Shown: piece by piece, positions 1 to 64,000 of the stretch
Layout of the letters: every line of letters begins with the position of its first letter
Numbering within the stretch: position 1 is the first letter of the stretch
Source: Macrostomum lignano
Lineage: Eukaryota
Assembly: GCA_002269645.1 (NCBI GenBank)
Contig: NIVC01001128.1
Span: 215,810-279,809, forward strand
DNA length: 64,000 nt
Direction of reading: 5' to 3'
Position numbers and translations under genes: made by a program
The notes under the pieces: generated by a model
What the model saw: only the letters and a program-made list of their open reading frames with translations
What the model was told of the DNA's origin: nothing
Databases searched by the model: none

Positions 1-329
1 CATTCGTCATTTGTATGGAATAATAATTAATAATTGTACTATTTTCTATTTTTTTTCTTATCAACTTATATTTTTATTACAAATCTTATATATACACAGT
101 ACTTTAACTCATTGTCCCCTTTTTCCTCCTCTTCTTCTACTCTCTGTTCTTTCACCCTTGCCTCTGGCGCTTTCACCCTTCCCTTGCGCACCCAATTTTC
201 TCGTTCATTACACTAAATATTGTACAAATAGCACCAAAAATACTCGCCTCAAGCCCCAATAATTGTGAACTTAGCTGACAGTTGTCATAACTCGTAACTG
301 GATATACCGTAATTATTGTTTCAATCGCA

Positions 330-710
330 AGCAAATGATTACCCGAAATTCTGTTTTAATTACGCTACTACGGATGCACGCAAATTCGACGACAAACAAA
401 TTCGGCGACAGAAATTTAACACGGACAAATTCGGCGAAAGAAAATTAGGCGACAATCTAGGCCAATTGGGCGACGCAACACGTCTTTTTATAGCTAAGGA
501 CAAGTTAGAGCAAATAACATGTAATAAAGGCTTTCTTAAAATGCTCGTGAAAATTTTTAAATGTAAAATAATGGCCGCATAAGCTCGTGTTAAAATAACC
601 GAAAAACTTTGTCGTTTATATAAAATTGGACATCCCGCGGTCCCTAGTTGAGAATGAACCGAGTGGTCTGCCTGCAGACGAATAGCCGGCAGACGAATAG
701 TCCTGTACCC
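330..710. mobile_element. Possible end of a non-autonomous DNA transposon
   Basis: Repeated CAAATTCGGCGA motifs (330-480) and a doubled GCAGACGAATAG before a sharp end ...GTCCTGTACCC at 710. This resembles subterminal repeats of MITEs; the partner end was not seen. Confidence 0.3.
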
Positions 711-3700
711 ATAATCACTAACCCCCCTATTAGAATTTCATTTTTTGTTTACAGAGACTTATAGTTTTAATAAACATTATAATTATAAATTGCAATAGGC
801 TATCAAAGTTCAATGCAATTGCGATATTGCAATAGGCCTATTTTTTAGCTACAGTGAGTTTTTAGAAATACCATAAATGCTAGTTTATATAATATATAGT
901 TTTTTTATAGAAGGTTTTTCTCCTAATATGTATCTTTTATTAGGGCCTATCATAAACTTCTTAATGGTAAATATTAATAAAGCTCAATGGCATAACTATG
1001 GTTTCGTTCGTTATATTATTTTATTTAAAAAAGCAACAAGTTATTAGAGATTATAGCAAACCGTATATGTTGTTGTAATCTTTAGGCCAAGTTATCAATA
1101 AACTGGGCACCTTCTTAGCATTGCAGACACATTTGAGCACCCGGCTGGCATCCACACTGGCCGTTCATTGGCAAGCAGCCTATAGGTGGCCAACCAACGA
1201 ATAGTAGCTAGCATATCCGTTGTCATGGCTGCCAGGTCCCTCATCATGAGGTCCAGTTGGCATAGCTCTGCAGGTGGGTGAACGCAAATTGCCTATTGCC
1301 GTATTGGAATGATTGTCGTAGGAGCTGGTGGTCATCCAACCATTTCTTCATGCGCTGAAACAAATTTGAAACAAGAAATAATATAACAAACAAAACCATA
1401 GTTATGGCAGCTAAATGACAATTAGTCTATTAATATATTTTAAACACTGAAGTGGAAAAGTATAATATATAAATTACCCATTATTATTAAAAAATAGCTA
1501 CCTATAAGCAGAAAGAAGTTAGATAGAGTTATTACAAGTTGGATCAAATTTTGGATAGAAAAATTATAAGCTAGATTAAAGTCGGATCAAAGTTGTGTTT
1601 ACATTAGATTGAGTTATTAAAAGCATCATAGGCTTAGTATAAAGAGAGTGAAATAAAGTACTAGGGCCTTCTGGTAAGACTAAGTACCGCTGCTAGTAGC
1701 AATAGCAATTGGTAGTGGCTAGTAGGGCTTTCTGGCAAGACAGAGTATATGCAACAACAGCAATTGGTTCCAAAGCTTTTTAGTAAGATGCAGTGCTGTT
1801 GCCACTAAGTGGTATGAACCTCAAAGGCTGCAATGGCTTGACTTTTGCCCAAATATTTTTTGCAGATGGTAGTGACTCTATGCTCATATTATTATGCAAG
1901 GTGCTTATAAGCAACTTTGACTTCTTGGGAGCCTTATTGTTAATAAAAATATGTGATAGTCATTTGGCTACCATTACCTTGCAATGGCCATATGATAGCT
2001 AGTCATTGGAGGTCATATAGAGCTGCAAGATATATCAATAAACAAACTATTATGTACTAACTTAATACTTTTATCTTCTTTGAATTAGACAAAGAAATAT
2101 GTTTTGGAAATGCACATTTTCTAACATTTTTTGAAAAAATAGACAATGCAGAAAAGATTATGTAAATTTGAAAAAAATGTAAGAAATAGGCCTATTAAAA
2201 CTAGAAATAACTACTAATAGATAATATAAACTTCTTATGATAGGCCTACTAGATAGGCCTAGCAAAAATGTGATGACATTAAAACATCTAATATAATATT
2301 GACTATCTACCACTATAATTTAACTAAATATAGCTTATACCTTTTAGTTTTAGTATTGGTTGAATACATGCATCATAGAAAATGCATATTATTTCCTATT
2401 CAAGCATAGAAAAATTGCCTTGCAATGTATGCTGCAAAGAAAGATTGCCCCATCTTCTTTGAAATGGCCCTAACTCTCAATGTTGAAAGTTGCCAAGTCA
2501 ATTGTTGCATCATAGAGAGATTCAGTTTTATGTAATGTAAGGCACATATAAACTGGTAGCAAGTTGGTTGACTGCAATGTAATTTATAACCTTTGCAAGT
2601 GTACCATTTTGTAGGAAAATGTTAGAAAAGGCTTATGAACTATGATTACAGTGTGTTTAGTCTTTATAGTCACACTTGTTTATTACACTTGTAAACTAGG
2701 AATTTCATTGCATAGTATAGGATGATTACCATGAAATATAACCAAAGCAGCTTTTTTTGCAATGGAAGCAATATACAAGTAACATCTTATTCTTCTACTC
2801 TCTTGAAAACTTATTCCAAGTAGAATAGAATTTTGGCAACATTTTTCAATGAAGTGAAAGAAGTTCTTATCCCAGAAGCAACTGAATTTCCAAATCTGCT
2901 TACTTTGTCAGGTAAGAGCATGTATGGTATATAGAATGAACTTATCATCCCAGGCTTTTTTTGCTAACGGCCCATTCCAAATAAGATGGACATATTTGGA
3001 AAATAGAAAAAAGTCAATCTTTTTGCTTCTCATTGCCTTATCAGCCAATTTTTTTTACCAAATCTTTTTTGTATGTAATGTATGCAATCTAAGAAAAAAT
3101 AAATGATAAAATGTTGGATTAGTATGTTATCAATTGGCAAAAAGTTATTTTTGTAAAAAATTGGACATTTTCTAAGCAAAAGACATCATTAAGTTTATGT
3201 ACCTTTTAAAAACAAATAGAAGGCTTTAGAAGGTTAAAACAAACTATTTATAAAATTATAGTACTTGCATCATCAGATAAAAACATTAGCAACCATATAA
3301 TCTATTATATTTTTAATACATTAATACTTCAAAGTTACTGAATTGACAGAAAAAAATATGTTACGACCATAATGTTACGACCATAAGGCTGCCTTTTCTT
3401 TTGTATCTTTTTTGCCTTTTTGAGTTTATATTTTCTAATAAAAGAGTACCAAGCCTCTAGCATAATCAGAGTAGTTTTAGCTATTTAATTGGCACAACCG
3501 ATTGAATGCAAGTGTATGCAAGCCAATGAAAAGGTTTTACATGGCTTTATGAATGTGATCTTTCAAAACCACTGGATTGAGATATAAGTCAAGTAGGCAA
3601 ATCTCTATTGCTTTCTAGTTACCAAGTCTTTGCAGCTTTCAAGAAAAACTTTGATGCTGATGGCAAATGCTGCTTTGGGTACAATGCACTTGTAAAACAA

Positions 3701-4357
3701 ATGATATTGTGTATACTTTGAATAGTTGGTAAAAATTGTTTTCAAAATGCAAAGAGATACAAGCTTATATATAAAAAGGATGCATAATATAGTATAGTTT
3801 AGTACCAAGATGCACTTTTGAAATTATATAATCTTTTTTAATAGCCTTTTGGTTATAGAATGCTTTAAATTGATTTATTAAACTAGTAATTGACTTGCTA
3901 GAAAGCATATATAAAGGGCATTGCATAAAATATTTTGCTAAATAGAAGAAATATTATTTGTCAAATTTAATGGAATCCAATTTCTGCTTGTGTCACTAAT
4001 TATTACAGTATAGCTTGCAAACAGTTTTTTGTGTATTTTTTTAGTATATAGATATATGTATCCAAAATTACAACTTAGGTTTTTCAACTTACCCAAAAAT
4101 ACAAAAACAGACATTTCTCAATTTTTGTCAAAAAAGCTTTTATAAATCATTAAAAGAACATCAATTTTGTGATTTAACCTTGGTCTGCCACCTGAATTTA
4201 GTTGTTGTTTTTTTATAATTATACAACTCCTTTGTATAATGACTGTTAGCTATTAAACAACAATTTAATTCCACCTTCTTGCAGCCTTATTAAATTTGTT
4301 AATAACAGAGATAGTATTATTTAATAAAAAGTGTGAACTCTTGAATCATTGTTAATC

Positions 4358-7300
4358 ATGCCAGAAGTTGTAGCTCAACCACAAAAGCAGCAACAGCAGC
4401 AGCAGTACTGCTACTCAACTGAGCAGTACTTTCGACTGCCAGATAAATCATTGACCGCCAATCGGATAGTGATGCGCAATGAGCACTGCCTTGTTGCCTT
4501 CACTTCCGCTGGCTGTCTTCTGCGATTCGAACGAAATCCAACAGTGGCTGATCAGAAACAGCCCAGCTGGAAGGAGGTGCTTCGACTGCCATTGATGAAT
4601 TTTGATGCCTGTCTGTTGGCTGATTCTCAGGCTGCCGATGAGCGTCTGGTGGTGTGGCTCGCTGGGACACTGCGGGTCTACAATATTGACAGTCTGGAGT
4701 GCGGCAGCTTCAGCAGCGTCTGCGGATTGCCTGCTGGGGTTGCCGACGCTGCCTCTGGAGCTCGGGTGGCAAAGATATTGCAGATCTCTGCCGACGAAAT
4801 GCTGCTAATGACTCGCTTGGCAACTGATGCAGTCTATGGTGAGGGCTGTGTGTGCATCATTACTTGGCTGGGCTGTCATCCTCCCTGATCCTCAGTAGCT
4901 GGGCCAGCCTCCCAAATCCTCAGTTGCTGGGCCAGCCTCCCAGATCCCCAGTTGCTGGACCAGCCTCCCAGATCCCCAGTTGTTGAGCCAGCCTCCCAGA
5001 ACCCAACAGGTTGCTGGGCTGTTAGACTCAGAATTTGCAGTCACCAGTTCTCACTGCACTCTCAAGCAGCTCTCATTTGCCCCCTCTCTCTCTTTCTCCT
5101 CGCATGGCAGACTGCTCGCTTCATCCGGTGTGCATCAGCCACCTCCGCCTGCCGCCGGAGTCCACCTGGCCGGACAAGCCGCCGCTGATGGCCGCCACCC
5201 TGGCCTGTGTGGGCCTGCCGGTTCCTCCCGAGCGACTGCTTCGACTGCAATACGACAGCCGTCAGGCCTGCCTGCACTGCCTGACGCCTGACGGTCGAGT
5301 TCTCACCATCGACTGTCTGTCCGGTTGGCTAGTTGACTCTCTGGCAGTGCCTCGGGACACCACCGATCTGCTGCTAGTTCGCAGTCACGCAGAATCGTCA
5401 ATATTAGCTCTGGCTAGTCCCAACAGCGTCACCCTAGTGGAATATCCATCCTGTAGACGTTTGCACCGATTGAGCTTGCCTAGTAAACTTGCCGATGCTC
5501 GCCTACTGGCCTGTCGGTCAACTACTGTTAGTAGAATAATCCAACAGCCGGAATTATTTGTTTGGGGCGGCAACAGTTTAGTGTATCGGCTGCGAGAAAC
5601 TTCGCCAGGTCAGCAGTATCAGAGATTGCTCGACTCGCTACAGTTTGATGAAGCTGAGCTGTGCGCTAAACGGTACGGACTGCCTATGGACCGGTTGTAC
5701 TATGCCAAGTGCAGGCATCTGCTAGATTCAGACTCTTCTAGTGCGTCTTCTTCGACACCCGTGTCGGAGGAGTCCCTGGCTGAGCTGGTCAGCTGTTTGG
5801 ATAAGCTGGCATTCTCTACTGATGTTGAATATTTGCTGTTGTTAAGCAGCTGTCTGAAAGGTGAGGGCTTGCTTTGTTATGAAGTCTGATGTCATACTCT
5901 TTGTTGCCAGGCCTTTGTGATGGTTTTTTATTTTAATCCTTCAGTGTATTGTTTAACCCGAGTCCTTCACACATCCTTCAGTGGCCTGAGCTGCCACCCC
6001 TCTGATCCTTCAGTGGCCTGAGCTGCCACCCCTCTGATCCTTCAGTGGCCTGAGCTGCCACCCCTCTGATCCTTCAGTGGCCTGAGCTGCCACCCCTCTG
6101 ATCCTTCAGTGGACTGAGCCGCCACCCCTCTGATCCTTCAGTGGCCTGAGCTGCCACCCCTCTGATCCTTCAGTGGCCTGAGCTGCCACCCCTCTGATCC
6201 TTCAGTGGACTGAGCCGCCACCCCTCTGATCCTTCAGTGGCCTGAGCTGCCACCCCTCTGATCCTTCAGTGGCCTGAGCTGCCACCCCTCTGATCCTTCA
6301 GTGGCCTGAGCTGCCACCCCTCTGATCCTTCAGTGGCCTGAGCTGCCACCCCTCTGATCCTTCAGTGGCCTGAGCTGCCACCCCTCTGATCCTTCAGTGG
6401 CCTGAGCTGCCACCCCTCTGATCCTTCAGTGGCCTGAGCTGCCACCCCTCTGATCCTTCAGTGGCCTGAGCTGCCACCCCTCTGATCCTTCAATGGCCTG
6501 AGCTGCCACCCCTCTGATCCTTCAGTAGCCTGAGCTGCCACCCCTCTGATCCTTCAGTGGCCTGAGCTGCCACCCCTCTGATCCTTCAGTGGCCTGAGCT
6601 GCCACCCCTCTGATCCTTCAGTGGCCTGAGCTGCCACCCCTCTGATCCTTCAGTGGACTGAGCCGCCACCCCTCTGATCCTTCAGTGGCCTGAGCTGCCA
6701 CCCCTCTGATCCTTCAGTGGCCTGAGCTGCCACCCCTCTGATCCTTCAGTGGCCTGAGCTGCCACCCCTCTGATCCTTCAGTGGCCTGAGCTGCCACCCC
6801 TCTGATCCTTCAGTGGACTGAGCCGCCACCCCTCTGATCCTTCAGTGGCCTGAGCTGCCACCCCTCTGATCCTTCAGTGGCCTGAGCTGCCACCCCTCTG
6901 ATCCTTCAGTGGCCTGAGCTGCCACCCCTCTGATCCTTCAGTGGCCTGAGCTGCCACCCCTCTGATCCTTCAGTGGCCTGAGCTGCCACCCCTCTGATCC
7001 TTCAGTGGCCTGAGCTGCCACCCCTCTGATCCTTCAGTGGCCTGAGCTGCCACCCCTCTGATCCTTCAGTGGCCTGAGCTGCCACCCCTCTGATCCTTCA
7101 GTGGCCTGAGCTGCCACCCCTCTGATCCTTCAATGGTCCTCAATAAAATCTACAAACAGCGCTAATTTACCTTTCTTCATCCCACTAACTCTCCCACAGC
7201 CGCCTGTAACGGGTCCAGTCCCGGCCTGCTCGAGCAGCTCCTAACAACGGTGTCGAATCAGCTGTGCCGCTATTTCTACGACCCATCTGTAGCGGTTGGC

Positions 7301-10300
7301 ACCGAAGCAGCCGATCAGTCCATCCTAGCCCGCTGGTGCGAGACCAGCGATTTAGCCGCCGCAACATTGCAACGCCTACGCGTTTGCTTACAATTGATCG
7401 AGCCGGATCAATTCAGTTTAGAAATGTGGCAATGGTTTCAAACTGTTAATATTTGTTCGTATTTTTGCGACTCTGTACTGCGCAATAATCAAGAGGAATC
7501 GGCTGTACTGTTTGCTAATTATAAGCAGACCATCTGCAGACAATTAGCAGATAGCGGAGAATATCTACAGCTGGTGCTGGACAATCTGCGCTGCTGTCAA
7601 CCGGATGGATTGCTGTCACAGCCTTGGTGCGTCTGGCTGGCTGAGGAGTTCCTGCCGGCTATGGCCGCCTCGCCTGAGTCTGCGAGGTTTGCTCCCATAG
7701 TAAGTTGATCGAGTTATGACAGCTTGCTGTTACCGGCTTGGGAGCTAGAATAGATAGAGTGGATTGGAGTGTTAGATGGAGAGAATTGGAGTGCTAGATT
7801 AAGTGGATTGGAGTGCTAGATAGAAAGGATTTGAGTGTTAAATAGAGAGGATTGGACTTCTAGATAGGGAGAATCAGCAGTGCTAGATAAGGAGAATCAG
7901 GAGTGCTAGATAGTGAGAATCGGGAGTGCTCGATAGGGAGGATCAGGAGTGCTAGACATGGAGGATCAGGAGTGCTAGATAGTGAGAATAAGGAGTGCTA
8001 GATAGTGAGAATCAGGAGTGCTAGATAGGAAGGATCAAGAGTGCTAGACATGGAGAATCAGGAGTGCTAGATATGGAGGATCAGGAGTGCTAAATAGTGA
8101 GAATCAGGAGTGCTAAATATGGAGGAGCAGGAGTGCTAGAAATGGAGGATCAGGAGCGCTAGATAAGGAGGATCAGGAGTGCTAGAAATGGAGGATCAGG
8201 AGCGCTAGATAAGGAGGATCAGGAGCGCTAGATAAGGAGGATCAGGAGTGCTAGATATGGAGGATCAGGAGTGCTAGATAGGGAGGAACAGGAGTGCTAG
8301 ACATGGAGAATGAACAGGAGTGCTAGACATGGAGAATCAGCAGCGCTAGATAAGGAGGATCAGGAGTGCTAGATAAGGAGGATCAGGAGTGCTAGATAGG
8401 TAGGAACAGGAGTGCTAGATAGGGAGGATCAGGAGTGCTAGATATGGAGGATCAGGAGTGCTAGATAGGGAGGATCAGGAGTGCTAGATATGGAGGATCA
8501 GGAGTGCTAGATAGGGAGGATCAGGAGTGCTAGATATGGAGGATCAGGAGTGCTAGATAGGGAGGAACAGGAGTGCTAGACATGGAGAATCAGGAGTGCT
8601 AGATAGGGAGGAACAGGAGTGCTAGACATGGAGGATCAGGAGTGCTAGATAGAGAGAATTAGGAATGCACCTGTACATTCGCTACTCTAATCTCACAGAT
8701 CGCTGATTGGCTAGAGGACTGCATAGACGGCCTGATCCGATTGGACGACTCCGCGGCCACCAAAGCGGACGCCTGCCGCCAGTTCTTAGCCAATCTGCTG
8801 CGCTGCGTTGGCCAACCAACTGAAGAAGCCGGGGACTCGTTTAGCCGCCCCCTGAGCCAGTTAGCTAGGGCTTTAGACGAGCTGGTGTGCCTGTGCTCCA
8901 GGTATAAACTGCGTCTGAGCGTTCGCCTCTACCGGCGTATGGATAAAGGGGATTTGGCCAAGCATATCCTGGATTATATTCTGCTTAGTCAGGATGCCGG
9001 CCTGTTTGGCCTGTTTGGAGCTTATTTGCAGGTGAGCCTCGCTGAAATGACCCCTGGTTCGATTCCGTGCGCAGCCACAATTTTCATTTTGGGGTTTTGC
9101 TCGTGCTCAGAAGCGCAAGTATCTGTACTATAAAAATACGAATTTCCTCCCGCAGGAGTGCGGCCTTAATAGCGACCAATTCTATTGCGACTATTGTTCA
9201 GCCAGGCTGCAGGCAGCCAGTGCTGCAACAGACGCGGCTATGCATATGATTGGCTCCAATAATGATGCAGCCAATCATCTGCATGGCAGCGACAGCCACG
9301 GCAGCGGTGTGAGTCCTCAGGATGCTGAGAGGACCGCTGTCACCGTACTCGGTCGAATAGTTAACGAAGACGCCAGGATGCGTTGTACTATTATGCTAGC
9401 CGAGCAGGCGACTGTGCCGTGGTCAGAGGAGGTGCAAGCAGTTGTTGAGCAGCATCTGGCTTTGAGGCATCGGCCTGATCGGGTAGTGCTGCAGCGGGCT
9501 GTAACGGCGGCTAAGACTCAGGCGCTGTTTAAACGGTAAGGCTGACTGGGGGTCTAGAGGTAGAGAAATGGGGTGTTGGCTGGGGTTAGCGGCTCATTGG
9601 GAGTGGTCTGTAGGGAGAGAAATGGGGTGGTGGCTGGGGTTAGCGGTTCACTGTGGGTCTGGAGGGAGAGAAATGGGGTGGTGGCTGGGGTTAGTGGCTC
9701 ATTGGGGGTGGTCTGTAGGGAGAGAAATGGGGTGGTGGCTGGGGTTAGTGGCTCATTGGGGGTGGTCTGTAGGGAGAGAAATGGGTGTCTCATTAGGGGT
9801 CTGGGGGGAGAGAAATGGGTGTTGGCTGGGGTTAGAGGCTCACTGTGGGTCTGGAGGGAGAGAAATGGGGTGGTGGCTGGGGTTAGTGGCTCATTGGGAG
9901 TGGTCTGTAGGGAGAGAAATGGGGTGGTGGCTGGGTTAGCGGTTCACTGTGGGTCTGTAGGGAGAGAAATGGGGTGGTGGCTGGGGTTAGTGGCTCATTG
10001 GGGGTGGTCTGTAGGGAGAGAAATGGGGTGGTGGCTGGGGTTAGTGGCTCATTGGGAGTGGTCTGTAGGGAGAGAAATGGGGTGGTGGCTGGGGTTAGTG
10101 GCTCATTGGGGGTGGTCTGTAGGGAGAGAAATGGGGTGGTGGCTGGGGTTAGTGGCTCATTGGGAGTGGTCTGTAGGGAGAGAAATGGGGTGGTGGCTGG
10201 GTTTAGTGGCTCATTGGGGGTGGTCTGTAGGGAGAGAAATGGGGTGGTGGCTGGGGTTAGCGGTTCACTGTGGGTCTGTAGGGAGAGAAATGGGGTGGTG

Positions 10301-13300
10301 GCTGGGGTTAGTGGCTCATTGGGGGTGGTCTGTAGGGAGAGAAATGGGGTGGTGGCTGGGGTTAGTGGCTCATTGGGAGTGGTCTGTAGGGAGAGAAATG
10401 GGGTGGTGGCTGGGGTTAGTGGCTCATTGGGGGTGGTCTGTAGGGAGAGAAATGGGGTGGTGGCTGGGGTTAGCGGTTCACTGTGGGTCTGTAGGGAGAG
10501 AAATGGGGTGGTGGCTGGGTTAGTGGCTCATTGGGGTGGTCTGTAGGGAGAGAAATGGGGTGGTGGCTGGGTTTAGTGGCTCATTGGGGGTGGTCTGTAG
10601 GGAGAGAAATGGGGTGGTGGCTGGGGTTAGCGGTTCACTGTGGGTCTGTAGGGAGAGAAATGGGGTGGTGGCTGGGGTTAGTGGTTCACTGTGGGTCTGT
10701 AGGGAGAGAAATGGGGTGGTGGCTGGGGTTAGTGGCTCATTGGGAGTGGTCTGTAGGGAGAGAAATGGGGTGGTGGCTGGGGTTAGTGGCTCATTGGGAG
10801 TGGTCTGTAGGGAGAGAAATGGGGTGGTGGCTGGGGTTAGTGGCTCATTGGGAGTGGTCTGTAGGGAGAGAAATGGGGTGGTGGCTGGGGTTAGCGGTTC
10901 ACTGTGGGTCTGTAGGGAGAGAAATGGGGTGGTGGCTGGGGTTAGTGGCTCATTGGGGGTGGTCTGTAGGGAGAGAAATGGGGTGGTGGCTGGGTTAGCG
11001 GTTCACTGTGGGTCTGTAGGGAGAGAAATGGGGTGGTGGCTGGGGTTAGTGGCTCATTGGGGGTGGTCTGTAGGGAGAGAAATGGGGTGGTGGCTGGGTT
11101 TAGTGGCTCATTGGGGGTGGTCTGTAGGGAGAGAAATGGGGTGGTGGCTGGGGTTAGCGGTTCACTGTGGGTCTGTAGGGAGAGAAATGGGGTGGTGGCT
11201 GGGGTTAGTGGCTCATTGGGGGTGGTCTGTAGGGAGAGAAATGGGGTGGTGGCTGGGGTTAGTGGCTCATTGGGAGTGGTCTGTAGGGAGAGAAATGGGG
11301 TGGTGGCTGGGGTTAGTGGCTCATTGGGGGTGGTCTGTAGGGAGAGAAATGGGGTGGTGGCTGGGGTTAGTGGCTCATTGGGAGTGGTCTGTAGGGAGAG
11401 AAATGGGGTGGTGGCTGGGGTTAGCGGTTCACTGTGGGTCTGTAGGGAGAGAAATGGGGTGGTGGCTGGGGTTAGTGGCTCATTGGGGGTGGTCTGTAGG
11501 GAGAGAAATGGGGTGGTGGCTGGGGTTAGCGGTTCACTGTGGGTCTGTAGGGAGAGAAATGGGGTGGTGGCTGGGGTTAGTGGCTCATTGGGGGTGGTCT
11601 GTAGGGAGAGAAATGGAGTGGTGGCTGGGTTTAGTGGCTCATTGGGGGTGGTCTGTAGGGAGAGAAATGGGGTGGTGGCTGGGGTTAGTGGCTCATTGGG
11701 AGTGGTCTGTAGGGAGAGAAATGGGGTGGTGGCTGGGGTTAGTGGCTCATCGGGGGTGGTCTGTAGGGAGAGAAATGGGGTGGTGGCTGGGGTTAGCGGT
11801 TCACTGTGGGTCTGTAGGGAGAGAAATGGGTGTTGGCTGGCGTTAGAGGCTCACTGTGGGTCTGGAGGGAGAGAAATGGGGTGTTGGCTGGGGTTAGAGG
11901 CTCACTGTGGGTCTGTAGGGAGAGAAATGGGGTGTTGGCTGGCGTTAGAGGCTCACTGTGGGTCTTGAGGGAGAGAAATGGGGTGGTGGCTGGGGTTAGT
12001 GGCTCATTAAGGGTCTGTTGGGAGAGAAATAGTGTGGTGGCTGGGGTTAGCAGCTCAGCGGTTTAGTAGGCCCAGGGGTCTGGGGAGTGAGGTGGCGTTA
12101 GCTGCTCACTAAATGGCCTCGAGAAACAAGAGACTCGAGTAATTGCTTACTGAAAAAAAGGGTATAAATGAATGTATAGTGACAGGCCCAAGCCACAAAT
12201 AAAAATAGAAAAGAGAATTTCTTATCTGTTTTGTATTATCAATTTGTTCGACTGCTTTTCAACAGTGAGACACACCCACCATTTAAAACCCCTAAAACAT
12301 TTAACAGCTACAATATCAGGCAGCACGACGCCAGCCAGCAGGACGCCCAAGCTAGGGCAGCTTTAAAAGGCCTATTCTCACAGCTGGCCAGCGGCCGAGT
12401 TACTCCGGCCACTGTCCGAGCCGATCTGCTACTATTAACGGACACGTTTGGATTTACAGTCTCGGATTTAATGACCGTGGCCGTTGATTGCGCTTTGAAA
12501 GAGGGTAGTTCCGTTAAGTGAGTAGTTGTGTTTGTCTGTTTTAATTAGTATGATTACGTAATTAACGTAAGGGAAAAATTATAGAACAAGGCATTCGGAG
12601 TATTTAATTACAGGTTTATAGTTACTCTCGTCGCTAACCTGAGCAGCCCTTTAATCTTTTGTGTCTTTAGCTCGTATAATTAGAACTAAAGAAATTGTAG
12701 AGCTGGTACCGCTAGATGTAAAATAGTTCTAATTAGATGACGAGGCGCTTAGTTATAATTGCTCTTACTGTTTACCCTTGCGGTGTGCTGTGAGGCATTG
12801 AAAGCGAATATCGCATTTCAATAATCGGTCGGTTTGGGTGCCCAGCCCAAGCGCTATACCGTAGTACCAACAGGTGTTGTGACGTTCTGCTTATTCTATA
12901 TTAATACTGACAGGCGTTATGACGCTCTGGCAAGAAGGAACTCTAGCCCTGCCTAGCAAGCTTCCCGGAAATAAAAGATTAACTCAAAGCAGGCAAACTC
13001 AAAGTGGCCGAGTAACGGACGCTTCTTATATTTAAATACTCAAGTTGAACTCAATCACAGAACTCAAATCGGTGATGGTTGGCTAATAGGTCCTGACTGT
13101 CGACTAATACTAATAGTCGACGTCTGGTGCTGCTCTTCTCTGACCCGTTCTCTGGGTTTTACTTAATCTAAATCTACAAATCGCTATGACCGATGTTTGT
13201 TTGACAAACAAAAAGGGCGAGATGCGAGAGAAAAAGGGCGCACAACAATAAATAGCAAACTCAGGCCTGGGGGCAGGGGGATAGACTGCCCGATCGGCTA

Positions 13301-16300
13301 AGCCGACGAGAACAGAACACGCACTGGCCAGCCAATCAAACCCCGCCTGGGGGAGAGGGTGCAGCACGCACAAAGCCCCGCGGCCAGCCAAACCTTGACC
13401 TGGCTCACGTCAACTCCAAGCTAGCACAAAAGTGCATCGCGCCGTGCCAAAAAGACAAGGGCAAATGCACTACAATTTCATAGTGCACGTCGTAGATGAT
13501 TCGTCGGTCGTGTCCCAGCTGACCAGGACTTTGCCAACTAACCAAGTAATCAAGTTTCCTCTTTACTGTGTCAACAGTACCCTGTTCCTCGGCTATCCTT
13601 TTCGGAACGACTTTGCCGTCTACCAGGTCGTAGAAAATTGTCAGCACCGATCAGAAGGGAGACTGGCTCATTGGCATCGCGGAGATCAAACGGATTGGCA
13701 AGATTAAGAGGCTGAATTTCTGAATGTGCGTCCAACATCACTGATGTTTGAGGTTTGCAGATCCAAGAAGTCGTGTAGCCTTTCAAAGAAACATAATTTC
13801 CGTCCTTGGAACCCGTTCTCAGAATGTGGCATCATACGATGTTCGATGTAGATTCGCTGCATCTTGTTCCAAAAGTGTTGCCACGCAGCACTTTACTTGC
13901 CTGTGTTGTAAAGCTCAACTGGCTGCTCATGTCCTGTCTGATGTAGGTTTTATTAATGGCGGTATCTAATAACTCGTAGATCAACACTCCCCAGTCAAAA
14001 CGATGCCGTTGCCTTGTCGTCGTTAACACGTCAAAAATAACGTCGCCAAATAAGCCATTTTGTCGCACGCGGTGACGTTGCTATTACGACCCCAGGCAAC
14101 GTTAGAATTTCACGTTACTGATGACCAAACGGCGATCATTCATTACAGATTGCATATACTTAGCACAGATGCTTAGCACCTTCAATATACCGAGAATCTC
14201 GAATCTATAATTCAATAAGTTTGTTCTAAGGTAGGGAATAAAAATAAACTAAGTTTATGGAGTTTATAGGTCTATGGAGATCATGGAGTATAGACTCTGG
14301 ACATCACAGGTTGCCAGAGTCCATCCTTCTGTGCAAAATTTATCCATAAGGTGTGCTTTGAAGTCATATGAGTCCTTAATGAAAGTGGGTTGAGCTTAGG
14401 CAATCGGATTAAGAAAAAAATCAATGCATTTTTCTGCCAGTGGCTTCAGAACTACATCGGCTAACAATAGGTCTGTCTGCTCGGACCCGGAAATCACATC
14501 ACATCACAGAATCACAAGATCAGGGTTCTTGTGAGTTTTTGGTAGCAGGTAGAAATGCCCGGGGCGAAGACAAGAGAACTGTTTGTTTGATATAAACTTT
14601 TTGCTACATAAAATGAGAAAGATCCACCTGATAATTTCCGCAGTCTCGGGTTTCGACGGCTGGTCCAGCTTTTGATAGGCATTAGTGTCAAGCAATTGGT
14701 CGTAGGCTGCAAGTTTGCATGATGACTACTGCGTTTCCTTTGTCCGCCTTTTATATTAGGACGGAGCTGTTTCGCTCCTGAATCGCTCTTGTCTCTGGTG
14801 CTAGCGGGCTAACTAACCCTCTTCAGCTCTCCAAAGAACTAGCTCAAGTGGATTCATAAAAATTTAAAGAGAACCAAAGAATAGTACGCACATAGCCACA
14901 AACTGTTCAGATGTAGCGTTATTGTATTTAATCGAAAAGTAGCTAAGCTTAGTACCGGCTAATAGCGGTCTAGGCGCATGAGCATGGCTGACTGACATCA
15001 AGCGGTCAGAAACGCAGACAAGTGCAAGGTCGTTAAGCCAAGTCAAGTTAACCCAATACAGTAGGCTGAAAGTAATGATATGCAAAAAAGGCATGCGATC
15101 AGTCATTAGAAAAATATAATTCACACACTCCTGCGGCAACCTAGATCGCAGTCGGTGGACATACTTCTCAGCACTAGCCAACGCCCAGCGAGCCGTCGCA
15201 GCAACCTGCGTGCAGTGCGTCGAGCATGCGCGCAGAGTTGAATTCGAAGTAAAGCAGACCCTGCTTCATTAAGCTTGTGGCATAAGCTACGTAGTTGCTG
15301 CTCATATAAGACATCAAGGCAGTAACGAGCTCAGCATCGACGTACTTTGTCGCAGGCAGGCCTGGAAAGCTAACGTCAGTCCGGTTTTAATACCGTGCAC
15401 TTGGCGGTACCACGTCCAAGCCATTCATTACTAACAGGTGTCATTGCGGTCAGCAGTGTTACACGAAGCTCACCATCGTTGTAGGTGCGCCAGTAAGCCA
15501 TCAGGCAACGCCAGACAATACCACAGATATGGCGGGGCATCCCACGGCGGTACAGCACTTGCGCGCTCATTTGGTACGCTCTGCATCTTGTAGCATGGTC
15601 GAGGAGCTCGGCGCCTTGTAACTGTTGCAAAACGAACGTTGACACAGCACGGAGTGGATAGAGTACAGTACGCTTAAGAGTTCACCGACGCCGCGACCTG
15701 ACAACTGCTTAGAATCACGCAGCTCAAAGCCCCTCACTTCCGCGTGCTGTACAAAGTGACGTTCCAGCAGCGGCTGAAAGTAGTGACCCATACGTCGTCA
15801 CCTTGGTTGATACGCTTCATCAACTGCGAATTCAATCCGGCGTATTGGCGCACAACGATCATCGCGATATCAAAGTAGACAACATTTAAGATAATATTTT
15901 GATAATTAATGCTACGTTGACCAGACGGCATTTCTTGCGTGACGCGTATCAGCTGTTGAAAGCCACGACACCTCATAACTGATTCAGCATAGCGCGGCTG
16001 GCCTACCAAAGGGGTTTTGACACGTCTTGACTAAAGCTCAGATTGCACATGACACGACCTAATTGCTTGACGAAATACACTGCTGATGAGCTGCAAAAGC
16101 ACGGGGTAGATTATTAGATTAACCAGGCAGGACATGCAGTTGATTAAATCGTAGAGTCAAGAGAGCAGGAGAGAGTGAGAGAGCAGAAGAATATCAATAT
16201 TTTTATAATACACTGTAGATGTAAATTCCAGTCTAGTTCCGATCCGATGCGCTGAGGTTCAAAGCGCGGCTTGTTCTTTGACTGTTAGTGAGTCATTTTC

Positions 16301-19300
16301 ACTGTTCGGACGCCTTGCAGTAAAATTTCACTATTAGGGCCTGTATAATATATGGGCCGGCTGATGATATATTTCTCAAGAACTCCGAGTCACTAGGCGA
16401 TTCTCTACGTGTGATATTGCATATATGCGTTGTATCATTGGCTGGCTCATTTGTTTATATGGCAAGGTGAGAAGAAATCTTGTAAGTAGGCAAGCTCACT
16501 ATGGACTACAAGTCACTAACAAATACAGGATCTTGGTTTGAAATCAGAAATCATACCTTGCAAAAGTTCCCATCAAGTAAGTTTAATATACAAGTAGGAA
16601 GCACACTACCAACATGCCTAAAAATTTAGAGTCAAGTGCACTAGACATGGCATACTCTAGCTCATGGGCTATAGAGACGTGGATAACATTCAATCAAATT
16701 TGAGTACATTAGCAAAGCCATGCAAGCCAAACCTGTGCTAAACCAACCAACATAAAAACTTTTATATTCATGTTTTGTATTCTTTACTCGTACATTGTCC
16801 AACTAATTGAAATCGGCTACCAGTGGTTTAACTTACCTTGATCCACTCGATGCAAAATCAATACAAATAATTATGCACTATTGCGAGTAATGGAATGAAG
16901 AGCACTTGTAGAACGGAGAATAGCTCGGCAGATTTTTTCAGATACGTGCGTAGTAAAGCATTATCATTTAAGGCTGATTTTATTTTCGCCTCAAGAGGGC
17001 TTCAGGACATGTGTGCAGGAGGCTAAGTGTCGTAGGGGGGGGACAAGAAAGTGTACGAGTACATCTTAAAGCTTAAAGTGCGCCAGGGTGCACGCAGCCC
17101 CCCTCCCCTGACCTCTAGCTAAAACAAATTTACCTATGACACAATACCAGATGCCGCGACCTACTGGCCTGTCCATTGCGCGATCTGGGCATCACTGTTA
17201 GCCTTCAGGATCGTCTGCAAGCCGCTCTGCGCTGCGTTCAACGCGCCCACATCGGCCTACAATTATATAATCCAGCCTACGTATCTGCTAACGAGGCCGA
17301 CTTTCTACTCGATCTTGGTTGCCTAGCAACGGACGCATATTTTTCCCAGCTATCCGAGGCCGGCTCCGATCCCGGTCCAGCCGGCCTCGAATCCGCCGTC
17401 GTAGCTCGAATCGGTCGAACTATTCGATTAATGCGATTTACCTGGCGAGCTGCTCGGTTGCTAGGCAACACTGTGCCAGATTATGAGCGCCTAATTGACA
17501 ACGGAGACGCCGCGGCGGTCGCTTATTTGGCTAAGCTGCACGGCTTGCCAAGCTCTGATTGGCTGCGCCAGCTGGCTAGTCTTCTGCTTCTAGTAGATAA
17601 CAAAAATTTGGGGGTCTCCGGCTCAACTGACACGCCTAAGCTTCTGCCATTGTTAGTGCCGGCACTGCTCACTGTTGATGGACTGTCGGTGTGGCGGGTC
17701 GCTCAGCTGCTGCTGGATGCTGGGCTGGTGAGTCATGGAATGGGATATCGGATTTCTAGCTTTATGATTCATAATATATTGGGATCTTGGATTTTTTAAA
17801 CTATATCTGTAATTGAGATTAAGGTTAATGATTCATAACTGGGATTTGAGAATTCAAGGTTTATGAATAACAGTTTGTGTCTATGATTTCAAGATTTCTG
17901 ATTCATAATTGGGACCTGGGGGATTTCAAGATTTATGATTCATATAATTGGGATCTGGGGGGATTTCAGATTTATTATTCATAATTGGGATCTGGGGGGG
18001 CTTCAAGATTTATGATTCATATAATTGAGATCTGGGGGATTTCAATATTTATGATTCATATAATTAAATTGGGATCTAGGGGATTTCAAGATTTATGATT
18101 CATATAATTGGGATCTGGGGGGATTTCAGATTTATTATTCATAATTGGGATCTGGGGGGGGGCTTCAAGATTTATGATTCATATAATTGGGATCTGGGGG
18201 GATTTCAATATTTATGATTCATATAATTGGGATCTGGGTGGGATTTCAGATTTATGATTCATAATTGGGATCTGGGGGGATTTCAAGATTTATGATTCAT
18301 ATAATTGGGATCTGGGGGGATTTCAAGATTTATGATTCATATAATTGGGATCTGGGGGGATTTCAAGATTTATGATTCATAATTGGGATCTGGGGGGACT
18401 TCAAGATTTATGATTCATATAATTGGGATCTGGGGGGATTTCAAGATTTATGATTCATAATTGGGATCTGGGGGGACTTCAAGATTTATGATTCATATAA
18501 TTGGGATCTGGGGGGATTTCAAGATTTATGATTCATAATTGGGATCTGGGGGGACTTCAAGATTTATGATTCATATAATTGGGATCTGGGGGGATTTCAA
18601 GATTTATGATTCATAATTGGGATCTGGGGGGACTTCAAGATTTATGATTCATATAATTGGGATCTGGGGGGATTTCAAGATTTATGATTCATAATTGGGA
18701 TCATAAAGTAGCGCGTATACATTATTGCTCTTTTATTGCAATTTACAATACAAACTGAGACCAAAACAATACAATGCAAATACAAACTCCCAATTCCTTT
18801 CGCTTGCAGTCGGAACTGGCCGCCCGACAAAACTTGGACGCTTTGCTCAAAGCGGCCCGAGTCTCACTGCTCGAACTTGACGATGACAGCGATATTGACA
18901 GTATCTCCGATTCTAATAGCGACATTAGCAGCGGCCTGTCCGCTCTAGGCGAGTTGCTAACCATCGCTTGCCGACTCGGAGGATTCGGTTCCGCCTTGTC
19001 GCTTCATCGCTTGCACACCTGTCTGCGTATTATTCAATCCTGCCGCTGTTGCTGCTGTCTGGCCGAGTCTGGCGCAGTGAACTCAAGCGATTCAGCTGCC
19101 CAGCTAGGCATGGCACTGGAGGTTCGCTATGAGGATTCCGCAATAATGTCGCTGCCGTCTACTCAGAGATTGATGTTTCTCAAATTGACTGGCCAGATGA
19201 TGCGGCTGACTGAACGAGCGTCGGATGCTGCGCCTGCGGTTGCGATCGATCAGGTGAGAGGAGTCGTTATTGCGATTGTTAAAGTACTGTCTTCCAGTTG

Positions 19301-22300
19301 TTCCTACCGATCACGAAATTCTTGCTTCGTTCTTTCTTTCTTTTATTCCTCCTTTTCTACAAATCCCATATTCTCCTTTCCAGGCAATTAGACTTGATTC
19401 TCGTTTCCTGGAAATCCCTCTCTCGTTTCCTTGAAATCCCACTTGCCCTTCGTTTCCTGGAAATCCCTCTCTCGTTTTCCTTGAAATCCCACTTGCCCTT
19501 CGTTTCCTGGAAATCCCTCTCTCGTTTCCTTGAAATCCCACTTGCCCTTCGTTTCCTGGAAATCCCTCTCTCGTTTTCCTTGAAATCCCACTTGCCCTTC
19601 GTTTCCTGGAAATCCCTCTCTCGTTTTCTTGAAATCCCACTTGCCCTTCGTTTCCAGGAAATCCCTCTCTCGTTTCCTTGAAATCCCACTTTTTTGCCCT
19701 TCGTTTCCTGGAAATAATACTTACCCCTCATTTACTTACCGGAAACCCACTTACCCATCGATGCCTGGAAATCTCACTGGACTCTCGTTTCCTGGAAATC
19801 CCAAATGCCCCTCGTTTCCTGGAAATCCCACTTACCTCTCGTTTCCTTAAAATCCCAAACGCCCCTCGTTTCCTGGAAATCCCACTTACCTCTCGTTTCC
19901 TTGAAATCACACTCTTATTTCTCCGAAAATGCAACTTCTTCCTTTTCTATTAATACCATTTATTTTCCTTTCCTGAAAAATCACATGGTTTTGTAATCCT
20001 TTAATCACCTAGACGCCCAGCAACGCGGCCCTAATTAACCTGGCTAGTCAGGCCATCGACACTCTTCGACTAGCTGGCCGCCCCTTAGCCGCCCTCACCC
20101 TGGCAACTCTGCTAAGCGAATTACAAGACAATACGGACTCATTAGGTGCCGCGGACAGTTTGCCGTCAATCTGCCAGGACCGCTGTCATGCGCTACTAAC
20201 TGGACTGTTATCTCAGCGTCTGGAAGCGAAACTAATCGACAAACAGCTGTGCCAGTCCACCGCCTGGTCTCTCCCGGAATCCGTTGGCCAGTCCGTTCTA
20301 CAACGGGTCGCGCAGAAATCTCGGCACTCATACAATCGATTGGAGTTCATCGCTCGCCTAGCCTATCACTATGGTGCTCAGCGGGGCAATCCTGAGCACG
20401 CTAAACGGGCACTGGCTCTGGCTAAGGGAGCCTATTGGAGTAGGACTCTGTCCGCTTTGGGTATTAAGATTGGCGACTTGACGGTGAGGAATCTAACTAT
20501 CCTTAGATCCCATCAGTTTATCCCATCCCAGATCCCACTAATTTATCCCATCCCAGATCCCATCAATTTATCCCATCCCCAGATCCCATCAATTTATTCC
20601 ATCCCAGATCCCATCAATTTATCCCATCAATTTATCCCATCTCAGATCCCATCAATTTATCCCATCCCAGATCCCATCAATTTATCCCATCCCAGATCCC
20701 ATCAATTTATCCCATCCCCAGATCCCATCAATTTATCCCATCCCAGATCCCGCCAATTTATCCCATCCCAGATCCCATCAACTTATATCATCCCCAGATC
20801 CCAAAAATGTACGCCATCTTAAGTTCTCTTAATCCGTTGTCTCTACAGATTCGAGAATCCTAGCTACAACAACAGCTGGAACCTTTATTAGATTGCACTT
20901 CACTTATGAAAATATTTCCCAGATCCTACAGTATACACTTTTTGCAAAGCGATATTTACCCTTACTATATCTGTCTGCTAATATCGCAAATATTGATTAG
21001 GCACCTGGCAAAGCGGCTGAATGCGCCGAGACTCTGTGCAGTCTACCTGTGTCTAAATCGCTGCAGCCTGATTTACTGCTATACTACTGTCAGCAGTATC
21101 AGCAGCCCGCTACCGCTCACCTGCTGCGCTACCTCGAAAATCTATTGTTTCCGCAGTCTGGCAGTCAGGTGTGTTCTTGGCGCTTTTAATGCGCTTTTGC
21201 TTTTCTAAATGTGGGTTGTCACCTTCCTACACTGTCAGTTACTGGGCCAGTCTCATCCTCAGTTGCTGGGCCAGCCTCATCCTCAGTAGCTGGGCCAGCC
21301 TCCCAGATCCTCAGTTAGTCGCTGGGCGAGTCTCCCAGATCCTTAGTTGCTGGGCCAGCCTCCCAGATACTCAGTCAGTTGCTGGGCCAGCCCCCCAGTT
21401 TCTCAGTTGCTGGGCCAGCCTCCCAGATACTCAGCTGCTGGGCCAGCCTCCCAGATCCTCAGTCAGTTACTGGGCCAGCCTCCCAGATACTCAGTCAGTT
21501 GCTGGGCCAGCCTCCCAGATCCTCAGTTGCTGGGCCAGCCTCCCAGATCCTCAGTCAGTTGCTGGGCCAGCCTCCCAGATCCTCAGTTGCTGGGCCAGCC
21601 TCCCAGATCCTCAGTTGCTGGGCCAGCCTCCCAGATCCTCAGTTGCTGGGCCAGCCTCCCAGATACTCAGTCAGTTGCTGGGCCAGCCCCCCAGTTTCTC
21701 AGTTGCTGGGCCAGCCTCCCAGATACTCAGTTGCTGGGCCAGCCTCCCAGATCCTCAGTCAGTTGCTGGGCCAGCCTCCCAGATACTCAGTCAGTTGCTG
21801 GGCCAGCCTCCCATATCCTCAGTTGCTGGGCCAGCCTCCCAGATTCTCAGTCAGTTGCTGGGCCAGTTCCCTCATCATCCCCATATCTGACTGGTGCCGC
21901 ACACGCAGGTGGAGGTCAGACAAGGTGCCGTGAACCTGGCCGGCGCCACCCTTGCCGTACTGAAGCGGGTGAGCCATCCGGACGAGCTGCTCAACCGTCT
22001 ACTCGGCTACTACGCTCAGTTGGATCCGTACGAATACGAGTCTATCGAGCTGATCTGCTGCAGCCTGCTAGCGATGCCGCAGTGCCCCGAGGCCCAGGCT
22101 GCTCATTGTAGCAGAGCTCTGCAGTTGCTCGCTTCGTTGAAGCGCTACAGACGAGTGTCTCAGATTAGCAGCTACGAGAGGAACTGGTGAGGACTTGTCA
22201 ATTCTGACTGCGTGACGCTGTGACACCCCCAATTCTGAATGCGTGACGCTTCCGGTTCTGAATGCGTGACGTCTTCAATTCTGGATGCGTGACGCATCCG

Positions 22301-25300
22301 ATTTTGAATGCGTGACGCTGTGGTGTCTTCAATTCTGAATGCATGACGCTTCTGATTCTGAATGCGTGACGCCTCTGATTCTGAATGCGTGTGACGCCTC
22401 CGATTCTGAATGCGTGACGCTGTGACACCTTCTTCTGAATGCGTGACGCTTCTGATTCTGAATGCGTGACGCTGTGACGCCTCCAATTCTGAATGCGTGA
22501 CGCTGTGACACCTTCAATTCTGAATGCGTGACGCTTTTGATTCTGAATGTGTGACGCCTCTGATTCTGAATGCGTGACGCTTCTGATTCTGAATGCGTGT
22601 GACGCCTCCGATTCTGAATGCGTGACGCTTCTGCTTTTGAATGCGTGACGCTTCCGGTTCTAAATGCGTGACACCTCCGATTCTGAATGCGTGACGCCTC
22701 GTATTCTGAATGCGTGACGCCTCCGATTCTGATCACGTGACGCCTTCAATTCTTAATGCGTGACGCCTCCGATTCTGAATGCGTGACGCCTCCGATTCTG
22801 ATCACGTGATGCCTTCAATTCTTAATGCGTGACGCATCCGATTCTAAATGCGTGACGCTGTGACACCTTCAATTCTGAATGCGTGACGCTTCTGCTTTTG
22901 AATGCGTGACGCCTCCGATTCTGATCACGTGATGCTGTGACGCCTCCAATTCTGAATGCGTGACGCCTCCGAATCTGAATGTGTGACACCTGTAATTCTG
23001 TACTTATAATGAGTGTGTCTGGTGTCCTGGCTCGGATTAACGTGTTGTTACATTAATTTTATTTACTTATTTACGCTCTGTGCCCTTGTTTACGCTCTGT
23101 TGCATATCCGCATTGAAACCGCAGGTACCAGAAGCGAATGCAGCGGCCAGACCTGGCCGAATGGTACTTCACCTCAGCGTCCGCCATCAATTCGAAGTCG
23201 TCGCGTCGTTTAAATTTATTCGCCCTACTGGAGCCCAAGCTGTACAAAATTGTGAATCCAGAATTAAGATTCGACACTCTGGACTATTGGCTGGGCGTGT
23301 CCGATCTCATTGGCATATCCGAGACCGAGCTTAAACTTTCCGCCGCTGATAAGATATTCGAGGAAGCGTTCGGTCACTCGCATCTGCAGCACCAGCAGCA
23401 GCAACAGCACGAGGCTAAAGTTAATAATTGGGCCACCCAACCCGACTTAGCCAGTCAGATGGCTGTGGCCAGGATGGAAAAGGTTGGCTTTGTTGTTGTG
23501 TCACTTGTTTAGGGTGTGTTGTGTCACTCGTTTAGGGTGTGTTGTGTCACTCGTTTAGGGTGTGTTGTGTCACTTGTTTAGGGTGTGTTGTGTCACTCGT
23601 TTAGGGTGTGTTGTGTCACTCGTTTAGGGTGTGTTGTGTCACTCGTTTAGGGTGTGTTGTGTCACTCGCTTAGGGTGTGTTGTGTCACTCGCTTAGGGTG
23701 TGTTGTGTCACTCGCTTAGGGTGTGTTGTGTCACTCGTTTAGGGTGTGTTGTGTCACTCGCTTAGGGTGTGTTGTGTCACTCGTTTAGGGTGTGTTGTGT
23801 CACTCGTTTAGGGTGTGTTGTGTCACTCGCTTAGGGTGTGTTGTGTCACTCGCTTAGGGTGTGTTGTGTCACTCGCTTAGGGTGTGTTGTGTCACTCTTT
23901 TAAGGTGTGTTGTGTCACTCGTTTAGGGTGTGTTGTTTCACTCGTTTAGGGTGTGTTGTTTCACTCGCTTAGGGTGTGTTGTGTCACTCGCTTAGGGTGT
24001 GTTGTGTCACTCGCTTAGGGTGTGTTGTGTCACTCGCTTAGGGTGTGTTGTGTCACTCGTTTAAGGTGTGTCACTGATATGATCAATGCTGTCACTGATA
24101 TGATCAATGCTGTCACTGATATGATCAATGCTGTCACTGATATGATCAATGCTGTCACTGATATGATCAATGCTGTCACTGATATGATCAATGCTGTCAC
24201 TGATATGATCAACGGTGTCACTGGTATGATCAATGGTGTCACTGATATGATAATGGTGTCACTGATATGATCAATAGTGTCACTGGTATGATCAATAGTG
24301 TCACTGGTATGATCAATAGTGTCACTGGTATGATCAGTAGTGTCACTGGTATGATCAATAGTGTCACTGGTATGATCAACAGTGTCACTGGTATGATCAA
24401 TAGTGTCACTGGTATGATCAATAGTGTCACTGGTATTATCAATGGTGTCACTGATATGATCAATAGTGTCACTGATATGATCAATGGTGTCACTGATATG
24501 ATCACCTCGCTCCCGTACAGGTGCTAACTAGCGTATACGATTCGGAGCGAGCTTTGCACGTGGCATTCGCCATGCTGAAGCGAACTAGCTTGGGCTGGTT
24601 GAAGCTGCGCATAACCCGAATCTGCCTGGCAGTTTGCCAAGCCTGGTCTGAGACTGAAACTACCGCTGCGCCGCCGCAGCCGCCTGCGACACTTCAACAG
24701 CAGAAACTAACCGGCGGTGCCGCGCAACAGTCGATTCATCGGGCCGAAGCTTCGTTGAAACGCTATCGCGACATTCTAGAAGCTCTGGAATGCGAGCAGG
24801 CACTACACGCCAACGGATTAAGCGACTGCTCAGATTTGGCTAAGCTGTGCTCAAGTCCTAGCGAACTGCTCGATCGACTGGTCTCGGCCGGTGAAGCCGA
24901 GGCTGCCAGTCAGGTGGCCGAGATTTTGGGCGCAGATCTGTCAGCTGTGGTTGCTAAGCGCGTGCAAGATTGGCTAGGCATTAAGCCGGCTGGATCGGGG
25001 GCCGATGGCTCGCCTGGTGAGTTGGCTGGGAGGGGCTTCTGATTAATGATGTTTGATTTTTTGTTAGATAGGTATCAGATAGTACTATCGCAGTATTAGG
25101 GTTATCGAATCACTCCTATTAGCTCCCTAAGAATCACTCCTATTAGTATTAGCTCCCTAAGGATCTCCCTAGGGATCACTCCTACTCGCTCCCTAAGGAT
25201 CACTCCTACTCGCTCCCTAGGGATCACTCCTATTACTCCCTATAGATCACTCCTATTAGCTCCCTATATATCACTCCTATTAGCTCCCTATATATCACTC

Positions 25301-26207
25301 CTATTAGCTCCCTATAGATCACTCCTATTAGCTCCCTATAGATCACCCCTATTAGCTCCCTATAGATCACTCCTATTAGCTCCCTAAGGATCACTCCTAT
25401 TAGCTCCCTAAGGATCACTCCAACTCGCTCCCTATAGATCACTCCTATTACTCCCTAAAGATCACTCCTACTCGCTCTCTAAGGATCACTCCTACTCGCT
25501 CCCTATAGATCACTCCTATTACTCCCTATAGATCACTCCTATTAGCTCCCTATATATCACTCCTATTAGCTCCCTATAGATCACTCCTATTAGCTCCCTA
25601 TAGATCACTCCTATTAGCTCCCTATAGATCACTCCTATTAGCTCCCTAAGGATCACTCCTATTAGCTCCCTAAGGATCACTCCTATTAGGATCCTATTAG
25701 CATTAATTTTAGATCAATTGCATCTTCAGATAAAGTCTCATAGTTCTCATTGAAATCTGCTTGTAGGCAGCGATTCGCAGCAGAGCCAATCAATGCTGGA
25801 CCTGAGCGCCGACGCTCTGCTATCAGTCAACGTCTGCGACATGATGTCCCAGATGCAGCAGCAACAGCGCGATGAACTCGACCAACTGCTGGACGATGAG
25901 CAGCGCTTGGCCGACACCGCCGACTTGATTGTTCGCCTCGTGCAGCGCAGCGACGATCGAGCTCGTTCTGCCTGTCTGGCCACCGTCAGGGACGCTTGGG
26001 ACTCGGAGGATTGGCGGCCTAGCGGCGTGTTCCTCGCCTGCGCCAGGGTGCTGCACCGCCTGGAGGCAGACTCTAGACTGGCCGACGCCTGGCATATGAG
26101 GATCTGCGAACTGCAGGTAAGGGGTTTTTAATAATAGGGCTGCTTGCGCCTGTCCGGTCCGTCCTGCTGTGTCTGTCTATGTCTGTCTGTCTGTCTGTCT
26201 GTCTTAG

Positions 26208-26262
<55 letters not shown>

Positions 26263-26869
26263 CCGTCTGTCTGTGTGTCTGCCTGTCTCTCTCTCACAGC
26301 CCTCCTCTCCCCGTTGCCAACTGGCGCAGGTCCGCGCCCACTTCGGCATCGGCATGGGGCAGCCGGCCCGCTGCCCGCTGGGCCAGTGGGACTCGGCCAT
26401 AGACATCGGCATGCTGGCCCGTTCCGCTCGTGGCGAAGGCGAGCGTGGCCTGGAGCTGCTGTGCCGCCTGCTGCTGGCTCGCGTGGCCCTGACCGGCCCC
26501 GGCTGGGCTGCCGACGCAACCGACGACGCCGCTGCGAACTCTTCGTCGACGCCGACTCTGACATCGTCATCGTCCAGACTGGCTGATCCCAAGCTCTGGG
26601 ACTGCCTGCTTCGCTCGGCTTGCAAAACTCGCCAATACCAATTAGCTATTCGCCTATTGGGCTTGGTGTTCGATTCTCCTACTCTGCGGCTGGGTCTGCG
26701 CTCTCTGCCTGCTCTGCTTGAAGCCGCCCTGTCGGCTGTGCTGGAGCAGCCGCAGCTTCTGCGCCAGGCCGTATTCGCCTGCCGAATCAATACGGCCCAA
26801 TTTCCTGCCGGCTTTCTTAGTAAACGATTGCGCGCCGATTTGAAACTGCACGGCGTGTCTATCGAGTGA
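4358..26869 (+). CDS. KNTC1: Kinetochore-associated protein 1 / Rough deal (RZZ complex), 15 coding exons, ~2121 aa
   Basis: Exons 4358-4838, 5111-5860, 7200-7699, 8699-9031, 9156-9535, 12308-12517, 17151-17727, 18810-19253, 20013-20483, 21001-21168, 21909-22186, 23125-23482, 24521-25016, 25767-26116, 26300-26869. All junctions are GT-AG and phase-compatible (6366 nt, stop TGA). C-terminal motifs YEYESIELI, LKRYRRVS, RRLNLFALL..LYKIVNPEL..DTL and YWSRTLSALGI resemble the Rod C-terminal region; length matches KNTC1 (~2200 aa). Confidence 0.88.
4885..5005. repeat. Dispersed 28-bp minisatellite family A (CTCCCAGATCCTCAGTTGCTGGGCCAGC), short array in KNTC1 intron 1
   Basis: About 4 degenerate units; the same unit recurs at 21.2k, 31.9k, 33.4k and 63.7k. 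Confidence 0.85.
5973..7133. repeat. 32-bp minisatellite (ATCCTTCAGTGGCCTGAGCTGCCACCCCTCTG), KNTC1 intron 2
   Basis: About 36 near-identical tandem units read directly from the sequence. Confidence 0.97.
7760..8650. repeat. ~23-bp purine-rich minisatellite (GATCAGGAGTGCTAGATAGGGAG), KNTC1 intron 3
   Basis: Tandem units, more degenerate toward the 5' edge. Confidence 0.93.
9560..12030. repeat. 54/51-bp G-rich minisatellite (GGGAGAGAAATGGGGTGGTGGCTGGGGTTAGTGGCTCATTGGGGGTGGTCTGTA), KNTC1 intron 5
   Basis: ~2.5 kb array with two unit variants; it explains the spurious ORFs at 9554-12066. Confidence 0.97.
12875..13400 (-). mobile_element. Possible LTR remnant adjoining the Bel/Pao fragment
   Basis: Ends in ...ACAACA on the minus strand (TGTTGT at 12875) and has TATA-like and polyA-like motifs; lies directly beside the Bel/Pao coding remnant. 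The other boundary and a partner LTR were not seen. Confidence 0.3.
13405..14070 (-). mobile_element. Decayed Bel/Pao LTR retrotransposon fragment (aspartic protease/DUF1758-like region)
   Basis: Frameshifted peptides ELLDTAINKTYIRQDMSSQL...LRGNTFG (cf. LLDSGSQRSYI...L...TFG) and EPVSLLIGADNF, then LVSWQSPG; these are typical of the Bel/Pao protease region. Confidence 0.65.
14290..14820 (-). mobile_element. Penelope-like element reverse-transcriptase N-terminal fragment (pseudogenised)
   Basis: Minus-strand translation across stops and frameshifts gives KADKGNAVVIM, YQKLDQ, FYLLPKTHK, RPIVS and PTFIKDSYDF, the canonical PLE RT motifs in the correct order. Confidence 0.85.
14864..16090 (-). 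other. Endogenous viral element: pseudogenised RdRp fragment of a dsRNA toti-like virus (Ghabrivirales); core 15376-16009
   Basis: Across two frameshifts: MPSGQRSINYQNIILNVVYF (motif B, SG at ~15925), RINQGDDVWV (motif C, GDD at 15794-15802), GFELRDSKQLSGRGVGELLSVLY (motifs D/E, cf. SKQ...GEFLR), YPLRAVSTFVL and QVLYRRG. Order and spacing match toti-like RdRps. The extension to 14864 and 16090 is tentative. Confidence 0.82.
17880..18700. repeat. ~40-bp minisatellite (TTCAAGATTTATGATTCATATAATTGGGATCTGGGGGGAT), KNTC1 intron 7
   Basis: Tandem units with a variable G-run and optional AT. Confidence 0.95.
19395..19910. repeat. ~49-bp dimeric minisatellite (GAAATCCC-based subunits of ~25 bp), KNTC1 intron 8
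   Basis: Repeats of CTTGAAATCCCACTTGCCCTTCGTTTCCTGGAAATCCCTCTCTCGTTTC, decaying toward the 3' end. Confidence 0.92.
20500..20800. repeat. 25-26-bp minisatellite (ATCCCATCCCAGATCCCATCAATTT), KNTC1 intron 9
   Basis: About 11 tandem units. Confidence 0.92.
21225..21865. repeat. Family A 28/32-bp minisatellite, KNTC1 intron 10
   Basis: Units CTCCCAGAT(C/A)CTCAG(TCAG)TTGCTGGGCCAGC. Confidence 0.95.
22200..22995. repeat. ~23-bp CpG-rich minisatellite (TTCTGAATGCGTGACGCCTCCGA), KNTC1 intron 11
   Basis: Degenerate tandem units. Confidence 0.93.
23495..24068. repeat. 23-bp minisatellite containing TTAGGG (TTTAGGGTGTGTTGTGTCACTCG), KNTC1 intron 12
   Basis: About 24 tandem units. Confidence 0.96.
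24068..24505. repeat. 21-bp minisatellite (GTCACTGATATGATCAATAGT), KNTC1 intron 12
   Basis: About 20 tandem units directly following the 23-mer array. Confidence 0.96.
25110..25700. repeat. 24-bp minisatellite (GATCACTCCTATTAGCTCCCTATA), KNTC1 intron 13
   Basis: Tandem units. Confidence 0.95.
26165..26290. repeat. (CTGT)n microsatellite, KNTC1 intron 14
   Basis: Direct reading of the sequence. Confidence 0.95.
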
Positions 26870-27974
26870 CTCGCTGGCATGTACGTCTGCTAATTATAGT
26901 TTGTAGGTTGCTCTGATTAGTCAACTGGCATTTTAGTTTAGAGTGTAAATCGGAACGTTACAAGGGTTCCTAGTCTTAATAAAGTACATACTGACTAATT
27001 TTAGGGCTTAGTATCTGGTAAAAGTACATTATGAGTATTTCTAGAGATCTTAATACAATAGAAGTACATAATAAATGACTCCACTGATTTAGATGATAAA
27101 AGTACATTCAAAATGTTTCTAGGAATTTGGATCTGGTGAAAGTACAATACTTTCTGAAAGGTCCTAGCGCTTCGGATTTGGTAAAAGTTCATTATGAGTG
27201 GTTCTAAAAATTTCGATTAAAAAATACAATGCAAATAGATCTAGGGTTTTGGGTCCGTTTAAAGTACTTTCTTAGCCATTCTAGGTATTGAGATCTTGTA
27301 AAAGTACGATATAAAGGTAGCCTGGTTTTGAAGGTCTTCTGACTTATTAAAACTACTTTCTTAATAGTTTCAGGACTCTTATTTCTAAAAGTACCCCTTT
27401 GAGCTCCTCTTGAGAGTCTTATTAATTTAGCTATGGGCGCGCAATTGCGATGAAGGAAGTTCTACTTGAGAAAAATTTACCCTGTATCAATATTGTATTA
27501 AGTTTTCCTCAATAGTTTATTAATCTAATCGAAGCATTTCTGCTATTGTAAATGCATTTTTAATTTATTTGGCAATTAATATTCTGTCTCTGATATACCC
27601 AAAGTCACAGCAAATGCATTACATTATTTTTTTGCTAATTTCTGCTCACTCCTAATTTTGTCTGCTTTTGGTGGATATTTTTACACAGTTTTCTTTCGTG
27701 TTACTTTATTGGGTGCTTTATAGTAATAATTTAAATTATTCTTCGTAATTTAATACAATTAATTGTTGCAAATTTTTTTAAATTATTTTTCTATCCATAT
27801 TTTGTCGACAAGTATGGGGCAAATATAATTAATTATATTAGTAATTAAGAGCTACATCTCTGTTTTCGAATTTAAAATGCACTTTTTATGTTACTTTTAG
27901 TGTGTATATAGAAATAGCTGATTAATTATGAATAACTTTTGTCAGTCAAGTTAATTAGTCAAGTCAAGTCAACT

Positions 27975-28460
27975 TAAGCCTGCACTCAGCCATAGACAAT
28001 AAAGGCAATCAAAGCCACCGCCACAGAACTGCACTCGGCCATAGACAATAAAGCCAATCAAAGCCACTGCCGCAGAACTGCACTCGGCCATAGACAATAA
28101 AGCCAATCAAAGCCACTGCCGCAGAACTGCACTCGGCCATAGACAATAAAGCCAATCAAAGCCACTGCCGCAGAACTGCACTCGGCCATAGACAATAAAG
28201 CCAATCAAAGCCACTGCCACAGAACTGCACTCGACCATAGACAATAAAGCCAATCAAAGCCACCGCCACAGAACTGCACTCGGCCATAGACAATAAAGCC
28301 AATCAAAGCCACTGCCGCAGAACTGCACTCGGCCATAGACAATAAAGCCAATCAAAGCCACCGCCACAGAACTGCACTCGGCCATAGACAATAAAGCCAA
28401 TCAAAGCCACTGCCACAGAACTGCACTCGGCCATAGAAAATAAAGCCAATTAAAGCCACT
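27975..28460. repeat. 49-bp minisatellite (ACTGCACTCGGCCATAGACAATAAAGCCAATCAAAGCCACTGCCGCAGA) upstream of the ACAD coding exons
   Basis: About 9-10 units with a period of 49 (28028 to 28077). Confidence 0.95.
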
Positions 28461-28497
28461 GCGTAGAATATACTATTTTCCGTACGTATCATTCCAG

Positions 28498-31400
28498 GCT
28501 TCATTATCTTTTACTGTTGGCCGCAGTTTTCTATGCCGGCCTGTTGTGCCGTACTCGTCTGTGAGCAATGCTATGAGGCGGTCATTGTCTAGCGGTGAGT
28601 CTGATTTATTGAGTTGCTGTTTGGTGGATTATGAATCTTGAGTAAGGACGTATAGTTGGTAATTTTGTTCCTTTGTTCCTTAAAGGGAAGCCGGTAGACA
28701 TGGTTGTGAAGCTGACAGATAGGAGGGGAAGCTGACACAGACACAGTGGGGAATCTGACACTGACACAGTGCGGAAGCTGACTCAGACACGAAGGGAAAG
28801 CTGACACTGACACAAAGGGGAAGCTGACGCAGACACAGTGGGGAAGCTGACACAGACACGAAGGGAAAGCTGACACTGACACAGTGGGGAAGCTGACAGA
28901 CACGAAGGGAAAGCTGACACAGACACGAAGGGAAAGCTGACACAGACACGAAGGGAAAGCTGACACACACGAAGGGAAAGCTGACACTGACACAGTGGGG
29001 AAGCTGACACAGACACGAAGGGAAAGCTGACACAGACACAGTGGGGAAGCTGACACTGACGCAAAGGGAAAGCTGACACAGACACAGTGGGGAAGCTGAC
29101 ACTGACACAGTGCGGAAGCTGACACAGACACAGTGGGGAAGCTGACACTGACGCAAAGGGAAAGCTGACACAGACACAGTGGGGAAGCTGACACTGACAC
29201 AGTGCGGAAGCTGACACAGACACGAAGGGAAAGCTGACACTGACACAAAGGGGAAGCTGACACAGAGACAGTGGGGAAGCTGACACAGACACGAAGAGAA
29301 AGCTGACACTGACACAGACACGAAGAGAAAGCTGACACTGACACAGACACAGGGGGTATCTGACACAGACACGAAGGGAAAGCTGACACAGACACAAAGG
29401 GGAAGCTGACACAGACACGAAGGGAAAGCTGAGACTGACACAAAGGGGAAGCTGACACAGACACAGTGGGGAAGCTGACACAGACACAGGGGGAAGCTGA
29501 CACAGACACGAAGGGAAAGCTAACACTGACACAAAGGGGAAGCTGACACAGACACAGTGGGGAAGCTGACACAGACACAAAGGGGAAGCTGACACAGACA
29601 CGAAGGGAAAGCTGAGACTGACACAAAGGGGAAGCTGACACAGACACAGTGGGGAAGCTGACACAGACACAGGGGGAAGCTGACACAGACACGAAGGGAA
29701 AGCTAACACTGACACAAAGGGGAAGCTGACACAGACACAGTGGGGAAGCTGACACAGACACAGGGGGAAGCTGACACTGACACGAAGGGAAAGCTGACAC
29801 AGACACAGTGGGGAAGCTGACACAGACACAAAGGGGAAGCTGACACTGACACAGTGGGAAAGCTGACACAAACACGGAGAGTAGGCTAGTAGAGACAAGA
29901 AGAAAAGCCAACAGAACCTCAAACCCGGTCACCTCCAGCATCCCCCATGAGCGGCAGCGATGCCTCGGCCGAGCCCAACACTGACAAGCTGTTCACAGCC
30001 GAGCACGAAGCGATGCGTTCCACTCTTCGTCGAATAATCGAACAGGATATTAATCCCTACGTTGACGAATGGGAGGCTAAAGAGATCTTTCCAGCTAAAC
30101 AATTATTTAAGAAATTAGGCAACGCCGGCCTGCTAGGAGTTACTAGGCCGGTAGAGTACGGCGGCCTTGGCTTAGATTATTCCTACTCGGTAGCTCTGGC
30201 TGAAGAGTACGGCAGAGTGAACTGCGGCGGCGTGCCCATGGCGATCGGCGTACAGAGCGACATGGCAACCCCGGCTCTGGCTAGATTCGGATCGCACGAA
30301 TTGAAGGAACAATTTCTTAGGCCATCTATTGCCGGAGATCTGGTAGCCTGTCTGGGCGTCAGCGAGCCAACAGCTGGTAGCGATGTGGCTTCGATTAAGA
30401 CTACGGCGAGGAGAGATGGTGACGATTTGGTGAGTGACAGGCATTGGGAATCGCCTCCTGACTGGCTTTGAGAATCGCCTCTTGACGGGCTTTGAGAATC
30501 GCCTACTGACAGGCTTTAAGAATCGCCTACTGACGGGCTTTGAGAATCGCCTCTTGACAGGCTTTGAGAATCGTCTCTTGACGGGCTTTAAGAATCGCCT
30601 CTTGACAGGCTTTGAGAATCGTCTCTTGACGGGCTTTAAGAATCGCCTCTTGACAGGCGTTGAGAATCGTCTCTTGACGGGCTTTGAGAATCGCCTACTG
30701 ACGGGCTTTGAGAAACGTCTCTTGACGGGCTTTGAAAATCGTCTCTTGACGGGCTTTGAGAATCGCCTACTGACGGGCTTTGAGAATCGCCTCTTGACGG
30801 GCTTTGAGAATCGCGTACTGACGACGGGCTTTGAGAATCGCCTCTTGACGGGCTTTGAAAATCGCCTCCTGGTGGACATTGAAAATCGCCTACTGGTGGA
30901 CATTGAAAATCGCCTCCTGGTGGTCATTGAAAATCGCCTTCTGGTGGACATGGAGAATCGCCTCCTGGTGGATATTAAGAATCGCCTCCTGGTGGAGATT
31001 GAGAATCGCCTCCTGGTATTCGTTGAGAATCGCCCCTTCTTGACAGGCATTGAGAACCGCCTCTTCTTGACAGGCATTGAGAACCGCCTCTTCTTGACAG
31101 GCATTGAGAACCGCCTCTTCTTGACAGGCATTGAGAACCGCCTCTTCTTGACAGGCATTGAGAACCGCCTCTTCTTGACAGGCATTGAGAACCGCCTCTT
31201 CTTGACAGGCATTGAGAACCGCCTCTTCTTGACAGGCATTGAGAACCGCCTCTTCTTGACAGGCATTGAGAACCGCCTCTTCTTGACAGGCATTGAGAAC
31301 CGCCTCTTCTTGACAGGCATTGAAAATAGCTTATTTGATAGGCATTCAGAATCATTACTTTATGTAAAACACAATATTAACTAATCTTGGAACTGCAGAA

Positions 31401-32853
31401 ATTCTAATATAAATTAATAGTGCTTAACTAATAAGACCGCTTTGGAATGCCTTGAAATCCTTCTTAAAAATCCTCTTAAATCGCTGTCAATCAGGTTATC
31501 AACGGCAGCAAGATGTGGATCACCAGCGGTATGCAGGCGGACTGGATGTGCCTTCTAGCCAACACCGAGGCGTCGGTGAAAGATCCCTATCTGTCCAAAT
31601 CCCTAATCTGCCTGCCGCTAGACTTGCCCGGTGTTCAACGCGCTCGCAAGATCCGCAAAATCGGTATGCACAGCTCGGACACTGCTCAGTTATTCTTCGA
31701 GAATGTCCGAGTACCAGCCAGCTACCTTATTGGCGAGCCTGGTCAGGGATTCATTTACCAGATGCTGCAGTTTCAGGAGGAGCGACTGTTTGGGGCAGCT
31801 GCTAACCTGCTGGGCCTGGAGCTTATCATTCAGGTGCGAAATTCAAAGCTATTGATAGCCATCACACCTGCCAGATCCCCAGTTGCTGGGCCAGCCTGCC
31901 AAATCCTCAGTTGCTGGGCCAGCCCCCCAGATCCTCAGTTGCTGGGCCAGCCCCCCAGATCCTCAGTTGCTGGGCCAGGCACTTAGATTTTCAGTTGCTG
32001 GGCCAGCCTCCCAGAGTGTCAGTTGCTGGGCCAGCCTCCCAGAGTGTCAGTTACTGGGCCAGCCTCCCAGATCCCCAGTTTCCGAGCCAGCCTCCCAGAT
32101 CCTGAGTTGCTGGGCCAGCCTGCCAGATCTCCAGTTGCTGGGCCAGCCTCCCAGATCCTCAGTCAGTTACTGGGCCAGCCTCCCAGATCCTCAGTCAGTT
32201 ACTGGGCCAGCCTCCCAGATCCTCAGTCAGTTACTGGGCCAGCCTCCCAGATCCTCAGTCAGTTACTGGGCCAGCCTCCCAGATCCTCAGTCAGTTACTG
32301 GGCCAGCCTCCCAGATCCTCAGTCAGTTACTGGGCCAGCCTCCCAGATCCTCAGTCAGTTACTGGGCCAGCCTCTCAGATCCTCAGTCAGTTACTGGGCC
32401 AGACTTCCAGTGTGTCAGTTGCTGGTCCAGCCTCCCAGATCCTCAGTTTATCCACACCATAAACTACAGGAAACCGCTGAATACGCCCGTCAGCGCAAAG
32501 CCTTCGGCCAGTCTCTGCTAGACTTTCAAACTGTTCATTTTCGTCTGGCCGAACTGCTCACAGAAGTTGAGCTTCTTCGCTCAATGGTTTATCGAGCCAC
32601 GGCCAAGTACGTTGCCGGCAATGACGTCACTATGCTGGCCTCTATGGCCAAACTCAAAGCTGGCCGGCTTGTACGCGAAGTGACGGACAGCTGCCTGCAG
32701 TACTGGGGCGGCATGGGCTTCACTGACGAGGTTCGGGTTAGCCGATTCTATCGCGACGGTCGACTGCTGTCTATCGGGGCTGGCGCTGACGAAGTGATGC
32801 TGTCAATCATTTGCAAGTACATGCGCACTCTGCCTAAGCCGCCGAAGAAATGA
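28498..32853 (+). CDS. Mitochondrial acyl-CoA dehydrogenase, LCAD/IVD-type (acdh-6-like), ~411-437 aa
   Basis: Exons 28498(or ATG 28573)-28594, 29939-30429, 31495-31833 and 32470-32853 are phase-compatible. Motifs: GLLG, ACLGVSEPTAGSDVASIKT, INGSKMWIT, KIGMHSSDTAQLFFENVRVP, QFQEERL, RKAFGQ, CLQYWGGMGF, SIGAGADEVM. The Glu in EERL and its absence at the MCAD IYEGT position indicate the LCAD/IVD type. The start is uncertain. Confidence 0.9.
28725..29875. repeat. Composite 23-29-bp GACAC-rich minisatellite (GGGAAGCTGACACAGACACA...), ACAD intron
   Basis: Tandem variants inside intron 28595-29938; it causes the spurious minus-strand ORFs at 28589-29941. Confidence 0.95.
30440..31330. repeat. 24-bp then 27-bp graded minisatellite (GAGAATCGCCTCTTGACGGGCTTT to GAGAACCGCCTCTTCTTGACAGGCATT), ACAD intron
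   Basis: Three successive unit types within intron 30430-31494. Confidence 0.96.
31865..32445. repeat. Family A minisatellite, last ACAD intron
   Basis: Same 28/32-bp unit as in KNTC1 introns 1 and 10. Confidence 0.95.
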
Positions 32854-33424
32854 TGAAGAATCAGTAAGTAGCTTACGGTTATTATTGAGTACTATTAGGC
32901 GAATAAATATTGTATTTTTTCTCCATTTTTTTAGAAACTTTTCCTATAATGTTCGATGCTTCTACTGAGTGACGTAATTTGTTAGTAGTAAATTGGATTT
33001 TTCTGACAAATTACGTTTTTTGTAATTTATTCTTATCTCTAATAGTTTTGAAATCATGTGCAGTAGAATCTAACCGTTCTAATTCCTTTAAACTATCGTG
33101 TCAATTTTTAAATCATTTTTACGAGTGTGTACCTGCAATCTTGCATGCCCGTATAGATATGCTTTGGGTGATTTAAATGTCTGGTGCTTTAAAAGTGAAT
33201 ATGCTACTACTTATTAGTATATTGTGATAAATGTAACTTTATCTTTTCTAATTTGCGAATAAAGATGTTGCCGTAATCAAATCGAATTTTAACTGTGTCA
33301 AAAAATTATTAAGCACTGTTCATTTCTTAGAAATCAAAGAAATCTGAGTAAGGATTAAGGTTAGGATTAAAATTTTGTCAGCACCTAAAGTTTTAATTTG
33401 ATACAAAGGGTAGCGTTCGCTTAG

Positions 33425-33790
33425 CAACTAGGAGGCTGGCCTAGCAACTGAGGATCTGGAAGGCTGGAATAGCAACTGAGGATCTAAGAGGCTGGAACAG
33501 CAACTGAGGATCTGGGAGGCTAGCCCAGCAACTGAGGATCTGGGAGGCTGGCCCAGCAGCTGAGGATCTGGGAGGCTGGCCCAGCAACTGAGGATCTAAG
33601 AGGCTGGCCCAGCAACTGAGGATCTGGGAGGCTGGCCCAGCAACTGAGGATCTGGGAGGCTGGCCCAGCAACTGAGGATCTGGGAGGCTGGCCCAGCAGC
33701 TGAGGATTTGGGAGGCTGGCCCAGCAACTGAGGATCTGGGAGGCTGGCCCAGCAACTGAGGATCTGGGAGGATTGTGGCCCAGCAACTGA
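33425..33790. repeat. Family A minisatellite in reverse orientation, between ACAD and WDR37
   Basis: GCTGGCCCAGCAACTGAGGATCTGGGAG is the reverse complement of family A. Confidence 0.95.
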
Positions 33791-34031
33791 CAATCGGAGG
33801 CCCACTTTTGAATTCTAGTGAACTAAAATAAAGTCAGCCTTTAGAATGGTTTTACAATATTATAATGGTATAATTATTAAAAATTCGCTATTTACACTTT
33901 ATGCTTCTATATTTTGAAAGAATTCACTAACTGAGTCACAACTATTAAAAGATTCTGACGCGCTCGTCCAGCATCTGGGCATATTGTGTTAACACAGGTG
34001 ACATTGAGGCACGGTTGGCCATCGCCTGTAG

Positions 34032-37000
34032 ATGTCCAGCGAAGAGAGCAGCGGCGGAGGGGGCGGCGGCGGCTACGGTCACAGGGCTGCGGTGCCGCAG
34101 CAGCAACTGTTGGATCGGAAACGGCTGACTTCCGGTCTGGATTCTTCTGGCGGCGCTTCCGGCGTCAGGAGCGGCGGCGGTGGCGGAGGCAGCGGAGCCG
34201 GCGAAATGGGCGGCCTCACGCCGGAGTTTCGAGTGAAATTTCACAAGATTATGGGTCAGCTGGAGACCGAAATTGAGAAAGAGATTCGGAGGCAGGTGCG
34301 TTACAGGTGTCTGGCACAGGTGTGGCTCAGGTGTGTTAGACTGGCACAGGTGTGTCTGGGACTGGAACAGGTGTGTCTGGACTGGAGCAGGTGTGTCTGG
34401 ACTGGCGTAGGTGTGTCTGGACTGGCACAGGTGTTTTTGGACTGGCACAGGTGTGTCTGGACTGGCTCATGTGTGTCTGGACTGGCACAAGTGTGTCTGG
34501 ACTGGCACAGGTGTGTCTGGACTGGCTCATGTGTGTCTGGACTGGCTCAGGTGTGTCTTGACTGGCTCATGTGTGTCTGGACTGGCACAAGTGTGTCTGG
34601 ACTGGCACAGGTGTGTCTGGACTGGCTCATGTGTGTCTGGACTGGCTCAGGTGTGTCTTGACTGGCACAGGTGTGTCTGGACTGGCTCAGGTGTGTCTTG
34701 ACTGGCACAGGTGTGTCTGGGACTGGCACAGGTGTGTCTGGACTGGCACAGGTGTGTTCGGACTGGCACAGGTGTGTCTGGGACTGGCACTGGTGTGTCT
34801 TGACTGGCTCAGGTGTCTGGGACTGGCACTGGCGTGTCTGGACTGGCACAGGCGTGTTCGGACTGGTACAAGGTGTGTTCTAGTTGCTCAAAAGTAGTAG
34901 GTACAGTTACGGGTATGACACAAAAGCAGGTTTATGACCATTGCTGCTTCAAGGTATTTTATACAGATAAAACTACATAGTTAAACTGTGCTAATCCCCC
35001 ATCATCAATCCGCAGGTGCGCCAGCAGTTGAGCCGACTCGACAAGCAGCAGGCGGACCAGCCAGACGGCAACGAATTGGCCGGAGAGTCGGCCAACAGAA
35101 AATTGACCGCCACTCAGCAGCATCAGCAGCAGCCCCATCAGCAGCAACAACAGCAGCAGAATGCAATCTACCAAAGAATCAAAGCTCAGTACAAGCAGCA
35201 GACCAATAGAATCGTGTCCAGTCTGCGCCCTGTATTGCCCTCGCAGCACTGCCAGTTTGTCACCAGGCTGCTGGGTCACACCGACGGCGTCTGGGGCCTG
35301 TCGGCTTTCCCGCGAAGGAATCTCGTGGCCAGCTGCTCGGCTGACGGCACCGCGAGAGTCTGGCTGTGCAACGATCGGGACAGCTGCTGTCTGATCGAGT
35401 ATCGGGGCCACGCCGGCTCGGTTAATTCCGTTCGGTTTCATCCTTCGTCTGATATTCTATTGACGGCTTCTGGCGATACGGCGGCCCACCTGATCCGGCT
35501 ACCCAGCCACGATTTGCCCGCTTCCGCTTCCGCCTCTGTTGGCGGCTCCGAGCCCTGCAAAGTGATTAGCGAGCCGGCTCTGGTGCTGTCCGGTGAGCGA
35601 GGGCTGGCGGCTTGTCTAATTGGAATGCTTTTGTTCCTTGACAGTTTATATTGATCGCTTATATAATTCTGGTAATTGATTGATTGAGTGATCGATTGAT
35701 TGATTGATTAGAGTATTGATTGGTGGATTGATTGATTTATTGATTGATTAGAGTATTGATTGATTGATTAGAGTATTGATTGATTGGTGGATTTATTGAT
35801 TGATTGATTAGAGTATTGACTGATTGGTGGATTTATTGATTGATTGATTAGAGTATTGATTGATTGGTGGATTGATTTATTGATTGATTAGAGTATTGAT
35901 TGGTTGATTGATTGATTGATTAGCCATCTCTCTGCTCCTCCCGCCCGCCCAGGCCACCACACGGCGCCCGTGATCGGTGCGGATTTCATCTCCGGCTGCG
36001 AGGTGGTGACGGGCTCCTGGGATCGGGTCTGCCCCATGGCCCTGTGGAGCGCCGAGACTGGCAAACTGATTCGCATCTACGAGGGCCACGAGGACATCAT
36101 CACCGGGGTGGCCTGTCATCCCGGTAGGCGGCTGGCTCTGACTAGCAGCAAAGATGGCTACTTCGGCCTTTGGGACCTCAATATGGGAGAGCCGGTGAGT
36201 GAGCGAGTTCCACTTGTCACCTAAATCCTAGTTTTGTCACCCAAGTTTCTTTTCTGTTTCCTGAATTCCACTTTTGTCACATAGATTCCACTTTGTGACA
36301 GATTCCGCTTTTGTCACATAGATTCCACTTTTGTGACAGATTCCGCTTTTGTCACATAGATTCCACTTGTGTCACATAGATTCCACTTGTGTCACATAGA
36401 TTCCACTTGTGTCACATAGATTCCACTTGTGTCACATAGATTCCACTTTTGTCACATAGATTCCACTTTTGTCACATAGATTCCACTTTTGTCACATAGA
36501 TTCTGATTTTGTCACATAGATTCCACTTGTGTCATATAGATTCTACTTTTGTCACATAGATTCTGCTTTTGTCACATAGATTCCACTTGTGTCACATAGA
36601 TTCTACTTTTGTCACATAGATTCTGCTTTTGTCACATAGATTCCACTTTTTCACATAGATTCCACTTTTTTCACATAGATTCCACTTTTTTCACATAGAT
36701 TCCACTTTTTTCACATAGATTCCACTTTTGTCACATAGATTCCACTTTTGTCACATAGATTCTGATTTTGTCACATAGATTCCACTTTTTTCACATAGAT
36801 TCCACTTTTGTCACCTAGATTCCAGTTCTGTCACCCAAATTCCATTTTTGGCTAATTTTAAAAAATCTATGTATGATTAGAGCCGATATGTATCGATGAT
36901 AAATCTGTCCATTGCCTCAGGTGGATTTGCACCTGCACCGCGCTCACTCTGGCGCCGTCACCTGCGCCGCATTCGCCGGTCCGGAGCGAATCGTTAGCGG

Positions 37001-37760
37001 CGGCTCGGACAGAATGCTGCGCCTGTGGGACATGCGCAAGCTGTCCACCGCCCTCACCACCATCAGGCTGGACGCTGCGGTCAACAGGCTGGCCGTGCAT
37101 CCCTACTATCCCAGCATTGCCGCTCTGCCTCTTGACAATCGGCACGTTCAGCTGTGCCACCTCGGCGGCAGCGGCGGCGGCGGCGGCGGCGGCGGCGGAG
37201 GCATCGGCACCTCCATCGGTGTCGCGTCCTCCACTAGCGTCAACGTTTCGGCCGGTGGAAGCGGCGGTAGCGGCAGCGGCGGCGGCGTCGGCAATCTGTT
37301 GGCGCCAGCAGGTGTCGGTGCCAGCATCGGCGGAGGCGGCGGTGGCCAGAGCAGCGCTGCCAATGTTGGAGTCGCCGGCGCCGTTGCAGCCGCCGCCAAC
37401 GCCCCCGCATCTGCCGGCGCCGCGTCTGCCGTTGCCGCTGCCGCCGCTACCGGAGTGTCCGCCGGAGGCGTCGGCGACCTCGGCGGCGGCCGTCTACTCG
37501 GCCGGCTGCCCCGCCAGGACGGCAAGTGCGGCCACCTCCGGCTGGCCAGCGCCGCCTGCTGGGGCGAAGATTCGCACCGATTCAATTTGTTTACGGCCGG
37601 CTTCGACTGCCAGATTCTCGCCTGGAAGGTGACGCCGGCGTTTCTGCACCAGGCTGGCCTGGGCGGTGGGGTCGGCACTGGCGGCGGCGGCGGCGGCGGT
37701 GGTGGTGGTGGTGGTGGAGGCGGCGTCGGGCCCGGGACGGCAGGATCCGTGGAGATGTGA
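34032..37760 (+). CDS. WDR37: WD repeat-containing protein 37, 4 exons, ~640 aa
   Basis: Exons 34032-34295, 35016-35592, 35953-36194 and 36921-37760 (1923 nt, in frame). N-terminal KFHKIMGQLETEIEKE coiled segment; WD40 motifs GHTDGVW, SCSADGTARVW, YRGHAGSVNSVRFHP, TASGDTAAH, TSSKDGYFGLWD, VSGGSDRMLRLWDMRK, LPLDNRHVQL, GRLPR...GH, NLFTAGFD. Confidence 0.92.
34305..34880. repeat. 20-bp minisatellite (GTGTGTCTGGACTGGCACAG), WDR37 intron 1
   Basis: Tandem units containing CAGGTG. Confidence 0.95.
35670..35920. repeat. (GATT)n-based composite microsatellite, WDR37 intron 2
   Basis: ATTGATTGATTAGAGT units. Confidence 0.92.
36255..36835. repeat. 20-bp minisatellite (TTGTCACATAGATTCCACTT), WDR37 intron 3
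   Basis: About 28 tandem units. Confidence 0.96.
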
Positions 37761-37822
37761 GCGCCGATGTATCGGCGATGCAGCTTTCGCCACTGCCGAG
37801 CTTTGTAGCTTTTGAAACAATT

Positions 37823-38120
37823 GTGACCTGCCACCCCCTGTCCTTCAGTGACCTGCCACCCCCTGTCCTTCAGTGACCTGCCACCCCTGTCCTTCAGTGA
37901 CCTGCCACCCCCTGTCCTTCAGTGACCTGCCACCCATGTCCTTCAGTGACCTGCCACCCCTGTCCTTCAGTGACCTGCCACCCCCTGTCCTTCAGTGACC
38001 TGCCACCCATGTCCTTCAGTGACCTACCACCCCCTGTCCTTCAGTGACCTGCCACCCCGTCCTTCAGTGACCTACCACCCCCTGTCCTTCAGTGACCTGC
38101 CACCCCTATCATTCAGTGAC
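37823..38120. repeat. 24-25-bp minisatellite (GTGACCTGCCACCCCCTGTCCTTCA) just after the WDR37 stop
   Basis: About 12 tandem units. Confidence 0.94.
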
Positions 38121-38986
38121 TGACTTGCCATCATTGCACGTGTGAGCAGTCTTCATTACCGCTATTCAGATTACGCATTGGACTTAATAGCTTATTCGTT
38201 TTTTTGTATTTAAATCTAATCGATCAGTATAGTATAGTCATTTAAATTAAATTTTCGTTTATCGTTGTTATGTCGCTATTGTAAATTAGCAAGTTTAACA
38301 ATCATTTAATCAAAGTATTCAGCCGCTATTATAGACACTTGGATGCTTGTCTTGCTTCGATTATCTGTATATTTATAAGACGTAGCTACTATTAAACCCC
38401 TCTTCTGCCATCTGTCAGCTTTTCAAGCTTAATTACAAAGAAATCTGAGCAAATATGATTTGTTAGTGCATAGTCTAGTCACGCTTTGCCATTTTTGCAG
38501 CAAATAAAACTGTGCAATTATGGCACGCCTCGCTTACAAATAGCCTGAGTAGTTAGTATATGCGGGTTATATGATATACTTATGAAGAACTGTTGTATGC
38601 TGCAATGTGCAATTTCCGCACCAATCGGATTTATTCAATGCTGCAATTTTGTAAAATTTATGAATTGTTGTTGATGCTGGACTATGCATAAATATAATTA
38701 TAATAATTCAGCTAAATAATGAAGCTTTTTTATTTTAATGTTGTTGTCTAACATATTCAACTTTGAAGTTTGAATTCTTGTTTTTTTAGTTTTTAGCAAT
38801 GAAAAAAACTCAATAAGAAACAATGATAAAGCCAAAAATTTTCAATCCAACTCTTGAGAGCTTATTTAACAAGCTTGGCTCTCCACAAATTCCTTTTATT
38901 ATTGCGACCAGCTATAATTCATTTTGGAAGTCCAAAATTCACTGCTCAGATCCGATGAGAGTTACTGATAAACTGCAGGGCAAATT

Positions 38987-41900
38987 TCACTTCTTGACAG
39001 CTTTGCCTTTGACAGCAGCTTGCTTGGCTTTCTTTGCTGCCGGCTGCTTTTTCTGCTGCTGCTTCTGGCTGCTGGCCGGTGCGTCCGCCTGAGGTTTACA
39101 ATAGAGTAATGTAATATTACTGCGTGCATAGTAAAAAAAATGCGTGGCAACTACCTGAGAATCACTCCTGAAACTACCTGAGAATCACTTTTGAAACTAC
39201 CTGAGAATCACTTATGAAACTACCTGAGAATCACTTATGAAACTACCTGAGAATCACTTATGAAACTACCTGAGAATCGCCTCTGAAACTACCTGAGAAT
39301 CACTTATGAAACTACCTGAGAATCACTCCTGAAACTACCTGAGAATCACTTCTGAAACTACCTGAGAATCACTTCTGAAACTACCTGAGAATCACTTATG
39401 AAACTACCTGAGAATCACTTATGAAACTACCTGAGAATCACTTATGAAACTACCTGAGAATCGCCTCTGAAACTACCTGAGAATCACTTATGAAACTACC
39501 TGAGAATCACTCCTGAAACTACCTGAGAATCACTTCTGAAACTACCTGAGAATCACTTCTGAAACTACCTGAGAATCACTTCTGAAACTACCTGAGAATC
39601 ACTTCTGAAACTACCTGAGAATCACTTCTGAAACTACCTAAGAATCGCCTCTGAAACTACCTGAGAATCGCCTATGAAGCCACCTGATAATTGCCTTAAG
39701 AATGCCCCGAGAATAATAAAATACCATAATGATATCTCAATCTCACCTTTCGCTTCTTAGCCAGAGCTTTCCGCTGAGCCAGAATAGCCTTCCTTTTCAA
39801 CACCAGCGCGTAGGGATTCAACTTAGCCATAACGTTCACATTCTTCAAAGGATTCTTTTTGAGCACAGCCCGAGCTTGCCGAGCCTGCCTAGGCCTGACA
39901 GCGGCTTTAACCTCGTCCGAGCGCAGAATACCAGTCAGATCTGTGCTAGCCATCTTATTGTCCGGCAATTTAGACTTGGCGTAGATCTGATCCAACTGAC
40001 GGAAGGCCGACTCAGACCAGATCACAAATCGGCCCAGGTGACCGCCAGGGGCCAGTTTCAACAGGTTTAACCGGCTAACGCAGATCAAAGTGACGCCGGG
40101 GATGTTGCGAAACGCCCGACAGAGTCCATTGTCCTTGGCATAGATCACTAGCGGACCGCGCTTCTGAATCCGAGCTCGATTGCGCATTTTACCTCTGCCG
40201 GCTCGGAAGCGCTGGCTGGCGTACACTTTCTGAATGTCTGGCCAGGCCTTCACGCGCTTTAGAAATGCGACGGCCTCCTTAGTCTTCTTCAGGTCCTGGA
40301 CCGAGTCGCTCACTACTAGGGGCACCTCGCTGATCTTCTCGATGCGATGACCTGCCGGCCGGGGAGGGGAGCTGCGGCTAGAGGTCTACCGAAGCCTTAG
40401 CACAAAATATGACTCTAACTGAGCTCAAAACTACCCTAACAACTGACCTCAAAACTACCCCAACAACTGACCTCAAAACTGCCCTAACAACTGATCTCAA
40501 AACTACCCCAACAACTGACCTTAAAACTACCCCAACAACTGACCTCAAAACTGCCCTAACAACTGATCTCAAAACTACCCCAACAACTGACCTCAAAACT
40601 ACCCAAACAACTGACCTCAAAACTACCCTAACAACTGACCTCAAAACTACCCTAACAACTGATCTCAAAACTACCCTAACAACTGATCTCAATACTGTTC
40701 TAACAACCGACCTCAAAACTACCCCAACAACTGACCTCAAAACTGCCCTAACAACTGACCTCAAAACTACCCCAACAACTGACCTCAAAACTGCTCTAAC
40801 AACTGATCTCAAAACTACCCCAACAACTGACCTCAAAACTACCCCAACAACTGACCTCAAAACTACCCTAACAACTGATCTCAAAACTACCCTAACAACT
40901 GATCTCAAAACTGTTCTAACAACTGACCTCAAAACTACCCCAACAACTGACCTCAAAACTACCCCAACAACTGACCTCAAAACTACCCCAACAACTGACC
41001 TCAAAACTACCCCAACAACTGACCTCAAAACTACCCCAACAACTGACCTCAAAACTACCCCAACAACTGACCTCAAAACTACCCTAACAACTGATCTCAA
41101 AACTACCCCAACAACTGACCTCAAAACTACCCCAACAACTGACCTCAAAACTACCCCAACAACTGACCTCAAAACAGCCCTAACAACTGACCTCAAAACT
41201 ACCCCAACAACTGACCTCAAAACTGCCCTAACAACTGATCTCAAAACTACCCCAACAACTGACCTCAAAACTACCCCAACAACTGACCTCAAAACTACCC
41301 TAACAACTGACCTCAAAACTACCCTAACAACTGATCTCAAAACTACCCTAACAACTGATCTCAATACTGTTCTAACAACCGACCTCAAAACTACCCCAAC
41401 AACTGACCTCAAAACTGCCCTAACAACTGACCTCAAAACTACCCCAACAACTGACCTCAAAACTGCCCTAACAAATGATCTCAAAACTACCCCAACAACT
41501 GATCTCAAAACTACCCCAACAACTGATCTCAAAACTACCCCAACAACTGACCTCAAAACTGTTCTAACAACCGACCTCAAAACTACCCCAACAACTGACC
41601 TCAAAACTACCCCAACAACTGACCTCAAAACTACCCCAACAACTGACCTCAAAACAGCCCTAACAACTGACCTCAAAACTACCCCAACAACTGACCTCAA
41701 AACTGTTCTAACAACCGACCTCAAAACTACCCCAACAACTGACCTCAAAACTACCCCAACAACTGACCTCAAAACTACCCTAACAACTGACCTCAAAACT
41801 ACCCTAACAACTGATCTCAAAACTACCCTAACAACTGATCTCAATACTGTTCTAACAACCGACCTCAAAACTACCCCAACAACTGACCTCAAAACTGCCC

Positions 41901-44900
41901 TAACAACTGACCTTAAAACTACCCCAACAACTGACCTCAAAACTGCCCTAACAACTGATCTCAAAACTACCCCAACAACTGACCTCAAAACTACCCCAAC
42001 AACTGACCTCAAAACTACCCTAACAACTGATCTCAAAACTACCCTAACAACTGATCTCAAAACTGTTCTAACAACTGACCTCAAAACTACCCCAACAACT
42101 GACCTCAAAACTACCCCAACAACTGACCTCAAAACTAACCCAACAACTGACCTCAAAACTACCCTAACAACTGATCTCAAAACTACCCTAACAACTGATC
42201 TCAAATCTGTTCTAACAACTGACCTCAAAACTACCCCAACAACTGACCTTAAAACTGCCCTAACAACTGATCTCAAAACTACCCCAACAACTGACCTCAA
42301 AACTACCCCAACAACTGATCTCAAAACTACCCCAACAACTGACCTCAAAACTACCCCAACAACTGACCTCAAAACTGTTCTAACAACCGACCTCAAAACT
42401 ACCCCAACAACTGACCTCAAAACTGCCCTAACAACTGACCTCAAAACTACCCCAACAACTGACCTCAAAACTGCCCTAACAACTGATCTCAAAACTACCC
42501 CAACAACTGACCTCAAAACTACCCCAACAACTGACCTCAAAACTACCCTAACAACTGATCTCAAAACTACCCTAACAACTGATCTCAATACTGTTCTAAC
42601 AACCGACCTCAAAACTACCCCAACAACTGACCTCAAAACTGCCCTAACAACTGACCTCAAAACTACCCCAACAACTGACCTCAAAACTGCCCTAACAACT
42701 GATCTCAAAACTACCCCAACAACTGACCTCAAAACTACCTCAACAACTGACCTCAAAACTACCCTAACAACTGATCTCAAAACTACCCTAACAACTGATC
42801 TCAATACTGTTCTAACAACCGACCTCAAAACTACCCCAACAACTGACCTCAAAACTGCCCTAACAACTGACCTCAAAACTACCCCAACAACTGACCTCAA
42901 AACTGCCCTAACAACTGATCTCAAAACTACCCCAACAACTGACCTCAAAACTACCCCAACAACTGACCTCAAAATTACCCTAACAACTGATCTCAAAACT
43001 ACCCTAACAACTGATCTCAAAACTGTTCTAACAACTGACCTCAAAACTACCCCAACAACTGACCTCAACTACCCCAACAACTGACCTCAAAACTACCCCA
43101 ACAACTGACCTCAAAACTACCCTAACAACTGACCTCAAAACTACCCCAACAACTGACCTCAAAACTACCCCAACAACTGACCTCAAAACAGCCCTAACAA
43201 CTGACCTCAAAACTACCCCAACAACTGACCTCAAAACTGCCCTAACAACTGATCTCAAAACTACCCCAACAACTGACCTCAAAACTACCCCAACAACTGA
43301 CCTCAAAACTACCCTAACAACTGACCTCAAAACTACCCTAACAACTGATCTCAAAACTACCCTAACAACTGATCTCAATACTGTTCTAACAACCGACCTC
43401 AAAACTACCCCAACAACTGACCTCAAAACTACCCTAACAACTGATCTCAAAACTACCCCAACAACTGACCTCAAAACTGCCCTAACAACTGATCTCAAAA
43501 CTACCCCAACAACTGACCTCAAAACTACCCCAACAACTGACCTTAAAACTACCCCAACAACTGATCTCAAAACTACCCCAACAACTGATCTCAAAACTAC
43601 CCTAACAACTGATCTCAAAACTGTTCTAACAACTGACCTCAAAACTACCCCAACAACTGACCTCAAAACTACCCCAACAACTGACCTCAAAACTACCCCA
43701 ACAACTGACCTCAAAACTACCCTAACAACTGATCTCAAAACTACCCTAACAACTGATCTCAAAGCTGTTCTAACAACTGACCTCAAAACTACCCCAACAA
43801 CTGACCTCAAAACAGCCCTAACAACTGACCTCAAAACTACCCCAACAACTGACCTTAAAACTACCCCAACAACTGACCTCAAAACTACCCCAACAACTGA
43901 TCTCAAAACTACCCCAACAACTGACCTCAAAACTACCCCAACAACTGACCTCAAAACTGTTCTAACAACCGACCTCAAAACTACCCCAACAACTGACCTC
44001 AAAACTGCCCTAACAACTGACCTCAAAACTACCCCAACAACTGACCTCAAAACTACCCCAACAACTGACCTCAAAACTGTTCTAACAACCGACCTCAAAA
44101 CTACCCCAACAACTGACCTCAAAACTACCCCAACAACTGACCTCAAAACTACCCTAACAACTGATCTCAAAACTGTTCTAACAACTGACCTCAAAACTAC
44201 CCTAAAAACTGACCTCAAAACTGCCCTAACAACCGATCTCAAAACTGCCCTAACAACTGACCTCAAAACTACCCTGACAACTGATCTCAAAACTGTTCTA
44301 ACAACTGACCTCAAAACTACCCCAACAACTGACCTTAAAACTACCCTGACAACTGACCTCAAAACTATCCTAATAACTGGGCATCAAAACTACCTTAATA
44401 TTAGCTCAAAACTGTTTTAGATGATCTTAAAACTACCCTAATAGCTGAACTCAAACCTCTAAACTGCTGTTATGTGCCAGTGGCCCAGGCTCGACTCCAA
44501 GTGCAGTCACATTAATTGGAGTCTAAATTGGGATCTCAGCTTGGCTCTGCTCGTGTAATTAACACTAAATAAAGTTAGGGCCGCTGTACACTCCTGTACG
44601 AGTATGTGCCTGTGGCCAATGCGAATGACTGCCTGTTTAGGGGAGTCGGCGGAATAGGCAGTAATGAATGTGGCAATGTCTGCTCTCAGCCCCCCTGCCT
44701 CTAACTAACTAGACCCTAACAACCCTAGCCTCTAATATTTTACTTATTGAGAATCTCTAGAACGGTCTGCAACCAGGTCGACTCACCTCTCGCCATCACC
44801 AGACTAGTAACACCAGTGGCAGCAATGGCTGATGCCACAGCGAACCGACGCTGCTGAACATTGATCCGCCGGTGCCACTTTCGCCAAGTCTTAGTTGGCG

Positions 44901-46811
44901 CGAACATCCGACCGCCGCGGCACATGTTGCCGAAGGCGCCCTGACCTGAGCGGCTGGTGCCGCCGCCGCGGACGCGCGGAATACGAGCCACTGCCCGGCC
45001 GGTGCCCCAGGACTCGGCGGACACCTGCGGCAGTGTGCGTGGGAGTGAGCGTGCGATTGTCAGTCGTTAAGTTATGGTGCATAGCTGGGATAAGGGTGCC
45101 GGTGAACTACGCGAATGCCATGTGGCATCTCCACAGATGTCCAATTTTTATGAACATTTTCAGACTCAGAGTATCAATCATCTACCTCATCATCTATCAT
45201 GTGTGCATCAATTATCTACCTCATCTATCATGTGTGTATCAATTATCTACCTCATCATCTATCATGTGTGCATCAATTATCTACCTCGTCCTCATCTATC
45301 ATGTGTGCATCAATTATCTACTTTAACTATCAATCCATTGTGTGCATCAATTATCTACCTCATTTATCATGTGTGCATCAATTATCTACCTCATTTATCA
45401 TGTGTGCATCAATTATCTACCTCATTTATCATGTGTGCATCAATTATCTACCTCATTTATCATGTGTGCATCAATTATCTACCTCATTTATCATGTGTGC
45501 ATCAATTATCTACCTCATTTATCATGTGTGCATCAATTATCTACCTCATTTATCATGTGTGCATCAATTATCTACTTTAACTATCAATCCATTATGTGTG
45601 CATCAATTATCTACTTTAACTATCAATCCATTATGTGTGCATCAATTATCTACTTTAACTATCAATCCATCATGTGTGCATCAATTATCTACTTTAACTA
45701 TCAATCCATTATGTGTGCATCAATTATCTACCTCATCTATCATGTATGCATCAATTATCTACCTTATCTATCATGTATGCATCAATTATCTACCTCATTT
45801 ATCATGTGTGCATCAATTATCTACCTCATTTATCATGTGTGCATCAATTATCTACCTCATTTATCATGTGTGCATCAATTATCTACCTCATTTATCATGT
45901 GTGCATCAATTATCTACCTCATTTATCATGTATGCATCAATTTTCTACCTCATCTATCATGTATGCATCAATTATCTACCTCATCTATCATGTGTGTATC
46001 AATTATCTACCTCATCTATCATGTGTGCATCAATTATCTACTTTAACTATCAATCCATTATGTGTGCATCAATTATCTACCTCATCTATCATGTGTGCAT
46101 CAATTATCTACCTCATTTATCATGTGTGCATCAATTATCTACCTCATCTATCATGTGTGCATCAATTATCTACCTCATTTATCATGTGTGCATCAATTAT
46201 TTACTTTATCTATCAATCTACCATGTATGCATCAATTATCTACTTTAACTATCAATCTATCATGTATGCATCAATTATCTACCTCATCTATCATGTATGC
46301 ATCAATTATCTACGTCATCTATTATGTAACCCTATTTATTTATGTTACTATTTGTAACCCCATCTATCATGCCACTAAGCCATGGACTAAAAACTTGAAG
46401 TATTTGCATCAAATGGCATGCCTAACTTTGATTTTAATGCACTGTCATCAGTACTAGCATCTAGAAAGAAAGTTCACTGCTAAAATGCCAGTGAAACTGC
46501 AATTCTTTTTAGTCAAATGTCCAAAGTTCTCCCAGCCAGAAAGAAAGCACATTCAACTGACCCATTACATTATCACAGAAAGACACGGATTAGTAAATAT
46601 CTCACTAGAGACAGGTAAAAGTTCGCACCTGATGCCCAGCCTTGATGTGCACAGCGTATGGCTGGCGAGTGTTCTTGCGCATCTGATCGTGCACAAAGTT
46701 GAGAATGTCTGGCCTAATTGGAGCGCGAAACACTGATGGCAGAGCCAGTGAGGCGCCAGATTTCTCGCCTTCTTTAGCAGCTTGCACTGTAACAATTGGT
46801 CTCGAAGTCAT
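38987..46811 (-). CDS. RPL4: 60S ribosomal protein L4 (uL4), 4 coding exons, 375 aa
   Basis: Exons 46811-46629, 45024-44787, 40351-39747 and 39088-38987 (1128 nt). Motifs [85 protein letters not shown]. Confidence 0.98.
39150..39680. repeat. 23-bp minisatellite (GAAACTACCTGAGAATCACTTAT), RPL4 intron 3
   Basis: About 23 units with a period of 23. Confidence 0.96.
40415..44400. repeat. 24-bp satellite (AACTGACCTCAAAACTACCCCAAC), ~4 kb, RPL4 intron 2
   Basis: About 165 units with interspersed variants; it is the source of the mucin-like 891/896/444-aa ORFs. Confidence 0.98.
44473..44686 (-). ncRNA. Candidate H/ACA-like structured RNA(s) in RPL4 intron 2
   Basis: Two stem/internal-loop/stem hairpins (44674-44615 and 44545-44476). 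Each is followed by ACA and preceded by an ANANNA motif (AGAGCA, ACACGA). Architecture is non-canonical and no validated target was found. Confidence 0.3.
45170..46320. repeat. 31-bp minisatellite with a ~43-bp variant (ATCATGTGTGCATCAATTATCTACCTCATTT), RPL4 intron 1
   Basis: Tandem units; source of the spurious ORFs at 45074-46457. Confidence 0.96.
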
Positions 46812-48135
46812 GACTGTTAGCTGTGCTGCTGAAATGAAAAAAGAATAAGTTGGCTAAAAAATAGAGCATATCAACAAATCCTGAACCAAATGAAATTTAT
46901 TTGAGTCATTTTTTGCAAACAATCAAAGCTCAGGTAAGGGAATAATGCATCTAATAACACTTGGGGTTGGCAAGCTCAGGTCGGTGAGACTCCATCTGGC
47001 CCTCGGGTCCTTTGAAATTCCACAAAAGCAATCTTTTCTCTAATTTCTTATCTCCTCTCTTATATCTTTTCCTATATTATCTCTTCTCTCCTATCTCTTT
47101 GCTCTTCTGCCTTCTTTGATTTCATCTATCCTCTTGTCTCCTTTCTTCTCCATTATTCCCTTAACTCCTTTCTTCAATCTCTCTTCTTTCTAATCTCTCC
47201 TCTGGCTTAAAATCATGTGCTAGGTTCTCTATCTGGCCATCAAGGTAAATGGCAGGGGCTGAGCCTTGCACTAATAGGTTAATGATCTTAAATTGTTGTA
47301 GACTATATATTGTGTATAATATTTGAATCTTAACAGATAGCCATTAGATCCTTAAGCATGGTCCTTTTTTACTTGAAGCTGTCATATGCCTGATTTCAAT
47401 TGAAAGAGTTTACTTTGAATTTGTATTTTACAATGACTATGCCAATGTTGGAACTTACCATTTTTTCTAAAATTTACTTATGTACCTATTTTGACATAGT
47501 TAAAAAAAACTTTTTTATGAAAAAGATTATAGTTTGCTATTATTTCAATGACAAGCCAAATCAATATAATATAAAAAAAATTTAGGAACAAAAACAAAGT
47601 TTTTTTTTCCAGTTTATTATTTAGTTGTTACAATATCTATATACTAATTTTTTTCTAAATTTCATCTTTTATATATGTATAATTGATAAGTTTTAAGACC
47701 TTTACTAAATTCCTTAACTATATTTATTGAAGACAACTCTAAGTCTAGTTAAAAGCCTTTTTTAAACAAGGTTTAATTATTAAAACCCTACTCTATTGTA
47801 TTTGTATTAGATGTTCTTTTTCTTGCACCATAGACTTATCTAATCTAATACTATCTTATTATATTGCACTATATCCTAATCCTAGTATATACATATGTTA
47901 TACTATATATATAGTCACTAGGGCCTACACTTGACAATTGCATAGCATAGGCCTAGGGCCATAAGCTAGGGGCTTAGGTTAGGAATGAGGAATCTAGGAT
48001 GATTAGGGCGTACAATACCTAGTCTTAGGCCCACTAGAATGCTACAATGTACATGCCTACAATGCTAAATTCTATAATTTTACTTAATAAAAATTCATCA
48101 GGTCCAACTTAAGCCAAGGACAAGGTAGGCCTGCT

Positions 48136-48607
48136 GGTCACTGGTCAGATCGTCATATTCTATTTCGTCATATCGGATGACGAAGAGACCAGAAGCAAAG
48201 TAGCTTGAAAAATAATATGACGAAGTGACCAAATATTTAGTTAGGCCTATGCTGGATACTTCTTCATCAACCAATTAATCTGTGTGAGGTTCGAGTTAGT
48301 GTAAACCATTTTTTGTTTTTATTAACTATATTAAGCTGCGGCAAGCAGAACCGATCAATCGACAGGTTTTATCAATCGAGATGACAAAATGACTGGGATC
48401 ATTAGGATTTCCAAGTAAATATGTTTGATTGCCATTGCCACGTTAACTCACTTGAAGTTGGAACTAGGCCTAATATGATTAGTGGAAGACAAAAATGACT
48501 CTCTTCGGGTAGTGCATGCTAATTAAGATGACGAAGTGACCAAAGTCGAGGTGAGCACCCCAGACACCCAGATGACGAAATGGCAGATGACGAAATGACT
48601 AGGAACC
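48136..48607. mobile_element. 472-bp MITE with imperfect 21-bp TIRs and an 8-bp TSD (Merlin- or hAT-like)
   Basis: TSD GGCCTGCT at 48128-48135 and 48608-48615. Ends GGTCACTGGTCAGATCGTCAT versus the reverse complement GGTTCCTAGTCATTTCGTCAT match at 16/21. Subterminal ATGACGAA repeats. Confidence 0.8.
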
Positions 48608-49222
48608 GGCCTGCTAGCCTAGCCTAGCCTATAACTAGAAACTAAGCTAGGCCTAGCTAGAGTCTAGAGATAGTGCCATGGTCTTAAACAGATGCTGAAG
48701 CCTAGGACTAGTAGGCCTAGTTTAATAATAGGTTTAGTTACGATAAAATTACGATACGACTGATACGATAGACTGTACCCTGGAAAAGTCATGCACTGAA
48801 AGTAATTATATGTAGAGATATAGATTGTGGAAGATCGTCGCAGCGCGACTCTTCTGGCACTTTCCCAATTTAAACATTATTATTTATAACAAATGTTATG
48901 TATTTAAGCATTATTTTTGCATTAATATGTTTCGTTTTGCTGCATAATTCATTTAATAATTTTTTCTTGATCAATAGATTGCTTGTTAGAGAAACTACGA
49001 TAACACGAGCTAATTAAAAATATTATTATGAATTGCAGCTTCAATTTGCGCATCAGAAATTTGCATCTTGTTGACAGTATTCCATTTCTCCAAATATATT
49101 GTGCAATAAACATTCCTATTCAGTTTGTTTTGAAATAATTAGCAATTAGAGAGTTTTAAAAATTAATTCAAACTAGTTTTTCAGCATCTGGCTCACTTCT
49201 CAGCCAAATATTGTTCTCTAAA

Positions 49223-59419
<10,197 letters not shown>

Positions 59420-61648
59420 TAGGATGGCAGCGGCAATGGCAGTGAGAAACAGCCTATCGGCATGGCAATGTTGGTTGAATCATTTTAATTCGGCTATAAA
59501 AGCTAAAACTTCACTATATTAGTTTATTTGGCTTATAATTATAATATAATTATTATTATCCTTAGCAAATGCAAGAGATGCAGAGGTTTTACTTTTCTAG
59601 TTTACCAATGATTAAGAAATATAGTTTTTAAGTTATATGTATATTGTAACTGAGGGGATTATTGATTCAGTTTACATATGCTCGCTGTCAATTAATTATT
59701 AATAAGCATCGCATTATCTAATTATATATTCCTAAATTTTCACTTTGATTTCCTCTGTCTGCCACTTTTACATCTTTAAGTTATGTATAATTAATGTCAA
59801 ACAATTGTTTATCAATGCTTTGCTTGTTTTGTTTATTTATGTTAATATTTTAACTTTATTCCCTTTAGCATCGATGCGAGTCAACATTATAATATTTGTC
59901 TTTTGCTTGAGCTTCAATTGCAACCACACATTCGAGTTTTGTATTAATTTATAGTTTATTTTCGCTTATTCCATTGAATTCCAATTTTTGTTAACGATTT
60001 CGATGACGAGGCTTTTTTGGTAAAATGTTTAGCATTTTATTCAGTCACAACGGTTTACTCAACGAAAATTTTCCGCTATAAGTCTGTTTTTAGTGCAGTT
60101 TTACGATTCTGTTTTTTATAGGGGGGGGGCAGTTGTTTACTGGCCAGGAAGTCTTGAAATTTGGGAATTGTTTTTCGCACTTTTAGCCCAGATAGAAGAA
60201 TTCCTGATCAGCACGACTGGATCGTATCAATCGATCGAGCAGCTTTTGAAATACTTACATCTAGTCTATTCGAATACACAGTTTCCATAATTTCATATAT
60301 ACTCATATTTGTAGTACAATCTCCTCTGTCGGATCACATTTCTTCTAATGCGCGCATATTATTTTTTAATGTTCTAATAATCATATTTTTACACCTTGCC
60401 TATCGGCACTTTTTTGTCCTTTGATGACAGGTTTTTTATAATGAAACATTCTTTATTTAGCAAACGCGTATGTTGTCTGTGATAATAATATCTTATAGGT
60501 GTTTACTTAGTTTACTATTTTATATTAACTGGCTATCAACACACAGATTTATTAGTTTGCAAAGCAATCATATCTAGATTATTCGTATGCATTATTGCAT
60601 ATTTCTAAGCTCAGTTTCTCTCCTTTCACCGATATGGAAGAGCTACCTCCGACACTGCTTTGCTTTGCTTGTCCATTCGCGTTTTCTGTTGTCAAGCAAA
60701 AAAACTTTAATATTAATATAAAAACTTTAATAATATAATCATATGCATAATTTTGCTATATTGCTGTTGACATGTGTTTCATTTTGGCTTCTGTAACTGT
60801 GCACCTGTAATTGTCCGGCACTTGAAAATTTACTGATTACTACGGTACCATTTAAATTTCTGTTCGTCCAAAATACCCGCGTAAAATATTTTTTTTGTTC
60901 ATTTTTCTGGCTTGTCACATGCATTGCACGCGAAATTCTGTATTAAAATGCTTAATAAAATATTTTATATTTAAGTTATAACTACTTTTATTATGCTTTT
61001 CTTTTCTTTGTTTACTACTAAAAAGACTAACTTTATTTACCAATAAATTCTCTTCTGTTTGCAATGTACTTTAATAAAAATCAATCATAACACTTGATAA
61101 CAAAATAACAAATATTTACTGCATTGTCTAGTTTGAACTTACAGTTCTTTACGATCCCCCGCTATCAAAGTAGTTTCTTTAGACAGAATGACAGTACAAT
61201 AATTTATTTCATTAAATCGCTTGAATCCTGCCGGCAGCGCACAACAGCAAAACAAAATTAAATATTAGAGAAATTATCAAGCCTCGATTAACGATTAATT
61301 ATGTCTGTTCGAAAAATTGCAGACAAAAACTTTCTGTTCAAGACTTGAAAAATAAATAAATTAGGGCACTGAATATAATAATAATAATACAGTACGCATT
61401 CTTATCATGCTACTTGCTGAAGACAGTAGTAGAATAAGCGAACAAATTTCAAGCTGACAGTTTTATCCTAATTAACTAATATGGTCGAATGACTCTCGGC
61501 AGAGTTGCAAACAAAGAGTAGACTATTTATTTATTTAATTAACGAAAAGGCCGTCAGCAGAGGTTGGGAAGCTAATAAAATGGAGAATAATGTTTTAGTA
61601 AAACCAAATAAAATTACCAATAGCCAGTTTAATTAGTTCTAGCCACTA

Positions 61649-63983
61649 CTACTGACTCTCGCTCAGTCGCAATTGCCGCTTAGTCCGTTGAGCGTTGCGA
61701 TTCTGTTTGAGAAATTTCTCATTCGCCTGCAGCAGGCAGCGTCGCTCAGTTTTCGACATTCGGCCGCCGCCAGGTCCGCCGCTGGTTACCTTGAGCACGG
61801 GCGGCCCCAGACCGAACACCTGGCGAACAAAACTATTCTGCTCCATATGAGTGTTGGTGCCCTGTTGCAGAACTTGGCTAAAGAAATGATACCGGATCTT
61901 CGCGGTCCAGTCGTCCAGAATGAGCACCTCGCCAGACTGTCCGAGCTTCACCTCCTGGTTGCTGAACTCGCCAGTAGTGATGTAAGCGAATATGTCCCGG
62001 AAATTGGCGCGCTGGCGGCGCCGGTCAACTTTGGCGCGACTTTTGGCGCCGTCGATAGACAACTGATGGACTGTCTCTTTGAGGTCCGGCAGGCGCGGCG
62101 GCCGGAACCCTTCGCCCTGAATGGGAATTTAAATTGACAGACAGGCGATTTTTAATGACAGGAACAGTGCGGCAGAGGTGGTGAAAATAACAAAAGATTA
62201 AGGGTGAATGAGATGAAGGGATAAAGACATGGAAGGAGGAAGACATGATAGGGAAAAGACATGGAAGGGAGGAAGACATGGAAGGGAGGAAGACATGGAA
62301 GTCAGGAAGACATGGAAGGGAAAAGACATGAAAGGGGGGGAAGACATGAAGGGAGGAAGAGATGGAAGGGAGGAAGACATGAAGGGAGGAAGACATGGAA
62401 GGGAGGAAGACATGAAGGGAGGAAGACATGGAAGGGAGGAAGAGATGAAGGGAGGAAGACATGGAAGGGAGGAAGACATGAAGGGAGGAAGACATGGAAG
62501 GGAGGAAGACATGAAGGGAGGAAGACATGGAAGGGAGGAAGAGATGGAAGGGAGGAAGACATGAAGGGAGGAAGACATGGAAGGGAGGAAGACATGGAAG
62601 GGAGGAAGACATGGAAGGGAGGAAGACATGGAAGTCAGGAAGACATGAAGGGAGGAAGACATGGAAGGGAGGAAGACATGGAAGGGAGGAAGACATGGAA
62701 GTCAGGAAGACATGGAAGTCAGGAAGACATGAAAGGGAGGAAGACATGGAAGGGAGGAAGACATGGAAGGGAGGAAGACATGAAGGGAGGAAGAAATGAA
62801 AGGGAGGAAGACATGGAAGTCAGGAAGACATGGAAGGGAGGAAGACATGAAGGGAGGAAGACATGGAAGGGAGGAAGACATGAAGGGAGGAAGACATGGA
62901 AGGGAGGAAGACATGAAGGGAGGAAGACATGGAAGGGAGGAAGACATGAAGGGAGGAAGACATGAAGGGAGGAAGACATGAAGGGGGAAGACATGAGGAG
63001 GGAAGACACGAATGGGGGACAAAGGAAGCGAGTGCCAGCTAACCTGAGTGTCCCAGGCGCCCTCATAGATAAGAGCGATGGCTTGACCAGCCAGAAATTC
63101 GCAAATCGCAATCGACATCGCCGCTCTCCAGAATCTCAGTGAATTTACGCATCTGCTTTTGCAGAGCGCTCGCACCAGGTCCTGCCCGGCGCGAAGGTGA
63201 ACAGCAGGCACCAGGCGTCAATAGCGGACTCGTGCAGGTCGCAAACTTCCGAAGAATGAACTGGCACACTGCCGTCGCCTTTATGACCGGAAGCGGAGAA
63301 AATCGCTTCGAAATTGGCCAACATCTCGCTTAGCCGGCCGCTGTCAGTCTGCGGGCTAACAAAAGTGCCAAGAGCCAGGGCGCTGCAGGCGGCCGCTCGG
63401 ACGCGAAGCTCGGCGCCGCTCTGTCGGTGAGAATGTTCAACAGCAGCCTGCTTGAACTCCGCCATGTCCTGGGTCAGCTCGTCGGCGTCCAGCTGAAGGC
63501 ACAGCAGGCTGAATGCGTCGATGGCCAGCACCCGTTCGATGCCTTGGCCTTTGCGGGCGCATCGCTCCAGGCCGCTGGTGAGGGTGAACAGGTGGCTCCA
63601 GGTGGGCGGCAGGTGTAATACGCTGCAGCGGAGCAGCGACACCATGGCTGCAGGGGTTGAGTAGGGGATAATTACTGTTGATGGCTGAGTTCAACCAGTA
63701 GTGTACTGAGGATCTGGGAGGCTGGCCCACTAACTGGGGATCTGGGAGGCTGGCCCAGCAACTGAGGATCTGGGAGGCTGACTTAGCAACTGAGGATCTG
63801 GGAGGCTGGCTTAGCAACTGAGGATCTGGGAGACTGGCTTAGCAACTGAGGATCTGGGAGACTGGCTTAGCAACTGAGGATCTGGGAGGCTGGTCCAACA
63901 ACTGAAGATCTAAGAGGCTGGCCCAGCTACTGAGGATTTAGAAGCATCATCACCCTGAGCAGGCGGCAAGCAGCCAGTCGCAC
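61649..63983 (-). CDS. IFRD1: Interferon-related developmental regulator (IFRD1/2-like), 5' part outside the window; penultimate exon carries two apparent +1 frameshifts
   Basis: Last exon 62116-61649 (AKVDRRRQRANFRDI, EVLILDDW, VRQVFGLGP). Exon 63647-63044 (LERCARKG, SLLCLQL, VRAAACSALALGTF, SAIDAWCLL, ESGDVD..LRI/AGQAIALIYE). A probable further small exon lies at 63983-63954 (VRLAACRLLR); its phase is not resolved. Confidence 0.82.
62225..63005. repeat. ~19-20-bp purine-rich minisatellite (GGAAGACATGGAAGGGAGG), last IFRD intron
   Basis: Tandem units; source of the spurious ORFs at 62025-63211. Confidence 0.96.
63700..63935. repeat. Family A minisatellite (reverse on +, sense to IFRD), IFRD intron
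   Basis: GCAACTGAGGATCTGGGAGGCTGGC units. Confidence 0.93.
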
Positions 63984-64000
63984 CTGTAAGAGTTTTAATC

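What the first reader, a model, noticed from the sequence alone, without database searches (positions are those of the whole stretch)
12875..16090. Co-oriented virus-Penelope-Bel/Pao chimera, all antisense to the KNTC1 pre-mRNA
Seen: on the minus strand the order is viral RdRp, then a PLE RT fragment (KADKGNAVVIM...FYLLPKTHK...RPIVS) starting only about 40 bp after the last EVE-associated ORF, then a Bel/Pao protease remnant and a possible LTR. This is the only long KNTC1 intron without a minisatellite. Known: non-retroviral EVEs in mosquitoes are associated with Bel/Pao and Ty3 LTR elements and yield antisense piRNAs. Inference: viral RNA was captured by RT template switching. Because KNTC1 is transcribed in dividing cells (stem cells, germline), the excised intron would supply antisense RNA against three parasites at once, acting as an intronic mini piRNA/siRNA trap.
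Basis: partly seen in the sequence, partly recalled or inferred. Interest (0 to 1): 0.75.

Follow-up and report, generated by a model that had tools for sequence, protein, structure and literature searches.

The report
Toti-like viral fossil beside Penelope fragment
One intron of the kinetochore gene KNTC1 holds a broken, truncated piece of a toti-like RNA-virus polymerase gene next to a broken piece of a Penelope-like retrotransposon, both antisense to the gene; this looks like an ordinary viral fossil with transposon debris, and nothing here shows that it works as a small-RNA defence locus.

Summary
KNTC1 lies on the + strand, shown by Pfam KNTC1 domains in flanking exons. The finding lies in a ~4.6-kb intron, the only one in the window without a minisatellite.

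- **Viral fragment, minus strand 15177-15990: confirmed.** It is a toti-like RdRp fragment. The best of 84 hits among 1.84 billion proteins has E 6.7e-10, all nine relatives tested carry Pfam RdRP_4, and named relatives are Totiviridae sp. and Murri virus. It covers about a quarter of the polymerase and is frameshifted. Identity to any known virus is only 33-43%.
- **Penelope-like fragment, 14267-14807: confirmed.** It covers profile positions 181-340 of 782. The RT core and the GIY-YIG endonuclease are missing.
- **"Bel/Pao protease" and "LTR": not supported.** Pfam, PDB and structure prediction gave nothing, and there is no repeat partner. Only a weak, post-hoc two-motif resemblance remains.

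About 380 nt of unassigned DNA separates the two verified fragments. Their closeness and shared orientation fit the known copy-choice model for such fossils, but the Penelope piece lacks the 3' end that a single priming event would need.

No small-RNA data, second genomic copy or orthologous locus could be reached. The piRNA-trap idea is therefore untested. The block is most likely inert.

The parts
15177..15990 (-). Fragment of a toti-like virus RdRp gene (non-retroviral endogenous viral element). It covers profile positions 528-786 of 997, from just before palm motif B onward. It is truncated on the motif-A side and broken by at least three frameshifts. One part, first base to last.
14808..15176 (-). 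Unassigned spacer between the two verified fragments. It could be the poorly conserved C-terminal part of the RdRp, but no similarity shows this.
   Evidence: No hit to the toti or PLE profiles. Pfam found nothing. Toti profile positions 787-997 carry little information, 0.32 bit per position.
14267..14807 (-). Fragment of a Penelope-like element ORF: the N-terminal DKG block through RT motif A, profile positions 181-340 of 782. It lacks the first 180 positions and everything after position 340 (RT core, thumb, GIY-YIG). It is broken by at least three frame changes and at least one in-frame stop. One part, first base to last.
13408..14080 (-). Claimed Bel/Pao protease remnant. It is unverified. 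The only support is a retropepsin-like motif pair, an aspartyl-site-like pentapeptide followed about 110 codons later by a hydrophobic-hydrophobic-G-x-D block. It is broken by at least one stop and one frame change.
   Evidence: No hit in Pfam, PDB, viral contigs or the 120 fetched loci. The AF2 model is useless. The motif pair occurs once in the window and in 1% of shuffled introns, a post-hoc count.
12875..13400 (.). Claimed 'possible LTR'. This is unassigned intronic DNA with no repeat partner.
   Evidence: No direct repeat found. A sensitive blastn of 12.5-13.4 kb against 16.0-17.2 kb gave a best score of 21 bits, equal to the shuffled mean of 21.3. Pfam found nothing and Rfam found nothing.
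12518..17150 (+). KNTC1 intron that hosts the block. This is a splice model: a GTGAGT donor after the open frame 12183-12517, and an AG acceptor before the open frame that runs on to 17796. Phase 2 and the reading frame are kept. No minisatellite lies inside.
   Evidence: Sequence read, open frames, TRF. This is inferred and not checked against transcripts.
5035..25042 (+). The stretch of the host gene KNTC1 whose exons carry recognisable KNTC1 domains on either side of the finding.
   Evidence: Pfam ARM_KNTC1_1st, ARM_KNTC1_3rd and Rod_C hits in increasing order along the + strand.

Best explanation
The block is decayed genomic debris with no function of its own.

Shown: a cDNA copy of part of the polymerase gene of a toti-like double-stranded RNA virus lies in a KNTC1 intron. 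About 380 nt downstream, on the same strand, lies a fragment of a Penelope-like retrotransposon ORF. Both fragments are truncated, frameshifted and antisense to KNTC1.

Inferred:
- The viral RNA was copied by a retroelement reverse transcriptase and entered the genome together with, or into, retroelement sequence. This is the copy-choice or template-switch route proposed for such fossils elsewhere.
- Later deletions or insertions removed the 3' half of the Penelope copy and the 5' half of the viral copy.
- The antisense orientation reflects chance plus the usual purging of sense-oriented insertions from introns.

Today the + strand of the block is simply transcribed as part of the KNTC1 pre-mRNA and removed by splicing. 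The supposed Bel/Pao protease and LTR are unassigned intron sequence until a curated repeat library says otherwise.
For: Identity of the viral piece. These give 84 hits with best E 6.7e-10, RdRP_4 in 9 of 9 relatives, four collinear stretches, and named toti-like relatives.

Identity of the PLE piece. The comparators are RT+GIY-YIG ORFs. Four collinear stretches matched, including one at 2.3e-7 that is independent of the fetching pattern.

Decay and truncation:
- Three reading frames are used in each fragment.
- The well-conserved profile positions are missing: toti 401-527 (0.85 bit per position) and PLE 341-520 (0.72-0.74 bit per position).

No sign of a complete element: there are no LTR pair, terminal repeats, hammerhead ribozyme or tRNA.

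Linkage: these are the only toti-like and PLE-like matches in 64 kb, they are about 380 nt apart and they share a strand.

Literature: co-oriented EVE-retrotransposon pairs and the copy-choice idea. Toti-like EVEs are common in arthropod genomes (PMC10636211).

Distance from any known virus: 33-43% protein identity.
Against: - Function cannot be excluded without expression and small-RNA data.
- The intron is unusual in this gene: it is the only one without a minisatellite and is one of the longest. It has a history of its own.
- The shared origin of the EVE and PLE pieces rests on proximity and orientation only. The junction lies somewhere in about 380 nt of unassigned DNA.
- The source organism is unknown. 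Copy number, age and population status could not be examined.
Confidence: 0.6

Rival explanations
1. The insertions are independent. The viral cDNA and the Penelope-like copy, and whatever the third piece is, arrived at different times in an intron that tolerates insertions. No mechanism links them. Proximity and shared orientation reflect chance and selection against sense-oriented insertions.
For: - About 380 nt of unassigned DNA lies between the homology blocks.
- The PLE piece is truncated on both sides. That needs extra events anyway.
- Three pieces share a strand one time in four by chance (inference).
- This is the only KNTC1 intron in the window that is not filled by a minisatellite, so it may be the only place where foreign fragments remain recognisable.
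Against: These are the only two such fragments in a gene-dense 64-kb window, and they lie within 400 nt of each other. Under uniform independent placement this has a chance of a few per cent (rough, post hoc). Co-oriented EVE-retroelement neighbours are a documented non-random pattern.
Confidence: 0.22
2. All three pieces were joined in one reverse-transcription run by serial template switching (retropepsin-bearing LTR-element RNA, then Penelope RNA, then viral RNA) and integrated as a single co-oriented chimera.
For: - The verified pieces share a strand. The viral piece lies upstream of a 5'-truncated PLE piece. That is the layout expected if an RT copying the PLE RNA toward its 5' end jumped onto viral RNA (inference).
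- Template switching is the published model for EVE-LTR hybrids.
- The whole ~4.6-kb intron is far larger than the non-repeat part of its neighbours, so one large insertion is conceivable.
Against: - The third component is not verified as Bel/Pao or as any retroelement.
- The order protease then 'LTR', with no RT, RNase H or integrase between them, is not a Bel/Pao layout.
- No LTR partner was found.
- The PLE piece lacks the 3' end where target-primed synthesis starts.
- No junction can be read at base level.
Confidence: 0.1
3. The intron, transcribed with KNTC1 in dividing and germline cells, supplies antisense RNA that is processed into piRNAs or siRNAs against the virus and the two retroelements. 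This would be a miniature intronic trap.
For: - The geometry is right. The KNTC1 pre-mRNA carries the antisense strand of the verified fragments.
- In mosquitoes, antisense nrEVEs in clusters driven by transcription of neighbouring genes do yield antiviral piRNAs.
Against: - No small-RNA evidence is available.
- The block is about 3 kb with two verified fragments, against clusters of tens of kb.
- The documented mosquito mechanism is read-through downstream of genes, not spliced introns.
- The viral piece is only 33-43% identical in protein to every known relative and is frameshifted. Base-pairing with any known virus is not expected.
- Antisense orientation of intronic insertions has a simpler explanation (established knowledge of orientation bias).
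Confidence: 0.06
4. The viral piece is not a genomic fossil. It is contamination or a mis-assembly of viral sequence into the contig.
For: The source assembly could not be inspected.
Against: The fragment is frameshifted several times and truncated. It is embedded between KNTC1 exons that keep a consistent splice phase. It lies next to another decayed element. A live viral contaminant would have an open reading frame.
Confidence: 0.02

Closest known systems
Toti-like non-retroviral endogenous viral elements of arthropod genomes (for example the Aedes toti-like NIRVS in PMC6580184, planthopper ToEVEs in PMC10636211, and an unannotated copy in the sandfly Sergentomyia squamirostris, GAB0089599.1)
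   Same: It is a fragment of an RdRP_4-type polymerase gene embedded in host DNA, pseudogenised, and only distantly related to sampled exogenous viruses.
   Different: The host organism is unknown. The fragment is short, about a quarter of the polymerase, and lies inside an intron of a housekeeping cell-division gene rather than in a repeat-rich cluster. No evidence of expression or co-option exists.
Co-oriented EVE / LTR-retrotransposon pairs in Aedes aegypti, explained by copy-choice template switching (Whitfield et al., bioRxiv 10.1101/127498; Palatini et al., PMC5497376)
   Same: The viral fragment and its nearest retroelement fragment are on the same strand and close together.
   Different: The verified neighbour is a Penelope-like element, not Ty3/gypsy or Bel/Pao. 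In the two surveys read, Penelope showed no enrichment near EVEs. No LTRs are present. This is a single locus, so there are no statistics.
Canonical endonuclease-positive Penelope-like elements (RT + GIY-YIG)
   Same: The N-terminal DKG block, the PK-HK and RPIVS blocks and RT motif A are collinear with 49 metagenomic RT+GIY-YIG ORFs. The fragment is closest to the class with 13-14 residues between the PK-HK and RPIVS blocks, at about 32-33% identity.
   Different: Only about 160 of 782 profile positions are present. There are no RT core, GIY-YIG domain, terminal repeats or hammerhead ribozyme. It is a fragment, not an element.
Core piRNA clusters of mosquitoes with antisense nrEVEs, driven by transcriptional read-through (bioRxiv 10.1101/2022.08.22.504762)
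   Same: Host-gene transcription would produce RNA antisense to the viral fragment.
   Different: It is an intron, not a read-through region. It is about 3 kb with two verified fragments. No small-RNA data exist. The organism is unknown.

Membership tests
Toti-like virus RdRp (Pfam RdRP_4, PF02123) | Significant sequence similarity to proteins that carry the RdRP_4 domain | tested here: met
   84 hits at E<=1e-3, best 6.7e-10, in 1.84e9 proteins. 9 of 9 top hits carry RdRP_4 at 1e-35 to 1e-47. Local profile E 8e-21 and 6e-14. Named toti-like relatives.
Toti-like virus RdRp (Pfam RdRP_4, PF02123) | Direct match of the window's own fragment to the Pfam model | tested here: not met
   hmmscan of the single open stretches gave no RdRP family at E<=1. 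The fragment is short and diverged, so membership rests on the chain through relatives.
Toti-like virus RdRp (Pfam RdRP_4, PF02123) | Complete palm: motifs A, B and C | tested here: not met
   Motifs B and C are present. The motif-A side, profile positions 1-527, is absent although positions 401-527 are well conserved.
Non-retroviral endogenous viral element | Virus-derived sequence embedded in host chromosomal DNA and no longer an intact gene | tested here: met
   It lies between KNTC1 exons. It is truncated and read in three frames.
Non-retroviral endogenous viral element | Germline-inherited, present at the same locus in other individuals or species | not testable with these tools
   No homologue of the flanking exon and no window ORF is in the protein collections.
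Penelope-like element | PLE-type RT N-terminal blocks (DKG, PK-HK, RPIVS, motif A) in order | tested here: met
   Four collinear stretches against a profile of 49 RT+GIY-YIG ORFs: E 0.006, 1e-10, 0.2 and 2.3e-7. The reversed control had best E 0.59.
Penelope-like element | RT core motifs after motif A, and the thumb | tested here: not met
   Nothing matches profile positions 341-620, although positions 341-520 are well conserved.
Penelope-like element | C-terminal GIY-YIG endonuclease | tested here: not met
   No match to profile positions 621-782 anywhere in the window. Pfam found nothing.
Penelope-like element | Terminal repeats with a hammerhead ribozyme | tested here: not met
   No repeats. 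Rfam found nothing at gathering score, and the only hammerhead hit is 16 bits at E 4.1 on the wrong strand.
Bel/Pao LTR retrotransposon | Protease, RT or integrase domains recognisable by profile | tested here: not met
   No Pfam family at E<=10 for the claimed protease stretches. Nothing else in the intron on either strand. PDB search found nothing.
Bel/Pao LTR retrotransposon | Retropepsin active-site block and the downstream G-x-D block | tested here: inconclusive
   A degenerate pair is present once in the window and in 1% of shuffled introns. The motifs were defined after seeing the sequence and do not separate Bel/Pao from other retropepsins.
Bel/Pao LTR retrotransposon | Pair of long terminal repeats | tested here: not met
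   No direct repeat between the flanks above shuffled controls.
Template-switch (copy-choice) virus-retroelement chimera | Viral and retroelement parts on the same strand and adjacent | tested here: met
   Both are on the minus strand, about 380 nt apart, and they are the only such matches in 64 kb.
Template-switch (copy-choice) virus-retroelement chimera | A readable junction, and the same junction in other copies | not testable with these tools
   The junction lies in unassigned DNA. There is no other copy in the window, and the source genome could not be reached.
Template-switch (copy-choice) virus-retroelement chimera | Presence of the retroelement end from which reverse transcription starts | tested here: not met
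   The 3' part of the PLE is absent.
piRNA cluster / small-RNA source locus | Small RNAs map to the locus with strand bias, 1U bias or a ping-pong signature | not testable with these tools
piRNA cluster / small-RNA source locus | Many nested parasite fragments antisense to one long transcription unit | tested here: inconclusive
   Two verified fragments are antisense to KNTC1 within about 1.7 kb. That is far fewer and smaller than documented clusters.

The most novel reading that the evidence does not exclude
The viral and Penelope-like fragments are the two halves of one reverse-transcription product. A Penelope-like RT copying its own RNA jumped onto toti-like viral RNA. If so, Penelope-like elements, and not only LTR elements or LINEs, can endogenise double-stranded RNA viruses. 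The intron-borne antisense copy might in addition feed small-RNA pathways.
Probability: 0.12. Interest if true: 0.55.

Novelty: new member of a known kind. Interest (0 to 1): 0.25.

Why it matters
The finding adds one more toti-like viral fossil, from a lineage no closer than 33-43% protein identity to any sampled virus. It documents a viral fossil whose nearest retroelement neighbour is a Penelope-like element rather than an LTR element.

If whole-genome data showed the same junction in other copies, Penelope-like elements would be implicated in capturing RNA-virus sequences, which has not been reported. As it stands, this is a single decayed locus of the kind routinely found in invertebrate-type genomes. 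Its proposed defence role is untested.

Tried and rejected
- **Word-index protein searches.** The RdRp piece, the PLE piece and the flanking exon all returned nothing. Only the exhaustive search found the RdRp relatives.
- **Pfam on single open stretches of the intron, both strands.** Nothing was found.
- **PDB sequence search.** The RdRp piece gave only marginal picornavirus 3Dpol hits at E about 0.6. The protease-like piece gave none, and the flanking exon gave none that meant anything.
- **IMG/VR scans.** The RdRp piece, the protease-like piece and a PLE DNA pattern gave nothing.
- **AlphaFold2 on the protease-like stretch without an alignment.** Mean pLDDT was 29, which is unusable, so no fold search was run.
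- **Comparators for Bel/Pao.** I looked among 157 non-PLE ORFs of the fetched metagenome loci and found none.
- **Other copies in the window.** blastn and tblastx of 12.5-17.15 kb against the rest of the window found no second copy.
- **LTR pair, TSD, hammerhead ribozyme, tRNA.** None were found.
- **Exact look-ups of 20 window ORFs in the 15-billion-protein collection**, to find the organism or an orthologous locus: none is present.
- **Idea rejected.** The 133-codon open stretch between the two fragments cannot be counted as viral. It has no similarity to anything, and an open stretch of that length is expected about 0.5-1 time by chance in this intron (my estimate).

Full report
**Setting.** The window is eukaryotic and gene-dense.
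- On the + strand, ORF 5035-5889 matches Pfam ARM_KNTC1_1st (8.7e-8) and 7250-7708 matches the same domain further along (3.6e-5). ORF 20160-20822 matches ARM_KNTC1_3rd (7.5e-12), and 24521-25042 matches Rod_C weakly. KNTC1 therefore runs left to right across the finding.
- Downstream lie an acyl-CoA dehydrogenase and a WD40 gene on the + strand, then RPL4, an RNase H ORF and IFRD on the minus strand.
- The two open frames next to the finding (12183-12517 and from 17151 to 17796) can be joined by a GTGAGT donor and an AG acceptor that keep phase and frame. This gives an intron model of 12518-17150. It is inferred, not checked against transcripts.
- Every other inter-exon gap of KNTC1 in the window is mostly one minisatellite array.

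**The viral piece.** On the minus strand one 98-codon open stretch carries polymerase palm motifs B and C.
- The word-index search found nothing, and PDB gave only marginal picornavirus 3Dpol hits.
- Exhaustive phmmer against 1.84 billion representatives gave 84 hits at E<=1e-3. The best was 6.7e-10, and almost all were proteins of about 1000 residues matched around positions 500-650.
- Nine of nine top hits carry Pfam RdRP_4 at 1e-35 to 1e-47.
- The named hits are RdRps of Totiviridae sp., Murri virus (known from mosquito viromes) and a toti-like virus from swan faeces. Another is a genome-encoded hypothetical protein of a sandfly. The unnamed hits sit on 5-8-kb Logan contigs, the size of toti-like genomes.
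- tblastn of all 84 proteins against the window hits only the minus strand between about 15990 and 15177.
- A profile of 37 full-length relatives matches four collinear stretches that use three reading frames. Together they cover positions 528-786 of 997, with E 8e-21, 6e-14, 3e-4 and 0.07. Nothing else in the window matched, and a reversed-sequence control had best E 9.2.
- Positions 401-527, which include the motif-A side, are well conserved in the profile (0.85 bit per position) yet absent, so the 5' truncation is real. Positions 787-997 are poorly conserved (0.32 bit per position), so the 3' limit is uncertain.
- Identity to the best relatives is 33-43%.
- Verdict: a genuine, decayed, toti-like endogenous viral element with at least three frameshifts, covering about a quarter of the polymerase.

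**The Penelope-like piece.** Pfam and the word-index search found nothing.
- To obtain comparators I scanned metagenome contigs with a degenerate DNA pattern written from the window's own PK-HK and RPIVS codons.
- Of 120 loci, 60 have a 15-nt gap between the two blocks, and nearly all the rest have gaps that are multiples of three. The match sits in ORFs of 700-960 codons.
- Ten of ten tested ORFs carry RVT_1 and/or GIY-YIG, which is the canonical Penelope-like architecture.
- A profile of 49 such ORFs (782 positions) matches four collinear minus-strand stretches at positions 181-340, with E 0.006, 1e-10, 0.2 and 2.3e-7. The last stretch and the DKG stretch contain none of the letters used for fetching, so they are independent evidence. 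The reversed control had best E 0.59.
- tblastn puts the fragment at 14807-14267. It is closest, at 32-33% identity, to the class with 13-14 residues between the two blocks. tblastx of the whole intron against the loci hits nowhere else.
- Profile positions 341-520 (the RT core) are well conserved (0.72-0.74 bit per position) and absent, as is the GIY-YIG part.
- Verdict: a real Penelope-like fragment, truncated on both sides, with at least three frame changes and at least one stop.

**The third piece and the 'LTR'.** For 14080-13408 the searches returned no named or significant hit.
- Pfam gave nothing at E<=10, PDB nothing, IMG/VR nothing and the fetched loci nothing.
- A single-sequence AlphaFold model had pLDDT 29.
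- A retropepsin-like pair of short motifs on one strand occurs once in the window and in 1% of shuffled introns. I defined the motifs after seeing the sequence, and they would not separate Bel/Pao from other retropepsins. The protein family I had in mind is the Bel/Pao protease region (Pfam DUF1758 and Peptidase_A17). It did not come back as a hit.
- The 'possible LTR' (12875-13400) has no partner. The best alignment between the two unassigned flanks scores 21 bits, against a shuffled mean of 21.3. No hammerhead ribozyme, tRNA or other RNA family is present.

**Are the pieces one product?**
- Evidence for a link:
  - In 64 kb these are the only toti-like and Penelope-like matches. They lie about 380 nt apart on the same strand. 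Independent uniform placement would give this a few per cent of the time (rough, post hoc).
  - The viral piece lies upstream of a 5'-truncated Penelope piece. That is the layout expected if an RT moving toward the 5' end of Penelope RNA jumped onto viral RNA.
  - Co-oriented EVE-retrotransposon neighbours are a documented, highly non-random pattern in Aedes and are explained by copy choice.
- Evidence against a single unmodified event:
  - The Penelope piece lacks its whole 3' side, where target-primed synthesis starts.
  - The junction is hidden in unassigned DNA.
  - The third member is unverified.
- No second copy exists in the window. The source genome and its relatives could not be reached. 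A shared origin of the two verified pieces is therefore plausible but not shown.

**Does it do anything?**
The KNTC1 pre-mRNA contains the antisense strand of both verified fragments.
- Nothing else supports a small-RNA role. There are no data. The block is about 3 kb. The documented mosquito mechanism uses read-through regions and clusters of many EVEs, not spliced introns.
- The viral fragment is frameshifted and far from every sampled virus. Antisense orientation of intronic insertions is expected from selection against sense-oriented ones (established knowledge).
- I therefore rate the block as inert debris, passively transcribed and spliced out, at about 0.6. The functional reading is at about 0.06.

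**Comparison and novelty.**
- The viral piece belongs to the known class of toti-like non-retroviral EVEs.
- The neighbour belongs to canonical Penelope-like elements, but only as a fragment.
- The pairing resembles the Aedes EVE-LTR pairs, except that the neighbour is a Penelope-like element. In the two surveys I read, that class showed no enrichment near EVEs.
- This makes the locus a new member of a known kind, with one modestly unusual feature that only whole-genome data can evaluate.

**Limits.** The organism is unknown. 

Noticed in passing
window 21255-21866, 31867-32448, 33431-33790, 63705-63937: The same 28-nt minisatellite unit forms four separate arrays, two in each orientation, in introns or flanks of at least three different genes. 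This looks like a dispersed minisatellite family, possibly carried by a mobile element.
   Followed up: no
window 4000-27000 (KNTC1) and beyond: Almost every intron in the window is mostly one minisatellite array with a period of 20-54 nt and up to 166 copies (for example 40417-44394). Intron length in this genome seems to be set by minisatellites.
   Followed up: partly
window 58208-59215, minus strand: A 336-codon ORF has a Pfam RNase_H domain (5.6e-11). Arrays of one 44-46-nt unit flank it on both sides (57604-58111, 59069-59194). It could be host RNase H1 or a retroelement remnant.
   Followed up: no
L071:1-2442, L001:13-2247 (metagenome loci): Penelope-like elements fetched from metagenomes often carry a long upstream ORF. 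Two of these ORFs have NADAR and/or GDSL-lipase domains.
   Followed up: no
P0018 (GAB0089599.1, Sergentomyia squamirostris, 96-kb contig): The relative with the highest summed tblastn score against the window's viral fragment is a genome-encoded 'hypothetical protein' of a sandfly. It is probably another unannotated toti-like endogenous viral element.
   Followed up: no
window 16346-16456, + strand: A weak Rfam match to the mir-6 precursor family (23 bits, E about 1, far below the gathering score) lies inside the unassigned part of the intron. It is most likely chance.
   Followed up: no

What the first reader, a model, noticed from the sequence alone, without database searches (positions are those of the whole stretch)
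15376..16009. Endogenised dsRNA toti-like virus RdRp inside a kinetochore gene intron
Seen: three short minus-strand ORFs (15734-16009, 15567-15791, 15376-15645) join through two frameshifts into one peptide, MPSGQRSINYQNIILNVVYF - 23 aa - RINQGDDVWV - GFELRDSKQLSGRGVGELLSVLY - YPLRAVSTFVL - QVLYRRG. Known: this is the motif B (SG..T..N..LN..Y), motif C (GDD), D/E (SKQ..GEFLR) and post-E (GY..RA, RRG) series of Ghabrivirales (toti-like) RdRps. RNA viruses encode no integrase, and toti-like viruses are reported from planarians. Inference: this is a germline fossil of a probably undescribed dsRNA virus of this animal. Weaker coding-like sequence suggests it extends to about 14864-16090.
Basis: partly seen in the sequence, partly recalled or inferred. 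Interest (0 to 1): 0.9.

Follow-up and report, generated by a model that had tools for sequence, protein, structure and literature searches.

The report
Broken toti-like virus polymerase fossil
A roughly 0.8-kb broken piece of the RNA polymerase gene of a toti-like double-stranded RNA virus sits, antisense, inside an intron of the kinetochore gene KNTC1 of a Macrostomum-like flatworm; it is a genuine viral fossil of a well-known kind and almost certainly has no function today.

Summary
The three minus-strand ORFs exist. Each is colinear with the C-terminal half of toti-like (Ghabrivirales) RdRps.

- **Homology:** the GDD-bearing ORF alone finds 84 proteins at E<=1e-3 among 1.84 billion (best 5.6e-10). 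All nine hits tested carry Pfam RdRP_4. Named hits are Totiviridae sp., Murri virus, Ilomantsi totivirus 1 and Persimmon latent virus.
- **Extent:** a profile of 40 intact relatives matches four pieces in all three frames (iE 1.3e-20, 3.6e-4, 8.5e-14, 0.016). They cover only profile positions 522-779 of 990.
- **Missing parts:** the N-terminal half of the polymerase (motif A and upstream), the last ~200 positions and any capsid gene are absent. Both flanks score at noise level.
- **Bounds and breaks:** at most 15177-16021, not 14864-16090. There are at least three frame changes and no stops inside the aligned pieces.
- **Host setting:** KNTC1 domains (ARM 1st, ARM 3rd, Rod_C) lie on the plus strand on both sides. 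An RPL4 exon is 90% identical to Macrostomum lignano, so the host is a macrostomid flatworm, not a planarian.
- **Distance to known viruses:** identity to any relative is at most ~43%.

Verdict: a real non-retroviral endogenous viral element and a new member of a known kind. It is probably inert. I found no report of one in Macrostomum.

The parts
15177..16021 (-). Endogenous viral element: a broken fragment of a toti-like (Ghabrivirales) RdRp gene. It spans palm motifs B and C and the region downstream of them. It corresponds to positions ~522-779 of a 990-position profile of intact relatives. It has at least 3 frame changes, no stops inside the four aligned pieces, and is truncated at both ends.
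   Evidence: Outer bounds are from tblastn of 84 relatives. Profile-aligned bounds are 15192-15958. Exhaustive HMMER gives E 5.6e-10, and the hits carry RdRP_4. Columns invariant in the relatives are kept, including S, G, N, N and G-D-D. All weak PDB hits are viral RdRps, in register.
12522..17175 (+). Inferred intron of the host KNTC1 gene that holds the element. The lower bound is uncertain: the last Pfam-supported exon upstream ends near 7708, and a possible unconfirmed plus-strand exon lies at 12231-12521.
   Evidence: This stretch has no plus-strand ORF above 91 aa. Coding blocks with KNTC1 domains lie on either side. Exact splice sites were not determined.
5035..7708 (+). Upstream host exons of KNTC1/Rod (first ARM-repeat domain).
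   Evidence: Pfam ARM_KNTC1_1st: E 8.7e-8 on 5035-5886 and E 3.6e-5 on 7250-7705.
17176..25042 (+). Downstream host exons of KNTC1/Rod. The coding blocks are 17176-17799, 18774-19391, 20160-20504 (third ARM-repeat domain) and 24521-25042 (Rod_C).
   Evidence: Pfam ARM_KNTC1_3rd E 1.6e-12. Rod_C E 0.0066, which is weak. The first two blocks are long plus-strand ORFs with no Pfam or PDB match; they are assigned to the gene by position only.
14267..14770 (-). Unverified lead: a stretch on the same strand, about 400 nt downstream of the element, that I read as a decayed N-terminal part of a retroelement reverse transcriptase. It is listed only because it would bear on how the element was integrated.
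   Evidence: This rests on reading the frames and on memory of RT motifs. No tool supports it: Pfam, word-indexed protein search, PDB and a metagenome scan all found nothing.

Best explanation
This is a non-retroviral endogenous viral element: a dead fragment of about 0.8 kb from the RdRp gene of a toti-like dsRNA virus (order Ghabrivirales). It lies antisense in an intron of the flatworm host's KNTC1/Rod gene.

Shown here:
- The fragment is homologous to toti-type RdRps across palm motifs B and C and about 180 residues downstream.
- It lacks the N-terminal half of the polymerase, the C-terminal ~200 positions and any capsid gene.
- Its reading frame is broken at least three times.
- It is embedded among ordinary host genes.

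Inferred from established knowledge of such elements:
- Viral plus-strand RNA present in a germline cell was copied into cDNA by a host retroelement's reverse transcriptase. A partial copy was then inserted at a chromosomal break or by template switching.
- The insert was never a working gene in the host, and it has decayed neutrally since.
- Today it is most likely inert. It would be transcribed only passively, as the complement of the viral coding strand, within the KNTC1 pre-mRNA, and removed with the intron.
For: - The GDD-bearing ORF alone finds 84 proteins at E<=1e-3 among 1.84e9, best E 5.6e-10.
- Nine of nine hits tested carry RdRP_4, and the matched stretch lies inside that domain.
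- Names and taxonomy of the hits are all Ghabrivirales.
- One relative sits on a 6.4-kb RNA contig with the two-ORF toti-like layout.
- tblastn of all 84 relatives hits only 15177-16021 on the minus strand, in all three frames and colinearly.
- The profile of 40 relatives matches only positions 522-779 of 990.
- The flanks score at noise level, about -1 to -2 bits, the same as control stretches.
- A relative's upstream, presumed capsid ORF finds nothing in the window above noise.
- Residues invariant in the relatives are kept in each piece.
- All 23 weak PDB hits are viral RdRps aligned in register on motifs B and C.
- Host genes on the contig are KNTC1, ACAD, a WD40 protein, RPL4 and IFRD.
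- The host is close to Macrostomum lignano.
Against: - Pfam RdRP_4 does not score the window pieces directly, even at E<=10.
- The word-indexed search and an IMG/VR scan found nothing.
- Physical contiguity with host DNA rests on this one assembly. No reads or second assembly could be examined, and exact-product look-ups found no other contig.
- The integration mechanism is inferred. No target-site duplication or poly(A) tract is visible, and the neighbouring RT-like stretch is unconfirmed.
- The fragment cannot be a catalytically competent polymerase gene, since the N-terminal half is missing and the frame is broken at least three times. Absence of any other function, however, is an inference.
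Confidence: 0.87

Rival explanations
1. The fragment is a real endogenous viral element that is also used. Because it lies antisense in a transcribed intron, the host pre-mRNA carries RNA complementary to the viral coding strand. That RNA could feed a small-RNA (piRNA or siRNA) pathway acting against related toti-like viruses.
For: The element is on the minus strand and the host gene on the plus strand. Exogenous Ghabrivirales viruses occur in free-living flatworms (PMC9241645). From my own knowledge of the mosquito literature, EVE-derived antisense piRNAs are documented there.
Against: No expression or small-RNA data are available here. The element is a single 0.8-kb fragment in an ordinary gene intron, not in a visible cluster of viral or transposon fragments. 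Orientation alone has a 50% chance of being antisense.
Confidence: 0.07
2. Assembly artefact or contamination: reads from an exogenous virus, or from another organism, were joined wrongly into a host contig.
For: Only one assembly was available, and contiguity could not be checked with reads.
Against: A dsRNA virus has no DNA stage, so it should not appear in DNA libraries. The piece is an internal fragment with at least three frame changes, which is not expected of a replicating virus. Non-viral sequence and KNTC1 exons continue on both sides. GC content changes only gradually across the borders.
Confidence: 0.04
3. The motifs belong to a retroelement reverse transcriptase or arose by chance, not to a viral RdRp.
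For: RT and RdRp palm domains share a distant fold. A stretch just downstream looked RT-like to me. Pfam gives no direct RdRp call on the pieces.
Against: No RT family matches any frame of 12001-17500. Every significant hit is an RdRP_4 protein from toti-like viruses. E-values down to 1.3e-20 (profile) and 5.6e-10 (whole library) exclude chance.
Confidence: 0.01
4. A domesticated, functional polymerase-derived host gene or exon.
For: The catalytic G-D-D and the motif B residues are still intact. There are no stops inside the aligned pieces.
Against: The frame is broken at least three times. The N-terminal half, with the other catalytic motifs, is missing. The fragment is antisense to the surrounding gene and inside its intron.
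Confidence: 0.01

Closest known systems
Totiviridae-derived endogenous viral elements in arthropod genomes (for example the Armadillidium vulgare EVEs; Genome Biol Evol 2014, PMC4231630)
   Same: Short RdRp-derived fragments of toti-like viruses in an animal nuclear genome. They carry frameshifts, have only moderate identity to exogenous viruses, and show no clear target-site duplications. The origin and fate proposed here are the same.
   Different: The host here is a macrostomid flatworm, not an arthropod. I found no paper reporting a toti-like EVE in Macrostomum or in other flatworm genomes in the searchable library. Only one fragment could be seen, because only one 64-kb window was available.
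Exogenous toti-like viruses of Ghabrivirales/Alphatotivirineae: Totiviridae sp. RdRp QXV86394.1, Murri virus QHA33714.1, Mute swan feces associated toti-like virus 2 QUS52818.1, Ilomantsi totivirus 1 UUV42273.1; more distantly Persimmon latent virus (Spiciviridae) and Thrips tabaci associated dsRNA virus 1
   Same: Homologous RdRp palm and post-palm region. All columns invariant in the relatives at motifs B and C are shared.
   Different: Identity is only about 30-43% over 150-255 aligned residues. The window copy is a broken fragment with no capsid gene and no N-terminal polymerase half. No relative is close enough to name a donor virus.
Toti-like viruses of flatworms (proposed 'Tricladiviridae' and other Ghabrivirales lineages; Microbiol Spectr 2022, PMC9241645)
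   Same: Same virus order and same host phylum. They show that such viruses circulate in free-living flatworms.
   Different: Those are exogenous. The authors state that the sequences were not found in flatworm genomes and lack frameshifts. None of the 11 named relatives I could look up is a flatworm virus, so kinship to that lineage is untested. One relative (P0004) comes from a fish-gill RNA sample that also held monogenean flatworm reads, which is only a weak hint.
RdRP_4-bearing 635-aa 'hypothetical protein' GAB0089599.1 on a 96-kb genomic contig of the sand fly Sergentomyia squamirostris (P0018)
   Same: A toti-like RdRp sequence inside an animal genome assembly. It gives the longest alignment to the window element, 255 residues.
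   Different: Only 32.5% identical, and an open 635-aa ORF rather than a frame-shifted fragment. It is clearly an independent event in an insect.

Membership tests
Sequence derived from a toti-like (Ghabrivirales, Pfam RdRP_4-type) RdRp | Statistically significant sequence homology to proteins that carry the RdRP_4 domain, with the match falling inside that domain | tested here: met
   84 hits at E<=1e-3, best 5.6e-10. Nine of nine tested carry PF02123 at E 1e-27 to 1e-46. A profile of 40 relatives scores iE 1.3e-20 and 8.5e-14.
Sequence derived from a toti-like (Ghabrivirales, Pfam RdRP_4-type) RdRp | Direct match of the window's own pieces to the Pfam RdRP_4 model | tested here: inconclusive
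   No Pfam family was found at E<=10 on the separate pieces or at E<=1 on whole frames. The pieces are 74-91 aa and cover only the last quarter of the model, and HMMER's filters drop weak matches. This is a detection method, not a property of the family.
Sequence derived from a toti-like (Ghabrivirales, Pfam RdRP_4-type) RdRp | Palm motifs B (S-G...N) and C (G-D-D) present, in order and at the right spacing | tested here: met
   The window residues sit on columns that are 97-100% conserved in the 40 relatives. All 23 weak PDB hits are viral RdRps aligned in register on these motifs.
Sequence derived from a toti-like (Ghabrivirales, Pfam RdRP_4-type) RdRp | Colinearity of all pieces with intact relatives | tested here: met
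   The four pieces map to profile positions 522-593, 597-622, 628-700 and 723-779, in the same order as along the minus strand.
Intact or functional viral RdRp gene | Complete catalytic domain (N-terminal half with the remaining palm and finger motifs) in one open frame | tested here: not met
   Profile positions 1-521 and 780-990 are absent from the whole window, and the flanks score at noise level. There are at least three frame changes.
Non-retroviral endogenous viral element (EVE) | Virus-derived sequence flanked on both sides by host chromosomal sequence | tested here: met
   KNTC1 domains lie on both sides. ACAD, a WD40 protein, RPL4 and IFRD lie further along the same 64-kb contig. This holds within this assembly only.
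Non-retroviral endogenous viral element (EVE) | Physical contiguity confirmed by reads or amplicons, and germline inheritance (present in many individuals or at an orthologous locus) | not testable with these tools
   No reads and no genomes of congeners are available. Exact-product look-ups found no other contig.
   No RT family matches any minus-strand frame of 12001-17500. None of the nine hits scanned in Pfam or the 11 named hits is an RT.
Flatworm-specific toti-like lineage ('Tricladiviridae') | Closest relatives are the triclad flatworm viruses | not tested
   The representative library carries no names. Of the 30 clusters looked up, 11 had names and none was a flatworm virus. No per-piece phylogeny including those viruses was made.

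The most novel reading that the evidence does not exclude
The fragment records a past germline infection of a macrostomid flatworm by a Ghabrivirales lineage with no close sequenced relative. Because it lies antisense in a constitutively expressed kinetochore gene, it could supply antisense RNA that is processed into small RNAs and gives heritable protection against related viruses. That would extend EVE-based antiviral memory from arthropods to flatworms.
Probability: 0.06. Interest if true: 0.65.

Novelty: new member of a known kind. Interest (0 to 1): 0.33.

Why it matters
Endogenous fragments of toti-like viruses are common in arthropods, nematodes, fungi and plants. This one adds a host group, the macrostomid flatworms, for which I found no published toti-like EVE. 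It shows that a Ghabrivirales virus once reached the germ line of this lineage. If the same insertion is present or absent at the orthologous KNTC1 intron of related Macrostomum species, it could give a minimum age for the flatworm-virus association. It also gives a probe for finding the living relatives in flatworm transcriptomes. Beyond that it is an ordinary, decayed genomic fossil. No new mechanism is implied.

Tried and rejected
1. Pfam on each piece and on X-marked whole frames found no family. This did not refute the finding, because the pieces are short; the link was established through intact relatives instead.
2. The word-indexed protein search with the GDD-bearing ORF found no candidate. 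An IMG/VR scan found none. Both point to the absence of close relatives.
3. PDB searches with the second and third pieces gave only chance-level, unrelated hits. PDB has no relative of the closest virus protein P0001.
4. The search for the missing polymerase half and for a capsid remnant found nothing. The profile over all six frames of the window gave only noise outside the element. A relaxed search of both flanks scored the same as control stretches. A relative's upstream ORF gave only noise-level hits in minisatellites.
5. The retroelement-neighbour idea (about 14267-14770, minus strand) is unsupported. Pfam, the word search, PDB and a metagenome scan were all negative, so it stays an unverified lead.
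6. I looked for target-site duplications, terminal repeats and a poly(A) tract around the element and found none convincing.
7. Exact-product look-ups for window ORFs, meant to find independent assemblies of the locus, found nothing on record.
8. The best-scoring RPL4 hit, labelled Scylla paramamosain, was rejected as a clue to the host. It scores high only because it holds three tandem copies at about 70% identity.
9. The block 17176-17796 could not be confirmed as KNTC1 by Pfam or PDB. It is assigned to the gene by position only.

Full report
**Observation.** The three short minus-strand ORFs named in the finding are present exactly as described, and the window peptides it quotes are there. 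I tested every piece separately and as it stands.

**First tests were negative.**
- Pfam found no family on any piece at E<=10, nor on whole minus-strand frames of 12001-17500 with stops marked X at E<=1. That means neither an RdRp nor a reverse transcriptase.
- The word-indexed protein search found no candidate for the 91-aa GDD-bearing ORF, and a scan of IMG/VR found none.
- One hint came from the PDB. All 23 weak hits of that ORF (E 0.5-1.8) were viral RdRps, namely picornavirus 3D polymerases. Each aligned in register on the S-G...N and G-D-D positions.
- The other two pieces gave only unrelated chance hits.

**The decisive test.** An exhaustive HMMER search of the same 91-aa ORF against 1.84 billion representative proteins returned 84 proteins at E<=1e-3. 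The best had E 5.6e-10 and 42% identity over 80 residues. Most hits were about 1000 aa long and matched near residues 500-640.
- All nine top hits scanned carry Pfam RdRP_4 (PF02123) at E 1e-27 to 1e-46, and the matched stretch lies inside that domain.
- Where the sources give names, they are Totiviridae sp. RdRp (QXV86394.1), Murri virus RdRp, Mute swan feces associated toti-like virus 2, Ilomantsi totivirus 1, another Totiviridae sp., Persimmon latent virus and Thrips tabaci associated dsRNA virus 1.
- The three I looked up in the NCBI taxonomy are all Ghabrivirales, suborder Alphatotivirineae.
- One relative (P0004) lies on a 6.4-kb RNA-seq contig with an 848-aa ORF directly upstream of the polymerase ORF. 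That is the classic two-ORF toti-like layout.

**Independent support from the other frames.** The 84 relatives were chosen only by their match to one ORF, yet tblastn of all of them against the whole window hits only 15177-16021 on the minus strand. The hits fall in all three frames and are colinear: 84, 63 and 45 relatives have an HSP in the three frames.
- A profile built from 40 full-length relatives (990 positions) was searched against every stop-free segment of all six frames.
- It matched four segments, all inside the element. They cover profile positions 522-593 (iE 1.3e-20), 597-622 (3.6e-4), 628-700 (8.5e-14) and 723-779 (0.016).
- Each piece keeps the residues that are invariant in the relatives. 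In the first piece these include S, G, R, N, N, Y and G-D-D, all on columns that are 97-100% conserved.

**Extent and state.**
- The profile-aligned bounds are 15192-15958. The outermost pairwise alignments reach 15177 and 16021.
- Profile positions 1-521 (the N-terminal half, with the remaining catalytic motifs) and 780-990 are absent from the entire window.
- A relaxed search of both flanks gave best scores of about -1 to -2 bits, indistinguishable from control stretches.
- A relative's upstream ORF, presumably the capsid, finds nothing in the window above noise.
- The polymerase fragment has at least three frame changes and no stop codon inside the four aligned pieces. A few pairwise alignments of the weak C-terminal end read through one to six stops.
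- I saw no target-site duplication, terminal repeat or poly(A) tract.

**Host and setting.** The window is an ordinary gene-rich animal locus whose introns are full of minisatellites.
- Plus-strand blocks carry KNTC1 first ARM repeats (5035-5886 and 7250-7705), KNTC1 third ARM repeats (20160-20504, E 1.6e-12) and, weakly, Rod_C (24521-25039).
- The element therefore lies, antisense, in an intron of the kinetochore gene KNTC1/Rod.
- Further along are an acyl-CoA dehydrogenase, a WD40 protein, RPL4 and IFRD.
- The RPL4 exon is 90% identical to a Macrostomum lignano protein. A higher-scoring crab entry is an artefact of three tandem copies.
- The host is therefore a macrostomid flatworm. It is a free-living flatworm but not a planarian.

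**What it is and how it arose.** The evidence fits a non-retroviral endogenous viral element.
- Shown: homology, truncation, frame breaks and host flanks.
- Inferred from established knowledge of such elements (summarised, for example, in PMC4231630): viral RNA in a germline cell was reverse-transcribed by a host retroelement enzyme and a partial cDNA was inserted, followed by neutral decay.
- A stretch about 400 nt downstream on the same strand looked to me like a decayed retroelement RT. That would fit template switching, but no tool supports the reading, so it remains a lead only.
- The fragment cannot encode a polymerase.
- Because it is antisense to KNTC1, the pre-mRNA would carry the complement of the viral coding strand. 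A small-RNA role is conceivable but untested.

**Comparison with what is known.**
- Toti-like EVEs are well documented in arthropods (PMC4231630).
- Exogenous Ghabrivirales viruses are documented in flatworms, where the authors state that their sequences were not found in flatworm genomes (PMC9241645).
- I found no paper linking Macrostomum with totiviruses. None of the papers returned by three searches for EVEs in flatworms or Macrostomum reports, by its title or abstract, a toti-like EVE in a flatworm genome.
- Identity to any relative is at most ~43% over about 150 residues, and the 90%-clustered collection yielded no candidate for the query. The donor virus therefore has no close sequenced relative, although a closer one hidden inside a 50% cluster cannot be fully excluded.
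- One relative comes from a fish-gill sample that also held monogenean reads. This is a weak hint only.

**Verdict.** This is a new member of a known kind: modestly interesting for flatworm paleovirology and otherwise an ordinary genomic fossil.

Noticed in passing
window 4880-5019, 21255-21866, 31867-32448 (+); 33431-33790, 63705-63937 (reverse orientation): The same ~28-nt minisatellite unit forms separate arrays in introns or spacers of different genes (KNTC1, the acyl-CoA dehydrogenase gene, near IFRD). This suggests a dispersed minisatellite family, possibly carried by a mobile element.
   Followed up: no
window 40417-44394: A 24-nt unit is repeated about 166 times (4 kb, 89% matches) right next to the RPL4 exon. 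It creates very long spurious ORFs on both strands.
   Followed up: no
window 58205-59215 (-): A 336-aa ORF with an RNase H domain (E 5.6e-11) and a weak zf-RVT match. It is probably the 3' part of a non-LTR retrotransposon, and it shows that reverse-transcribing elements are present near the locus.
   Followed up: partly
window ~13500-14800 (-): A stretch that reads like decayed retroelement coding sequence (RT N-terminus, perhaps a protease-like part), on the same strand just downstream of the viral fragment. No Pfam, protein-search, PDB or metagenome support was found.
   Followed up: partly
window 12231-12521 (+): A 96-aa plus-strand ORF with protein-like composition, lying between the minisatellite block and the viral fragment. 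It may be a further KNTC1 exon, which would shorten the intron that holds the element. Pfam gave only chance-level hits.
   Followed up: partly
L003 6001-7908 (Sergentomyia squamirostris GCA_042850755.1, contig BAAFGQ010001336.1): An open 635-aa RdRP_4 ORF, preceded by a 477-aa ORF, lies at the end of a 96-kb sand-fly genomic contig. It may be an insect toti-like EVE or viral sequence in the assembly. It gives the longest alignment to the window element.
   Followed up: no
protein P0086 (Scylla paramamosain LOC135114262): This 'uncharacterized protein' consists of three tandem copies of an RPL4 segment, which inflates its score against any RPL4 query.
   Followed up: yes
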